From Chloropicon primus (lineage: Eukaryota), in the NCBI GenBank assembly GCA_023205875.1, contig CP060762.1, forward strand, positions 558,001 through 622,000: a stretch of DNA of 64,000 bases. The letters are read 5' to 3'. This document shows positions 1 to 64,000 of the stretch, in pieces; within the stretch, counting starts at the first letter, position 1, and every line of letters begins with the position of its first letter. The notes under the pieces are model-generated. The model ran no database searches. It worked only from the letters and a program-made list of their open reading frames with translations, and was not told the origin of the DNA. The position numbers and the translations under genes are program-made.

Positions 1-11
1 TTCGTTTGATA

Positions 12-995
12 CTATACAACTCGCGTCAGCTTCTCGCAGAAGCTGACGTACGGATAAGTGTGACACATGTCCATGCCGTACCAATAGTTGATGGCGATGC
101 AAGGGTGGCCGTCCTCGTCTGAGGCCTGGGAGACGGCGTGGAGCCACATAGCAGGCAAGTACAAGGCTTCCCCTGCTCTCACGGTGACTTGCATGGGAGG
201 AGGTCCTGGTCCGTACGCACTCGGAGGTGAGTTGGGATAGATAGGACACCAACGCACAAGGCGCAGAGGGTCTTCTACATCAAGCTTGAGGCCTCTGTCG
301 TACCGAGCAGCGGGAGCGGACCGCATACCGAGCCTGAACGAGTCCGTTGGCGGCAGCAGCATGAACGTCTTGATCCCGGTCACAACGAAGTACAAGTTCT
401 CGTAGTGATCTCGATGCATTGTCGTCACGCTCCTCTCGTCCCCGATCCAGATGTTCACGGCCTCCGGAGGGCTTCCAAACGCTTCCGTTGCGAATGGCAC
501 ATCCACGCCACAATCCTCCAGTAACGCAGGGAGCTCCGAGCTCAGCGAGGAGTTCTGTGCCGAAAGGTAAGGCACGCCTCCTCCGTCTTCCCTGCCCTTG
601 AGCGCGGCCAGAAACTCGGCGAACTTCATTGTCCTCTCGAACGGCTGCGCGAAAACCTCGCGGCCCGACCCCTTGTCGTGCACCAGAGCATCGGCGTAGC
701 CATCCGGCGTGAACGCCACCGTCACCTCGCAGTCCCCGACCCTCTCCTCCAGGTACTCGGCATTTGCCCAGGGTGATGTTCGCCACCTTTCGCGCTCCAC
801 AGCTCCGCGAAACACCGCTGGTCTCGATGGCACGACGTACTTTCGAAGGAATCCCGCCGCATCACCCATCGGGTAATCTTCCGGAGAGACCCGCTCCACC
901 CTCGTCCCAATCAATTCCCTTAACTCCTCGCTCAGCTCCACCAGCATCCTCCCTTCGTGTTCGCGTTCCTCCATCTCATCACAAGGACTCGGCAT
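12..995 (-). CDS. JMJD7: JmjC-domain hydroxylase, JMJD7-like
   Basis: Cupin-like JmjC motifs: PYLSAQNS, AVNIWIGDERSVTTMHRDHYENLY (HxD), GEALYLPAMWLHAVSQ, AINYWY. Start may be the second Met. Confidence 0.85.
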   Translation of the reverse strand: MPSPCDEMEEREHEGRMLVELSEELRELIGTRVERVSPEDYPMGDAAGFLRKYVVPSRPAVFRGAVERERWRTSPWANAEYLEERVGDCEVTVAFTPDGYADALVHDKGSGREVFAQPFERTMKFAEFLAALKGREDGGGVPYLSAQNSSLSSELPALLEDCGVDVPFATEAFGSPPEAVNIWIGDERSVTTMHRDHYENLYFVVTGIKTFMLLPPTDSFRLGMRSAPAARYDRGLKLDVEDPLRLVRWCPIYPNSPPSAYGPGPPPMQVTVRAGEALYLPAMWLHAVSQASDEDGHPCIAINYWYGMDMCHTYPYVSFCEKLTRVV

Positions 996-1266
996 TCTGT
1001 CTTCACCCCCCTTGGCATTGGCTTCACCCCTCTGCTCCCCTTGGCATTGGCTTCACTCCCTCTGCTCCCCTTCCCTTTGACTTCACTCCCTCTGCTTCAC
1101 TCCCTCTGCTTCACTGCTTGGCTGCCAAGTGGACCTTCCCGAGGCTTGGCGAAGTAGTGCACGAGGGAGGTTGGAGGAGAGGGGCGGACCACACGATTCT
1201 ACGTCTCAAGATCTTTCGTTTGACCGGTCGCTTGCGCTCTTGCGCTCTCGTTCACGACCTCTGTGC

Positions 1267-1267
<1 letters not shown>

Positions 1268-1306
<39 letters not shown>
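1268..1306. repeat. (CAT)n microsatellite
   Basis: About 13 CAT units just upstream of the ATG at 1337. Confidence 0.9.
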
Positions 1307-1307
<1 letters not shown>

Positions 1308-1336
1308 TTCAACGAGGCATCCAACAGGGGAGGAGG

Positions 1337-1915
1337 ATGGCAAGCGAACGGAGTGTGACGACGCGCTCAATGTCAGCGTCCTACAGAGGGAACCTCCTGT
1401 CCGAGAGACAGGCCTTGGAGGTCGCCAGGGCGGCGAAGAGAGTGGCAGTACTCGGCATCAAGACGGCAGACAAGTCGAGCCAAGCTTCCTATTACGTGCC
1501 AGAGTATCTGCAGAGCCAGGGGGTGGAGGTGGTGCCAGTGCCAGTGTACTATCCAGAGGTGAAAGGTAAGGTTGCTCGGCTGCTGTGATTGCCATTTGGC
1601 GTCCCGCTGCTGACACTCATGAACTGCGTTCGTCTTGAATGGGTTGCAGAGATTCTGGGCGAGCGAGTGTATCGCACGGTGTCAGAGGTCCCATCAAGCT
1701 CCTCCCTGTGCATCGTGGACGTGTTCCGGAGGCCCAAGGACCTCCACCAGCATCTCGAGGACCTTTTACAGGCCAAGCCAAAGTGTGTCTGGCTTCAGAG
1801 TGGCATCTCCGACAGAGATTTCGAGGAGGAGCTTGCCAAGAATGGAATCAAGGTCGTCAGCTCGCGCTGTCTTCTCATGGACCACCAAAGAGCTGTGAGG
1901 CAGTCCAGCCTCTGA
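1337..1915 (+). CDS. CoA-binding domain protein (YccU-like); exons 1337-1565 and 1650-1915
   Basis: VAVLG...YVPEYLQSQG.EVVPV, IVDVFRRP and KCVWLQSGI motifs. GTAAG...CTGAC...CAG intron at 1566-1649 joins the exons in frame. Confidence 0.85.
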
Positions 1916-2000
1916 GCAGCCCAGCCTCCGAGTCCTCGGAGTCGACGTCGGGGACTGACGACCAAACTAGGTTCGGTGTAGATGAAAAGTAAATCGGTTA

Positions 2001-4409
2001 TCATATCACGACTTTGAAGATTTTCCATCCTTCGGTTGTTGTCTTGAAAGTGTAGGTCACCTCGTAAGGCTCGCTGTACGCGGACCTCACCTTGCCGCCT
2101 CTCTTCTCAATCAGCTCGGCCTTCTCCTCTATCCTGACCTTGGCGGTGACGACGTTTCCACTCGTCCCGACGTTCGAGATGTCCATGACATTCACATCGA
2201 CGAGCTCGTACTTCCAGTAGCAGCCCGCTCTCTTGGCGCTGATGGCCCTTTCCTTCCACTCCGTCCAGAGGTCGCCCACGAGGGATTCCCTGAGACCCCT
2301 GATGTCGTGCTGCTGCCCCAGGGCACTGCTCTTGATGCCGTTCCACTTCTTGATGAGCCACCTGACCTCCGCGTTCGTCAAGGAAGCCTCAGGCTTCCTC
2401 GCTCGGGTTCCCGTTGAAACCTTTTTGGGAGCCTCCCTCACTTGCTGCTGGTGCCGCACGGCCGTTCTGGCCGGCCGGTCCTCCCTTCCGACGAGCCCAG
2501 AGGCTCCGAAAGCCAGGGCCAGCAGCCCCGCGATACAGGCCTTCCCCAGGAAGGAGAGGTCTCTGTCGCCCTGGATGATGGTCTTCTTCGTGCCGGAGAG
2601 AGCACCCGCGGCGCGGTCCACGCCAGAGTCCCACAGCTGCGCCAAGCCCCATTCCGCGGAGCAGTACCTCCTGACCCTCTTGTCGTCGAAGTACTCCTCC
2701 AGGGTCTTCCTCTTCCCCATTTTTCTCACATCCTTCGTGTCCCTGAAGAGTTCCATCTTGGACGCGAGGTACTGCTCAGCAAACGCGGTGATTCCCTCCA
2801 GGCCCCCTCCTTGCATCCTGATGAAGGTCATCATCATGCTTCCCGAGCTAGGCAGGTCCATCGATCCGGTTCCACTTCCGCCCGCCGTCATCTGCTCCAG
2901 CTCCTTGATGCTGCCCCCGACCGAGGCCTCGGCCTCCTCGAGAATTTCGACGGCCTCCTCGAGCTTGCCCAGCAAAACCATCCCAACCGCCCTCTCACCG
3001 GCGAGGTCCACCGCCCTGCCCGCCCCGACCTCGTCCTCTTCCACCTTGTTCAGGAGCTCCAGGCCCCGGACCACGAGCTTGGGCTCCTTGTCGAGGAAGC
3101 CCGACAAGATTCCGGCCAGGGCGGCCTTGTAGAGCATGCTCGAATCGTACCAGACGCCGACGGGCGTCTCGGGGGCCGCGAAGTCAACCTCTCTCCACGG
3201 AAGGAAGGCGAGCGTCTCCCTCACGGTCAGTGCCTTGAGAACCGCCTGAACGAAAGAGTTGGTGATGCTGGAGTCGATGTTGTCCTCCAGGAGAAGCTCC
3301 TCGAGGACAAGGGCGGCCTGCTGCCTCGTGGCGCCGTGGTGGTCTTCGAGGGGCAACCTCAGGTGGTCCAGGGCGCAGGGAGCCACGAGCCTCTCCAGGG
3401 TCCCCTCAATCTCCTCGCAGAGGAGGGGCATGAGCCGCGGCTTTCCGGGCGCGGACTTGAGGAGCTCCAGCGCGGAGTTCAAGTGCGCGCACCCCTCGGC
3501 CACCCTCCTCTTCTGCTTCCTCTTCGAGGGGGAAGGGGGTGGCCCAGAAGGGCTGTTGTCCAAGTAAACCTTCGCGAGCTCGCAGTGCGACAAGGCCACC
3601 GCGAGGGACACGTCCCTCCTCTGCGTCCTCGAGAGCCTGGCCCTCCTCTCCTGCACCGCCGGGGTCTGCACCCCCTCCGACGACGACGACGCGGGCATCA
3701 CGAGGCCGAAGAGGTCGGCCACCGGCGACGACCCGGACTGGTCGAGCAGGCTCGTGCCGAGCGCAATGCAGTTCTCGAAATCGCCCACCTCGACGAGGAG
3801 GAGGGCCACGCCGCTCATCCAGGACACGGGGAGCGCCACGGACTCGTGCGTGGGCCTGAGGGCGATGCCCCCCTGGGAGCCAGCCGTGCTCATCCTCACC
3901 CGGCTCCGCGAGGGGCTGCGACTCGTCAGCGCCTGCCTCGCGAGTTCCAGGACCCTCTGCCTCCCCTCCGCGGCGTCCGAGCTGAAGGGAATGCCCTGCT
4001 GGTTCGACGCCGCCGTCCTCGAGGCGTACGCCCTGTCCAGCTCCTCCCTCGACGCGTGGCGCTGGGAACCCAACCCCAGCACCTTGTAGTAGTCAATGGG
4101 CACCGGAAACGTTCGCTCCCTCCCCTTCACGCCGACCTCGAACGCCTCCGACAGGGAGGACGACAGGACCCTCCGTCCGCCATCCCTCGATGCCGCCAAC
4201 GCGATCCCCCCGGAGGACGAGGACGAGGTCTTGGAATGGCCAAAGCCGAAGCCTCTCCCCGGTTTCCTGATCACGCCATGGCGTGGGGGGTGAAGGTGAA
4301 GAAGATGCTGGTGCTGGTGCTGGTGGCGGCCAGAAGGAGCAGCAGACAAAGCACCGCAAGAGGAAGAAGAAGAGTGAGAAGCAGACGAAATGCTCGCCGC
4401 CTTGTCCAT
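2001..4409 (-). CDS. ARC6: ARC6/Ftn2-like chloroplast division protein
   Basis: Ser-rich transit-like N-terminus, J-like PIDYYKVLGL, RRDVSLAVALSHC, one TM segment, C-terminal IMS/DUF4101-like region (WNGIKSSALG, GCYWKYEL, YEVTY...WKI). Alternative start at 4496. Confidence 0.85.
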   Translation of the reverse strand: MDKAASISSASHSSSSSCGALSAAPSGRHQHQHQHLLHLHPPRHGVIRKPGRGFGFGHSKTSSSSSGGIALAASRDGGRRVLSSSLSEAFEVGVKGRERTFPVPIDYYKVLGLGSQRHASREELDRAYASRTAASNQQGIPFSSDAAEGRQRVLELARQALTSRSPSRSRVRMSTAGSQGGIALRPTHESVALPVSWMSGVALLLVEVGDFENCIALGTSLLDQSGSSPVADLFGLVMPASSSSEGVQTPAVQERRARLSRTQRRDVSLAVALSHCELAKVYLDNSPSGPPPSPSKRKQKRRVAEGCAHLNSALELLKSAPGKPRLMPLLCEEIEGTLERLVAPCALDHLRLPLEDHHGATRQQAALVLEELLLEDNIDSSITNSFVQAVLKALTVRETLAFLPWREVDFAAPETPVGVWYDSSMLYKAALAGILSGFLDKEPKLVVRGLELLNKVEEDEVGAGRAVDLAGERAVGMVLLGKLEEAVEILEEAEASVGGSIKELEQMTAGGSGTGSMDLPSSGSMMMTFIRMQGGGLEGITAFAEQYLASKMELFRDTKDVRKMGKRKTLEEYFDDKRVRRYCSAEWGLAQLWDSGVDRAAGALSGTKKTIIQGDRDLSFLGKACIAGLLALAFGASGLVGREDRPARTAVRHQQQVREAPKKVSTGTRARKPEASLTNAEVRWLIKKWNGIKSSALGQQHDIRGLRESLVGDLWTEWKERAISAKRAGCYWKYELVDVNVMDISNVGTSGNVVTAKVRIEEKAELIEKRGGKVRSAYSEPYEVTYTFKTTTEGWKIFKVVI

Positions 4410-4476
4410 CGTATCGTTTCGCTCGCCCTCAAGCAAGCTTCCTTCTTCTTCTTCTTCTTCCCCGATCGAGGTTCGC

Positions 4477-4531
4477 CTCCCGCCAAAAAATCCCATTTTC
4501 TGATGCAAAAAATGTGCACTTTTGGCGGGAG
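4477..4531. promoter_or_regulatory. Inverted pair of E2F-like sites (TTTTGGCGGGAG)
   Basis: ctcccgccaaaa at 4477-4488 and ttttggcgggag at 4520-4531 match the TTTSSCGS consensus. Confidence 0.55.
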
Positions 4532-4557
4532 CGGTTACATATTGACGAATCGCCTTT

Positions 4558-5598
4558 TTGCTTGTGGCGCTCGCCTTCCTCGTGTGGGGGCGACGGAGTC
4601 CGAGGCCGGCGACGACGGGGGCGAGATCCGTGCACCTGGCGAGGGTCCAGGCGACGCCGAGGGTCCAGGCGACGACTCTGCCGCGCGGGAATGGGACGCA
4701 TCGACTCGCGGACGGCTGCCACCACGTGTTCCTGGACGTCGGGGCGAACATTGGGATCCACACCCGGTTCCTGTTCGAGCCTTCGCTGTACCCGGACGCG
4801 AGCTTGTCGACGGCGATTTTCGAGTCCCAGTTCGGCAGCGGCCGGGACAACAGGGACTTTTGCGCGTTCGGTTTCGAGCCCAATCCCGCTCACGCGGACA
4901 GGCACCGGGAGCTGGAGGCGATGTACGGCGCCATGGGCTGGAGGTACACACCCGTGCTCGCGGCGGCGGGGAACAAGGAGGGGGCACTGACCTTTTACCA
5001 CAACGCCAAAGGCGCCGGGAGCGAGGAGTGGGGGTTCTCCTCCTCGCTCCACGCGGATCCCAAGGACGTGATCGCGGAGGAAGTCCCGGTCGTCCACCTG
5101 GCCCGCTGGATCGAGAGGGAGATCATGGGGTGGAAGCTCCCGGCCCGCGTTTACGGCAAGTACGAGGGGGATCCCGGCCCCAAGGTCGTGATGAAGATGG
5201 ACGTGGAGGGGCAAGAGTACTACCTCCTTCCCAGCCTGCTTGCCACCGGGGTCATGTGCAAGGGGGTCGACTTTGTCTTCGGGGAGCACCACGCCCGCTT
5301 CTTCCGGTCGCACCAGAGCGGCACGGATTTTGACGCGCGAGGGGACCTGGACCGCTTCGACATCGACAAGCAGGCGTGGTCCTGGCACACCGCGTACGAG
5401 AAGATCTTCGGAGACCTGAAATTCAAGAAGTACCCCAAGGGAGAGCTCGTGGTGGAGTCGGAAGAGGACGCCTGGCGGATATTCGACTTGCTGGTGACGA
5501 TGATGATGTCCACAACCGAAGAGGATTGCAAGACGACCTTTCTCATGGCCGACGACGAGAGCTACCTCCACGATGGCGCCCCCTGGCCCGCCCCATGA
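4558..5598 (+). CDS. FkbM-like SAM-dependent methyltransferase with N-terminal hydrophobic anchor; start codon unresolved
   Basis: VFLDVGANIG, FGFEPNP and VVMKMDVEGQEY motifs. No in-frame ATG before the SAM motif. Confidence 0.65.
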   Translation: MLVALAFLVWGRRSPRPATTGARSVHLARVQATPRVQATTLPRGNGTHRLADGCHHVFLDVGANIGIHTRFLFEPSLYPDASLSTAIFESQFGSGRDNRDFCAFGFEPNPAHADRHRELEAMYGAMGWRYTPVLAAAGNKEGALTFYHNAKGAGSEEWGFSSSLHADPKDVIAEEVPVVHLARWIEREIMGWKLPARVYGKYEGDPGPKVVMKMDVEGQEYYLLPSLLATGVMCKGVDFVFGEHHARFFRSHQSGTDFDARGDLDRFDIDKQAWSWHTAYEKIFGDLKFKKYPKGELVVESEEDAWRIFDLLVTMMMSTTEEDCKTTFLMADDESYLHDGAPWPAP

Positions 5599-5769
5599 GG
5601 CGAGCCCCCCCAAGTCGTCTCGAAGAAGCACTGGAGCAAAAATACAGAAGCACAATTGTCCTAAGGCTCGTTCACGGGGAGGCCATATGGTTCATGGTGT
5701 GAGCCCCCGCTCTCAGTCGTCGTCGATCAAAATCGTAAATAAACCTAACACACATACGCACACAAAGTA

Positions 5770-7188
5770 TTACAAATAAACAGTGTCCACCTCGCAATTC
5801 CCAAGTCTTGTGTCGCTTCCGCTGAACTCCTTCCAAAACGTGCTGTGGCCAAAAGCAACGATCACTTTCTGGGGCTGTTCCAGGACCCACTGGCGGAAGA
5901 GTCCCACCCGCTTCTGCAGGTTCTTCTTTGGCTCCCTGCTCTCGAACTTCATCTCTATCGCACAATTTTTGTTGGGCTGCCACCACCACCGCTCCTCCAG
6001 CGCCTCCTCCAGTGCTTCCTTCAAGTTTGGAAAGTCCTTGACGAGGTGAGACTTGGGCCTGCCGATGTCCCCGGTCGTGGCAAGGTGCTCCGCCATCAGG
6101 CTGCAGATGGCGACCTTGCCGTCGAGCGCGGAAGGCAGGGCGCCAAGGAGGGTCTGGATGCACCTCGTGAGTGGCGAGGCAACGAAAAGCACGGGGCTTG
6201 AGCCATCCTGGCCGCTGAGACGCCCAAGGGAAACCACGGAAGAAGGGCAGGGACGTCAGTTGTGGCTGATCAGCGAGCGCCGAAAGAGGTCAAACTCCTT
6301 ACCTTTGGGGCAATTTTTCAAGCAGCGTCGGCCTCAGGCTCGCCGCCTGCTGCTTGCCCAAGTCAGTGAGGGCCGCATCAAACACAAAGGGATCCTCAAG
6401 ACTCCTCGAGTACCGATCCAAGGCGTTGTACACGCTCTCCCCGTGCCTGACTATGATGACCTTCTTGCGGTCACATTTCTGAAGATGTAGGGCGTCTTCA
6501 TCACAGAATCCGAGAGGTTGGCGCCCGCGCCTTGGCCACTGGACGAGGGAACCCCGCACTGTATCTCCCCGCACCTTCCTGTCACCGGTGGTGTCGTGTC
6601 ATTGTAGACGGCCTCCTGTTGCGGGCCGTTCACTCTCTCGGGAGTCGCCTCCTCCGCGGTCGACTGCGGCTCGTCGTGGCTCCTCTCGTAGTTCTGCGAG
6701 CAGTGAATGACGAAGCCGTCGTCCTCATCCATCGCCGGGCCCCGCTCTTCCTCCTCGACCTTTGCGGGGGTGCGGCGGAACCTCAGTTTTCTCAACGAGG
6801 GCAGCGCCAGGGGAGAAGCCAGTGACGCCCCCGCGGAGGAGGTCCCTTCCTTCAGGGGAGTCTCAAAGTATGCCCCACCGCCATCTTTGCTTTCGTTCTC
6901 AAGCTGCCTCAGGAAAAACTCTCCAGCTTGCCAAAGGAGGGCGAAAGAAGGACAACCCTTGCGTCAGCACAACACAACACCTTTGGCCCTCCCAGCTGAG
7001 AACAACAGCAACAACAACAAAAAGCAGAAGAGCTTTGGCATACACTTACCTCTCACGCAGGAGCTCCTCCTCCGCTGGCTCTTCGTCTCCAAGCCAGTCC
7101 TTCTGTCGACGTTCTCTTGGTGGTTGAAGGTGTCCACGCCGTCGCACTTGTCCTCGAGGGATTCCCTCGGCCTCTTCGTGCTCGCCAT
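5770..7188 (-). CDS. Histidine phosphatase/phosphoglycerate mutase family protein; multi-exon, with a frame break near 6465
   Basis: VIIVRHGES, DAALTDLGKQQA, SPLTRCIQT and FGHS...LGNCE motifs. Introns at ~7049-6927 and 6302-6215. Confidence 0.75.
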
Positions 7189-7614
7189 CGCGCGCAGAAT
7201 TCTAACGCAATGCTCTCTCCCTCCCTCCTTCCAAGCACAAACCTTTCTGTTCGCAACACTCACGTCAGGAGCACGCCATGATTGCCTTCCATTCGAAGAC
7301 GCCGCCAACGCCAACGCACCCCTTCGCCCTCACCTCTCCCTCTCTCAGTCTCTTCCCCTTGCAACCAACCACCACACCCATGCAATTGAATGGCCTTTCC
7401 ACGGACGCTTCTCTCTCTCTCCTCCCGTCAAGCGACGGCTCGTTCGAAAGATCTCGAGATACTCTTTTGCTTGATGTCCTCCCTCGCTCGGTCACCCCAA
7501 CCCCTTCCGCTCTCGTTCCTCCTCCCTTGGAGACCAAACACCCCGCACCTCCTTCGCGCTTCCTCGCCTCTCCACCTGTGAAAAAAACATTTGAACTCTC
7601 TCTCTCTCGATAAC

Positions 7615-7884
7615 GGCTGAGAAGTTGGTGGAGAGGGCGAGCTTCCTTGGCGAAGTGAGGACGGAAGAGGGAGGGAGTCGTGCGGGGGACGACGCACAAC
7701 GAAAGAACGCCTCTCGGTCTTTCGAACGAGCCGTCGGTCGACGCGTTTGGTGCCCGGTGTGGTGCGGGAGGTAGGAAGAAGGGCGGAGGGAGGAAGGGCT
7801 GAGAAGTTGGTGGAGAGGGCGAGCTTCCTTGGCGAAGTGAGGACGGAAGAGGGAGGGAGTCGTGCGGAGGACGACGCACAACGA
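7615..7884. repeat. 88-bp direct repeat (7615-7702 and 7797-7884)
   Basis: Near-identical copies; the second ends on the ATG of the next gene. Confidence 0.9.
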
Positions 7885-9827
7885 TGTTGAGATGGTTTAG
7901 AAGTCCCTCCAAGGACGGGAAGAAGCCCGAGGAAGGGAAGAGGCACAAGGTTCACCTGGGGGAGTCAAAAAATAAGTTTTATTTCGATGAGAAGCTGAAG
8001 AGGTGGAGAGTGGAGGGGGAGGAGGAGGGGGAGGAGGAGGAGGCGGGCCCTCCGTCTCCGCCCAAGATGTCGGCAGCGGCGGTGGCTTTCGGAGCCCCTG
8101 GAGGAGGTTTTTCTCACGGCAACGGGGCGCAGAGCGAGGGCATCTCGAGCGAGGGCGGTGGACTGAACTGGTCCGCGGCGAATCCGAACCAGGATCTGAG
8201 CCGATCCATGACTAGCAACGACACCCAGCGATCTTCAGCCAACGTGCGGAGGAACATTCGCTCGAGGTACGTGGATGCTTTTGGCAACCAGTCCGTCGAC
8301 TCCGCGGTCGCCGGTGCGGCGACCACGAAGAAGGCACCGCTGCTTCCCTTTGCTCCCGTTCCAAGCACTGGCGGCGGTTTGAACGGGAGTCACGCCACGG
8401 CAAGCGTCTCCATGTTTGTTCCGAGTCAAGTTGGGGACGAGGACGCCCAACAAGCGGGTGGTTATGCGAGCTTTCAGCCCTCGGATCCTTGGACGGAGAC
8501 CAAGGCGGCAGTCCAGCAACCCCAGCAGGAGGGGGAGCAGGAGGCGGAGTCTTCGCCCCCTGATCCACCGGGAGTCGCACAGCAGGCTCCCCTCGAGGGC
8601 GTTGGTGATCCTCTCACCTTGCACGAGAGCGTGCAGAGTGCCCCGTACTACCAGGACCAGGGCTTCGACTTTGGTCCTCGTGGGGACGTGGCGCCAGAGT
8701 CCGAGTGGGAACCTCAGTACGACATGTCACACGGCGTGGCAGTGCCTCAGCAAACTGCGCACCACAACGATTGGCACGAAGAAGGAGGACATGGCGATCG
8801 TTGCGGTAACTCGGAAGAAGCGACGCTGGAGGGGGGGTACGAGGTGGTGGATGGGGAGACGCGGGCGCAGGGGGAGCAGGACGATTTCGCCCACCTGATG
8901 CAGCAGACGAAAGCGGAAGAATTCGAAGGTCCCCTCACTCCGGGGGATTACGAATCTTCAGAGGGGTCGCGGGAGGCCGCCGGCCGACACAACGGCGACG
9001 ACGTGGGGCTGCCTGTGGCCGAGCAGCACGTCGTCCCTCCAGGCCGCACAGACGTCGATCATTCAGCGGATTGTTCGGGCGAGCTGCCGCGGCAGCCGTC
9101 TCTGGACGTCTACCTCCACAGCCCATCCTCCGGGGTGCAGGAAGCGTCTCCGCTGCAACAGCAGAGGCCGGAGGAGGATTGGCCCCCTTCTGAGAAATCG
9201 CCGGACACCGCCAGCGCGGGAACGAGGGGATCCCAGCACGCGCCTGGATCTTCAGACCGGGGGCACACGCCTCCCGAGAAGACGACTCTCAACGGCGATC
9301 CGGCAGCGATCGCCCGGGACCCCTACATCGTCGAGGGGGTGATCCGCAGCCTGGTCTGCGAGAACCAAGTCTTCAGGGACAAGGTGAAGTCCCTCGAGGA
9401 GGAAGCGAGCGCGCAAAAGGCGGAGCAGGTCGAGCTCAAACTCCAGCTGCACTGCCTGGAGTCGGACATGAACGACCTGCTGGTGTGCTTGGGCCAAGAG
9501 TCGTCCAAGGTGAGTAAGCTCGTGGGGGCCCTGAACGAGCTCGGAGTCGACGGCGGTGAGATGCTCCGGGAGGCCGAGGAGGCGATCCTGGCCCACCCGG
9601 GGGAATCTGGGGTGGCGCAGGAGGAAGTGGAGGGCAAGGGGGACAAGGGGGACGACGACGAAGCGAGCTCCACTTCGTCCTCCCTTTTCTGCGACGAGTC
9701 GGAGGCGGCGATGAGCCCCCCGCCCGCTCCTCCTGGCGGGCACGAGGACGAGGACGAGGAGAGCGTCTACGAGACGGAGGAGGCGGATTACAGCATGCCC
9801 ACCCTCCGCAACTCGATCCACCTGTAA
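7884..9827 (+). CDS. Largely disordered protein with a Sec16-C-terminus-like N-terminal motif and a Uso1/p115-like C-terminal coiled coil
   Basis: LGESKNKFYFDEKLKRWRVEG...PPSPP and RSRYVD at the N-terminus; MNDLLVCLGQESSKVSKL...LGVD plus an acidic tail at the C-terminus. Confidence 0.7.
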   Translation: MLRWFRSPSKDGKKPEEGKRHKVHLGESKNKFYFDEKLKRWRVEGEEEGEEEEAGPPSPPKMSAAAVAFGAPGGGFSHGNGAQSEGISSEGGGLNWSAANPNQDLSRSMTSNDTQRSSANVRRNIRSRYVDAFGNQSVDSAVAGAATTKKAPLLPFAPVPSTGGGLNGSHATASVSMFVPSQVGDEDAQQAGGYASFQPSDPWTETKAAVQQPQQEGEQEAESSPPDPPGVAQQAPLEGVGDPLTLHESVQSAPYYQDQGFDFGPRGDVAPESEWEPQYDMSHGVAVPQQTAHHNDWHEEGGHGDRCGNSEEATLEGGYEVVDGETRAQGEQDDFAHLMQQTKAEEFEGPLTPGDYESSEGSREAAGRHNGDDVGLPVAEQHVVPPGRTDVDHSADCSGELPRQPSLDVYLHSPSSGVQEASPLQQQRPEEDWPPSEKSPDTASAGTRGSQHAPGSSDRGHTPPEKTTLNGDPAAIARDPYIVEGVIRSLVCENQVFRDKVKSLEEEASAQKAEQVELKLQLHCLESDMNDLLVCLGQESSKVSKLVGALNELGVDGGEMLREAEEAILAHPGESGVAQEEVEGKGDKGDDDEASSTSSSLFCDESEAAMSPPPAPPGGHEDEDEESVYETEEADYSMPTLRNSIHL

Positions 9828-9885
9828 ATGAAAAAAGTGCAATCCACTGGGATCAAAACATTGGTGAATCACCCCTTCACTCACG

Positions 9886-9910
9886 GAGAGAGAGAGAGAG
9901 AGAGAGAGAG
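9886..9910. repeat. (GA)n microsatellite
   Basis: Read directly from the sequence. Confidence 0.9.
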
Positions 9911-10151
9911 TTCCACCCAATCATCCGCTTCCTTCTGCTGTCCCCCCCCTCCCTGCCGTCCTCGTTTGGCATACCCCCTGCTGCTGAAAACGGATGATTG
10001 ATGGGACCCCTCCCCCCCTCCTGCCCCCTTCTGGGTGCCACCCTGGCCTTTGACTCCTCGTGATTGATTGGGACACATTGGGGTCCCTCCATCCCCTCCC
10101 TCCATCCCCTCCCCTCCATCCCCTCCCCTCCATCCCCGCTGCGCTGGTAAG

Positions 10152-10607
10152 ATGTCGATTGTGTTGCACTCCGAACGACGGCGCGCCTTGTCGTCGTTTC
10201 ATTCGAACGCTGCGGAGTCGCCTTCCGTGTGTAGCGGTCGGAGCGACTATACTTTGACGGTTGAGCCGTGTCCTCACGGGACTTTTGTTGCGTTGGTGAC
10301 GTCCGTGTCCCTGCTCGCACACATCCTCGGCGCTTCTCTCTGCTGGTGGCACCCTGCCGTTTCCCACGTGGCGTTTGGCGTGAGCGTTTTCCTCCACCTC
10401 GTCCTGAACGCGTACAATTTTTCTCTGCGGACTCAAGATGCGCGGTTTTCGTTTCTTCTGTCCTCTTGCTTACTTTTGAGTATGGTTTCATTCATGATTT
10501 GCGCGTTGACTTCTACAGGCGCGACTGTTTCCATCGTGTTTCATATACTTTTGATCATGCTGAACATGGTTCTTTTGATACATAATCCTAATGAGTACGT
10601 CCAATAG
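10152..10607 (+). CDS. Hypothetical membrane protein with ~4 TM segments
   Basis: 151-aa ATG-initiated ORF with four hydrophobic stretches. Confidence 0.45.
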   Translation: MSIVLHSERRRALSSFHSNAAESPSVCSGRSDYTLTVEPCPHGTFVALVTSVSLLAHILGASLCWWHPAVSHVAFGVSVFLHLVLNAYNFSLRTQDARFSFLLSSCLLLSMVSFMICALTSTGATVSIVFHILLIMLNMVLLIHNPNEYVQ

Positions 10608-10786
10608 AGTGGAGACAGCCGCAGGGTCCTGAAGACGGATACGACGTCACCGTCCTTGGCAGCACTTGCATCTTCTTCCTCTGTCACGGCCAAGGTCGAA
10701 AATTTCGTACTACGACGACCGCGGTTTCGCGCTCCTTCACCACCGCTCCATTCGACGGACATTGCTAATGGCCTGTTTCGGATGCT

Positions 10787-11005
10787 TTATATACGTTCTC
10801 TCAATTGCTTTTGGGCCGATTCCATGCACAACGCGAACGTGACTTTGTTGTGTTTATACTTGGTTCTCGACAGTATAAAATCGAGGTAAGGGTGTTCATC
10901 CATGATGAAGCGTCCCAAGGGGTCATCGGGGACATGATACACAAGCCAATCGACGAGGTCTTCGTCCCGCACGATCTTCACGATTTCATCAAAAGGAGTC
11001 GACAT
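10787..11005 (-). CDS. Small hypothetical protein (72 aa)
   Basis: ATG-initiated ORF with protein-like composition inside the island; no recognised family. Confidence 0.35.
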   Translation of the reverse strand: MSTPFDEIVKIVRDEDLVDWLVYHVPDDPLGRFIMDEHPYLDFILSRTKYKHNKVTFALCMESAQKQLRERI

Positions 11006-11507
11006 CGCTCAATTGAATGGATCAGAAAGAGAAACGAAACAAACGATACAATTCATCTTACAGAAACAAACGGGGGGCCCATCCGGTCAGTCACGCGCCC
11101 GTTGTCGCCGAGTCGCCTCGATTGTACGGATGCGCCATGAGGTGAGCGCGCTTAGCACTGACGATGCAACCACGCAGAGCGCAAGTACCCGCGTTTCGAT
11201 GGATAAACCTTCAAGGTGCTCGAAAACGAAGTCGTAAGGCGAGTGGTCGACTGCTGATATTCCTTCAATGACTTGAGGGGGCTGAATGATGTTGTGTCCT
11301 TCATTCTCCGCCGAAAAGAATGGTGTTTCTTCGAGGACTTTCATTGTTGCATTGATGTAGTACAGTGTGCACGTCAAATGATAATGTGGGTGAAAACAAA
11401 CACGGAGGTAAAAACTGTCCCGGTTTTAAAAAAATCGTCATTTTTTTGTTTTCTGCAGCGCACCGCCGCTTCGCAATGGCCGCATCACCGCGTTCGAGGT
11501 GCGCGTC

Positions 11508-14500
11508 ATGGCGTCGGACGCGCCGCCGAGCAAACGCCGCCGTGTCGACGACTACGACGTGCCGTCTCCGATCGGCGCGTCCAAGGCCGAGACACGTCAC
11601 GTCGCGCATGTGGCGCAGCTGTTGTTTGAGAACGGCTTGCTTGAGCAGGGCGTGACCGGGCGCTCGCTCGCGAAGCACCTGACGGAAGGCAAGACCCACC
11701 ACAACACCGATGCGTTCTTCAAGCTCACGAATGGCACGGAAGTGCTGTTCGAGTACGACCCGGGCTTCACGCACGGCGACTCCGACGTGGGACGCGACCA
11801 ACGCAAGACGACCAAGCTCCGCGAAATGTTCCCTGACGCGTTCGTGGTCCGCTTGCGCGTGGGCGCCGCACACTTCGAGCAGCTTTCGCAGTGGGGGGAC
11901 AACGTGCTCGTCGTCGTCACCGAGTCGCAATTACCGAACGTTGCCGCGTCAGCTGCTGTGACCGCCGTCGCGCAGCGCATCCATCAAGGCGGTGCTGCAG
12001 CGACCAAGGCGTGCCCGAGCAGCAACCATGACAACGCCGCCGCCAACGATGCCGCCGCGGACGTGTGGGCGCGCATGAGCAAGGAGTTTGAAGCCGCCGA
12101 GCAGCGCGTCGCGACGCTCGTGGGTGGTGATCTCGACCTGGCGCGAAAGCTCATGGCCACCCCCGGAGTGCCTTCGCGTGTCCTGACGGGAGCCTTCGAG
12201 AAAAGCATCAAAGGGTTGCAAGATCCCAAGTTCGGCATAACCAACTTGGGCACGTTTGTCTGCGGCGGCGTCGCTGCAAAGTTCGACGATCCGGAGAAAC
12301 TCTTTGACATCCTCACGGCGCTCAAGACGCGCTTCGGCATCAAGAGTCTCCAGACCTTTGTTTCAGACAGCGTTGCGGCGAGGTTTGACGATCCCGACGC
12401 GCTCTACGCCGTGCTCGACACTTTGAGGACGCGCTTCGGCATCAAGAGTCTCCAAACCTTTGTTTCAGACAGCGTTGCGGCGAGGTTTGACGATCCCGCA
12501 GCGCTCTACGCCGTGCTCGACACTTTGAGGACGCGCTTCGGCATCAAGAGTCTCCAAACCTTTGTTTCAGACAGCGTTGCGGCGAGGTTTGACGATCCCG
12601 CAGCGCTCTACGCCGTGCTCGACACTTTGAGGACGCGCTTCGGCATCAAGAGTCTCCAAACCTTTGTTTCAGACAGCGTTGCGGCGAGGTTTGACGATCC
12701 CGCAGCGCTCTACGCCGTGCTCGACACTTTGAGGACGCGCTTCGGCATCAAGAGTCTCCAAACCTTTGTTTCAGACAGCGTTGCGGCGAGGTTTGACGAT
12801 CCCGCAGCGCTCTACGCCGTGCTCGACACTTTGAGGACGCGCTTCGGCATCAAGAGTCTCCAAACCTTTGTTTCAGGAGGCGTTGCGGCGAAGTTTGACG
12901 ATCCCGACGCGCTCTACGCCGTGCTCGACACGCTGAGGACGCGCTTCGGTATCAAGAGTCTCCAGACCTTCGTTTGTGGTGGCGTTGCGGCGAAGTTTGA
13001 CGATCCCGACGCGCTCTACGCCGTGCTCGACACGCTGAGGACGCGCTTCGGCATCAAGAGTCTCCAGACCTTCGTTTGTGACAGCGTTGCGGCGAAGTTT
13101 GACGATCCCGACGCGCTCTACGCCGTGCTCAACACTTTGAGGACGCGCTTCGGCATCAAGAGTCTCCAGACCTTCGTTTGTGATGGCGTTGCGGCGAAGT
13201 TTGACGATCCCGACGCGCTCTACGCCGTGCTCGACACGCTGAGGACGCGCTTCGGTATCAAGAGTCTCCAGACCTTCGTTTGTGGTGGCGTTGCGGCGAG
13301 GTTTGACGATCCCGACGCGCTCTACGCCGTGCTCGACACGCTGAGGACGCGCTTCGGTATCAAGAGTCTCCAGACCTTCGTTTGTGGTGGCGTTGCGGCG
13401 AGGTCTGACGATCCCGACGCGCTCTACGCCGTGCTCGACACGCTGAGGACGCGCTTCGGTATCAAGAGTCTCCAGACCTTCGTTTGTGGTGGCGTTGCGG
13501 CGAAGTTTGACGATCCCGACGCGCTCTACGCCGTGCTCGACACGCTGAGGACGCGCTTCGGTATCAAGAGTCTCCAGACCTTCGTTTGTGATGGCGTTGC
13601 GGCGAAGTTTGACGATCCCGACGCGCTCTACGCCGTGCTCGACACTTTGAGGACGCGCTTCGGTATCAAGAGTCTCCAGACCTTCGTTTGTGGTGGCGTT
13701 GCGGCGAGGTTTGACGATCCCGAGGCACTCTACGCCGTGCTCGACACTTTGAGGACACGCTTCGGCATCAAGAGTCTCCAGACCTTTGTTTCAGACAGCG
13801 TTGCGGCGAGGTTTGACGATCCCGCAGCGCTCTACGCCGTGCTCGATACTTTGAGGACGCGCTTCGGCATCAAGAGTCTCCAGACCTTTGTTTCAGACAG
13901 CGTTGCGGCGAGGTTTGACGATCCCGCAGCGCTCTACGCCGTGCTGGACACTTTGAGGACGCGCTTTGGCATCAAGAGTCTCCAAACCTTTGTTTCAGGA
14001 GGCGTTGCGGCGAGGTTTGACGATCCCGCAGCGCTCTACGCCGTGCTGGACACTTTGAGGACGCGCTTCGGTATCACCTTTGTGAATAACAGCGTTGCGG
14101 CGAAGTTCGACGATCCCGACGCGCTCTACGCCGTGCTCGACACGCTGAGGACGCGCTTCGGTATCAAGAATCTCCAGACCTTTGTTTGCAATAGCGTTGC
14201 GGCGAAGTTCGACGATCCCGAGGCACTTTACGCCGTGCTTGAAGAGCTCGAGCAGATGGTCGGCAAAGGCGGCGTGCTGATAGCGGGTTCGAACGCCTTC
14301 GCGTCGCGCATGTTGAAGCCTGGGTTTGTGGACGCGGTAGTCGCATGCGGGGACGCTCTGTCGGTCCTGGGATTGGATCCCGTCAAAGAGTTGCGGACCG
14401 TGTTAAACAAGGAGAACGCGAAGTTGATGAACATGATCGGCACGCTCGCCGCCAAGCTGAAGGCGTGCAGCGACGAGGGCGCAGCGCACCAGCTGCTTGT

Positions 14501-14558
14501 TTCGCTGCGGAACAAGAAAAGGAAACACGAGGCCATGATTGCCATGATTGATGCATGA
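11508..14558 (+). CDS. Vsr/DUF559-like endonuclease fused to a 20 x 34-aa TALE-like repeat array
   Basis: NLS PPSKRRR; S-x-x-E...D...EYDPGFTH...RDQRKT..L...VVRLR nuclease-type motif; 102-bp tandem repeats; C-terminal RNKKRKH. Confidence 0.8.
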   Translation: MASDAPPSKRRRVDDYDVPSPIGASKAETRHVAHVAQLLFENGLLEQGVTGRSLAKHLTEGKTHHNTDAFFKLTNGTEVLFEYDPGFTHGDSDVGRDQRKTTKLREMFPDAFVVRLRVGAAHFEQLSQWGDNVLVVVTESQLPNVAASAAVTAVAQRIHQGGAAATKACPSSNHDNAAANDAAADVWARMSKEFEAAEQRVATLVGGDLDLARKLMATPGVPSRVLTGAFEKSIKGLQDPKFGITNLGTFVCGGVAAKFDDPEKLFDILTALKTRFGIKSLQTFVSDSVAARFDDPDALYAVLDTLRTRFGIKSLQTFVSDSVAARFDDPAALYAVLDTLRTRFGIKSLQTFVSDSVAARFDDPAALYAVLDTLRTRFGIKSLQTFVSDSVAARFDDPAALYAVLDTLRTRFGIKSLQTFVSDSVAARFDDPAALYAVLDTLRTRFGIKSLQTFVSGGVAAKFDDPDALYAVLDTLRTRFGIKSLQTFVCGGVAAKFDDPDALYAVLDTLRTRFGIKSLQTFVCDSVAAKFDDPDALYAVLNTLRTRFGIKSLQTFVCDGVAAKFDDPDALYAVLDTLRTRFGIKSLQTFVCGGVAARFDDPDALYAVLDTLRTRFGIKSLQTFVCGGVAARSDDPDALYAVLDTLRTRFGIKSLQTFVCGGVAAKFDDPDALYAVLDTLRTRFGIKSLQTFVCDGVAAKFDDPDALYAVLDTLRTRFGIKSLQTFVCGGVAARFDDPEALYAVLDTLRTRFGIKSLQTFVSDSVAARFDDPAALYAVLDTLRTRFGIKSLQTFVSDSVAARFDDPAALYAVLDTLRTRFGIKSLQTFVSGGVAARFDDPAALYAVLDTLRTRFGITFVNNSVAAKFDDPDALYAVLDTLRTRFGIKNLQTFVCNSVAAKFDDPEALYAVLEELEQMVGKGGVLIAGSNAFASRMLKPGFVDAVVACGDALSVLGLDPVKELRTVLNKENAKLMNMIGTLAAKLKACSDEGAAHQLLVSLRNKKRKHEAMIAMIDA
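12246..14273 (+). repeat. Coding tandem array of 20 x 102-bp units (one with a 12-bp deletion)
   Basis: Consensus LQTFV-xxx-VAA[R/K]FDDP[D/A/E]ALYAVLDTLRTRFGIKS. Variable triplets start at 12261, 12363, 12465 and so on up to 14187. Confidence 0.97.
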
Positions 14559-15433
14559 CACCCCCCTCTTCTGGTGTTTGGAAGCCCTGGAGGGGGCGTG
14601 TTATTCGTGAGTTGCTTGAGGAATGGGTCGCACTCGCTCTCTCACCCTCATTTGATGCCCGCTCACGCACATACATAGGCGGATGGGATTCGTCCTTACG
14701 CATTTTGGCAATGTTTGACATGCCCGACCATCTTGAGAAGATGGTCAAGGTTGGCGTCTCGTATGCGTTGGAAGCCGCCCACGAAAGCGTGGACCGTTGC
14801 AGCTACGACTGCCTTCGTGTGCTGTTGAAGTTCGGTAATATTGAGCTCGACTCCGGTCTCGATGGGGACGATGAGTGGACGCTTGTTCTGAGGGCTGTCA
14901 TCAACGATCACCCCAACTGTCTTCGAATTCTTCTTGAACATGGCGCTGATCCGAACGTCCAAATTGACGGTTTATCCCCTATTCACGAAGCTGCGGAGAG
15001 GGGCCACGTCGAGTGTCTTCGTTTGCTCGTCGCTTACGGTGCCGAAAAGGACTCTCTCTTGGAGAGTGGTGACATGACCCCTCTGCAATTCTGCGTCCGC
15101 GGCGGCCATATCGAATGCTTGCGTTTTCTGCTTGACGTCGGAGCGTCGCCGGACATTGCGAACGTGGACGGCACCACACCCATTATTTATGCGGCTGCGG
15201 AGAACCAAGTCGAGTGCTTGCGCATGCTTCTCGAGTCCGGTGCGGACAAGGACAGGGCAAACGGCGCAGGTTTGACGCCCGTGCAGCATGCTCGAGATCA
15301 TGGTCATGCCAGGTGCCTCAAGCTTTTGCTTGAGGCCGGAGCAACGCTGCCGGGGGCCCTAACGGGGGCCCTGACGGCCCCCGAACCCCCACGCTTGCAG
15401 CGGGGGTTGGAAGGGGGCTTGCCCCCTCCGTGA
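14555..15433 (+). CDS. Ankyrin-repeat protein (~5-6 repeats)
   Basis: SPIHEAAERGHVECLRLLVAYGA, TPLQFCVRGGHIECLRFLLDVGA, TPIIYAAAENQVECLRMLLESGA. True start may be a later Met. Confidence 0.85.
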   Translation: MTPPSSGVWKPWRGRVIRELLEEWVALALSPSFDARSRTYIGGWDSSLRILAMFDMPDHLEKMVKVGVSYALEAAHESVDRCSYDCLRVLLKFGNIELDSGLDGDDEWTLVLRAVINDHPNCLRILLEHGADPNVQIDGLSPIHEAAERGHVECLRLLVAYGAEKDSLLESGDMTPLQFCVRGGHIECLRFLLDVGASPDIANVDGTTPIIYAAAENQVECLRMLLESGADKDRANGAGLTPVQHARDHGHARCLKLLLEAGATLPGALTGALTAPEPPRLQRGLEGGLPPP

Positions 15434-15586
15434 GTGGAAAAGCTTCCCCGAGCCCCCACGCATTGAACTGCGCTACGAGTCAGTTTGTGTCGTGTGGCTC
15501 TTTCGTAAACCGTACAAACCCACGGGAGACTCGTTCAAAATGCGTCTAACCCTAATTAGCCCCCCGGCGCCGGCGCCGGCAGCACG

Positions 15587-16374
15587 TCCGTGACTTGGTT
15601 TACTCTCTCTACGCCGGCTTGTGCTCAGCGTTTTACGTCATTCCCCCGCCCGGGTCATCGGACAGCTTCACCTGCCTCTTTCAGGGCCGGGACATCGATG
15701 GGGGCCGGGGGGTCAGAGCAACGCTGAGCGGTGCGAGCGATGGCATGATTGAGTTGCTCCGGGAGGACTTTGGGTTGGAGCCTGTTGTGTGTGGCTTGGG
15801 GGAGAGGGGGAAGAGAATCGCAGACAAGCTGAAGATGGCCGGCGGGGATGGGCACAAGGTCCTTCTGTTCCTTGGGAGGGAGCAGGTTCACGGGCTCTTT
15901 GACTTTTTGATCACCACCTGTGGCAAAACGTATCACAAGCAGAGAGATGTGCCGACCCTGTTGGCCCCCGTGCCCTTTGAGGGCTCAAGCGTGAAGCGTT
16001 ACGCTGGGGTGTACAGGAAGAACACTCTTCTGAAACACAAGCACGAGAGGGGGCTTCAAACCTTCACCTTAACCTTTCAGGACGACGGAGGTCTCTTCCT
16101 GCCTCCCTGGGTGGTCGATCGGCTCTGCACAACCTTTCGCAAGACCCAAAGTTCCTTCTCGATGACCAGTGATTCGGGGGTCGACTTCAAAACAACGTCG
16201 TTGCAGTGTGGTGGTGGCGAGGACGGCAACAACAACGAGGACGTGAACGAGCGTGGAGAGGAAAGGTCGGAGTATGGAGGCGGGTTCTGGGATACGGAAG
16301 AGTGCGACAAGTGGCAGGAACGAGGAGGCAACATTGCGAACCTTCAGTGCGAGAAAGGTGTGTTTGTAATTTAG
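15587..16374 (+). pseudogene. DONSON: 5'-truncated DONSON-like coding sequence (C-terminal half)
   Basis: LVYSLYAGLCSAFYV..FTCLF, LLFLGREQVHGLFDFLI and DVPTLLAPVPFEG resemble conserved DONSON blocks. No N-terminal half or upstream start was found. Confidence 0.65.
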
Positions 16375-16391
16375 GCTTTCGTGTGTGCATT

Positions 16392-16769
16392 TCACAACGC
16401 GGTCTTCCAGGTCTTGCTGAACATGGCGAGGGTGCTTGGAAAGAGCTCGACCATGACTTCAGGGCTGCTCCCTCGCTGCAAGCACTCCTCGAGCAAGTAA
16501 AGCTCCTCGAGAAGGGTCCGGACAGCTTTGGCAGACTTCATCAGCTTTGGTTGGATCTCCCCCAATTCCCCCAGAAGGAACTGGTGCGTGCAAGCCGGGT
16601 CCCTGAATTCGTTTTGGAGGTTCACGAGCTCCTCCATCTCCCTCGCCAGCCCTTTGATCCTCTCCTCCACTGTCCTGGCCCCTGGACTGAGATTCGCGTT
16701 CCCGGCGCCCCGTTTCATCTTCCCTCTCCTGTACGCGGTGTACCTCGCGCTCATGGAATCCCCCTTCAT
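16392..16769 (-). CDS. Small coiled-coil hypothetical protein
   Basis: 125-aa ORF with host-like codon style and a helical heptad pattern. Confidence 0.5.
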   Translation of the reverse strand: MKGDSMSARYTAYRRGKMKRGAGNANLSPGARTVEERIKGLAREMEELVNLQNEFRDPACTHQFLLGELGEIQPKLMKSAKAVRTLLEELYLLEECLQRGSSPEVMVELFPSTLAMFSKTWKTAL

Positions 16770-17053
16770 GTAGACATCGCCGTTGGCCTCTGACCTGGCC
16801 TCTGGGGCTGACGTGGATGACGAGCATTACTATTAATACAAGGGAGGCTCGAGACACGACGAGGCAGACGACTCAAAGCCGGGACAGACAAGGCCAGCGG
16901 GGGAAAACAAACGAAAGAGAGCACACAGAGCGAAGCTACGTCTCGCGGGCTTTCGAGCGGTGGGTCGCTTGTGTTGTGCGTCGTCCTGTGGAGTGCGTAA
17001 GGTCACCGGCAAGTCCGAGGGTTTTTCTTCTTTGGGACACTCAGAGTGGGATC

Positions 17054-18334
17054 ATGAACATGTTGGCAGCTGCGAGGGGATGGCAGTGCACAGGCGCGTC
17101 CATCGCGTGCCGAGGGGCGAGAACCTTTGCCGTGTCGGCGACGCCAAAGGAGAGCGTGGTGCCGGAGGGCTCCGAGTCCGACGGCCAGCCCGGCACGTTT
17201 TACGCTCGCGACCTGGAGATCAAGGTGGACTCGCCTGAGAACATCAAGCCGCTTCCGGAGGACTTGACGGAGTTGAGCTTCGGCAAGGACTTCTCCCCTC
17301 ACGTCTTCAAGGTGTGCTGGAGCGCCGCCAAGGGCTGGGGCACGCCCAAGGTCAAGCCGTTCGAAAGCTTGAGCATTCACCCTGCCGCTCCGGTGATCCA
17401 CTACGGCGTGGGCTGCTTCGAGGGGATGAAGGCGTACGCGAGCGAGTCCGAGGAGGGGGACATCTTGCTCTTCCGACCGGACATGAACTTGAAGCGATTC
17501 AACTTCTCCATGTCCAGGTTGAGCTTGCCTGCCTTTGACGAGAAGGAGTTTCTGGGCTGCCTCAAGCGCATGCTCCAGGTGGACAAGGACCACGTCCCTA
17601 GAGCTCCCGGTTATTCTTTGTACCTCAGGCCGTTCGCGGCGGGAACGACGGCTACCCTGGGAGTGGCGCCGCCCGCGGACTGCGAGATCAACGTCATAGC
17701 CTGCCCGGTGGGACCCTACTATGCCGGAGGCTTGGTCCCTATTGACGTCCTTTTGGACGAGGACCACGTGAGGGCGTTTCCTGGGGGGACGGGCCAGTAC
17801 AAGGTGGGGGGAAACTACGCGCCAACTCTTCAGCACCTTCAACGGGCGTCCAAGGAGTTCGACTGCAAGCAGGTGCTGTACACCCTGCCTGGGCAGGAAG
17901 CGAGCACCCTGAACGAGAGGTACGTGGCGGAGTGCGGGGCGATGAACATGTTCTTCCTGCTCGAGAACGGGGCCTCGGGGGAAAGAGAGCTCGTGACGCC
18001 GCCACTCGACGGGACCATCCTCGCTGGTGTGACCAGGGACACCATCCTCCAGCTCTGCGGGGAGTGGGATGACTTCAAAGTTTCGGAGAGGATGATTTCA
18101 GTCCGGGAGATTGAGGAGCATGCCAGCGAGGGAAACCTGGTGGAGGTCTTCGGCTCCGGAACCGCCTGCATTATTCAGCCCATCAAGTGTCTTGTCAAGG
18201 ACAACGGGGCCAGGATCAACGTGAGAGAGAACACAGGGGAAGACAAGCTTTCGGACAAGATTTACAAGGCCATCACAGACATTCAGTATGGTCGTGTCAA
18301 GCACCGTTGGTCCGAGAGCATCTACGCCCCTTGA
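17054..18334 (+). CDS. BCAT: Branched-chain amino acid aminotransferase, organelle-targeted
   Basis: HYGVGCFEGMKAY, LFRPDMN, SLYLRP, YKVGGNY (PLP lysine), ECGAMN, ILAGVTRD, EVFGSGTA. Confidence 0.95.
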   Translation: MNMLAAARGWQCTGASIACRGARTFAVSATPKESVVPEGSESDGQPGTFYARDLEIKVDSPENIKPLPEDLTELSFGKDFSPHVFKVCWSAAKGWGTPKVKPFESLSIHPAAPVIHYGVGCFEGMKAYASESEEGDILLFRPDMNLKRFNFSMSRLSLPAFDEKEFLGCLKRMLQVDKDHVPRAPGYSLYLRPFAAGTTATLGVAPPADCEINVIACPVGPYYAGGLVPIDVLLDEDHVRAFPGGTGQYKVGGNYAPTLQHLQRASKEFDCKQVLYTLPGQEASTLNERYVAECGAMNMFFLLENGASGERELVTPPLDGTILAGVTRDTILQLCGEWDDFKVSERMISVREIEEHASEGNLVEVFGSGTACIIQPIKCLVKDNGARINVRENTGEDKLSDKIYKAITDIQYGRVKHRWSESIYAP

Positions 18335-18444
18335 GGCAGCGAGTCCTTCAGACATATCTACATCCGAAAGAATTTTGTCCACAAAAGTTATAAGGTTTTT
18401 TTGAGAAACGTTTAATTATTTACAATTCATATATACTTGCCCCT

Positions 18445-21400
18445 TCATGCATCATCCTCGCTGCTCTCGCTGCTCTGCTGCAAGTCGAGCTTCCTCACCA
18501 CGTCACCCCCCTTTGCGGAGCCGGGGGCATCAAACACTCTGAGCTTGCTCTCGACGGAGGAGATCACTTCTTCAAAGTTTCGTGGCGTGGCCGGCGTTGG
18601 AGGGGTCTTCACCCCACCTCCGTCGCTGCTGTCCGTGCTTCCTGCAGAATAGTATGGAGGAGGAGAGTCGCCAAAGGAATCTGAGCTGCTGTGGTCTTCG
18701 GCGGCGGTCGAGTCCTCTGAGGAATCAAAGCACTTGGTTGAGGTGGCAGGCCTCGCAGGCGCAGATTCCGTGAACGAAGTCTTTTGGGTCTCTCCCTCCT
18801 CGCCCCACGCGGAACGGATCGGAGTGGGCGGCCTCTCCGGCTTGTCCTTTGCCGTGGGATCGTCCGTGAAATCAAGGTTTTCCATCTCGATCAACTCCTC
18901 GGCCTCCGTTTCCTGGGGCGCTTGCGTGAGAGAAGCCAGCAAAGCATGGGCCAGGAACATTTCATTGAACTCGTCGGAGTATTCCACAGTCTCCCTGGCC
19001 GTCGCCTTCGAGGACTTGTACATCTTTGAGATCTCTCCCTGCACCACCCGAGCGATGTCTTCGGACGAAACGCCCCCGGTTTCCTGCGCAAGCTCCCGCT
19101 CAAGATCCTCCGACAAGAACCTTCCCAAGATTTCCTCGACGACGTTGTCCAGGGTGATCTCCTGCTTGAACTGCGTCTGGATCTCTTTCATCGTGTAACG
19201 GCTGGGCACAGCAGGAGGGGGCTCTTCGCTCTCGCCCTCGATTTTCAGGGAGACCATCTCAAAGGCATTCTGCGTCGTGTCTGCTCGCTGCGGAGCGATG
19301 TCTTCGATGTCCACGTCGCAGACTTCCTCGAATTCGGGTTCCTCACCCCCCTGCCCTTCCTTCTCGAGTTGGAGACCCAAAGCCTCCTCCTCGGCCTGGT
19401 CCGCTGCGTCCCTCGCTGGCTTTGGCGGCGTGTCCGTTTGCACCGACTGCTCAACCTGCTGCAGTTCGGATGGGTCCGTTTGAACCTGAGAATCCACGCC
19501 CGGCTCCGATTTCACGACCTTGGCGACACTCGGCTGCTGAGAAGCCTGGCCTTGGTTGTTCCTCTCCATGCTTTCTTCCAGCTTCTTGAGGCGACTCTCG
19601 AGATCTGTCGTCCTGGCAATCTCTGACGGTGCATCAGCCACCTTGGGCAATTTCTTGCTCTGGTACTTGCTCTTGTCGTACCCCGCAGCGGAGCTCGTGG
19701 ACAGGCCCGACACGTCGCTCGACACGCTTCCCTCTTGGGCAATCTTTGGCTTTGGGGAGGGCTTCGATCTCGACGACGACTGCTGTGGCCTGGCCCTGGC
19801 CCTGGTCTCTTCTCTGCCTCTTTGCGCCTCGAGAGGCTCCCGGAGTCCTTGACTCTGGGCTTTCTCCTCGTTGCGCTGGAGAAGGGCGCCCTTCTTGGGA
19901 ACGAAGGGGCTTTCCCGGACCGCTCCAGATTCCTTCTTGTTGTCTTTCAGTTGCATCAGAAGGGAAGAGGCAGATGCTTTGACCTTGGTGCCCTCATCCA
20001 CAATGTCTTTCATTCGCGCCGAATCCACTGCCCCGTCCACCGGTCCTTCCTCGCTGGCAAGCGTTGCTGAGACGTTACCATGAGGACGCCCTTCGCTTCT
20101 TTGGCTGATTGGCCTCTGTGGCTGGACTGGCAGCTTGGTCTCTTGCCTTGCAACGGGTTTGGTGACGACTGGCGCCACGAAGTTTTTGGCGGCAAGCCTC
20201 TGAAGGCGCTTGGGGATGTCATAAAAGTCTGAGACCAGGGTCTCGTCCATGCTCGGTTGGTGCCCAGCCGTTAGCGAACCCCCTCCCGAGAAAAGGTCAT
20301 CAATGGTGCTCGTAATGAAATCCTGCGGTGCCTCGGCGTCCTCGTGAAGGCCAGTGCCCTCTTGAAAGAATTGGTCGTAACTCGTCTCAAAGTCAGTCAT
20401 AGACTTTGAGGGCTTTCTGATTCGGGCTTTGATTCGCTCCAGCTTCTGAGATGCCACTGCACACTCCAGGTGCTGCCCTTTGTAATCGTATTCGCCGCCC
20501 AACAATCTTTCGACGACTTGTGCAGCAGGAGCAAGGCTGGAATCGGAGACGATCCTGTCTGCCATTGCCACAGTGTCGTACGAATCGATCCCAAGCTTTT
20601 TGTAGAGCTCCGCGTCTGCCCTCTCCTGCTGCAAGGCGAAGGAACTCCTTCTTTCTTCGACCTCTTCATCCCTCGCCGCTGCAGCGTTTTGCCCACCCCC
20701 GGTCTTCAAGACGTCCGAGAAAAAGTTTGGCCGCCCTTGGGGGGGCTCGCCTCGCCCTTTCCTTGCTTCCCTTCTGGATGATCTCTTGGCCGGACCTCCG
20801 GATTGAGAATCCTCGTCCAAATCCCCCGCACTGGACTCTTGCCCAGAACTCGAGGAGACCTCCTGCTCCGACCCCGCCCTCTCGGCCTCTCCTGCCTTCA
20901 GCCTGCCGTCCTTGACGATGGGCGAGGAGCCCACAGAGACATAAGCTGGCTGCTGGGTCGATTCGGCGGTCCTTTCTGGTGGCCCGGGGGGCGAGTCGGT
21001 CGTTTTGAAAGGCACCGCGACCTTTGTCTGAAGGTTTGCCCCAAGATTTTGCAGCAATTCCAGCTCAACCAAAAACTCTTGAGCCTTCTTCCTGATTTCC
21101 GTTGCTGTCGACGGCACCTCCTCCCCCGTTTCCGAAGTTCCTGCCACCGCGTCGTCGGTCGACTGCTTTGCTGCCTCCCCGTTGGCCTGGCCCTGCAGCG
21201 CCAAGAAGGTGTCCTCCCTTCTCACGTGAACTTTTGGCGTGCTCGGGCCCGGGGCTTCCCTCTGAACGAGAGGCCTCTGCGACCCACGAGTCCCCATGGC
21301 GCCCTCGTCCTCCCGTGCCCCCTTCCTCGTGTGATCGATCACGATGGGTTGGAAGGACTCGAACGCTTGTCCACCCGGTGATGCAGTCGCCTCGGGGTGA

Positions 21401-21891
21401 ATTCCCGAGGCGGACTGAGCGCTTGGCGACGTGCTGGCAACGCTCGCGTCTTCTGCCCTCGCCAAGCTCGCGTCGTTCTCGTCCTCGTCTTTCCATATGG
21501 GCTCCCCCTTGGCCAACCTGTCCGGGTCGCGAATCACATCGAAGACCCTCTTGAAGTATTTCTCCGCCACGTGGAGGTGCTTCTCGCTAGAGTCCAGGAC
21601 GTTCGAGACGTCCTTCCAAATGGCATCGGAGCTCTTCATGGCCACGGGCTTGGCCTTCTTCTTCTTCGGCGCCAACCTCCTGCTCTGGCTCTTCTGGACG
21701 GCTTCCGTCAAGATGCCTTCAAGCTCCAGGGACTTGCCCGGTCTCTCCACAACAGCGTCCACCTTCGACGGGACATTCCTCGCCACGAAGTTCTGACCCC
21801 GAAAGGCTTGGGCCGCCTCCTTCCTGTACTCCTCCAGCTCCCTCCTGTACCTCTCCCTCTCCGCCTTGAGGGCTTTCATGGCCCCTGCCAT
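18445..21891 (-). CDS. Large low-complexity/coiled-coil protein of unknown function (1148 aa)
   Basis: Long uninterrupted ORF; 5'UTR introns predicted at 22256-22072 and 22064-21906. Confidence 0.75.
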   Translation of the reverse strand: MAGAMKALKAERERYRRELEEYRKEAAQAFRGQNFVARNVPSKVDAVVERPGKSLELEGILTEAVQKSQSRRLAPKKKKAKPVAMKSSDAIWKDVSNVLDSSEKHLHVAEKYFKRVFDVIRDPDRLAKGEPIWKDEDENDASLARAEDASVASTSPSAQSASGIHPEATASPGGQAFESFQPIVIDHTRKGAREDEGAMGTRGSQRPLVQREAPGPSTPKVHVRREDTFLALQGQANGEAAKQSTDDAVAGTSETGEEVPSTATEIRKKAQEFLVELELLQNLGANLQTKVAVPFKTTDSPPGPPERTAESTQQPAYVSVGSSPIVKDGRLKAGEAERAGSEQEVSSSSGQESSAGDLDEDSQSGGPAKRSSRREARKGRGEPPQGRPNFFSDVLKTGGGQNAAAARDEEVEERRSSFALQQERADAELYKKLGIDSYDTVAMADRIVSDSSLAPAAQVVERLLGGEYDYKGQHLECAVASQKLERIKARIRKPSKSMTDFETSYDQFFQEGTGLHEDAEAPQDFITSTIDDLFSGGGSLTAGHQPSMDETLVSDFYDIPKRLQRLAAKNFVAPVVTKPVARQETKLPVQPQRPISQRSEGRPHGNVSATLASEEGPVDGAVDSARMKDIVDEGTKVKASASSLLMQLKDNKKESGAVRESPFVPKKGALLQRNEEKAQSQGLREPLEAQRGREETRARARPQQSSSRSKPSPKPKIAQEGSVSSDVSGLSTSSAAGYDKSKYQSKKLPKVADAPSEIARTTDLESRLKKLEESMERNNQGQASQQPSVAKVVKSEPGVDSQVQTDPSELQQVEQSVQTDTPPKPARDAADQAEEEALGLQLEKEGQGGEEPEFEEVCDVDIEDIAPQRADTTQNAFEMVSLKIEGESEEPPPAVPSRYTMKEIQTQFKQEITLDNVVEEILGRFLSEDLERELAQETGGVSSEDIARVVQGEISKMYKSSKATARETVEYSDEFNEMFLAHALLASLTQAPQETEAEELIEMENLDFTDDPTAKDKPERPPTPIRSAWGEEGETQKTSFTESAPARPATSTKCFDSSEDSTAAEDHSSSDSFGDSPPPYYSAGSTDSSDGGGVKTPPTPATPRNFEEVISSVESKLRVFDAPGSAKGGDVVRKLDLQQSSESSEDDA

Positions 21892-21951
21892 CCTCTACCT
21901 CTCCTCTGCAAACCAAAGAACCAAAACCAGAACGTCAATTCCTTGTCACTG

Positions 21952-22191
21952 CGTCATTCCCTTCGAGGTCGGGGTCTTCCGAAAGCTCTCGAGACAGTGC
22001 TTCTACCTTTTGCTCTCTCTTTCCCTTCCCGTCCCGTCCCCGGTCACGAGATCCAGTAACTCACCCCTTGCCTAAGCCAAGAAAAAACAAAAACAAAACA
22101 AAAGATGAACTTCATTCAGCGTTCAAATCCTCCACAGCACGTCATTCCCTTCGAGGTCGGGGTCTTTCGAAAGCTCTCGAGACGGTGCTTC
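21952..22191. repeat. 52-bp element duplicated in two adjacent predicted introns (21952-22003 and 22140-22191)
   Basis: cgtcattcccttcgaggtcggggtcttYcgaaagctctcgagacRgtgcttc; the copies differ at 2 positions. Confidence 0.9.
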
Positions 22192-22533
22192 CACATCTTT
22201 CTCTCCCTTTCCCTTCCCCTCTCGTCCTCGTCCTCAACCTCGGCCTGATCACTCACCCCCTTCGCTTCCTCCAGCAGCAGCTAAAACTATATTATTCAAA
22301 CTTGAAAGGAAGATCGTAGAGCGATCTCGCGCGAAAAAACCAAGGGAGCGCGAGCGGGAGAGAGAGAGAGAGAGAGAGGCCTCTGGGAGGCGAAGGAGGA
22401 AGGTTCGGGGATGGACGAGGGTTGAGATCGATCGTACGTCTCACGACCTTTCGATCGATACCTTGGTTGACGGGTTGGAGTCCACGCGTCAGTCGACGAC
22501 GACGGATTGTTCACATCGCATCGCGAGATCGGC

Positions 22534-25500
22534 ATGGGCGATATCGGCATGGCACCGAGGTGGACGCGGGAGGAAGAGGACGGAGGCGTTCTCGGCCTCG
22601 TGCGACGCTTGTCTAAGAAGTTTTCGCCGCTCGTGGAAGGCGGAGGGGACAGCGGCGTGAGTGCCAAGTGGCTGGCACGGGCGAGGAAGGTGTCCATGGA
22701 GATCGTCCTCGCGAGGGGTCAGAGGCTTCTTTCCAAGGAGGACGGGGGGACGACGCGCGAGAGGGACGAAGAGGAGGTCCAAGCGAAGCTCTTGGCGATC
22801 AAGCTGAGTCTGGCGAGGCTTGAGAGGGAGGAGAGAAGCGGGACTTTGTTGGCGGACCGGCCGAGGGGAGGGTCAGTCACGTCGCCGTCGGGGTCGCGGG
22901 CGGGAGGACTCGACGCTCTCCTCGCAAAGTCAGTCGTTCCGCTGCCCGTGCTGAAGCTTTTGGTCCTGCTATCGCCACACTCTCGCGGTGGCGGGGGGTT
23001 CCGCATGGACGACGACGGCGCAGGTCTGTTGGAGTACGATCGGGACCTCGGGTCGATCTTGAACGGGTTCATGCCCGCGAAAGCGAAGGGGCTGCTACCC
23101 CTTCCTCGGATGATAGACGAAACGGGGGGGGAGGGCGACAAGGAGGACGTCGGCGCTCTGGGAGGACCCTTGGAGCCCCTGGGAGGTTTTAGCGGCAAAC
23201 GGGGAGGAGCGTCCTCGTTTTTCCTGGAAAGCCAGAACAGGGTGCACTCGGAGCTGGACGCAACGACCAGCGAGGAGGGGGACTCGCCTGCCTTCGCGTC
23301 GTCGTCGACGGCCTTGTCGATCATCGAAGCGGGGGAGCAGGGCAACATCGGAGGGGCAAGTTATTTCCAGGCCACGGCGAGCAGACTGCCCGTGCAAGGG
23401 CGAGGGCGACGCACGCAATCTGGGGAGCTGCCTGTGGTGAAGGCCGGGGGCAAAGGCTCGTCAGACCAAACGGTGACGGGTCGGAGCCCGGGGAATGGCG
23501 ATGAGGTGCTGCGAGGAATCGCAAAGATGATGGAGGAAGGCTGGTTGGCATCAGAGATCGAACTCAGCCAGCGGCAGACTTTTCGGACACGGCACAAAGT
23601 CCGAGGGGAGCCAAAGACCGACATCGAGTTGGTGAGGTATCTCCTGAACATCCTCCAAGGGTCCTTAGATTTCGTGCCCAAGCTGATCCAGTCGCGCCTG
23701 TGTTGGGCAGATTACGTCAGCACTCAGAACATGTGCATGGAATTTGTGAAGACGGGAGTGGCCCACCACAACCTCAAGTGCCTGGTTCACAACCTCCAAT
23801 ATGGTGCGGAGAATGCGAGGGTGGATCCCATAACTCAAGCCTTCGCGAGGACGATGGAAAATGTGCTCCTCCTCATCGACGTTGAGGCGGAGAGACTCTT
23901 TGCACAAGGAAGCGACTTGGTCGACAAAGCGACTTGTGATAAAGATGCCACAGTTGGGACCTCGAGGGCCTGCTACTCCTTTGCATCCCTGTCCGTGAGC
24001 GAGTTTTATGAGCTGACAATCCTGGTTAGAAGCCAGGTCACCTCCCTGGCCAATCTATGCGGATGCTTGACGGCCTTTGAGGACATCAAGAAGGACCCCG
24101 GCATTCTTCATAACAAGTGGAATAGGGTGACATTTCCCCGGGGCGAGGAGCTCTTGGATTACTTGTACAACCAATGCAGTTGCGCCAGTGGGCCCGAGGA
24201 ACAAGTGGTTCAGCGCTTGTTCCTAAATGCTCTCGAGCCCTTTGTCCAGAAGATCCATGAGTGCAGCTTTACGCATTTGCAATTGCCCAAGGAGGACTTC
24301 GTGGACAAGTACGCAGAGCTGTACCTTGGCGATGATGGAGACGAAACCGCTGACCATGCTCTGGGAATCAGCGTGCCCTCCTTCCTGAAAGACATTGCGG
24401 GCAAGATCAGACTGTCTTTCTTCCAGTACAACATACTGAAAGAGTTCGACCACTGTATTCCGTTGCTTTCCTTCATGGAGCACCTGTCAAAGGAGCTCAA
24501 GGTGCACGGCAAGTCCAGAGTGACCACGGCACTGACATTGGATGCTCGCGAGCTGGAACGAATTAGGGATCATTACACCACGATCTCTTCCGTAGCGAAC
24601 AGCGCCATCGATGGCTTGCTCTCCTTCCTTTCCGGGAAGAGGGCGTTCCAAAAAATCGCTTCGCAGACCGCTTCAAAGGCAAAGGTGATGTCCGTGGAGA
24701 AATCTTTAGCTAAAGCAGAGGAGGACAGCTTGATCCAGTCGAGAAGGAAGCGGGAAAGGCAGCAAGAGCTCGCGAGTGAAATGAAGTCTGCTGCTGCTGT
24801 TTACGAAGCAGCAAAGACTGCTGCCCGGAGTGCAGAGAAGGAGGCAGACAGGTTGAGGTTAGTGGAGGAAAGCCGGAGGAGGTCTGACATGATACAAGAG
24901 GCTTCTGTCATTTTGAGAGACCAAGCCGCCTTGAGAATGAAGAGGGTGCAGAAGGAGATTGATAGGCTCGAGTGGCGTCGGAGGAGAATAGAACTTCAAC
25001 CCAAGAGATTGACCTTTGACGGTGCTTCTCCTGCAAAGAAAGAAAGGGCCGGGGAAGATCCTTCTTGGCCTGCGGCGGAAGATGATCCGGAACTTGATAG
25101 GGCGTTGTCCCCTGAGCCTGATCACCAAGAGGGAGCTGAGGTTTCTGGCGAAATTGCGGAGCCCCGTCATTCCGAACCAGAGGTGAACGAGGACGTGGAC
25201 GAAAGCGAACGCGGCGCAGCAAAGGAGCTTACGCTGAAGGAAGGAGGAAACGCCGGTGATGTTTCCGAGCCAGATCAGACCAGCGAAGTTCGCAACTTCA
25301 GTGGAAATGAAATGGTTGGTGACAAGGGTGTGAACGGGAATGGCAGTTTAGCCCTTCAACCGTCGTCGAAATCGAATCGAAGAGGCGAAGAAGACGCCGT
25401 GCAGCTTGCTCCAGAATCAAGGGGAGACGTTGAAGCTGAGGCGGTGTCCCATCCTGCTGGCTTTGAGGAGGAGCACAGCGTCGGTCATTTTGAAGATGAT

Positions 25501-26481
25501 CAAAGCAGTGGAATATTTCTGGATGCGCCTTTGGAAGAGGCAATGCATGTCTGCGTTGTCCAGCGAGTGGACCTCCATTACTCTTGCATCAGCAGGCTGT
25601 GCGTGCAGTACTTCCTGGAAGAGCTTAATCTGCTAGAGTTTTTCGGAGCTCTGCGGAAGGTCTACTTGCTTGAGGCTGGCAACTTCGGGCACAGCTTCTT
25701 GAGCCACATCATCGAGAAGGAGGTGAGAGAAGAGGGTCTCAAGTCCCTCTTCGACCTGTCTGTCCGAATATCATCCTCTTACAGGAATCCCGAAGATGTG
25801 GAGACTTTCTATGACAGCGGCCTGGACGTGAAGATGGACGATCTCCTCTCCGGATTCCTGCGAAGCGTGAACCACAACAGTGCTTTGCAGTGGTTGGATT
25901 TGGAAAGGAGTGGCAAGAAGGCCAACGGGCCGAGCTTGTTTGGAGTGGGTTCTGCAATATCCTGGCCGTTCTCCTTGGTCGTGAGCAGAGAGATGCTTGC
26001 CAAGTACCAGCTCATCTTCGGCCACCTGTTCCAATTCAAGTATTTGGAGAGGAGTCTTGTGCACGCTTGGCAGGACCAGCAGGTCTTGCGGAGGCAGAGG
26101 CTGGACGGCTCAGAGGGTGCTCTGAGGGAATCGCTGCTCTGCAATGTTATGCTGAACTTCGTGAAGAACTACCTTTCGCAGATAGGGCTGAAGCTCCAGG
26201 GGCTGAGCGCGGACTTCCAGCGGAAGATGGAAGGCCCAGGCAATATTTGCGAGATCAACCAGCAGCACCAGAACTTCCTTGACAAGTGTCTGGATGCCTG
26301 CTTCTTGAGGCACCAAGCTGATGCTGGAGCCCGCAACCTGATCCAGACTGCTCTCCAATCCATAACGGAGCTGCTGAAGACGGATATGAAGACGCAGCAG
26401 TTCGAGGTGCAGCTGAGCCGGGCGGAGAGGCGCTTTCAGAATGCCTACCACTCTTTGAAGAAGATCATCGAGTTCTTGTAG
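22534..26481 (+). CDS. Gamma-tubulin complex component, GCP6-like (Spc97/Spc98 family)
   Basis: GRIP motifs LRKVYLLEAGNF and WPFSLVVS...KYQLIFGHLFQFK, H..FL...CFL, plus a large central coiled-coil/acidic insert typical of GCP6. Confidence 0.8.
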   Translation: MGDIGMAPRWTREEEDGGVLGLVRRLSKKFSPLVEGGGDSGVSAKWLARARKVSMEIVLARGQRLLSKEDGGTTRERDEEEVQAKLLAIKLSLARLEREERSGTLLADRPRGGSVTSPSGSRAGGLDALLAKSVVPLPVLKLLVLLSPHSRGGGGFRMDDDGAGLLEYDRDLGSILNGFMPAKAKGLLPLPRMIDETGGEGDKEDVGALGGPLEPLGGFSGKRGGASSFFLESQNRVHSELDATTSEEGDSPAFASSSTALSIIEAGEQGNIGGASYFQATASRLPVQGRGRRTQSGELPVVKAGGKGSSDQTVTGRSPGNGDEVLRGIAKMMEEGWLASEIELSQRQTFRTRHKVRGEPKTDIELVRYLLNILQGSLDFVPKLIQSRLCWADYVSTQNMCMEFVKTGVAHHNLKCLVHNLQYGAENARVDPITQAFARTMENVLLLIDVEAERLFAQGSDLVDKATCDKDATVGTSRACYSFASLSVSEFYELTILVRSQVTSLANLCGCLTAFEDIKKDPGILHNKWNRVTFPRGEELLDYLYNQCSCASGPEEQVVQRLFLNALEPFVQKIHECSFTHLQLPKEDFVDKYAELYLGDDGDETADHALGISVPSFLKDIAGKIRLSFFQYNILKEFDHCIPLLSFMEHLSKELKVHGKSRVTTALTLDARELERIRDHYTTISSVANSAIDGLLSFLSGKRAFQKIASQTASKAKVMSVEKSLAKAEEDSLIQSRRKRERQQELASEMKSAAAVYEAAKTAARSAEKEADRLRLVEESRRRSDMIQEASVILRDQAALRMKRVQKEIDRLEWRRRRIELQPKRLTFDGASPAKKERAGEDPSWPAAEDDPELDRALSPEPDHQEGAEVSGEIAEPRHSEPEVNEDVDESERGAAKELTLKEGGNAGDVSEPDQTSEVRNFSGNEMVGDKGVNGNGSLALQPSSKSNRRGEEDAVQLAPESRGDVEAEAVSHPAGFEEEHSVGHFEDDQSSGIFLDAPLEEAMHVCVVQRVDLHYSCISRLCVQYFLEELNLLEFFGALRKVYLLEAGNFGHSFLSHIIEKEVREEGLKSLFDLSVRISSSYRNPEDVETFYDSGLDVKMDDLLSGFLRSVNHNSALQWLDLERSGKKANGPSLFGVGSAISWPFSLVVSREMLAKYQLIFGHLFQFKYLERSLVHAWQDQQVLRRQRLDGSEGALRESLLCNVMLNFVKNYLSQIGLKLQGLSADFQRKMEGPGNICEINQQHQNFLDKCLDACFLRHQADAGARNLIQTALQSITELLKTDMKTQQFEVQLSRAERRFQNAYHSLKKIIEFL

Positions 26482-26577
26482 GGCACCATGCAAGCAAAGT
26501 GTAATCTAACGTTATTGTTAGTCTAATGATAATCTAATGGCGTACAAAAATGAAAAAATATATATGCTGATGACATG

Positions 26578-28353
26578 CTATGCCTTGCGCAGGTACTCTG
26601 TTCCCTTCTTTTTCAGGAAAATGTAATACTCGCCCTCGTTGTCGTCAGGCACCTGGAAGTGAATGCTCTCTTCTTTCAGATAGGACTCGAGCGCAGGTTT
26701 GAGCTTCGAAACACCGCCCTGCGACCCTCGACCCCTTCCTGTTATGACGTGAAACACAGTTCCACCGGGGAGATCCTTCAGGGTCGGAATCAGCCCACTC
26801 ACGGCTTGGATAGCTTCTTCCACACGAAGGCCGTGGAGGTCGAGACGGTAGTACGAAGAATTTCCCGAATTTATTTGCTGGCACATCTTCTCCGCAGCTT
26901 TGGCTGACCACTCTTTACTCTCCCTCTTGTACCTGCGTCCTTGATCGGCTAAGGCCCTGGCCTCTTTCTTGTGGCCGTTTTGGAATGCCTCGAACGCCAG
27001 CTGGAACGCCCGCCGCATTGCTGCGTCACATTGGCTTGCCTTGTTCCTAACAAAAAAAAAGGAAACCGAATGTCAGAAACGCCTAAACGCGCATGAGAGC
27101 AAAAGAGAATACGACTCACCTGTAAGCCCCGCAGTCTCTTTCGTTCGCTTCCAGGGACCGCTTTCTATCCTTCCGAGGCAAGAAGCTCTGGCGGACCACT
27201 TGGGGTGGCACAACCTTTGGGATCTTGTGTTTCAAACCCAATTCTGCCAAGCGCTCGATGGTCTCATCGAGATTGTTTCCCATGCTGCGGTGCGCGTCTT
27301 CAAGGAATTCCTCTTTCTGACCCTCAAAAATGTCCTTCAACGTGCGAAGATCTGATCTGAGCTTTCCCTTGTTCACTACCGTCTGCCACGAAGAATCGGG
27401 ATCTCCTGCGTCTTTCGGTGCATCTACGCTGTCCCCGCCCCAAAACCCAGCTGTGCTGTCCTCCTCCCCAAACTCCAGACTCAGAAGAGTCACGGCCTCC
27501 TGCACAGAGCCTTGAGCAGCCTCGAGAACATTGGTCAGCACGCTGAGTTCCAGATCAGGAAACTCCGTTTTCAGTAGCGAGATTGCATGAGCGTCGTTGT
27601 GTTTGTGCGGACTCTCCGGGCTTCCAGGTGGGGGCTCAAGGAGGGTTCCCACGCCCACCGTCTTCAGCATTCTCGTCAGAATTTCGGTAGACTTTGAGAT
27701 GTCATCCTCACAGAATGCCAAGACATCGGCGACCACCGCAGGGTCCACCTCCCCGTCAAAAACGGATTGCAAGAAAGTGATCTTTGACGACGACGACGAC
27801 GACGACCACAGAAGTCCAGTTGGCTCCTGCAGTTCAGTTGGCTCCTGTGTCTCTCTGGATGGAGCAGACTTTGGCGGCGCTGAGAAGCTCCGTTTCCTGC
27901 GACAAGACGAAGGAGGGAAGTGTGGTCAGCCCAGACTTGCCTGGTTCCAAGGAAGAGTACTTCGACTTACCCGGATCGGAAGTGGTGCCCGATGTTGTAT
28001 TCGTTTATCTCGGCCCACCACCTTCTGTGGGCACCCCGCTTCTGTTCTCTGGGTGCTGTGGTCTTCACCGGGGGCCCTGGATCCCCTTCTCCCAAAGCCT
28101 TGGCGAAGGACTGCCCCTCCCCGCACAAAGGTCTGCTGGAGGAGGCAGGGAAGAGCCCTGCCTCCTCTATCTCAACCGACTTTTGCGCCATAACTGCCTG
28201 GCATCTCACGACAGCCTCGCCTGGATCGAAGTCGGCTAAAACCAAGCTTTCCTCCACATCCTCGCGCGAGATACCTGGAAAACATTGGAGGAGAAACAAT
28301 ATGCTTTCTTCCACGCCGCTACTGCCCATCGCACTTCCTTCCAAGTCGACCAT
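26578..28353 (-). CDS. CUE-repeat + DUF1771 + Smr endonuclease (Cue2/NONU-1-like); 3 exons
   Basis: Several CUE-like FP motifs, LDLHGLRVEEA and HVITGRGRGS. In-frame introns at ~27970-27897 and ~27119-27047. Confidence 0.85.
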
Positions 28354-29158
28354 GCCGCAATCTACTCACATTGCACCATCGCCACCGCCTCTCCTCTCAC
28401 GCCGCTGCTGCTGTCTCCTCCCTCTCTCTCTCTCCTTTTCTACGACGCTCGAGACGCCAAACGAGTCGTATGAGGTCTCACCTGAAAGCCCATGAGACGT
28501 AGATTCCTTCCTCATCCCGTGCACCCCTACCCTGCTCTCTCCTCTCTCTCTCGCCCCAAACTCACCTCGTTCCCTTTCTCCTGAAGACCAAAGGACAACC
28601 CAAGCCTTTTCTTTCGTCCAGTCCTCAGATGGCGTCCAAACTTCCGAAGCGAGGGGTCGCTGGAAAGACCAAGAGACACAGTTTCGCAGACGTCACGGTC
28701 TCTCCTCTCTTGCGACTCGCCTCGTTCTCAAACTCGTGCTGACCTCTTGCCCCTTCCTCCTCCTCCCTCCTCTCTGTTTTTATCTCTCCTGGTGGATTTC
28801 TCCCTTCCATAACGGCCGAGCACGAGGGCGAACGAGGGCGAAACGAGAGAGAGAGTGAGAAAGAAGGAGGAATGGAGCGCGCGGCGGGTTAAGAGGAACA
28901 CGGAGGACGTAACAGATGGAAGGCTCTTCTCTTGCTCTTTTAAAAGAGTTGTCGGTCGAAAGAAACGACCCGGTGGTGAGGAAGAATGGCCACCAAGGGA
29001 GAAATGCGACGAAGCTTAACTTTCGACCTTTCTTTCAGCCAATGCCTTGCTTGTTTCCTTGCCATTTAGTCGCTCTCAGGCCTGAAGAGCTCTTAGCTCT
29101 TAGTATTACACCAAAACAGTTATAATTACACAAAGACGGAGAGAAGGCATGGGGCAAT

Positions 29159-29978
29159 TCAATGCCACGAACTCGGCTTGGACTTCCTCAAACTGCTGGA
29201 CAGCAGCTTGATCTTCACTTTGGTATCGTAAGGCTGCAGGGCCCTGGGGGTTCCAACTTGCTTCCTTGGAGTGCCCATCACGGACGGGGCCCTGGAGCTT
29301 GCCCTGGTGCTGGCCACAGAGGAGGCACGGGAGCTCGGCACGGGGAGAGGAACGTCACCAATGAGTAAATTCTCGCACAAGAACTTGTCTTGAATCAGGC
29401 TGTTCATTCCTTTGCTCAGCACGAACACGTTATCGATGCCCTTCTCGAAAAAGATGTTCCCGGCTGCCACAGATTGCCTCTCCTTGATGTCGTAGAGAAC
29501 AATAATCTTCTGCGGCTCCCTATTGCAGAACTCCAAGATCTCCGGAATGAAAGGGTTCATCGCCCGGGAGAGCATTGACTTAGGAAAGTTCACCGCTCCC
29601 CTCACGTGGCAGCTGTCGTACTCCTCGCTCGTTCTCAAGTCAAGGAGGAGGACTTCCGGTGAGTCCTGCCGAGGGTAGTTGCCTTGTCAGTTCACAGTAA
29701 AGTAAGATTTGGAAAAAGCATCAAAGCGCACGAGCCCTTACCTCGTCGTCCTCAGCCTGGAGCAAGCTCACCAGCGTTTCTGCCCTGATCCTGCGAAAGT
29801 GCTCGTTCTTCCTGTACCTCACGTTCAAGTTAAGCTCTTCCCAACTCATGGCAGCTTTAGTGATGGTCTTTCCCGTGTTCGTCAAGGCCTTCACGTTCGC
29901 ATACTTCTTGCTCTCCGGCGGACGCTTCCGAGAAAGGTCGTCCCCTATCGACACCTTCTTCATGCGGTTGTTGTACAT
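29159..29978 (-). CDS. CEP41: CEP41-like rhodanese-domain centrosomal/ciliary protein; 2 exons
   Basis: N-terminal KRPP...Y..VKA..NTG; LLLDLR...YDSCHVRGA.NFP..MLSRAMNPF; IIVLYD; EKGIDNVFVLSKG. Confidence 0.8.
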
Positions 29979-30735
29979 GTTCACGCTTGTGTCCCGCCGT
30001 CTCTTGTGCTCCCTCCTCCTCCCTTGATAGTTCAAGCTCTCCTCCTGTCTAGGGCCTCTCTCACTTGGTCAAGTCAAGTGACCTACAATTCCAACGCCAA
30101 GGAAAGGAAAGGGTCCACCACCTTTGCTGCCACACTAGCGACGCGTCTCACCCTCTCTTGGCCATAAAACTCCAAACCTCTCCTCGCTCTACACACCAAG
30201 CCCTTCTGTCTGGACACACAAACCCAAAGCAGAGACCAAGTTAGGTGACTGTCCAAGAGACCGTCAAGAGACCGAGAGAAGGCTGTTGTCCATGGAGAGA
30301 CAGGTCCCAAGACCAGGACCAAGATGAATCTTTGGCCCCTTCCTTCCTCTCCACCTCGATCTTGTTCGCACAAACCTCCCTCCTGTGTGACTTACCTCGA
30401 GAGCCAGAGCTTGAGCTCCTCTCCACCTTGTCCTTGGGATGAGCAGCACGTGAGAGGGGGGTCGTGTCACTGATGGAGGGAATGGCGTACGAGGGAGGAC
30501 TGAGGACGGAGGACTGAGGAGGTTGCGAAACATCGCGAAAGTGCGTCTCGAGATCTTTCCATCGGTGTGTCACTTGACCCCATCGCGTGGTCCTTTGTCT
30601 TGAAATCCATCCTGGGAAAGGGGAGTGCTGACAGACAGAGATGGAGGAGGAAGCAAGCGAGGAGAGAGAGAGAGAGAGAGAGAGGGGTGAGAGGGGATGA
30701 AGGAAGGGTTGGAGTGCTGAAGGAGGGAGGCAGAG

Positions 30736-32223
30736 ATGGAGGAGCCCGGGATTTGCGGAGAGGGGTTAGCCTTGAGGTCGGGAACGGACGGAACCCTCGA
30801 CGACGTCAGCGATGACCAGCAGACGGACATCTCGAGAATCATGCACGCTGCGATAGCCGAGAAGGTATTCCCTGGAGGCGTGGTGTGCTATGGGAAGCTG
30901 AGCCCTGACGGAAAGGTCTTGCTTAGTGGCACGGAAGCGTTTGGAACGCTCACCTTCGAATCGAACGTCCCTGTGCAATCGGACTCCGTCTTCGATTTGG
31001 CTTCGCTCACCAAGGTGCTGGTGACGTCCACTGCGGTTCTTCTCCTCGTCCAGAAGGGTGATCTGGAACTGGACGGCCTGGTGAGTCAGTATCTTCCAGA
31101 GTTCGGGGTGAACGGCAAGGAGTCCGTCACGATAAGACACCTCCTGACCCACACGGCGGGCCTCAAGGCCTGGTACAACTTCAACGCGATGGGCCTCGAC
31201 ACCAAGGAGAAGGTCGTGGACTTTGTGCTTCAGGCTCCGTTAGTCTATGCCCCTGGCGCCGAATACTGGTATAGTGACCTGTCCATGATTGTTTTAGGTG
31301 TCATCGTGGAGAAGATTTCCGGACAGCCCCTGGACGGGTACGCCAAGGAGTTCATCCTCCGGCCGCTCGGAATGGAGTCCAGCGGGTACTACCGACCGGT
31401 GAGCACCACCGAGGCGGGGGAAGAGCCCGAGACACCGATGCCGACGAACATTGTGCCTACCGAAGTGGACACGAAAGTGAGGGAGAGGCTCCTTTGGGGT
31501 GAGGTGCACGACCTGAACGCTTACCTCATGGGTGGGGTGGCCGGCCACGCGGGGTTGTTCTCAAACGCCTTGGACATCTCAAAATTTTGCTCTGCCGTCT
31601 TGCGGAAGGGACTCATCGAAGGGGCGGCCGGGGGAAGGTTGTACTCGGAGAGCTCTTCTTCCCTGTTCCTCTCGAGGCTCTCGGATTCGTCGCCTTACGG
31701 ATTCGGTTGGAACCTCTACGGCGAGCCACGGAGGAAGGACACGGAGGAGAAAGCGGTGGAGGAAGAGGCTCAGCCCCAGCCCCCCCCACCCGCCGGTGCA
31801 GAGAAAGCGGGGGAGAGAGAGGAAAGGACCGAGAAACGCCCAGAACCGATCCCTTACCGGTCGGGGGGCAGGTTTCTGAGCCAGGAAGCAGTGGGCCACA
31901 CCGGCTTCACCGGAACGTCGATCTGGCTGGACCCAGCCAAGAACTTTTACGTGATTCTCCTCACCAACGCCGTGCACCCCAACTCCCTGAGCGAGAGCGG
32001 GGACAAAATCAAGCAAGTGAGGCCAGCCATCGCAGAGGCTGCTTTCCGCCTGTGCTTTCCCGAGGAAGAAGGCCTCGAGGAGGTCGACCGAAAACCGCTC
32101 CTTCCCCCGGGGAGTGACAAGGTTGGCAGCATCTCCAGCGGCGCCATTCGCATGCAACGGCATTGGAGGCAAGTCAGGGATATCACCTGCTTCCTTGCTG
32201 TGTGCTTGTGGTCCACCCTGTAA
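30736..32223 (+). CDS. Serine hydrolase, beta-lactamase class C/AmiE-like family
   Basis: FDLASLTK (SxxK), LLTHTAG, YSD, GEVHD.NA..MGGVAGHAGLFS and GHTGFTGT. Confidence 0.88.
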   Translation: MEEPGICGEGLALRSGTDGTLDDVSDDQQTDISRIMHAAIAEKVFPGGVVCYGKLSPDGKVLLSGTEAFGTLTFESNVPVQSDSVFDLASLTKVLVTSTAVLLLVQKGDLELDGLVSQYLPEFGVNGKESVTIRHLLTHTAGLKAWYNFNAMGLDTKEKVVDFVLQAPLVYAPGAEYWYSDLSMIVLGVIVEKISGQPLDGYAKEFILRPLGMESSGYYRPVSTTEAGEEPETPMPTNIVPTEVDTKVRERLLWGEVHDLNAYLMGGVAGHAGLFSNALDISKFCSAVLRKGLIEGAAGGRLYSESSSSLFLSRLSDSSPYGFGWNLYGEPRRKDTEEKAVEEEAQPQPPPPAGAEKAGEREERTEKRPEPIPYRSGGRFLSQEAVGHTGFTGTSIWLDPAKNFYVILLTNAVHPNSLSESGDKIKQVRPAIAEAAFRLCFPEEEGLEEVDRKPLLPPGSDKVGSISSGAIRMQRHWRQVRDITCFLAVCLWSTL

Positions 32224-32295
32224 AGCCTTTGTAATCGTAATCGACCTGGCTCTCACATCACAACCAAACTCTCGTCTCCTCTCTGTCAATCCGCA

Positions 32296-32599
32296 ATGGA
32301 CCCGCCGTCTGAAGACCAGAACGTGAAGGTGACGACGTGGTACACGTGCGCCCGCTGCGGTGCGGACACCGCGATACGAAGGGACGTTATCCTCGGCTCG
32401 CTGGGCAAGCAAGCGCAGTGCTTGGTGAGTCCTTCCCCTTTCCCTTCCCTCCCGGCGGGGCGATTGTGGCCTCCTTGTCGAGCTAGAGCTAACCCTCTGT
32501 CTCTCTCGTCTCTCGCTTGCTCCTCTTCGCCAGGCGTGTGGCTGCGAAATATTGTACAAGAAGAGGACGAAGCGCGTCCAGATGCATCTCGCCCGCTAG
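32296..32599 (+). CDS. RPB12: RNA polymerase shared subunit RPB12-like; exons 32296-32424 and 32534-32599
   Basis: Spliced product YTCARCG...QCLACGCEILYKKRTKRVQMHLAR*. GTGAGT/CTAAC/CAG intron. Confidence 0.85.
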
Positions 32600-32699
32600 A
32601 CCCTGCAACTCGCCCGCCCACCGGCGTTGGTTTTGGCTCCAACGCCTGCTCTGCTTCGCCAGGCGTTGGCCGTAACGCTCGTGGACTTCGGCGACGACG

Positions 32700-35421
32700 A
32701 TGGAGGGGGTTGGTGCCCGAGGGGGAAGGGTCGGAGGGACGACGGCGGGCGTAGCATCCGCTCTGGAGGCGGCGGCAGACTCGTGCGCGGGTTCCCGCCC
32801 GAACGAGGGTCACGGCCCCGGCAAGCAGACGCGGCTTGAGGAAGTTGTGGCGAGGGCCATCAGGGGGACGATGGACGCCCTCGAGGAGGAGAGGACAGAC
32901 GCCGAGATTCTGGTGAGGGAGATCGAGGAGTCCCTCCGGAGCCTTGACACTGTGGGCGAGAACGCCAACTTGTGGGTCTCGACGCCGATCCGAAGCTGCA
33001 TGAACAAGCTGAGCCTGCTCGACACGCACAACTTGGACCAGCAGCAGAGGGCCACCCTAAACTTGCTCGCAGCCTGCCACAGGAACCTCAAAGAGGTCTG
33101 GAACGACTTGAGGGAGTGCGTCATCCTCGAGAAGCGGGCAGGAAAGGCGACGGAGTCCATGCGAAGGATCATGGATGTCCAAGAGGAGGGGAGTTATCGG
33201 TCGAGGGCTGTTAGGCTCTGCCCAGAGGAGAGCGAAGGCGATTCCGGGCCGCCGCCGTCGCGCCAAGGTTTGAGCCAAGCTGATTCACTCCGTCTCAGCG
33301 TGTGCAGTGATGAGGCGGACGACCTCCGGCAAAGGAGCATTCTTCTGAAAGCCTACGTCAGGCTGATGAGAGCGCCTGCGAGCCCCAATCTGGTCAAGGC
33401 TCTGAAGCAATGCTTCGCCGACGGGCGCGGCTGTTACTCTGAGTTTGACACTCTTGCCCACGGCTGGCTGGAGGAGTGGACCCACCTGACTACAATTATG
33501 GAGGCGGTATTCCGAGCGTACTTCTCCATAGCAACGCAGAACCCAGGATTACTGCTGGAGTGCATGAAGGTGGTGGAAGTTCACGAGAATGTCGCCGCGG
33601 ATTATCATAGGGCGTGCCAGCGCATAGAGAAGAGCGGCGTGTTGGCCTCGAAAGAGGAGAAGGATGCCGTCCTCTTGCACAGCATGATGCCCGTGCTCTT
33701 GGAGGCCGGCCACGCCTCCAGATCCACCCCTCGGCCAGCGGCAGGCAAGAGCCCGAACCAAGTGCATGACAACCTGGTGGACCTGTTTGTGAAAACGGTG
33801 AGCAGCAGTATCAAGAAGCGAGTCGTGGAGGTGGCGCGACAAGCATTTTACGAGGAGACGTCCGGCGATACGAGGAGCTTGGTGCTGGATGCCCTGGTGG
33901 AGGACTTGTACACGCACCACGAGGACATTAATGTCCTGTGTCCAGAAAGGTTCAATATGGCGATGACGGTGTGCACAATGTACAGCGAGCACCTTGCGAG
34001 CTGCCTGAGAGATTTGTTGAGGGAAATTCAAGGCAGCCGGGGGCAGTCGGGAGCCGGCGGAGCTGGTCAAGACATCAGCTTCTCAAACGCAGATATCCTC
34101 TCCTTGATCACTTGGATCGAGAGATTCATCTCGGCAACGCTGAAGATTTCACTTACGAAGAGGAGAAGCTTCAAGACGGAGCAAGATCTCCAAAGCGGTC
34201 AAGTGAGTGACACCCTGAATGGAGAGCTGTTGTCTCAACTCGATATATTCCGAAAATTGTACGTCAGGAGAGCCTGTGCAAAGCTAAGGGAGTGGATGCA
34301 AGGAATACTGAGCAAGGAGACCCTCTGCCTGAAGGAGCTGACGCCGGAGCAGGCCGAGAAGATGTCCACCCCTCTGATATCAGCGGGACCCATTGACGTG
34401 TTCTCTGCAGTCCAGTCCGAGTTGCACACCATGCTTGAGGAGGTATCAGACCCGACCCTTGCTGCCTGGTCCGCAAGCTCCATAGCAGAGTTGATCTTGG
34501 AACACTCCGAGGATTTTGAGAATGTAGTCGAAGATATTGAATACGACGAACAGCGATACAAGGGAGGATCGGACTCCTTGGAGAGATCCAACTCCTCGCC
34601 GGCTGTGTTTGCGAAATCGATCCCTCCTTTTCTCGGGAGACTGGCGGTTGCTGAGCCTCACCACCAGACTCTCGAAACGAATCAGGTCACGGTGGAGCAG
34701 TACTGCATCGTAGCGAACAGCTGCGCTGTCTACCACAAGGAAGCGAGCGAGGTCGTGCGGCTCGTGGAAGCAAAATTAGGTGTTTGGGACTTATCCTCGA
34801 CGAGCTCGGCAACGTCCATCGTTTTGAGGGACGCACAGAGAAGTGTGAAGAGGTTTGAGAACCTCATGAAGAGCTCCATCGTCCGATTCCAGAGGTCCAG
34901 CAACCTGTCGATCAATTTCTTGGTGAAACTCGTTCTTCAGGACATCGATCAGACGCTGCTGGACCTGTTCGGGGAGTCATGGCTAGCGGAAGGCAACAGA
35001 TGCATCGAGACTTGCTGTGCAACTTTCCACGACTACTGCATCGACATCGCCGAGTACTTGCAGCCAGGCGTGTACACCGAGTTTCTTAGAGCTCTCTTTG
35101 ACCGTTTCGTGAATTACTATCTCTCGGGTAAGTTCGAGGCAGAGACTAGACTAGAATTCGAAGCTAATACGCATACTGAACTTTCTATTTTCTTCCGTCC
35201 AATACAATTCTTCAGGTTTATACTCTTGTTATTCAGATGGACGCGTGGAGGCCAACTGGAAGAAACCTGTGAAGAGAGACGTCAAAATCGCAACGGAGTG
35301 CGCCTCGGTCTTGGTTTCTCTTGGTGGATCTGGGTTGTGTGACACAAGTATCGTGTCAAAAGGCATCAAAGACGGCCTGAAAACAATTGTTGGCGAGTTG
35401 GCAAAGATGATCAAGACCTAG
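32700..35421 (+). CDS. SEC6: Exocyst subunit Sec6/EXOC3-like; intron ~35128-35215
   Basis: Helical protein with GPIDVF, YCIVAN and LVLQDI...LFGESW...IETCCATFHDY segments resembling the Sec6 C-terminal domain. Confidence 0.65.
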
Positions 35422-35453
35422 CTAATAACAGATTTCAATTTCAAAGGCATTGA

Positions 35454-37246
35454 TCACTGCAGCTGGTAGACGCAGCGCTGCTGCCTCCTATTTCCTGCCG
35501 CCAGTGTCCTGGTGTGCAAGCGGTGCAGCAGCATTGGAATCGGATTACCGGCCCTGAGGTCGTAGGACTCGAAATTTGGTGTCATATAAAACATTCCCGC
35601 AACACACTCGCCGTGAATCACCTCGAGCGTGTCCAAGTGCTGCGGCTCCGCTGCATCCCCCTTGCTTTCCCCTTGGAGCATGTCTCTTCTCACCCCTCCC
35701 TTGCTGATCAGGAAGTTGACCCTGTCCCTAAACTTCTTTCCGCTCCTGCGTAGTGCTCTCCTCCATCTCGGCAACTTTTGCCTCCACTTGATGCCAGAGA
35801 ACCCATTCGAAACGTAGCCCAAACCCAAGAGGGGGTAGTTTCGGTGACTCAAGAGGGACTCGTCGCTCGCTTCGAAGACGGAGGCGTTGAGCAGAGGCTT
35901 TCCCATGTTCGTCATCCCGAATGTGCCAAGCTGAATGCTGGTCCTCTTGCCGTACTTGTCCGGTGGCGCTACGACCATCAGGTCCACCGCGTCTTCCTGC
36001 CCTAGCAGCTCCGAGGACAACGACTGCGGAACGGAGCCAAAAGAAGCGAACCTCCCAAGGTTGAAGACGTCATATTCTCGCGGGATCATCGACTCGTGAC
36101 CACCATCCGGCTTCTGAAAATCGAAGACGAACTCCGCCCCGACCCTTACGTACTCTTTCTGGCACCTCAGCAAGTGCTTTCTCACTCCTCGGACCGCCGC
36201 GATGCAGGCGTCCTGGGCCTTCACCAAAGCAGGCATCTTCCAGCCAGTGCCGCTGGTTTGCTCCATGTCGACTGTGCCATGCTTCGGCTCATGGAACAAG
36301 ACTCTTGGCAGCGGTATTCCAAACAAACCCTCGTATAGAACGTCTGAACCCTCCAGCTTCTCGAAGGCTTCCTTGAGCACCGCTTCGGCGCTCCCGCCCT
36401 TTTTCCCTCCCAGAGCGTCAATGATGCTCCTCTTCCACTCCCTGTAGGCAATGGGCTTGGTCGTGGTCGCGCACACCGCCAGACCAAGGTCTCCGGCGTG
36501 GTCCAGGACGTAGTCCTTGGGCCCCGTGGCCCCTCCAGAGCCCGCGTTGTAGAGGGCAGTGGGGTTGCACTTCCCCCGCCCGAACTCTTTGCTAATTTCT
36601 CGTGACGTCGCTTCCGGATCGCACCACAGCGCCACCGACACGCACCCGTCCTTGAACAAGTTTGCTCCCACGCACTCCCTCCGCTTTCCCTTGCTGGTGC
36701 GCTGGAGAACCCTCTTGGACATTTCATCACTGCTCCAAGCAGCTTCGTCCTCCGTCGTGCTCATGGACGTGAACGAGCCCAGACCGCCGCCCTTCTTCCC
36801 GATGGATGACTTCCCGAGGAGTGCCTCCTCGAACGTCGCATCCTCCTCCGTCCCGCCGAACCAATCCGTCCACAGGAGGTCCTCGGCGCTCAGCTGCGAG
36901 CTGCAAAACAAAACAAAACAAAAACAAAACAAAACAAAAACGTTCTTTAGTTCAGTTTCCTTCCATGCACGCTTCACCGAAAGAGAGAGCCGAGTCGTAA
37001 CGTGTCGTGAAGATTCCCCTCGTCCAACGAAGCGTCCCGCAGCTCCGCTTCCCTCCCTCCCACTCCCTCTGCAACTCAACCTTACCTGTACAAGGACCTC
37101 GTGTCCCAGAGGTCTTCCTGCTCGGCAGTCATCGTCTCCGTCGTGTCAAACCTTGCAATGTTGGTACCATTCGAATGAAAAACATCTTGTGAGTGTTGTG
37201 CCATCCCTTCCGCCTCGCTTCGTCCCTCCTCGCCCGCCGTAGCCAT
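35454..37246 (-). CDS. Hypothetical protein; 2 exons (intron ~37085-36901)
   Basis: Long ORF joined in frame to an upstream ATG exon through GTAAGG...TTTTGCAG. Confidence 0.7.
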
Positions 37247-37498
37247 CACGAGACCCCGATCCCGATCGAGTCCAACCGCCGACACGACAGCTCTCTGCCC
37301 TCGGATAAGATTGCAGACTTTTTTGGAGGACGAGGGAGGAGGAGGTGAATGGGTGGGTTTTTGGAGCGATGAGGAGGGAGACACGAGGGGGTTCAGGGGA
37401 GGAACAAGGTCTTGAAGGATACTACGTCTCACAGGCTTTCATTTAAGTGCTCACTTGGTGTTACCATGTAACTGACACTCTCTGACCAAAGACAGATA

Positions 37499-37513
37499 AC
37501 AGAAGAGAGAGAG

Positions 37514-37545
<32 letters not shown>

Positions 37546-38025
37546 CACCCTTCCCCTCGATCGATGGGTACATGGAAAGAGCAAGGGCAATGGCTCCACC
37601 TAATCTTGCTTGATCTTGCTTGATCTTGCCTCCCGTCCTCGTCCTCGTCCTCCAACCCTCTCCCATCCATGTTGACGAGGTAACAGACACCAAGGGAGGC
37701 AGACAGAAGAGAGAGAGAGTGTGGCTCCACCTAATCTTGCTTGATGTTGCCTCCCGTCCTCGTCCTCCACCCAACCCTCTCCCATCCATGTTGACGAGGT
37801 AACAGACACCAAGGGAGGCAGACAGAAGAGAGAGAGAGAGTGTGTGTGTGTGTGTGTGTGTGTGTGCACCCTTCCCCTCGATCGATGGGTACATGGAAAG
37901 AGCAAGGGCAATGGCTCCACCTAATCTTGCTTGATCTTGCTTGATGTTGCCTCCCGTCCTCGTCCTCGTCCTCCAACCCTCTCCCATCCATGTTGACGAG
38001 GTAACAGACACCAAGGGAGGCAGAC
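37499..38025. repeat. Composite tandem repeat (three related units) with (GA)n(GT)n microsatellite heads
   Basis: tggctccacctaatcttgcttgat...ccatgttgacgaggtaacagacaccaagggaggcagac occurs three times; the middle copy has an internal deletion. Confidence 0.9.
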
Positions 38026-38255
38026 GAAAGGACGCCGTCCTCGCGCGAGAACGAGAGAGAGAGAGAGAGAGAGGGAAACGCAGAGCAAGGGCGGGAAGGG
38101 GCGTCGGAAGAGGGGGGAGAGAGTCGTGAAGTTGAGAGGATTATCTTATCCTCTTTCGAACAAGCCGTCGCACGAAAGAAACGACGCAGTGGTCGAGGAT
38201 TTGAAGCGAGGAAGGGACTCATTCACTCGACAGAGAGAGGGAGAGAGAGAGAAGG

Positions 38256-39624
38256 ATGGAGCTGGGAGGGGTAAGGGACATGAGGATCGAGGACGTGGAC
38301 GTGGACGTGGAACTGGAGGACGCGGAACTCGTGGAGGACAACGAAGTGGAGCAACCTCCGAAAAAGAACGACGGGGCGGAACCTAAACCGAGCACGAGTC
38401 GCCATCGTCACCACCACCCGCGTCAAGTTGTGGAAAGGGAAGGGAGAGAGAGGGCCGCTCCGTCGGAGAAGAGGGTCAGCAGCAAGGAGAGGAGGGAGAG
38501 GAAGGAGTCCAGCAGTGACAGCAGCAACGACACCCTCGGGGCGAGCAACTTCGAGGAGCTCCGGGTGCTCGAGCACAACCGCACCATAGGAGAGTTCGAC
38601 TGGTGGGGTCTCTCGAGCAAGCGTGACTGGGTTAGAATTGGAAAGGGCGGCTACGGCTGCGTCTACAAGGTGAGTGCGAGAGCAAACCCTTCCATTCCAT
38701 TCCCTTCCTCCGCGAAGATGATTTCTTTCTTTCCTCTCCCTTGTCATTCTCCTCCTCCGCTCGCTTGCTTGGAGGAGGAAGCAAGTCTAACTCGGTTGCA
38801 CCAACCTCCCTTTGCTCCGCGTGCTTCCCTCCTCGCAGGCTAAGTGGTATGGCAAGACGGTTGCGATCAAGGAGGCCCGAGTGAACAGCAAAGGCAGCGC
38901 GAAGAGGGCTCTGGAGAGAGAGGTGGAACACCTGAGCAAGATCCACCACCCCAACGTCATACACATCTTCGGTTGGTTCTCGAGGAAGAACGCCATGTAT
39001 CTCGTGATGGAGTACGTCCCGCACTGTCTCAGGGACGACTGGACTGCGAGCAGGGTGGACATGCTTCGGATTATGCTTCAGGTGGCTCGGTCTCTCTTCT
39101 TCCTTCACAGGAAGGGCATCGTGCACAGGGACATAAAGACGAGGAATATCTGCGTCACGGCTGACTACAAGGTGGCCAAGCTCATCGACTTTGGCCTGGC
39201 CGCCAGCATCCACAGCCCGACGAAGGAGCTCATGAGGAAGGTGGGGACGAAGAAGTACAGGGCGCCGGAAGTGAACGGCACGACCATTCAAGGCTTTGGT
39301 GTCGATATTTACAGTTACGGCGCCATGCTTCTGAGGATCTGCAACGACTTTTCGGACATGAGCACGGATTACTCCCACGTCACGAAAATTTTGCAGCCCC
39401 TGGCCACCTCCTGCCTGGACCCCAACCCGAGGAACCGCCCCACGTCGTACGAGATCCTCAAGTACCTCCACGACTGCCTCCACAGGAACATGTCGATGAA
39501 GGAGCCCTTCATCAACAGCATGGTCCAGGAGCTCAAGGAGAACTGTTTGGGCCTCGGCAGAGCAGTCGCCTTGAGAGAGGACCCTGATTTCCCTCAGCTT
39601 AAAAAGAGTAAGACTGTCCTGTGA
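38256..39624 (+). CDS. Protein kinase (Ser/Thr, TKL-like); intron 38670-38838
   Basis: IGKGGYGCVYK, VAIK, HRDIKTRN, DFG, YRAPE, DIYSYG. Confidence 0.92.
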
Positions 39625-39673
39625 CCTGTCATCCACCATCCTTTTTTCCCTTTTCCTCCCCCTCCCCCAATGA

Positions 39674-40423
39674 ATGAAGGTCTCTCTCAGCAGGATGAAG
39701 GCGAGGTCGTGGGTGGTGGCCGTGGTAGCCGCAGTGGCGGTGGCGACGCCTCTTCTCACCCGCTACCTCGAGAGGGCCTTCCTCGAGAGCGGAACTCGGA
39801 TCGAACCACGAGGGGAAGGAAGCATCTGTGTCGTTCTGGGCTTTGCTCTGCACAAGGATGGCTCCCCTACTCCAGATCTCCGGGACAGGGTGAGGCAAGG
39901 CCTCCACCTCTTCGAGCGCGGAGCGGTTGGTTCCATCGTGTTCAGTGGGGGTCACCCGGGTGGAGGCCTCCGAGGGAACAAGTCCGAAGCGGAGGTGATG
40001 GCCACGTACGCCAAGGGGCTCCGCCTTGGAAGGGAGGGTCACTCCTCCTACTACTACTCCTACTCCCTGCTGGTGGATGAGGATGACGACCAGTGGTTCC
40101 TCGAGGAGGAGTCCACTTCAACGAGGACCAACGCCTTGTTCACTATCCGGAAGATCTCGGGGGAAGGGATCGGGGGCAAGACCGAGGGCGGCCTTCGGAT
40201 AGTCGTCGTGACCTCGCCCTTCCATCAGTATAGGTCGGGACTCACCTTCCAGAAGGCGTTTGAGGACCTACGGGCGGAGGCGGAGGCCAAAGGCACTCCC
40301 CTCGGTGGTGAGATGACCTTCAGCGTGGCCAGGATGGAGGAGGGTGAGGCCAGCCACCGCGTGAAGCACGTTCTGCGAGAAGTGGCAGCAATTGTGTGGT
40401 ACAAGCTCAAAGGTTGGATTTAG
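39674..40423 (+). CDS. DUF218/YdcF (ElyC-like) family protein with N-terminal anchor
   Basis: VVLG, FSGG, SEAEVM, LEEESTSTRTNA, VVTSPFH..R, LRE. Confidence 0.85.
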   Translation: MKVSLSRMKARSWVVAVVAAVAVATPLLTRYLERAFLESGTRIEPRGEGSICVVLGFALHKDGSPTPDLRDRVRQGLHLFERGAVGSIVFSGGHPGGGLRGNKSEAEVMATYAKGLRLGREGHSSYYYSYSLLVDEDDDQWFLEEESTSTRTNALFTIRKISGEGIGGKTEGGLRIVVVTSPFHQYRSGLTFQKAFEDLRAEAEAKGTPLGGEMTFSVARMEEGEASHRVKHVLREVAAIVWYKLKGWI

Positions 40424-40518
40424 AACGACAGAGTTTGGTTCTGCAGACAAGATGTACAATAACATATATATACTTTTTACCCGTGGTTTTGCAAGCAGCT
40501 GGCGCCCAGGGCCAAAGG

Positions 40519-42489
40519 TCATCCCTCGGCAGGGTCTCGCACCAAAAACAATTCTGTCATGATCATGTCGAACTCCCTCTTGGTCGTGCCGCACTTGACG
40601 AGGAACTCGTTGATTTTGTCCTTTCCCGAGGTGAGGTTGCCCCTCAGCTCCACCACTCTGTTCTCGACCAGAGCCCTGAGGAGGGAGAGGCCCACGATGC
40701 ACCACTCGTCGAAGCTCAGGCTGGTCACGGGGGAATCGAATCTCAAGCACTGGATCGCGCGCATGAGGTCCAATTCGAGGTCGCCGAAACGCGCATGAGA
40801 CCTCGCAGAGATGTTCATCTCTTGGTAAACGTAAGGCAGAACCCTCGAGAGCTGCTCCGCGAAGAGCTTGGCCCTCTGATCATGCTCGCCATCTGCCTCG
40901 CCCTTGCCCCCTCCCCCGCCTTCCGACAGACCCATGTAGGCCTGGTCTAAGAATTTCAGCACCTTTTCAGTGATCACGGTGTTGAGGAAGTTGTACACGG
41001 TGCAGAAGCTGGAGACGAAGGTGAGCTTGTAGTTGTCCAACTGGTTGTTTCCATCAGCCTCCTCGTCACTCGTGTAAAGCATTTCGTCCTCGCCGCCCAT
41101 CTCGGCATCGCAAAACTCCTCCTCGAACTGGTTGGACTCCAAGATAGCTTTCCGCAGAGCCTCCTGCCTCTCGTTCAGGGACGACGATGGGATCAAGCTC
41201 GCCAGGTTGTGCGGCACTTGCAGGATGGGCGCCCCCCCCTCGGGGATCAAAGCCTCCTCCCCCTCCAAAGCCGCCCCACCGTACCCGGCCTCGCCCATCT
41301 CGGCGTCCACGTGGTGGCCGCCCGCCTCACCTTGGGTGCCCTCGGAGCCGCCACCATTCATGACCTTCAAGCGACCGACCTGAATACCCTCCTCCCCATC
41401 TTTCCCCTTTGCCTTTTGGTTCTCAATCTCGAAATAGATCACCGGCTGGTCCCCGCTCGTGAGAGAGGGGGGCGGAGGCGCGCTGCCACGAGGCTGGGTC
41501 GCCTCCCCTCCCCCGGGGGGCGCCTGCACAGCCTTGCTCTCCGCCCCGCCGGGTGCAACAACCCTGGACTCCTCGCCGCCACCGCTCTTCTTCCGAAGTG
41601 GAAATGAGCTCTTGCCCCTCCTCTCAACGACTTGACTCTCCACAGGCCTCCTCCCCGACGGTTTCGGATCTTGGAACGAGACTCTCTTCTTCTTCTTCTT
41701 CTCCTTGACCTGCCTCTCCACGACGACGGCCCTGCCCTTCCCCCTCTGCTGCGCAGCAGCCTTGCTCACCACACCGTTCGCTTCGATGCGGTACCCCGGG
41801 GAGCCCTTGGCGGCGTGAGTTGGAATGTTCACAGCCGGAGCAGAAGGTGCCTCCTTGCCATCGGTGGACGACGGAATCGCCGCGGGAGCTGCCCGAGGGA
41901 CGAAGCAGGCACCGGTCTTCTCATCAAAGTCTATCGTACTCCCAAGGCCCCTCGCGTAATCCTCTGCTGCTACTGCGCATGCCCTCGAGCAGAACTTCGA
42001 AGTCACGTCGAGGAAGTAGACGCGCTTCTCGCGCAAGCTGATGTCGTACTTGGTGTTGTACCTTCTCGTTCCTACCGATCCCGTCTCGTCGTGCGTGTTG
42101 GAAGTCTTGTTCCTGTTGCCACAAGTTGGGAGGGCACAGAGCTTCAGCTCGGACACGCACCGCTCCTCGCAAAGGTCGACGAACTCCTTGGACGTCAAGG
42201 GCAGCGCCTCGAGCTCCTCACGCGTTACCGTCTCGGACGACAGACGCCACACCGCTCCGAACACTGCACCCTTCCTCGCCTCGAGTGCTTCTCTCACCAC
42301 CTCCTCCCTCGTCCTCTTCTCATCCTCTACCTCGTCCTCCACGACAAAGGCAGCAGCGTCCTTGGTGTCCGCGTCGACGGTTCGGCTGCTTCCGACCGTC
42401 TCGACGACCTTGCCCTCCCCTCGATCCTCCTCCTCCTCGCTCTCGCTGCCTCCGTAGCTCAGCGCCGGCAGGAAGGAAGCGGACGCCAT
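40519..42489 (-). CDS. RPAP2: RPAP2/Rtr1 RNA polymerase II CTD phosphatase-like
   Basis: EER....CALPTCGN, KYDISLREKRVY and KFCSRAC zinc-finger motif. Confidence 0.85.
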   Translation of the reverse strand: MASASFLPALSYGGSESEEEEDRGEGKVVETVGSSRTVDADTKDAAAFVVEDEVEDEKRTREEVVREALEARKGAVFGAVWRLSSETVTREELEALPLTSKEFVDLCEERCVSELKLCALPTCGNRNKTSNTHDETGSVGTRRYNTKYDISLREKRVYFLDVTSKFCSRACAVAAEDYARGLGSTIDFDEKTGACFVPRAAPAAIPSSTDGKEAPSAPAVNIPTHAAKGSPGYRIEANGVVSKAAAQQRGKGRAVVVERQVKEKKKKKRVSFQDPKPSGRRPVESQVVERRGKSSFPLRKKSGGGEESRVVAPGGAESKAVQAPPGGGEATQPRGSAPPPPSLTSGDQPVIYFEIENQKAKGKDGEEGIQVGRLKVMNGGGSEGTQGEAGGHHVDAEMGEAGYGGAALEGEEALIPEGGAPILQVPHNLASLIPSSSLNERQEALRKAILESNQFEEEFCDAEMGGEDEMLYTSDEEADGNNQLDNYKLTFVSSFCTVYNFLNTVITEKVLKFLDQAYMGLSEGGGGGKGEADGEHDQRAKLFAEQLSRVLPYVYQEMNISARSHARFGDLELDLMRAIQCLRFDSPVTSLSFDEWCIVGLSLLRALVENRVVELRGNLTSGKDKINEFLVKCGTTKREFDMIMTELFLVRDPAEG

Positions 42490-54273: not shown

Positions 54274-54791
54274 GTCCCACTCCGACCTCTCCTCCCTCCC
54301 CCCAAACCCAAACCCCTCCCCGTCGTCAGCAGCAACGAGACGCGTCGTCGCAACCCCGCCGCTTCCTCCCGAGGCCTCCCGCCGAATTCTCAAGAAGCCG
54401 AAGCCTCCCCTCGCGGGACTTGCTCCGACCTCAACCCACGACGAGGCCCGCCAAGACGACGGCGACGACAATTTCCCCTTCGTTGCACCGCAGCAGGGTC
54501 GACGACGACAACGACGACGACGAGTCACCAGTACCTTGCGAGCTCCTCCCTCGAGCTGCTTCGAGGGCATCGACCTGCCGACCAGCCGAGAGGTCGTCGA
54601 GATGATGAGAGGACCTCGAGTCGATGAAGGTATGTTTGGAAAGAGGAGAGAGAGAGAGAGAAATGCTTTCGATTGATGTCGGTCTCCTCTCCCCTCCGAC
54701 ACCTTCCTTGCTCGTGCGTGCTCGTCGCGCTCGTCGCTTGAGCGAACGAACGAACCGCAACTCTCAGTTTTTCAATATTTCGGTTAATACG

Positions 54792-54854
54792 AAATGTAAC
54801 ACTAGTAAAAGTAAATGTAACACTAGTAAAACTAAATGTGACACTAGTTTTTTG
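54792..54854. repeat. AT-rich 21-bp tandem repeat x3 with an ACTAGT core
   Basis: aaatgtaacactagtaaaagt / aaatgtaacactagtaaaact / aaatgtgacactagt. Confidence 0.9.
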
Positions 54855-54906
54855 GCGGGAACTCGAATTTTTTTCGTTCTTTTTTTTGCGCCGATTTTGG
54901 CGGGAG
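54850..54906 (+). promoter_or_regulatory. Two E2F-like sites upstream of MCM3
   Basis: ttttggcgggaa at 54850-54861 and ttttggcgggag at 54895-54906. MCM genes are known E2F targets. Confidence 0.65.
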
Positions 54907-55212
54907 GACGAGGAAAAGGGGAAAGGAAAGGACGAGGGGCGGTTGTTTTTGTTTCTTCGACGGACGGAGCGGACGAGGACGACGTGACCGTGACGTGAAT
55001 CCAACAACGCACCGCACGCGCGCGCGCACGCCAGGGGTTGTTTGCTCTTTCGTGTGTTTTTCTTCTGCTTTCTTCTTCTTCTTCTTCTGTGTGTGTGTGT
55101 CTCAGAGGAGGAGGACGAGAAAGCTTTGGCCACCGAAGAAGGGAGGAGGGTTTTGGTTTAATTCAGTTTGTTTGTCTGTTGTTGAGCGGCGTTTGGAGGA
55201 AGAGACGGAAGG

Positions 55213-57555
55213 ATGAACGAGCAGGCGGACGTGAGGAGGCAGTACAAGGCCCAGTTCATCGATTTCTTGAACCCGGATGGAGGCCACGGCGCGCACATGG
55301 ACGCGATCCGGAAGATGATCCGTGACAAGGAGAGGAGGGTGAAGGTGGACCTGGCGGACTTGAGGAACTACGACGCGGGTCACGAGACGAGCCTCGCGAG
55401 GACGCTCCTCGACCGCCCGACGGAGCTCCTTCCCGCGTTGCAGGACGCCATCGCGGAGATCGTGAGATCGGAGGAGCCCAAGTACCTCGAGCCCCTCGAC
55501 GAGGTCCACGCCTCGATCGTGGGCAGCTTTGGGTTCCAGAGGGTCAGCCCCCGCGAGCTGATGAGCACGATGCTGGCCAAGCTCGTCAACCTGGAGGGGA
55601 TCGTTACGAGGGCTTCCCTCGTCCGCCCCAAGGTGCAGAGGTCGGTCCACTACTGCGCTGAGACGAAGCAGTTCCACACCAGGGAGTACAGGGACGTGAC
55701 CTCCCTGACTGGGCTGCCCACCGGAAGCGTGTACCCCACGAGGGACGAGGCCGGGAACTTGCTCGTGACCGAGTACGGCCTGTGCAAGTACAGGGACAGC
55801 CAGACGATATCCATTCAGGAGATGCCGGAGAACTCGCCGCCAGGTTTGCTGCCGAGGTCGATCGACGTCATCCTCGAGGACGACCTGGTCGACTCGTGCA
55901 AGCCCGGGGACAGGGTCTCGATCGTGGGCATCTACAAGGCCGCGCCCTCCAAGGGGGCGGGGTCGATGAGCGGGGTCTTCAGGACCCTCCTCGTGGCCTC
56001 CTCCGTCTCGAGCATCGGCAAGGAGTCCCAGCAGCTCAAGCTCACGGCGAGGGACACGAGGAACATCAAGAGGATCTCCCAGAGGGAGGACTGCTTCGAG
56101 CTCCTGGCCCAGTCCCTCGCGCCTTCCATCTTCGGCCACGACTTCATCAAGAAGGCCATGGTCTTGCTGCTGCTGGGCGGCATCGAGAAGAACCTGAAGA
56201 ACGGCACCCACCTCAGGGGAGACATCAATTTGCTCATGGTGGGAGACCCTGGCGTGGCCAAGTCCCAGATGCTCCGCTCTGTGATGAACATCGCGCCCCT
56301 GTCCATCTCCACGACGGGAAGGGGCTCGAGCGGCGTGGGTCTGACCGCCGCCGTGACCAGCGACAAGGACACTGGAGAGAGGAGGCTCGAGGCCGGCGCC
56401 ATGGTCCTCGCGGACAGGGGCGTGGTCTGCATCGATGAGTTCGACAAGATGGGAGAGAACGACAGGGTCGCGATCCACGAGGTCATGGAGCAGCAGACCG
56501 TGACCATCTCCAAGGCCGGGATCCACACCTCCCTGAACGCGAGGTGCTCCGTCGTGGCGGCCGCCAACCCTATCATGGGAACCTACGACCACAACTCCAC
56601 GATCACCAAGAACATCTCCTTGCCCGCCAGTTTGCTGTCTCGTTTCGATCTCCTGTTCATCGTCTTGGACCAGATGACCGCGAGGCACGACAGGGACTTG
56701 AGTGAGCACGTGCTGAGGATGCACAGGTACAGGCGCCCCGGTGATGACGGCACCTCCGCTGGGCTCTTCAACGAGAGGCGAGCGGAGGACGAGGAGGACT
56801 TGGACATGGAGGAGGAGGACAACGTGATCCCGATCTTCATGAAGTACAACCGCCTCTTGCACGGACCCAGGACCTCTGGGTACAAGGACTTGCTCCACAC
56901 GGAGTTCCTCAAGCTCTTCATCGCTTACGCCAAGAGGAGAAACCCCGTTCTCACCTCGGAGGCCTGCGAGTCCATCGTCAATAACTATGTCGAGATGCGC
57001 CAGGACGCCACCAACAAGACCATCCCGATCACGGTGAGAGCCCTGGAGACCATGATCAGGCTGGCCACGGCGCACGCCAAGCTGAAGCTGCACACGGAGG
57101 TCTTGCAGGAGGACGTCGACATCGCGTTTGACTTGATGCAGTATGCCCTGTACGCCAGGTCCAAGGACAAGTACGAGGAGGCCCACAGGAGGAAGAGGCA
57201 GAGGACGTCCCAGCCAGGGGAGACCCCAGAGGGCGAGGCCCCAGAGGCCAGAGGGGGTGACGCATCCGCCGCGGGAGCGAGTGCAGCTGGCGCGGAACAG
57301 CCCCAAGAGCAAGAGCAAGCGCAGGCAGCGGACGGGTCCTCTGCGCTCACGGAGGAGGAGAAGGAGCGCGTCTTCGCCGCTTACCGTACCTGCAGCCTGC
57401 AGGACGAGTACTCCAGCACGGTCTCACTGCAATCCATCGAGGCCTTGTGCCCAGCCATCTCGAGGGACAAGATCCTCGAGGCGGTGAACCAGCTCAAGGA
57501 CCAAAACATCTGCGGCCCAATAGACACGGATACGAACGAGATCTACAAAATCTGA
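55213..57555 (+). CDS. MCM3: DNA replication licensing factor MCM3
   Basis: [46 protein letters not shown]. Confidence 0.97.
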
Positions 57556-58163
57556 AGGGAGAAGAAGAAACTTTTAAAGTTCCAAATTTGGAATAACATC
57601 GCCACTACTCCATTCCGCTTTCATTCTCCCCTCAGCCGCCTATGGAACAAACCAACTCTCAATCATTCCACCCACCCCAAAAAAGGTGCATCAACCACCA
57701 CCCTTGCTATCTCCTCAGCCCGTGATCCAATCTCGTTTGCCACAGGAGAGGTAAAGGGGGGCACCACCTCTCCTCAACAACCCATCCCTCTCTCTCTCTC
57801 CTCAGACACACCCACCCATCATCCACTCTCATCCTCCTGGGCCTCTTCCCTCTCCAGATCCTCGGCTCTCAGATATTAATGGGGGTTTTTAGGAGAACGA
57901 GGCGGACGGTGACTTGATTTGGAACCCCTGAGGACTCCGGGGTGCGTGACGAGTGCCAGGGTGCGAGCGAGGGCTTCCTTTCGTCATCTGGATTCTCTTT
58001 GTGCTGGCTTGCTCCCTCGATCGCCGTAGAATTCGCTACACACACCACGCGGTTTGCCCTTGAGAAAGATCCTTTTTGCTTTGGCTTGAGTTTGCAAGCT
58101 CGAGTGTGTGCGTGCGTGTGTGTTGTGTCGAGAGGCGTGTGGCGGCGAGGAGGCGTCGGAGAG

Positions 58164-59400
58164 ATGTTCTACAAGACGCAATTCAATGGGTACTCGGTGA
58201 AATTCTCGCCCTACAACGAGGGGCGGATAGCCGTAGCAACGGCCCAGAACTTTGGGATCATTGGGAACGGGAGACAGTATGTCCTGGACGTGACGCCACA
58301 AGGGCTGAGAGAGGTTGCGGCGTTCGACACCGTGGACGGGTTGTATGACTGCACGTGGTGCGAGGGCAATGAGAACGTGCTGGCGTCTGCGAGCGGAGAC
58401 GGGAGCATCAAGGTGTGGGACATAGCAGCACCGCCGCAGATGAACCCCATACGAAGTTACGAGGAGCACGGGCACGAGGTGTACTGCGTGAATTGGAACT
58501 TGGTGAATAGGGACTGCTTCCTGAGCGCGAGCTGGGACGACACGATAAAGCTGTGGAATCTCCAGTCGCCAGGATCGTTGCGAACATTTGCCGAGCACAA
58601 GTACTGCTGTTACGCCGTGGCTTGGTGCCCGACCAACGGGGAAACGTTTGCGTCCGCCTCTGGCGATTGCACGCTCAAGTTGTGGGACATCAGGCAGCCC
58701 GCGAGTACCCTGACGATCCGGGCGCACGACTTCGAGGTGCTGTCCTGCGACTGGAACAAGTACGAGGACTTCACTTTGGTTACGGGCTCCGTGGACAAGA
58801 CCATGAGGGTGTGGGATATCAGGCAGCCCAGTGTTCCCGTGAGAGTGATGCCAGGGCACAATTACGCGGTGAGGAAGGTGATTTGCAGCCCTCACGCAGG
58901 TAACCTCGTAGCGAGCTGCAGCTACGACATGACAGTCTGCTTTTGGGACATAAAGGCTCCAGGTAAGGGGAACCGAGGCAACGAACCAGAGGGAATGAGA
59001 TTATTATTAGCACTTTTATCAAATGCCGCTGGGATCGTAAGGCTTCTTAAGCTCCAGTCGGTACTAACGGGGTGCAAGAGCAACTCATGCCCCATACTAA
59101 TAGCACATCGGGAGCTTCACACACCTCCTCTTGTGTTACGCTAGTGGGGCACACTCGACTCGAACCTGAGAACGACCTTGTCCTGGGCGCGGAGCCGAGA
59201 CTGACGAGACCGAACGACTTTTCCTTCTTCGTTTTCCTTCGTTCGGCCGCACAGGGGAACCCTTGATGCAGAGGTGGGCTCACCACACGGAATTCGCGGT
59301 GGGACTCGACTTGAGCGTGTTGCAGGAGGGCATGTGGGCATCCACGGGGTGGGATGAGCTTGTCTACGTGTGGCACCAAAGTCAGGACCCGAGGGCCTAG
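58164..59400 (+). CDS. PEX7: PTS2 receptor PEX7 (WD40); intron 58963-59254
   Basis: FNGYSVKFSP...ATAQNFGIIGNG; WD repeats; exon 2 HHTEFAVGLD...STGWDE.VYVW. Confidence 0.95.
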
Positions 59401-59650
59401 GGAAGCAGGAGGCATATGAGAGGTGTTGTTGGCGCAAATCAGGCCAGGGGAGGGGGGGAAGAGCCGAGTATTTTATTCGTTTATACAAGACAAGAGAAAC
59501 AGGACAAGAGAAACAGAAGATCGAACCAATCGATGATAATCTTGAATGATGAGAAAAAGAACAACTGTATACAAGCAAAGATTGCATGGACATTTCGACA
59601 GGTGGTGGTTGCCCGGAGTTCTAGATCTCCCCCCTTCCCTCTTCTGCTCT

Positions 59651-61435
59651 CTATCTCTCCCATGCGGCAAAGGGAAACGTTTGGCACACCCTGTCGGTGC
59701 TCTTGCTTCTTCTCGCCGCGTGATTTGGCGAGGAGATGGCCTCGACATGCTGGTGTATGGCGCGGATGCCCTCCGGCGTAACGGCCCTCCTCTGAGCACC
59801 CTTTCCCGCCGCCATCTTTTTCCTCCTGGAGTGCCTGACGTACCTGCTCGGGCGAACCTTCACCCGGGAGGACGCGGCGTATTCCGTTCCGGAGTCATAG
59901 TCCGAGTCCGTGGCCCTCCTGGTGTACACCGGCTTGGCCGGCGACGACGGCGTGTTGTTCCTGCTGTTGACGTACTGGCGGGTTGCCGTCTTTCCCTGCT
60001 CCAAGGGCAGCTGAGACATGAGGGACTCCCCGACCGTGGAGATGGACGAGTTCGTCGTCGTCCTCCTCTGGATTCTGGCCTGCAGGACGTCCAGGGGATG
60101 CACGGCGCCCGGGGCCTCCGAGCCCCAGTGAGGCTCCTCCAGTTGAGGCGCGTTCCTCCTGTACATCGGGAAGACCCTCGAAGTGAAGGGCCCCTGCAAG
60201 CCGTAGTGCTTCCTGCTGTTGAACTCCCTCCTCACCAGATAGGCCCTGAAGTGCGATTGGATTGTCACCGCGGCCTCCTCCACGTCCGCGAGCCACTCCC
60301 ACTTTGACATTTGGCACAGCGAGCACAGCGCGCTGACCTGGGAGGCGTGGAGGGACTGGAGCTGGGACGAGTACAGGGAATCCACCTGCCTCTTGCACCA
60401 CCTCCTGATCAGGGTCCCGCCCTCGCTCCTCGAGTAGGTCGACCAGTCAACGAGCCTCCTCGCGATGCCGAAGGCCTCCCTTTGGATCTGGTACAGGTCG
60501 TCCTTGGGGGTCGATCCCCCCGACGTGGGGTGCCCGAACGACTGCACGATGAAATCCAGCGCGTCGTGAATCTCGGCGTGGCCCAGGAAAGCGTCCGCGA
60601 AATCTTCCGGGCAGTTGTGGCACAGGGACTCCAGGGCCAGCAGCGCCCTGATCTTCGTGGCGTCCAGGGTCTGGTAGGCCCTCGCCTCCCTCTCCTCCTT
60701 GGGACGAAAGAGCGCGGCGAGGCCCGAGGCTTTCCGACCCTGGCGGCCGCTCTCATCGCCCCGATCCCGCGGCGTCTTGGTGTACAGGGCCCCCGACAGG
60801 GCGTCCAGCACGAGGGCCACCTGCTTCGAGTCCACGGACGACGACGACGATGACGAGGAGGAGGAGGAGGAGAGGGCACTCTCCAGCTCGACCAGGTGGG
60901 CGTAGAACAGCAGGGGGGAGTCCTGCTGGATCGTCTGGTGCACGAGCCTCTTCAGGAGCCGGGCGGCACCGTGGTGCTCCCTCCCCGCGATCTTGGCCAG
61001 CAGCTGCACGAGCCTCTCCCTCCTGTTGAGGGCGGACGACGAGTCCCTCGTGGCCTCCTCCAGCGCCGCCGTCGCCCTGGTCGCCGTCGGGACCCTCGGG
61101 ACGCGAAGGTCGCGATCGAGGACGCCTGCCTCGAGCTTCGCCTTGTCCGACGCGAAGGCCTCCGACTCGTCGAGGGCTCGCGCAGGATGATCATTGTTGC
61201 GAAGACGGCGCGAGGTCAACGGCGCCTTGCCAGCCGGAGGGGTGCTCAGCTCCACGTCGCTCAGGACCTCGGACGACGGAGTGGTGGTGTTGGAGGAGGG
61301 CGTGTAGCTTCCGTCATCCCGTCGCCCCGTCGGGACGTCGTCGTACGTGCTGCTCGTCGCCCCGCTCCCCGTCGCGGACCCCACCCTGTACGTCACGAAC
61401 TTCAAGTACTCCCTGTCCGTCGCCGCGGCGGCCAT
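59651..61435 (-). CDS. Hypothetical protein with an IQ motif and a helical central region
   Basis: AAVTIQSHFRAYLVRR IQ motif within a long ORF. Confidence 0.7.
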   Translation of the reverse strand: MAAAATDREYLKFVTYRVGSATGSGATSSTYDDVPTGRRDDGSYTPSSNTTTPSSEVLSDVELSTPPAGKAPLTSRRLRNNDHPARALDESEAFASDKAKLEAGVLDRDLRVPRVPTATRATAALEEATRDSSSALNRRERLVQLLAKIAGREHHGAARLLKRLVHQTIQQDSPLLFYAHLVELESALSSSSSSSSSSSSVDSKQVALVLDALSGALYTKTPRDRGDESGRQGRKASGLAALFRPKEEREARAYQTLDATKIRALLALESLCHNCPEDFADAFLGHAEIHDALDFIVQSFGHPTSGGSTPKDDLYQIQREAFGIARRLVDWSTYSRSEGGTLIRRWCKRQVDSLYSSQLQSLHASQVSALCSLCQMSKWEWLADVEEAAVTIQSHFRAYLVRREFNSRKHYGLQGPFTSRVFPMYRRNAPQLEEPHWGSEAPGAVHPLDVLQARIQRRTTTNSSISTVGESLMSQLPLEQGKTATRQYVNSRNNTPSSPAKPVYTRRATDSDYDSGTEYAASSRVKVRPSRYVRHSRRKKMAAGKGAQRRAVTPEGIRAIHQHVEAISSPNHAARRSKSTDRVCQTFPFAAWER

Positions 61436-62043
61436 GATATCCACGACAACGAGGGAGGGAGGGATCGAGGGAGGTGCGCGCCGCGCGTTGGACGTTCAAG
61501 AGGGTTGAGGATCGTAATCGTCGCAAACCTCGCCCTCGCGACGCTCTCCTCTTGTGGTAGTTGCGTCAGTTGTGCGGCTCTCGAAGAGCGAGAGAGAATC
61601 TGTCGTTAACGGCTAGGCTAATTTTTCGTAACGGAAAGCTCCGAGGGGAGGGGATCCCATGGAAAGGCTTTGGCTTTGGGTTTGGGCGACGGGAGAGAGG
61701 GGAGAAAGGAAAGGCATAGGCATCCTGGCGCGCGGCGGTGGTGGCGTGACTCGTTCCATGCTTTCTTCAGGAAGCAAGGCCTTTGCGAGACAGAGACGTC
61801 TCGCCGCTCTTGTTCTTTGTTTTGTTTGTTTCGTCTTGTCTTTCTCTCTTGGAGGGAAGGAGCGTGGAGGGTGTGTGGTGGGGGGCTTTCGTTCTTGCAC
61901 AAGGAGGACGAGGAAGAAAAAGAAAAAGAAGAAGAAGAGGCTCCACCGAGGGGGGAGGACACCTCCCCGATGACAATTTTGCACTGGCCCTCGGTGTCAC
62001 ACCGTCGCTTTGCTTCTCGAGGTTGTCTCGGGGCTGACCCACG

Positions 62044-62180
62044 AGCAAGGAGGAAGAAGAAGAGGAAGGAGCCAGAAGGAAGAAGAGGAAGAGGAAGAGG
62101 AGCCAGAAGGAAGAAGAGGAAGAGGAAGAGGAGCCAGAAGGAAGAAGAGGAAGAGGAGCCAGAAGGAAGGAGGAAGAAGA
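62044..62180. repeat. Purine-rich low-complexity tandem repeat (gagccagaagga + GAAGAG runs)
   Basis: Four gagccagaagga units separated by GAAGAG runs. Confidence 0.8.
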
Positions 62181-62884
62181 TGCTCCACCTCACTCACTCG
62201 CTCGTCACCCTCGGTGGGCCCGTTGCCCGGTTGTAAGCCAGTTGTAACAGGAAATCTCTCTTTTCCCTTCAAAGGGGGAAAAATTCAAATTTTTCTGATT
62301 TTTTTTCCTTTTCTATGTTTTGTTCGCCGCGTTCTTGTGCTTTTCGCGCCTTGGGCTAAATGTTTGGACGAGGAGAGGCGGCGAGTCGTAACGCCGATCG
62401 ATCGGTTACAGAACAGAGAGGGGAGGAAAGAAACCAACCACAAGGTGGCGGGACTCTGGGGATCAACGCCTGCGAGGGAACGTGAGGAGGGTTTGGGCGA
62501 AGGGCTTCGTCCCTTTTTTTTGGTGGTCCCCTTCCGTTTTTTTTCTCTCTCGCGCGCGGGGGACGAAACCGAGAACGAGAACGAGTTTTTTTGTTTTTGT
62601 TTTTGGGGTTGACCCGGCACCTCTGGGTGGTGATCCATAGGGTATTGGAGATTGGGATTGAGAGACTCATTCATGGGCCTTTGAGCGCGCGAGCCTGCTT
62701 GAATCCCCCACCCCACCCCTTTCCTGGACGCTTGCTTTGCGTGGGCCGTTGTACCACCCATCCACGCAATCGCAAGCGCGCCAAACACACACACACACAT
62801 CACACACACACACACACTGCTACGACCGACTATCGATCCGCTCCACCACCACCTGGTCACCACCTGGCTTAGCCCAGACCTAGC

Positions 62885-64000
62885 ATGAACGGCGAAAGCC
62901 TGGGCGACAACAAGAGCAGCATGGCTCCCGAGAATGAATTGCACGGCAGCAGCAAGGAGGGCCACTCCCCTCCCCCCGCCTGCTCGCCGGAAGCCTCCTC
63001 CGACAAGGAGAACCGCCACCACAACAACCACGACAGCCATTCTCGGCAACCGCCACCGAGCAACACTAGAGGAGGAGCCAACACTAGAGGAGGAGGCAAG
63101 TCCGAGCTGGCCCGCCAGGTCAACCGCTTCTCGTCGGAGGAGCTCCAGTACCTGGAGCAGAAGTTCGCGGAGACCCCGACCCCGAACCTGGCGCTCAGGG
63201 AGGAGATCGCCCTCGCCCTCTCCAAGAGGAGGATGCAGAACGACTACGAGTGCATGAAGGGGGGGGCGACGATCACCAGGCTGACCCAGGTCCAGATCAA
63301 GTACTGGTTCGACCACCAGAGGAGGAAGAGGAAGAGGCTCAAGCTGAACCAGGACGCGGCGGCGAGGAAGATGCAAGCGATCGCCGAGCACGCATACAAC
63401 GGGAAGAACCAGCTCCCGGTGGCGGCGCACTACCTGCAGGGCCACCCCCTGGCGTACCAGCACCCTGGGGTGTCCATGAGCCCGGTGCCCCAGTACGACC
63501 CGAGCAGCAGCCAGTACCACTTCCAGGCCAAGACCCCGACCGGCGTCACCGCGACCTGCGACGTGGCGGGGCTCCAGCGCACGAGCCCCACGGGGGTTCT
63601 GCCCAGCCCGGTCCCCCTCAGCTTCGGGCCCTACCAGGCCTCCGCCGCTGGCCAGCAGCCCCCGCTGACCTCCCAGCAGAGCTCCGTGGGAGGCGCAGCC
63701 TCGATGCAGATGCAGATCCCGGCGAGCGTCCCCGCAGCCCCGGTGGCCATGCCCCTCCCCCTCCCCCTGCCGAGGAGCCAGGGAGGCGGCAGCCCCCCCC
63801 TCCCAAGCCAATCGGGCCACGGCTGGGACATGAACCACTACATCAAGTACTGGCAGGCCCTGTCGGTTCTGACCAAGAGCAGCCAGGGCCCAGTCGGCGG
63901 CCCGGCCTTGCTCCAGCAGCAGTTCAAGGTGGAGCAATACGCCCAAAACGACGTGATCGTCAAGAGGTTCGAGGGGCTCACCAAGGCCCTCTTCGTGCTG
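62885..64000 (+). CDS. Atypical homeodomain transcription factor; runs off the window end
   Basis: RFSSEELQYLEQKFAETPTPNLALREEIALAL...LTQVQIKYWFDHQRRKRKR. Absent from the ORF track because there is no stop in the window. Confidence 0.8.
   Translation, partial: MNGESLGDNKSSMAPENELHGSSKEGHSPPPACSPEASSDKENRHHNNHDSHSRQPPPSNTRGGANTRGGGKSELARQVNRFSSEELQYLEQKFAETPTPNLALREEIALALSKRRMQNDYECMKGGATITRLTQVQIKYWFDHQRRKRKRLKLNQDAAARKMQAIAEHAYNGKNQLPVAAHYLQGHPLAYQHPGVSMSPVPQYDPSSSQYHFQAKTPTGVTATCDVAGLQRTSPTGVLPSPVPLSFGPYQASAAGQQPPLTSQQSSVGGAASMQMQIPASVPAAPVAMPLPLPLPRSQGGGSPPLPSQSGHGWDMNHYIKYWQALSVLTKSSQGPVGGPALLQQQFKVEQYAQNDVIVKRFEGLTKALFVL

Follow-up and report, generated by a model that had tools for sequence, protein, structure and literature searches.

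A probable giant-virus-derived fragment in a Chloropicon primus chromosome encodes a predicted nuclease joined to TALE-related repeats

The window considered here is a 64,000-nucleotide stretch of Chloropicon primus contig CP060762.1 (positions 558,001 to 622,000), and all coordinates are positions in this window. On the left, the locus is bordered by a forward-strand host gene with an Uso1/p115-like C-terminal coiled coil (7884..9827; Pfam PF04871, E 1.3e-7; the cluster member QDZ23124.1 is named Chloropicon primus), as a first-pass annotation of this DNA had it. This gene is followed by a (GA)n microsatellite and C-rich low-complexity DNA (9886..10140), delimited by TRF and host-like in its 4-mer log-odds. 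The first-pass annotation had placed a foreign island at 9911..15586. A foreign block does exist, but its limits were set wrongly: the island-versus-host 4-mer log-odds are negative to about 10100, foreign composition begins at ~10140, and, judging by composition, 9886-10140 probably lies outside the foreign DNA. The next stretch (10140..10594, forward strand) is weakly foreign and known only from this locus. It contains a candidate gene, a hydrophobic ORF of 151 aa on the forward strand (10152-10607), which had been described as having four transmembrane segments; hydropathy gives three hydrophobic peaks. This ORF has no family match, no tblastn match in 45 loci, no exact counterpart in the protein collection searched and no contig cover in four runs guessed to be RNA, and another copy diverges before 10595.

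The island is set apart by its arginine codons and CpG content. AGR codons make up 5 of 39 arginine codons in four island ORF parts versus 513 of 830 in 21 host ORFs (Fisher p 9e-10), and the observed/expected CpG ratio is 1.3-1.5 across about 10250-14200 versus 0.88 +/- 0.18 elsewhere. Thus, the codon contrast proposed earlier holds for arginine against the AGR-rich host, but not for ACG, whose use in the island is host-like. Likewise, the supposed AT-richness is not a property of the whole island (GC 0.577 versus 0.582) and is confined to a drop to 0.49 at 10500-11500.

From 10595 to 15590 extends a virus-like unit of about 5.0 kb that is present in several copies, as judged from contigs that fork or end loosely in runs X1, X2, X4, X5 and X7. 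Its other copies have ragged ends that stop at different places; they part from the unit before 10595, after 14928 and after 15590. A second ankyrin copy (QDZ24808.1) lies on a 589-kb contig, versus a 781-kb contig for this locus. Contig forks and composition further delimit a 1.2-kb segment (15587..16785) that contains 3′ parts of two converging genes, one on the forward strand (15595-16374) and one on the reverse strand (16392-16769). Four bases (15587-15590) are common to this segment and the end of the viral unit. Contig 14 of run X4 (2768 nt) carries exactly 15587-16785 between other sequence on both sides, the fork at 16785 recurs in runs X2 and X5, and the composition of the segment is host-like. 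This is a duplicated host segment and not a gene split by the insert, contrary to the broken DONSON gene that had been proposed as the right flank. The forward part is presumably DONSON-like, from motif likeness, although Pfam and PDB searches gave no DONSON support. Beyond it lies a forward-strand host gene for a branched-chain aminotransferase-like protein (16817..18334; Pfam Aminotran_4, E 8.5e-20).

It is very improbable that a viral or contaminant contig was merely joined to the algal chromosome during assembly. Contigs do break at the left (GA)n repeat, and no listed piece reaches at least 31 bases to both sides of 15590. Nevertheless, two GenBank assemblies annotate a single protein that spans the ankyrin ORF and the ORF downstream of it, the island is present in runs of four studies, a seawater metagenome has pieces of island and flank with 0-1 differences, and contigs 13 and 14 of run X5 overlap by 30 bases over the right junction. 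Among six runs, no contig joins the flanks without the island, and an empty allele may still exist.

Within the unit, the genes of the earlier description are present: short orphan ORFs, a nuclease-repeat ORF of 1016 aa on the forward strand (11508-14558; protein P0001) and an ankyrin-repeat ORF of 292 aa on the same strand (14555..15433; Pfam Ank_4, E 3e-39), whose first ATG is overlapped by the stop of the nuclease-repeat ORF. These genes had been called intronless, which agrees with the lack of any spliced ankyrin contig among the run contigs searched, but is not secure for the ankyrin ORF because two public gene models (P0160 and P0176), which start at 14711, splice at 15431. A search with the ankyrin N-terminus found only the second C. 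primus copy and four generic ankyrins. Viral relatives were found for the nuclease-repeat gene, not for the ankyrin gene or the small ORFs.

The N-terminal part of P0001 (11508..12005, forward strand) carries a basic NLS-like motif and, at residues about 17-165, a domain that conservation and modeling predict to be a Vsr/EDxHD-type nuclease. Its key positions are E28, D68, E82, D84, H89, D97 and K100, and the catalytic set is intact. D84, H89, D97 and K100 occur in all 83 aligned sequences, D68 in 81 and E28 in 71 (with 11 gaps). The conserved residues map on E25/D51/H64/H69/D97 of Vsr and E170/D196/N208/H213/D222 of I-Bth0305I (PMC3239194). Three of the 83 members match Pfam REase_MTES_1575. 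In an AF2 model of a close relative, P0013 (pLDDT 90.8), the nuclease part resembles PD-(D/E)XK and Vsr folds at Z 6-8 (VIA), which is middling: Can2, Card1 and Bax1 give Z 6.3-8.0, and Vsr (1cw0) gives Z 6.0 with rmsd 3.3 over 99 aligned residues. A PD-(D/E)XK-like core is accepted despite these scores because the residue pattern supports it. A whole-protein lead from the ESM Atlas, used only as such, is DUF559/PvuRts1I-like at 0.77. As in I-Bth0305I and other EDxHD or Vsr/DUF559 proteins (PMC3239194; 1cw0), the predicted active site reads E...D...x...H...D on a PD-(D/E)XK-like core, and, as with EDxHD homing endonucleases, the gene is free-standing in a changing neighborhood. Unlike them, it is not intronic, its nuclease is N-terminal, and its DNA-binding part is predicted to be a TALE-related array.

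This array consists of twenty tandem repeats (12231..14258, forward strand), 19 of 34 aa and one of 30 aa, classed as TALE-related through family profiles and the member P0034. After it comes a C-terminal cap that is helical and conserved and bears another NLS-like motif (14259..14558, forward strand; alignment A1 and sequence). The first-pass annotation had missed the homology of these repeats to those of TAL effectors. Across the family, repeat spacing is 33-35 aa in 229 of 319 intervals. With profile A3, TALE entries fill the first 12 of 18 PDB matches (best E 1.5e-16), and with profile A4 the first 5 of 31 (best E 1.2e-12), bearing in mind that whole-protein E-values are inflated for repeat proteins and that the best single stretch of A4 has an E-value of 0.047. 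P0034 alone matches dTale2 at E 2.2e-26, with single stretches at 2e-10 and the variable pair in register, and aligns with P0001 across nuclease and repeats at E 6e-25. The TALE link of P0001 runs via the family, as P0001 alone has no TALE match in PDB or Pfam. An ESM Atlas lead for the repeats (TAL_effector, 0.77) was likewise used only as a lead. Pfam and PHROG matches on the repeats were rejected, as they are summed short matches and hence repeat artefacts.

One loop position varies from repeat to repeat, being D in 10, G in 8 and N in 2 of the twenty P0001 repeats. Among 429 family units, this column holds D in 156, N in 132, G in 117 and S in 9, so that D, N and G make up 405 of 429, a count biased toward these letters since D/G/N motifs were the seed of the unit profile. 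Isoleucine, the usual TALE letter for A, is uncommon there. In both the A4 profile and P0034, the column aligns with the base-specifying residue of TALEs. P0034 keeps the full pair at positions 12-13, whereas P0001-type repeats align with one residue missing ahead of the variable site. P0001-type repeats thus lack the full variable pair and therefore form a related family rather than canonical TALEs.

Comparison with described TALEs (PthXo1 3ugm, Hax3, dTale2 4hpz, BurrH/Bat1 4cj9, MOrTL1/2 and STAR) reveals these shared features: tandem helical repeats of 33-35 residues with sequence homology, a single hypervariable loop position (D, N, G, S) at the base-specifying residue, and NLS-like motifs. 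In contrast to TALEs, the family is viral and algal rather than bacterial, bears a natural nuclease at the N-terminus and shows no evident secretion or activation region; its modeled unit has three helices, and most members are one residue short before the variable site, with the next residue alternating between G and S. In the literature consulted, TALE-like repeats are from bacteria and one fungal assembly and have no nuclease fusion (PMC4787788, PMC11417379).

The predicted fold of the repeats is less decisive. In the P0013 model, each repeat has three helices (short-short-long), and the repeat fold scores Z 6.3-8.3 against mTERF4, mTERF1 and mTERF3 (8.3 for mTERF4, with 7.6 and 6.6 among the further mTERF values), 7.2 against BurrH, and 5.9 and 5.6 against TALEs, all of which are middling values for helical repeats; as far as the model goes, TALE and mTERF are tied. 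Foldseek gave no match at E<=0.001, and among its weak rows mTERF ranks above TALEs. The full-length model was set aside, as its pTM was 0.36 and it matched only generic solenoids. It could be, then, that the gene has the same viral origin but that its repeats act on DNA or RNA like mTERF or OPR/RAP-type arrays, with limited or non-modular specificity and no one-repeat-one-base code. This is a possible but rather unlikely reading, to which the three-helix units and fold scores lend themselves, as do Pfam mTERF matches in 4 of 83 members (P0001 not among them), weak RAP-domain matches in the A3 and A4 searches, and the change of the variable residues of P0001 in linked blocks, as expected from repeat conversion. 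Like mTERF/pTERF proteins (3n6s, 4fzv; PMC11417379), the family would form a nucleic-acid-binding solenoid; unlike them, it combines near-identical tandem repeats having one variable loop with a nuclease fusion. Moreover, the profiles favor TALEs, with no mTERF entry among the 18 (A3) and 31 (A4) PDB matches; P0034 is plainly TALE-like; and the same few letters occupy one position in the repeats, of 33-38 aa, of distant members.

The family of P0001, which has no name as yet, comprises 297 clusters or more. Its top BFVD matches have E-values of 1e-12 to 1e-9, and its named members include sequences from Emiliania huxleyi virus 84 and a Megaviridae sample. In relatives, the neighboring genes vary between loci and include PolB, RuvC, FNIP, metacaspase and rhodopsin (L020/L021), both ribonucleotide reductase subunits (L025), and capping enzyme, Erv1 and helicase (L026); there is no capsid gene among their 74 neighbor ORFs. 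These giant-virus neighbors and named members support the earlier proposal of an endogenized viral fragment. The island itself has no ORF for the hallmark virus genes capsid, PolB or packaging ATPase and is therefore a fragment, not a provirus. It resembles the giant endogenous viral elements of algae in having a giant-virus-type gene, a foreign codon and CpG signature, a place on an algal chromosome and an ankyrin neighbor. It differs from them in its size of about 5 kb, the lack of a hallmark gene, its several partial copies and the attached duplicated host segment. Pattern scans gave no confirmed locus in GTDB genomes or INPHARED phages, nor in IMG/VR with P0002, A2 and A5, which does not imply absence. 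A viral empty-site check by flank genes revealed neither an empty site nor a close sister virus: the best relative was 46% identical, and there was none for the other flank gene. Literature searches on natural TALENs, giant-virus TALE-like proteins and Chloropicon viral inserts gave no description of this family, although the supplement of PMC11417379 may list members; no mention was found in five supplements of PMC5472282.

NLS-like motifs at either end occur in 38 of 66 members versus 5 of 25 neighbor ORFs (p 0.002; shuffled mean 9.5). A sister class (P0012, P0030, P0055, P0057 and P0073) has a different N-terminal domain, which looks UDG-like by its motifs, and includes two members from Tribonema minus. 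This class and the enriched NLS-like motifs are the grounds for seeing the proteins as nuclear effectors for modified or mismatched bases, Vsr-like or UDG-like and steered by the repeats, rather than as selfish cutters. Such a role seems quite unlikely: the UDG label finds no backing in Pfam, the active-site pattern suits EDxHD homing nucleases no less than Vsr, and the neighbors change from locus to locus.

The earlier proposal of a new mobile element has further copies in its favor but otherwise fares poorly, and we consider it unlikely that the 5-kb unit is an autonomous algal element whose repeat nuclease chooses and opens the insertion site. Besides its copies, the unit has a 91% identical relative of its main gene (P0003) with different neighbors in another eukaryote data set, its nuclease-repeat gene is covered by contigs in the runs guessed to be RNA, and none of the rows in the 12-row clade around P0001 in a quick tree has a known viral context. 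However, copy ends differ, distant relatives are stand-alone genes amid viral genes, and the island has no terminal inverted repeat (four tested end pairs match at just 5-8 of 30 positions), no target duplication and, as the first-pass annotation had stated, no transposase-like ORF, nor any integrase or replicase ORF. The suggestion in that annotation that the repeat nuclease serves site choice also finds no support, the best TALE-code match near the island being 14 of 20. A 17/20 site at 35656, inside a host gene and from a window scan without shuffle control, was set aside because, by a rough manual estimate, pyrimidine-rich DNA could yield such a match by chance.

The best explanation, to which we assign a probability of about 0.6, is that the island is a giant-virus-derived fragment in C. 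primus whose main gene encodes a natural TALEN-like nuclease that would read one base per repeat. Engineered TALENs consist of a TALE array with FokI at the C-terminus. The main gene is likely their natural counterpart because a predicted nuclease is joined to TALE-related repeats; like them, it would pair a modular array with a restriction-fold nuclease, while differing in being natural and in having a Vsr-type domain at the N-terminus. The array would wrap double-stranded DNA, and the loop residue would pick the base (D for C, G for T and N for purine, if the TALE code holds), with the N-terminal domain nicking or cutting near the 5′ end of the site and repeat shuffling allowing retargeting. 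In the virus, the protein may act in the nucleus, either as a free-standing selfish nuclease of the homing type or to attack the DNA of the host or of rivals. In the alga, break repair would have captured the gene as a passenger and copied it along with the 1.2-kb host segment, and its unit would not be a self-moving transposon. As its array of 20 repeats is the longest among those counted, the algal copy is a good test substrate.

A broader proposition, which we hold at even odds, is that algal giant viruses encode widespread, unrecognized natural TALENs in which TALE-homologous arrays with a compact one-residue code are joined to a Vsr-type nuclease or, in the sister class, a glycosylase-like domain, and in which reshuffled repeats redirect the attack on host or rival DNA in the nucleus. 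These would be the first viral relatives of TALEs and a possible link between mTERF and TALE. If true, the existence of at least 297 viral clusters with this nuclease fusion would broaden the origin of TALEs, supply a new programmable scaffold whose loop differs from theirs, permit the relation between mTERF-like and TALE-like solenoids to be tested directly, and equip giant viruses with a DNA-targeting tool that can be rewritten.

The main gene of the putatively foreign island lies at 11508-14558 and encodes a 1016-aa protein (P0001). A basic N-terminal motif precedes a domain some 150 aa long; a helical linker then leads to twenty repeats, 19 of them 34 aa long and one 30 aa, and the protein ends in a helical cap. 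A word-based search gave 10 relatives, and with a profile of 6 sequences the number rose to 297 clusters at E<=0.001, of which 150 remain at E<=1e-10. Among 83 aligned sequences, selected because they span the N-terminal part, four residues (D84, H89, D97, K100) never vary, D68 is kept in 81 and E28 in 71; these residues correspond to the active-site positions that PMC3239194 gives for Vsr and I-Bth0305I. A relative that is 84% identical to P0001 over residues 15-275 (P0013) gave a confident structure model (pLDDT 90.8, pTM 0.84), whose N-terminal domain matches PD-(D/E)XK and Vsr folds with Z scores of 6-8. Alignment and model thus give good support to the prediction that this domain of P0001 is a nuclease, and we infer nuclease activity.

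Over 17 consecutive repeat units of P0001, changes are frequent at unit positions 11-13, 17 and 22. A count over 429 units of 154 proteins (5 near-duplicates removed) gave, for the variable position at the centre, D in 156, N in 132, G in 117 and S in 9, with a bias to D/G/N from the seed; the next residue is G (243) or S (170). TAL effectors (TALEs) fill all 12 top rows when the family profile A3 is compared with PDB (best E 1.5e-16), and all five with profile A4. The clearest bridge from the family to TALEs is P0034, a 678-aa ENA metagenome protein that on its own matches the TALE-type structure dTale2 in register (E 2.2e-26), keeps the full TALE-style variable pair and aligns with P0001 through nuclease and repeats (E 6e-25). 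In the profile and P0034 alignments, the family's variable residue falls on TALE position 13, which determines base specificity in every TALE-like protein that has been tested (PMC4787788). Nevertheless, canonical TALE was rejected as a description, because P0001 alone has no TALE match, its repeats are one residue shorter before the variable site, and the P0013 model has three helices per unit and scores about level with mTERF, a three-helix-repeat fold (Z 8.3), and the TALE-type BurrH (Z 7.2). Two further observations speak against a canonical TALE: Foldseek found no significant match for this model, and Pfam mTERF was matched by 4 of 83 members. From sequence and model together, we conclude that the family is homologous to TALEs and has an mTERF-like geometry.

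In metagenomes, a scan detected the family at 45 loci, which form 31 non-redundant groups. When Pfam was run on 74 neighbour ORFs picked from 23 loci, giant-virus-type genes were found at three groups: PolB, RuvC, FNIP, metacaspase and rhodopsin at L020/L021, both ribonucleotide reductase subunits at L025, and capping enzyme, Erv1 and helicase at L026. Ankyrin genes are present at L004 and L036, and none of the 74 ORFs matched a capsid gene. At some viral loci, two paralogues lie near each other (L020; L009, with two arrays); those of L020, at 1468-2687 (-) and 5083-6813 (+), comprise one intact gene beside RuvC and one split over two frames. In the flanks of L004, L008, L029 and L036, on high-GC virus-like contigs, long tandem arrays of a different repeat adjoin the nuclease genes. 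Members named by source include proteins from Emiliania huxleyi virus 84 and a Megaviridae sample, and BFVD gave full-length viral matches (E 1e-12 to 1e-9); pattern scans of GTDB, INPHARED and, three times, IMG/VR yielded no confirmed locus. A quick tree built from 69 nuclease domains places P0001 in a clade of 12 rows (SH-aLRT 99), none of which has a known viral context; the 11 rows that have one are scattered over the rest. Consequently, a viral origin of the C. primus copy seems likely, but with no close viral sister behind it. An NLS-like motif is present in 38 of 66 members, compared with 5 of 25 ORFs from the neighbourhoods and a mean of 9.5 after shuffling; this enrichment points to the nucleus as the probable site of action.

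The first-pass annotation placed the island at 9911-15586 and described its composition as foreign. Its Arg codons and CpG bear this out (AGR 5/39 against 513/830 in the host, p 9e-10; CpG o/e 1.3-1.5 against 0.88 +/- 0.18), whereas GC (0.577 against 0.582) resembles that of the host and ACG use is ordinary. A 4-mer log-odds profile moves the left edge to near 10140, since 9911-10140 is host-like, and sets the right edge at 15400-15600. The hydrophobic ORF described as having four transmembrane segments shows three hydrophobic peaks; with no family match, no relative in the 45 metagenome loci and no contig cover in the RNA-guessed runs, it was not counted as a gene. C. primus QDZ23124.1 is in the cluster of the left-flank protein, and C. 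primus proteins are likewise in the clusters of the ankyrin and downstream ORFs, which identifies the host. An FkbM-type methyltransferase ORF at 4558-5598 (+) differs from most host genes in its low AGR use (2 of the 9 Arg codons in a 225-aa part of it), and it too may have been acquired. At 6475, 11072, 11428 and 15768, contigs from several runs differ from the window by one-base indels or substitutions, which may be small assembly errors in the window; the insertion behind 6475 (X1, X4) would shift the frame of what we take to be a phosphoglycerate-mutase-like gene. The genome paper of this picoplanktonic green alga mentions diploidy and IS605-like genes and, in its accessible part, does not describe the element (PMC6731263).

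Contigs from six public runs (X1, X2, X4, X5, X7, X8) were compared with the window. Other copies part from it before 10595 (X2), after 14928 (X2, X4, X5) and after 15590 (X5, X7), and annotation shows another copy of the ankyrin gene on a contig of 589 kb, this locus being on one of 781 kb. Therefore, the unit common to the copies spans about 10595-15590, and at least one copy is shorter. A short telomere-like CCCTAA motif at 15546-15560 lies 35 bases inside its right end; with 8 such hexamers in the window, it may be chance. The ORF to the right, previously read as a broken DONSON gene, belongs to a segment (15587-16785) that is itself duplicated: a 2768-nt X4 contig has this segment between different flanking sequences, and these loose ends continue, by eye, both broken reading frames. 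The supposed broken gene is thus the 3′ part of a gene that was copied here and is probably intact elsewhere. This segment and the viral unit's end have 4 bases in common. As first reported, no transposase is recognisable at the island, nor is there a terminal inverted repeat or target duplication; the ragged copies, shared bases and missing transposon signs suggest that the unit would have been captured and copied by break repair. None of the contigs listed formally bridges either junction, but a chimeric assembly is unlikely, because two GenBank assemblies annotate one protein spanning the right junction and seawater metagenome pieces match island and flank with 0-1 differences.

If the TALE code holds, the target of the C. 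primus array would be a 20-mer rich in pyrimidines. Across the window, the highest raw score for such a target is 17/20, at 35656, and near the island it is 14/20, so the proposal that the nuclease chose the insertion site is not supported. A search for the empty site in sister viruses found no close sister genome to compare. Array differences among close relatives were rejected as proof of reprogramming, since short-read assemblies may collapse repeats. Contigs of the RNA-guessed runs X4, X5 and X7 cover the nuclease-repeat gene and may come from any of its copies; in X4, a host gene is crossed by an intron-like skip of 88 bases, which suggests that this run is RNA.

In a eukaryote-labelled model with a 91% identical gene (P0003), residues 1-1000 fuse upstream ORFs, namely a flavin amine oxidase (Pfam E 8e-24) and a presumably Ulp1-type protease-like stretch; together they may represent a larger, virus-like insertion in a different organism. 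In a sister class (P0012, P0030, P0055, P0057, P0073, P0099, P0106), the same repeats stand behind a different N-terminal domain, which we take to be UDG-like by its motifs and which has no Pfam support as such; P0030 (two near-identical copies) and P0057 come from Tribonema minus. The literature consulted, including PMC11417379, PMC5472282, PMC12482156 and PMC9418006 in their accessible parts, describes neither TALE-like repeats in giant viruses nor a natural TALE-nuclease fusion, and the supplement of PMC11417379 may bear on the novelty of both. The family would join two known kinds of domain in a new combination. The sister class could be a natural repeat-guided glycosylase, and we give about even odds (0.5) that members of the nuclease-repeat family are working natural TALENs.

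Follow-up and report, generated by a model that had tools for sequence, protein, structure and literature searches.

A new Vsr/EDxHD-like nuclease variant joined to a predicted TALE/mTERF-fold repeat array in the alga Chloropicon primus

The locus and its candidate cassette

The stretch analysed here (the window) comprises 64,000 nucleotides of Chloropicon primus, positions 558,001 to 622,000 of the forward strand of contig CP060762.1. It holds a gene for a nuclease followed by a long array of helical repeats, with host genes flanking it on both sides. The remaining genes are ordinary eukaryotic ones by Pfam, among them plastid-division ARC6, MCM, Sec6, a gamma-tubulin complex component and an aminotransferase; we take this for the compact genome of a green alga. 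The features are as follows.

11508..14558, + strand: intronless ORF of 1016 aa, with NLS-like motif, nuclease, linker, 20 repeats and C-terminal cap (ORF translation)
11523..11546, + strand: basic NLS-like motif, aa 6-13 (from sequence, function presumed)
11577..11885, + strand: Vsr/EDxHD-like nuclease domain, aa 24-126 (conservation, AF2 model, structure matches)
11886..12227, + strand: helical linker, aa 127-240 (AF2 model), its second half already aligning to mTERF/TALE solenoids
12228..14261, + strand: 20 helical repeats, aa 241-918, of 34 aa except for one of 30 aa, with a 102-bp period (repeat search, HMMs)
14262..14555, + strand: C-terminal capping helices, common to close homologues (model, homologue comparison)
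14514-14528, + strand: basic NLS-like motif in the C-terminal cap, aa 1003-1007 (sequence)
14555..15433, + strand: ankyrin-repeat ORF adjoining the nuclease-array gene, within the candidate cassette (ORF list, Pfam)
10595..15590, no strand: candidate mobile cassette (CpG o/e, coverage, alternative flanks)
15564..15579, no strand: perfect palindrome of 16 bp, 11 nt short of the right-hand branch point at 15590 (sequence scan)

An earlier sequence-only reading of this gene had quoted a nuclease-like peptide, which does lie in frame within ORF 11508-14558(+), with the listed residues present. It had also proposed nuclear localization signals in place of a transit peptide, and this agrees with what we find. 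Acidic residues in an N-terminus are a criterion against a transit peptide, and the N-terminus is unlike one because five of its first 30 residues are acidic; the basic stretches at aa 6-13 and 1003-1007 are NLS-like and presumably serve in nuclear import.

The gene is foreign in composition and not adapted to its host. CpG o/e is high overall across 10500-14500, peaking at 1.38-1.48 in 11001-14000, whose three 1-kb bins outrank all others of the window, and elsewhere is mostly 0.6-1.1. In DNA run X1, which is not independent because it may be the source of the window sequence, depth is 315 over 10595-12355 as against 93-122 at 8500-10624, and is 198-466 downstream. Contigs branch into alternative flanks at 10595, 14928 and 15587-15590, and in run X4 both the stretch that stops at 15590 and the one that starts at 15587 run on into other sequence, absent from the window. 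The palindrome is one of four such in the 64 kb, and its place just before 15590 is like that of palindromes at rolling-circle transposon ends. The relative P0002, 89% identical in its N-terminal part, is preceded by upstream sequence that is absent from the window. The observations hint at a small, mobile, multi-copy cassette with these candidate ends, in which the ankyrin ORF is a fellow passenger; the gene itself is free-standing, and the sequencing-run contigs contain the alternative flanks but no empty-site joint. A 6-bp direct repeat at both candidate ends was rejected as being at chance level, 329 of 2000 random pairs reaching 6 or more.

In runs X4 and X6, which are only guessed to be RNA, contigs start at 11369 and 11418, transcript-like positions 139 and 90 nt before the ATG; contigs of three runs so guessed cover the gene.

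The nuclease domain

The residues discussed below are located as follows.

S25 11580, E28 11589, D68 11709, E82 11751, D84 11757, + strand: putative active-site and motif residues (in-frame translation)
H89 11772, D97 11796, K100 11805, R115 11850, R117 11856, + strand: putative active-site and motif residues, continued (in-frame translation)

We aligned 77 family members, chosen from profile matches that covered the domain and mostly 20-35% identical to the window protein. Four residues of the putative active site (E28, D68, E82, D84, H89, D97 and K100) are invariant, namely D84, H89, D97 and K100 (77/77), and position 82 is acidic in all 77 (E in 65, D in 12). Near-invariant are D68 (75/76), E28 (64/65), S25 (62/63), R115 (75/77) and R117 (76/77). 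The apparent intactness of the catalytic residues, remarked on from the single sequence, is thus borne out across the family, and the E/D-x-D..H..D..K pattern is likewise intact in 80 of the 84 nuclease-bearing representatives among the best 150 of 188 clusters described below. The motif E-Y-D-G-x-x-x-H that had been read in this region fits overall; one letter does not, the window protein having E-Y-D-P-G-F-T-H, with P where G was expected.

According to the available text of PMC3239194, the active site of Vsr consists of E25, D51, H64, H69 and D97, EDxHD homing endonucleases have an extra acidic residue at the position of Vsr F62, and the counterpart residues of I-Bth0305I are E170/D196/N208/H213/D222. 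The spacing E82-x-D84-x4-H89 equals that of Vsr F62-x-H64-x4-H69, and H89 and D97 lie 8 apart, close to the 9 between H213 and D222 of I-Bth0305I. Mapped onto that text by order and spacing, not by superposition, the composite E-D-x-H-D motif is represented by E28, D68, D84, H89 and D97. A Vsr-like fold can be inactive, as in FASTKD4, where the part of PMC11879112 available reports Asn in place of the His; that His is invariant in the window family (H89, 77/77). We infer nuclease activity from the conservation of the putative catalytic set.

The AF2 model of aa 13-308 (pLDDT 94.8) has four strands and flanking helices. In the VIA structure search the nuclease part matched mostly restriction-fold nucleases at Z 5.7-8.2, values that may reflect merely a common arrangement. 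The best was VC1899 (Z 8.2, rmsd 3.0, 117 aligned), and others were Cdn1, Bax1, Can2, the RAP domain of FASTKD4 (6.6), NGO0050 (5.9), I-Bth0305I (PDB 3r3p; Z 5.9, rmsd 3.5, 93 aligned) and Vsr (5.8, 3.5, 102). Vsr was only 41st, and the middling Z-scores do not single it out; model and matches together give a restriction-endonuclease-like alpha/beta core with the subfamily left undistinguished. The fold claimed by the sequence-only reading is recovered by VIA and not by Foldseek, which found nothing at E<=0.001 in PDB for the nuclease-part model. ESM Atlas features of aa 15-165 lie near PvuRts1I-like and DUF559 clusters (0.92-0.93), and all of the 10 best family matches fall in one family or clan; the DUF559 likeness of 0.92 rests on 147 of 256 shared features.

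Sequence searches were less productive. The domain alone had no Pfam match at E<=1, the window protein had no NUMOD or RAP Pfam match, and DUF559 (PF04480) is absent among the 25 Pfam families listed for the 77 members, of which three had sub-threshold matches to MTES_1575 and 13 matched PHROG 9902, which is without annotation. Pfam matches of full-length proteins were dismissed as noise from summed repeat scores. Against PDB sequences, a nuclease-only profile found no nuclease and a single-sequence search found nothing relevant. A homodimer prediction for aa 17-212, in which the alignment was not used, scored 0.00 and speaks neither for nor against a dimer.

Motif, predicted fold class and conservation agree, and the domain is a Vsr/EDxHD-like nuclease, a predicted enzyme of a new subfamily. 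The earlier assignment to a Vsr/DUF559 type is supported for the Vsr-like fold and motif and not for DUF559 membership, given the lack of a Pfam match and the rank of Vsr. As far as PMC3239194 was available, the family shares with I-Bth0305I and other EDxHD homing endonucleases the order and spacing of putative catalytic residues (E, D, acidic-x-D/N, H, D), and with I-Bth0305I a two-part design of DNA-binding region and nuclease (DNA binding being predicted here). In those enzymes, however, the nuclease is C-terminal to NUMOD and is found in phage introns and inteins, whereas in the window family it is N-terminal to a long array, free-standing, and found in giant viruses and algae; the window protein has no NUMOD match in Pfam, and all 58 two-part representatives are nuclease-first. 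With E. coli Vsr and DUF559/PvuRts1I-like proteins (PDB 1cw0, 3hrl, from partial accounts) the fold and a His-based active-site pattern are shared, but the window protein lacks the zinc motif and a Pfam match and is fused to repeats.

The repeat array

Most units are 33-36 aa long and built on a core F-M-[C/S]-[D/N/G]-[G/S]-V-A. In the window protein the loop reads [C/S]-[D/G/N]-[G/S], and the series of middle residues over its 20 repeats is GDDDDDGGDDGGGDGDDGNN. Among 23 proteins with at least 3 interior units (130 units, 33 other positions), the within-protein diversity of the middle loop residue is 0.67, the next most variable positions standing at 0.31, 0.30 and 0.29. It varies in 22 of the 23 and ranks first in variability, alone or in a tie, in 13, taking mostly three letters, D, N and G, which are also base-specifying letters of TALEs (D for C, N for G or A, G for T). 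A hypervariable residue in the inter-helix loop, a mark of TALE-like proteins, is present in the family. In the window protein itself, where positions 12, 13, 14, 18 and 23 vary alike, the middle residue is not the top one and is equalled by four other positions; four consecutive units are identical at the DNA level, as expected from slippage.

Judged from their sequences, near-identical relatives have had the loop residue re-coded. Two Tribonema paralogues with N-termini 96% identical carry the series DGDDNDNGGD and NNDGGGGDGD, although they differ elsewhere too (at offset +5 in 8/10 units and at +17 in 6/10, as against 7/10 at +3), and an EhV-like pair, 95.7% identical, has NNNNGDDND and NDNDSSND; where metagenomic contigs differ in their number of units, misassembly may be the cause. 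In another cluster 9 of the 10 members have kept one series.

The model of the array is poor (pLDDT 75.6, pTM 0.60). Its best VIA matches, tied within about 1 Z, were mTERF3 (Z 9.5), MTERF4 (9.4), TALE 4hpz (9.2), mTERF1 (8.8) and BurrH (8.4); 13 of 48,161 chains reach Z 5, and the top 12 are all mTERF-type or TALE-type chains, several of the mTERF-type ones being mitoribosome-bound. mTERF1 also aligns to the nuclease-part model from model residue 181 (aa 193). Foldseek against PDB ranked TALE chains first, at E 0.03, with nothing at E<=0.001. In the model, then, the array appears to fold like TALE and mTERF proteins, in a tie, and OPR or PPR proteins are not at the top of the list.

By sequence, the TALE likeness depends on the profile used. 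A family profile against PDB sequences gave TALE PthXo1 as best (E 1.2e-6), with c-D-g aligned to S-H-D-G and one residue missing, but two repeat-only profiles found neither TALE nor mTERF. Among the NCBIfam models listed, AvrBs3 is the only one with more than one of the 77 members (3/77; best E 1.3e-10, over a single stretch of 185 aa), and summed repeat scores yield many spurious family matches. An ESM Atlas TALE cluster at 0.77 is a lead only. The TALE-like consensus given in the accessible part of PMC4787788, X6VX6GX13LX4-6, fits 2 of 405 units; its V and G, with a one-residue deletion, are found in 67 of the 405. Since the repeat-only profiles found no TALE and the consensus fits so few units, we leave the repeat outside the TALE-like group, although its mode of action is plausibly that of a TALE repeat. 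For mTERF (PF02536), the window protein and the family members have no Pfam match, though the fold is similar.

TALEs and TALE-likes (AvrBs3, PthXo1, BurrH/Bat, MOrTL, STAR), as far as the available portions of PMC4787788 and PMC11417379 describe them, resemble the window family, whose helices are predicted, in having tandem two-helix repeats of 33-35 aa with a variable loop residue, and the TALE structure match is at VIA Z 9.2, rmsd 5.5, with 234 aligned. The window-family loop is, however, one residue shorter and mostly D, N or G, there is no activation domain, and the proteins are natively fused to a nuclease, a fusion not reported for TALE-likes in those portions. The solenoid of mTERF and pTERF proteins (PDB 3n6s, 3m66; PMC11417379, seen in part) is similar to the predicted one (Z 9.5, rmsd 7.2, 233 aligned), but the window family has near-identical units, one hypervariable residue and an attached nuclease, and is without the mTERF Pfam match. 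Engineered TALENs likewise join a repeat array to a restriction-fold nuclease; theirs is a C-terminal FokI, while the window protein is natural and its Vsr-like head N-terminal.

Members of the family and probable function

Word-based searches found 6 and then 8 relatives, and a four-sequence profile matched 188 clusters (50% identity) at E<=0.001, the best 150 of which were examined with our own HMMs. Nuclease and at least one repeat are found in 58 of these, the nuclease only in 26, repeats with another head or none in 52 (many of them fragments), repeats with a different, HPS/HPA-motif head in 12, and neither in 2. The nuclease precedes all repeats in all 58 two-part representatives, as the sequence-only reading had it for the window protein, and in 57 of the 58 a gap of 92-140 aa separates it from the first repeat. 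The window array, with 20 units, is unusually long, the arrays of this best 150 having at most 11. Among the complete-looking relatives with at least 2 units, 15 of 27 have only 2-3, too few to specify a site alone, which is the main difficulty for a pure code model. The HPS-motif head received no Pfam or PDB assignment; it may resemble uracil-DNA glycosylases.

Names were sought for 20 representatives, and most records are unnamed metagenomic ones. The named viral members are from Emiliania huxleyi virus 84 (AEO97741.1, 97% identical to relative P0023 in the N-terminal part) and a Megaviridae environmental sample (QFG74178.1); the other names are Tribonema minus, with three HPS-type proteins, and Craspedida, with one protein. 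Foldseek against viral structures (BFVD) gave 4 matches, E 2.7e-14 to 4.5e-6. Six metagenome loci have dense mixed neighbourhoods with GIY-YIG nuclease, kinase, MutS, H+-pyrophosphatase and HMG-like proteins, 15 of the 23 neighbours having no Pfam match; the pattern looks giant-virus-like to us, with no hallmark gene identified among the neighbours. A quick tree built from 78 nuclease domains places the window protein with unnamed marine proteins (support 99), in a clade that holds no named viral member. We infer a viral origin for the window copy, and go no further because the window protein groups far from the named viral members. Repeated pattern scans of IMG/VR viral contigs found no relative, one of the patterns recovering 3 of the 6 known loci; that single pattern had no match in prokaryote species genomes, nor relative P0020 in phage GenBank records.

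The window family is a new Vsr/EDxHD nuclease variant with an undescribed TALE/mTERF-fold array. Full-text literature searches, covering few subscription journals, found no description of the family, which the supplements of PMC11417379, a source seen in part, may list among unselected repeat clusters; they also found no paper joining TALE-like proteins and a giant virus. According to the part of PMC12768974 available, mirusvirus introns encode 16 VSR-like endonucleases, and that part does not mention TALE.

We consider it probable, if not by much, that the protein is a virus-derived, TALEN-like site-specific nuclease and a selfish passenger, a reading made likely by repeats that vary most at one residue family-wide and by a conserved nuclease. 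The protein would enter the nucleus by its basic motifs, and its repeats would wind round duplex DNA as a TALE/mTERF-type superhelix in which the loop residue, D, N or G, reads a base, one repeat per base. The N-terminal nuclease, about 100 aa from the first repeat, would cut beside one end of the site, perhaps with a metal held by D68/D97 and with H89 as base (roles mapped from the available part of PMC3239194). Unequal crossing-over between the 102-bp units could rewrite the target, and the role would be that of a passenger nuclease, viral in origin and homing-like, carried in the algal genome by a small mobile cassette.

The nuclease may instead be active and the repeats a code-less, mTERF-like clamp, with specificity residing in the nuclease and linker and with loop variation due to drift and slippage. 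The ties with mTERF, which equals or beats TALE in structure, would suit such a clamp, as would the many complete members with 2-3 units, the blocks of identical units in the window array and the differences of the Tribonema paralogues at other offsets. We nevertheless judge it rather unlikely, since one position stands far above all others family-wide, it uses a three-letter alphabet and aligns on the TALE specificity loop, and the series is constant in 9 of the 10 members of one cluster. Whatever the activity in viruses, the alga could also have domesticated the gene, turning it into a defence nuclease against viral DNA, or the gene could be a recent neutral passenger without function in this host; the intact ORF and unusually long array, the contigs guessed to be RNA and the host genes on both sides speak for one or other of these. 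The unadapted composition and the alternative flanks, which suggest a cassette not fixed at this position, make this distinctly improbable in our view.

A little less credible again is a repeat protein that binds RNA and carries a RAP-like RNA endonuclease, as in OPR-RAP or FASTKD proteins. RAP does occur among the weak matches (FASTKD4 in VIA; RAP-domain proteins at E 0.013-0.019 in a profile search), and the mitoribosome-bound mTERF-type chains also point to RNA. But the nuclease is N-terminal, the reverse of the domain order in FASTKD4, where RAP is C-terminal in the part of PMC11879112 available; the N-terminus is acidic and NLS-like, the window protein has no RAP Pfam match, the His missing from FASTKD4 is invariant, and TALE/mTERF chains, not OPR/PPR ones, head the structure list for the array. 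The contrast that the sequence-only reading drew with algal OPR-RAP proteins thus holds for domain order, while the array itself resembles TALE/mTERF instead.

A target scan of the window and two loci, with the TALE code and code-free, found no significant site; the arrays of the two loci are too short to test, and true targets need not lie within the stretches scanned. The best TALE-code match in the window, 17/20 at 35656, was reached by 2 of 40 sequence shuffles and 4 of 40 order shuffles.

It is possible, though we lean slightly against it, that the TALEN-like protein of the window belongs to a natural TALEN system widespread among giant viruses and the algae that host them, with a D/N/G one-residue code and interchangeable heads (Vsr-type in most members and another, possibly glycosylase-like, in the rest), reprogrammed by repeat shuffling. 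Such a system would stand beside Fanzor-type passenger nucleases as their protein-guided counterpart, and would offer editing a new programmable scaffold. To our knowledge, the only nucleases directed by a modular protein code of one repeat per base are engineered tools, and a natural family so laid out, with at least 188 clusters, would give both a new programmable DNA-binding scaffold and a natural nuclease-array junction. Such a family would also bear on the origin of TALE repeats, its repeat sitting between TALE and mTERF, and on the role of mobile nucleases in giant viruses and recipient algal genomes. The TALEN-like claim is directly testable, because each protein's loop series predicts its target; that of the window protein, if the TALE code applies, predicts a pyrimidine-rich 20-mer beginning TCCCCCTTCC.

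An alternative head on the repeat array

In 12 of 150 representatives (the best 150 of 188 profile-search clusters), the domain N-terminal to the family repeats is of another type, marked by an HPS/HPA motif. These include P0033, P0181, P0044 (Tribonema minus), P0040, P0068, P0084, P0110 and P0115. The motif is one that we take to resemble those of uracil-DNA glycosylases; Pfam and PDB searches for this head type gave no assignment. The heads on the repeat array appear to be interchangeable.

Neighborhoods of family genes

P0002, the closest relative of the window protein, is fused in its EukProt gene model to upstream amine-oxidase and protease-like parts; its neighborhood differs from that of the window, where these parts are missing. 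Metagenome loci were also examined. At L001, an EhV-like contig, several ORFs are preceded by a repeated upstream element, with similar translations ahead of start codons, and there are several paralogous HMG-like and short ORFs. At L005, a virus-like contig, the genes next to the family member encode a membrane H+-pyrophosphatase and a large protein with a MutS domain.

L001, repeated upstream element: 1400-1480, 2145-2310, 5540-5600, 10740-10870
L005, H+-pyrophosphatase and MutS-domain neighbors, as listed: 5917-8100 (-) and 239-3739 (+)

Candidate cassette ends

In sequencing run X4, both alternative junctions share four identical bases (15587-15590), a pattern that could arise from target-site preference or from microhomology. 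A perfect 16-bp palindrome lies within 15540-15590 of the window, ending 11 nt ahead of a read-graph branch point. The stretch at 10150-11430, CpG-rich and AT-richer (GC 0.49), contains short ORFs, with no Pfam match for 10152-10607 (+) and 11087-11425 (-); this region is perhaps the variable left part of an inserted cassette. At three positions (11072, 11428 and 15768), none of them within ORF 11508-14558, contigs of DNA run X1 disagree with the window sequence, once through the loss of a single base and twice through a substitution; these are likely assembly errors or alleles.

Target scan and other window ORFs

The top TALE-code match to the window array (17/20, at 35656-35675 (+)) was not significant when compared with shuffles. 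The ORF enclosing it and a further ORF of the algal genome are:

35457-36764, -, enclosing ORF, without Pfam match
30736-32220, +, beta-lactamase-family (serine hydrolase) ORF, Pfam PF00144, E 6e-59

Follow-up and report, generated by a model that had tools for sequence, protein, structure and literature searches.

An intact ORF of the alga Chloropicon primus appears to encode a naturally occurring, TALEN-like nuclease of the homing type that came from a virus, with a Vsr/EDxHD-type head joined to a TALE-related repeat array; we give this reading of the sequence a probability of about 0.6. The ORF lies in the window, that is the whole stretch of 64,000 nt of contig CP060762.1 analysed here, which consists of compact green-algal-type nuclear DNA and carries, among the 28 ORFs scanned, genes for the plastid division protein ARC6, MCM, Sec6 and the gamma-tubulin complex. 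The ORF and its parts are organised as follows:

11508..14558, + strand: intact, intron-less ORF of 1016 aa with a nuclease-like head, a 20-repeat array and a C-terminal cap
11532..11543, + strand: basic motif, putatively NLS-like (aa 9-12)
11568..11990, + strand: predicted nuclease head of the Vsr/EDxHD type (PD-(D/E)xK superfamily), with E28, D68, H89, D97 and K100 conserved
11991..12230, + strand: helical linker between head and array, common across the family
12231..14258, + strand: 20 repeats forming an array with a 102-nt period; all but one are of 34 aa, the other being of 30 aa, and three helical segments are predicted in each
12261..14195, + strand: triplets of the variable loop, at columns 11-13 of the repeat, with column 12 equivalent to TALE residue 13
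12435..12842, + strand: units 3-6, four DNA-identical repeats, a recent expansion
14259..14558, + strand: C-terminal cap, also present in close homologs

A second basic, putatively NLS-like motif is found at aa 1003-1006 of the 1016-aa protein, and no activation domain was recognised in the cap (14259..14558). The lone 30-aa repeat begins at 14067. A previous sequence-only reading had described the middle residue of the loop triplets as a string of G, D and N, with S, C or N before it and G or S after it. This description is accurate: the string is correct, and in the same order, at 20/20 positions, G occurring eight times, D ten times and N twice, and the flanking residues are as claimed. It should be noted that in the window array alone columns 11, 13, 17 (K/R) and 22 (A/D/E) are about as variable as column 12, which is singled out by the family data only. 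As repeats 3-6 are identical at the DNA level, the run of five D repeats results in part from a recent tandem expansion, and its length could reflect an assembly choice. Repeat 12 (window 13353-13454) shows an F-to-S change at an otherwise invariant position, which may be a sequencing error or the mark of a damaged repeat. Pfam matches on the array (DUF4113, YAcAr and others) were rejected as repeat-summed noise; no stretch passes.

A search with the whole window protein retrieved 14 homologs, and a metagenome scan identified 33 family loci. With a profile, 560 representatives were obtained at E<=0.001, the best 150 of which were listed; this profile spans the head and the cap, so that not all 560 need carry repeats. 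Tandem repeats, scored with the three loop columns masked, were detected in 113 of the 153 proteins examined, with periods of 32-40 aa across the family. After exclusion of P0052, a false member, the middle residue was D, N, G or S in 450/463 repeats (D 170, N 143, G 123, S 14). Over 53 proteins, the variable column differs in 0.68 of the within-protein repeat pairs, compared to 0.03-0.35 at the other 33 columns; for proteins taken singly, it ranks first among the core columns in just 19/30. The mis-registered P0048 was left out of the seed and of part of the column statistics. The residue that follows is more often S after N than after D or G (nominal p 5e-5, the repeats not being independent), a preference that hints at a fourth letter. 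Close relatives built on the same scaffold display different strings and different repeat numbers. In P0001, a eukaryotic-proteome relative with 91% identity, the string differs and the protein is predicted to be fused to amine-oxidase and to a sequence resembling a Ulp1-type protease; this suggests a different context of insertion. At L002:11580-11620, on a 208 kb contig of 31% GC, a frameshift within a G run interrupts the array, due either to an assembly error or to decay.

No published description of this family was found in the literature searched, outside which most subscription journals lie. The passages of PMC11417379 covered mention neither viruses nor algae nor Tribonema, and its supplement might list members among untested repeat clusters. 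The TALE-related repeat nucleases of giant viruses are a large family that is apparently undescribed.

In TALE repeats, residue 13 reads the base, D corresponding to C, G to T and N to G or A. The sequence-only reading had likened the variable residue of the window array to this position, and the likeness holds: in family members with full-length loops it is in register with residue 13 of TALE and BurrH, and the D/N/G/S alphabet recurs on very different scaffolds. A long-loop subfamily (P0058, P0075, P0084, P0116, P0132, P0176 and P0178) has loops of TALE length with Bat-like residue pairs. The head of P0058 is of the same type as that of the window protein (28% over 438 aa, E 6e-26). The whole-sequence E-values of the TALE matches, which are inflated by the repeats and overstate homology, reach 2.2e-26 for dTale2, the sole PDB match of P0058 (2.1e-10 for the best stretch; the variable residue falls on TALE position 13), and 2e-17 to 1e-8 for the 26 TALE/BurrH chains among the 31 PDB matches of an 8-protein long-loop profile, the other 5 standing at E>=0.41. 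In several members the loop is longer by one residue and N precedes the variable residue, and the loops of P0177 read N-I, N-N, N-D and N-G.

The link to the window protein is less direct. No match to the window protein was found among the PDB sequences, and no TALE match there with profiles A2 and A3 (short-loop members) or with P0121 and P0177, the latter being without any PDB match. One short-loop member weakly matches PthXo1 (E 0.0019), and the Pfam TAL_effector family appears below threshold in 2/102 members and is absent from P0058. A single-repeat HMM built from 8 short-loop homologs gave 33.6 bits for the window repeat (300 permuted controls at or below 1.6) and 41.6 bits for the long-loop P0084, and only 1.2 and 1.9 bits for P0058 and P0132, respectively. 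With the long-loop HMM, seven short-loop proteins scored 11-23 bits and the window repeat -1.0 bits. Since the long-loop model misses the window repeat and the short-loop model misses P0058 and P0132, TALE homology is a chain through intermediates. By this indirect chain of sequence matches, the window repeats are credible distant relatives of TALE repeats.

In the part of PMC4787788 available, Val7, Gly14 and Leu29 are given as conserved in TALE-like repeats. In the window repeats, position 7 is never Val, whichever register is taken, whereas Gly14 is present in 10/20 (Ser in the rest) and Leu29 in 19/19 full repeats; because the motif is incomplete, we term the window protein TALE-related and not a TALE-like member. 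The TALE-like repeat length of about 33-35 aa is shared by 19/20 window repeats, which are of 34 aa. A hypervariable residue at TALE position 13 is found in the family, the register for the window repeats being carried over from the long-loop members.

Regarding the head, its residue order fits that of the EDxHD homing endonucleases, whose catalytic residues are E, D, H and D in the accessible part of PMC3239194. D68, D97, K100 and R115 are invariant in 46/46 heads and E28 is present in 42/46; E82, D84 and H89 belonged to the pattern by which the 46 heads were selected, and the conservation of H89 in 46/46 is therefore by selection. The head has a feature score of 0.92 to the DUF559 and PvuRts1I clusters, and its model aligns at modest Z to PD-(D/E)xK nucleases, among them I-Bth0305I and Vsr. 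It is thus predicted, from sequence and model, to be a Vsr/EDxHD-type nuclease with its catalytic residues kept. A head of this type is carried by 38 of the 113 repeat-bearing proteins. In 21 others a second, unrelated head of about 250 aa with invariant D, G and H is found (for example L034:7355-10828, with an array of 23 repeats, L007:1-2973, L029:4795-6234, P0012, P0017, P0018 and P0021), and 55 have neither, only 9 of these having at least 150 residues ahead of the array. By its motifs, the second head is reminiscent of the uracil-DNA glycosylase superfamily. It is left unnamed here because it has no match in Pfam or PDB.

The code, transferred literally, predicts a 20-mer target that the sequence-only reading had compared to the CT-rich intergenic DNA of the host. 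This likeness is only compositional. Within the window, the best match is a single 17/20 site at 35656; a score of 17 or higher was obtained on the same DNA with 120/500 permuted repeat orders, and 17 was also reached in 5-7 of 60 Markov shuffles. The predicted site is not present as an exact copy in a viral contig collection, which yielded one family member only, and no empty-site joint of the inserted segment was detected at the two flanks in 8 runs. The co-variation of triplet strings with flanking DNA that might have been expected did not appear either: among 24 possible codes compared to the flanks of 15 loci, the best summed excess was 3.6 and the two TALE-type codes gave 0.0 and 0.5, and the GC content of predicted targets was not correlated to that of the flanks in 17 locus groups (rho 0.17, p 0.51). 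Strings shared among 25 arrays showed no excess, 89/200 shuffles reaching the observed value. These target tests do not refute the code, as the carrier of a nuclease should lack an intact site and most loci are short. It is nevertheless very unlikely that the literal 20-mer is a target in the host genome.

The dinucleotide composition sets the gene apart from its surroundings:

10149..14558, no strand: segment of foreign dinucleotide composition, CpG obs/exp 1.33-1.42 compared to 0.76-0.93 in ten host genes; ends approximate
14555..15433, + strand: adjoining ankyrin-repeat ORF of intermediate CpG (1.08), possibly part of the insert

The ends of 10149..14558 showed neither terminal repeats nor a duplicated target site. 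Two small ORFs in the CpG-rich segment (10149-10607 and 10769-11140) are without Pfam match, and no relatives of the ORFs neighbouring the window gene were present in the fetched family loci. A C/T-rich 14-nt tandem repeat (10084-10137, 3.9 copies) lies at the left edge of the segment and a G/C-rich hairpin-like stretch (15350-15465) around the end of the ankyrin ORF. A dispersed short repeat common to intergenic regions occurs at 16924-16961, 50472-50503 and 30535-30576, and other copies of it appear as loose ends in two runs.

In the fetched loci, 75 of whose 126 ORFs were scanned, the neighbours of the homologs encode ribonucleotide reductase, thymidylate synthase, Erv1, UvdE, HSP70 and heliorhodopsin, a set which we take to be giant-virus gene content. 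The family is found in giant-virus-like contigs and in protist genomes: P0019 is named from a Megaviridae sample, other members come from Tribonema minus and a choanoflagellate, and 5 viral proteins match the model at E<=0.001. Viral proteins among the structural matches are G9E3N9, G8DF05, G3GN92, V5LMS5 and A0A5J6VK61. Four matches in bacterial and archaeal genomes (scanned with one pattern) and three viral single-motif matches were attributed to chance; the phage and plasmid searches gave two weak, unrelated matches only, and no related locus was confirmed in the viral contigs. The algal copy was likely, judging from these sequence features, acquired from a giant virus in a segment of about 4.4 kb. 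The nuclease head and the giant-virus origin are both absent from the sequence-only reading, and the sequence holds more in this respect than had been claimed.

We propose that the array would wind along double-stranded DNA with one repeat per base pair. That each repeat reads one base is, on the sequence data, quite probable. Column 12 would read the base, with D reading C, G reading T and N reading a purine, and the residue after N (G or S) may separate G from A; by analogy with TALEs, these letter assignments are slightly favoured. Bound to a long specific site, the array would position the head so that it nicks or cuts close to the site's 5' end. In giant viruses the protein would most likely act as a free-standing, homing-type selfish nuclease, retargeted through shuffling or exchange of repeats, and the algal copy would be a captured passenger or possibly a defence gene. 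Since this copy was likely transferred from a virus, its target site need not lie in the host genome.

The predicted fold calls for a different reading to be weighed, that of an mTERF-like solenoid without one-to-one code, which would bind nucleic acid by shape or backbone and whose D/N/G/S alphabet would come from helix capping and gene conversion between repeats. The structural model (aa 21-479, 102-sequence alignment, pLDDT 91.5; a single-sequence model of pLDDT 52 was not used) is a three-helix repeat solenoid, as in mTERF. Of the nine best structural matches, three are TALE/BurrH chains and the other six are repeat chains of the mTERF type or of mitoribosomal proteins. The model repeats align to mTERF3/4/1 at Z 11.3-9.9, to TALE 4hpz at Z 9.4 (rmsd 4.2, 253 aligned) and to BurrH at Z 9.1 (rmsd 4.3, 257 aligned; TALE/BurrH rmsd range 4.2-5.4); mTERF stands slightly above TALE, and Z values of 9-11 are also reached by generic helical repeats. 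With Foldseek against PDB, the top row was a TALE at E 0.067 and nothing was found at E<=0.001. D, N, G and S are typical helix-cap residues and the variable residue opens the second helix in the model, so that helix capping is a real alternative source of its alphabet. Weak Atlas leads to mTERF clusters (0.76-0.77), the movement of loop codons in linked blocks within the window array and the uniformly negative target tests point the same way. However, capping does not explain why the variable column differs within arrays twice as often as any other, nor why the same alphabet follows N at TALE position 12 in the long-loop members, nor the N-I loop of P0177; D and G are moreover each encoded by more than one codon and occur on both repeat backgrounds of the window array. 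The mTERF family PF02536 had no match in the window protein and was absent among the 25 of 120 families listed for the 102 members. We regard a code-free solenoid as unlikely. Still less probable, and by a wide measure, is an RNA-binding helical-repeat protein with a RAP-like endonuclease head and PPR/OPR-like logic: weak PDB sequence matches to RAP-domain proteins (E 0.15-0.18) and the presence of FASTKD4 and mitoribosomal chains among the structural matches would agree with it, but the only significant sequence links are to the DNA-binding TALE and BurrH, and the protein has NLS-like motifs with no organellar leader noted.

A further possibility keeps the TALE-like reading and changes the role: viruses would direct the protein against the DNA of hosts or rival viruses, and the alga would retain its copy as an antiviral nuclease. 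An intact ORF with NLS-like motifs would be expected of such a gene, and the second, unrelated head that replaces the nuclease in part of the family, like the absence of host matches beyond chance in the window, is compatible with it. Two studies of seawater metagenomes contain near-identical pieces. A contig from a run guessed as RNA begins 139 nt upstream of the ATG (9859-11060 being uncovered), which is a weak hint that the algal gene is expressed. Yet the predicted site has no exact match in the viral contigs, a collection poor in this family, the arrays have no strings in common, and a recent passenger insertion would look identical. A conflict role is thus rather unlikely, and the homing-type nuclease remains the preferred reading.

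Compared to TALEs and TALE-like proteins (dHax3, PthXo1, BurrH/Bat1, MOrTL and STAR; PMC4787788 and PMC11417379, in the parts available), the window family likewise consists of helical repeats in tandem, each about 34 aa long and with a single hypervariable residue drawn from the same alphabet; its long-loop members are in register with residues 12-13, and in both groups arrays are reshuffled between close relatives. MOrTL repeats have been placed in a Bat1 scaffold (PMC4787788). By contrast, the loop is one residue shorter than in TALEs in most family members, the window protein included, residue 14 is G or S, the second helix has an extra break and the repeat length varies from 32 to 40. The family is also naturally fused to a nuclease or to the second head, has no activation domain, and is found in giant viruses and protists and not in the bacterial genomes scanned (with one pattern only). 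Engineered TALENs are fusions of TALE and FokI. Like them, the window protein is predicted to join a programmable array to a nuclease; here the fusion is natural and the head is N-terminal and of the Vsr type.

The fold of the head is like that of I-Bth0305I (PDB 3r3p; Z 6.1, rmsd 3.5, 93 aligned; accessible part of PMC3239194) and of Vsr (Z 5.8, rmsd 3.5, 99 aligned). With the EDxHD endonucleases it shares the E, D, H, D order, and viral hosts occur in both; it differs from the homing enzymes in that the nuclease is N-terminal in the window protein and C-terminal in theirs, a TALE-related array takes the place of NUMOD/HTH motifs as the reader, and the gene is without intron or intein, with no target or empty allele found. 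A predicted solenoid of three-helix repeats is shared with mTERF/pTERF (PDB 3n6s and 3m66; PMC11417379 in part), to which the structural Z is highest (11.3; rmsd 4.6, 229 aligned); no sequence link was found, and near-identical repeats, a single hypervariable column and the nuclease head distinguish the window protein.

In the literature covered, and within the parts of it available, TALE-like proteins are described from a few bacterial groups and one fungal-assembly protein, none with a nuclease. We tentatively entertain, at a little under even odds, the broader view that hundreds of natural TALENs exist in giant viruses and in the protists they infect, reading DNA at one base per repeat by essentially the TALE code and carrying interchangeable DNA-attacking heads; they would form a eukaryotic-virus branch of the TALE superfamily that bridges the TALE and mTERF folds and of which one member was captured by the alga. 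The origin of TALE repeats would become accessible to tests with a large and diverse family of this kind, connected to TALEs through its long-loop members and intermediate in fold between TALE and mTERF. If true, these proteins would represent a class of homing nucleases retargeted by repeat shuffling, and would add numerous scaffolds of 32-40 aa to those available for programmable DNA binding.
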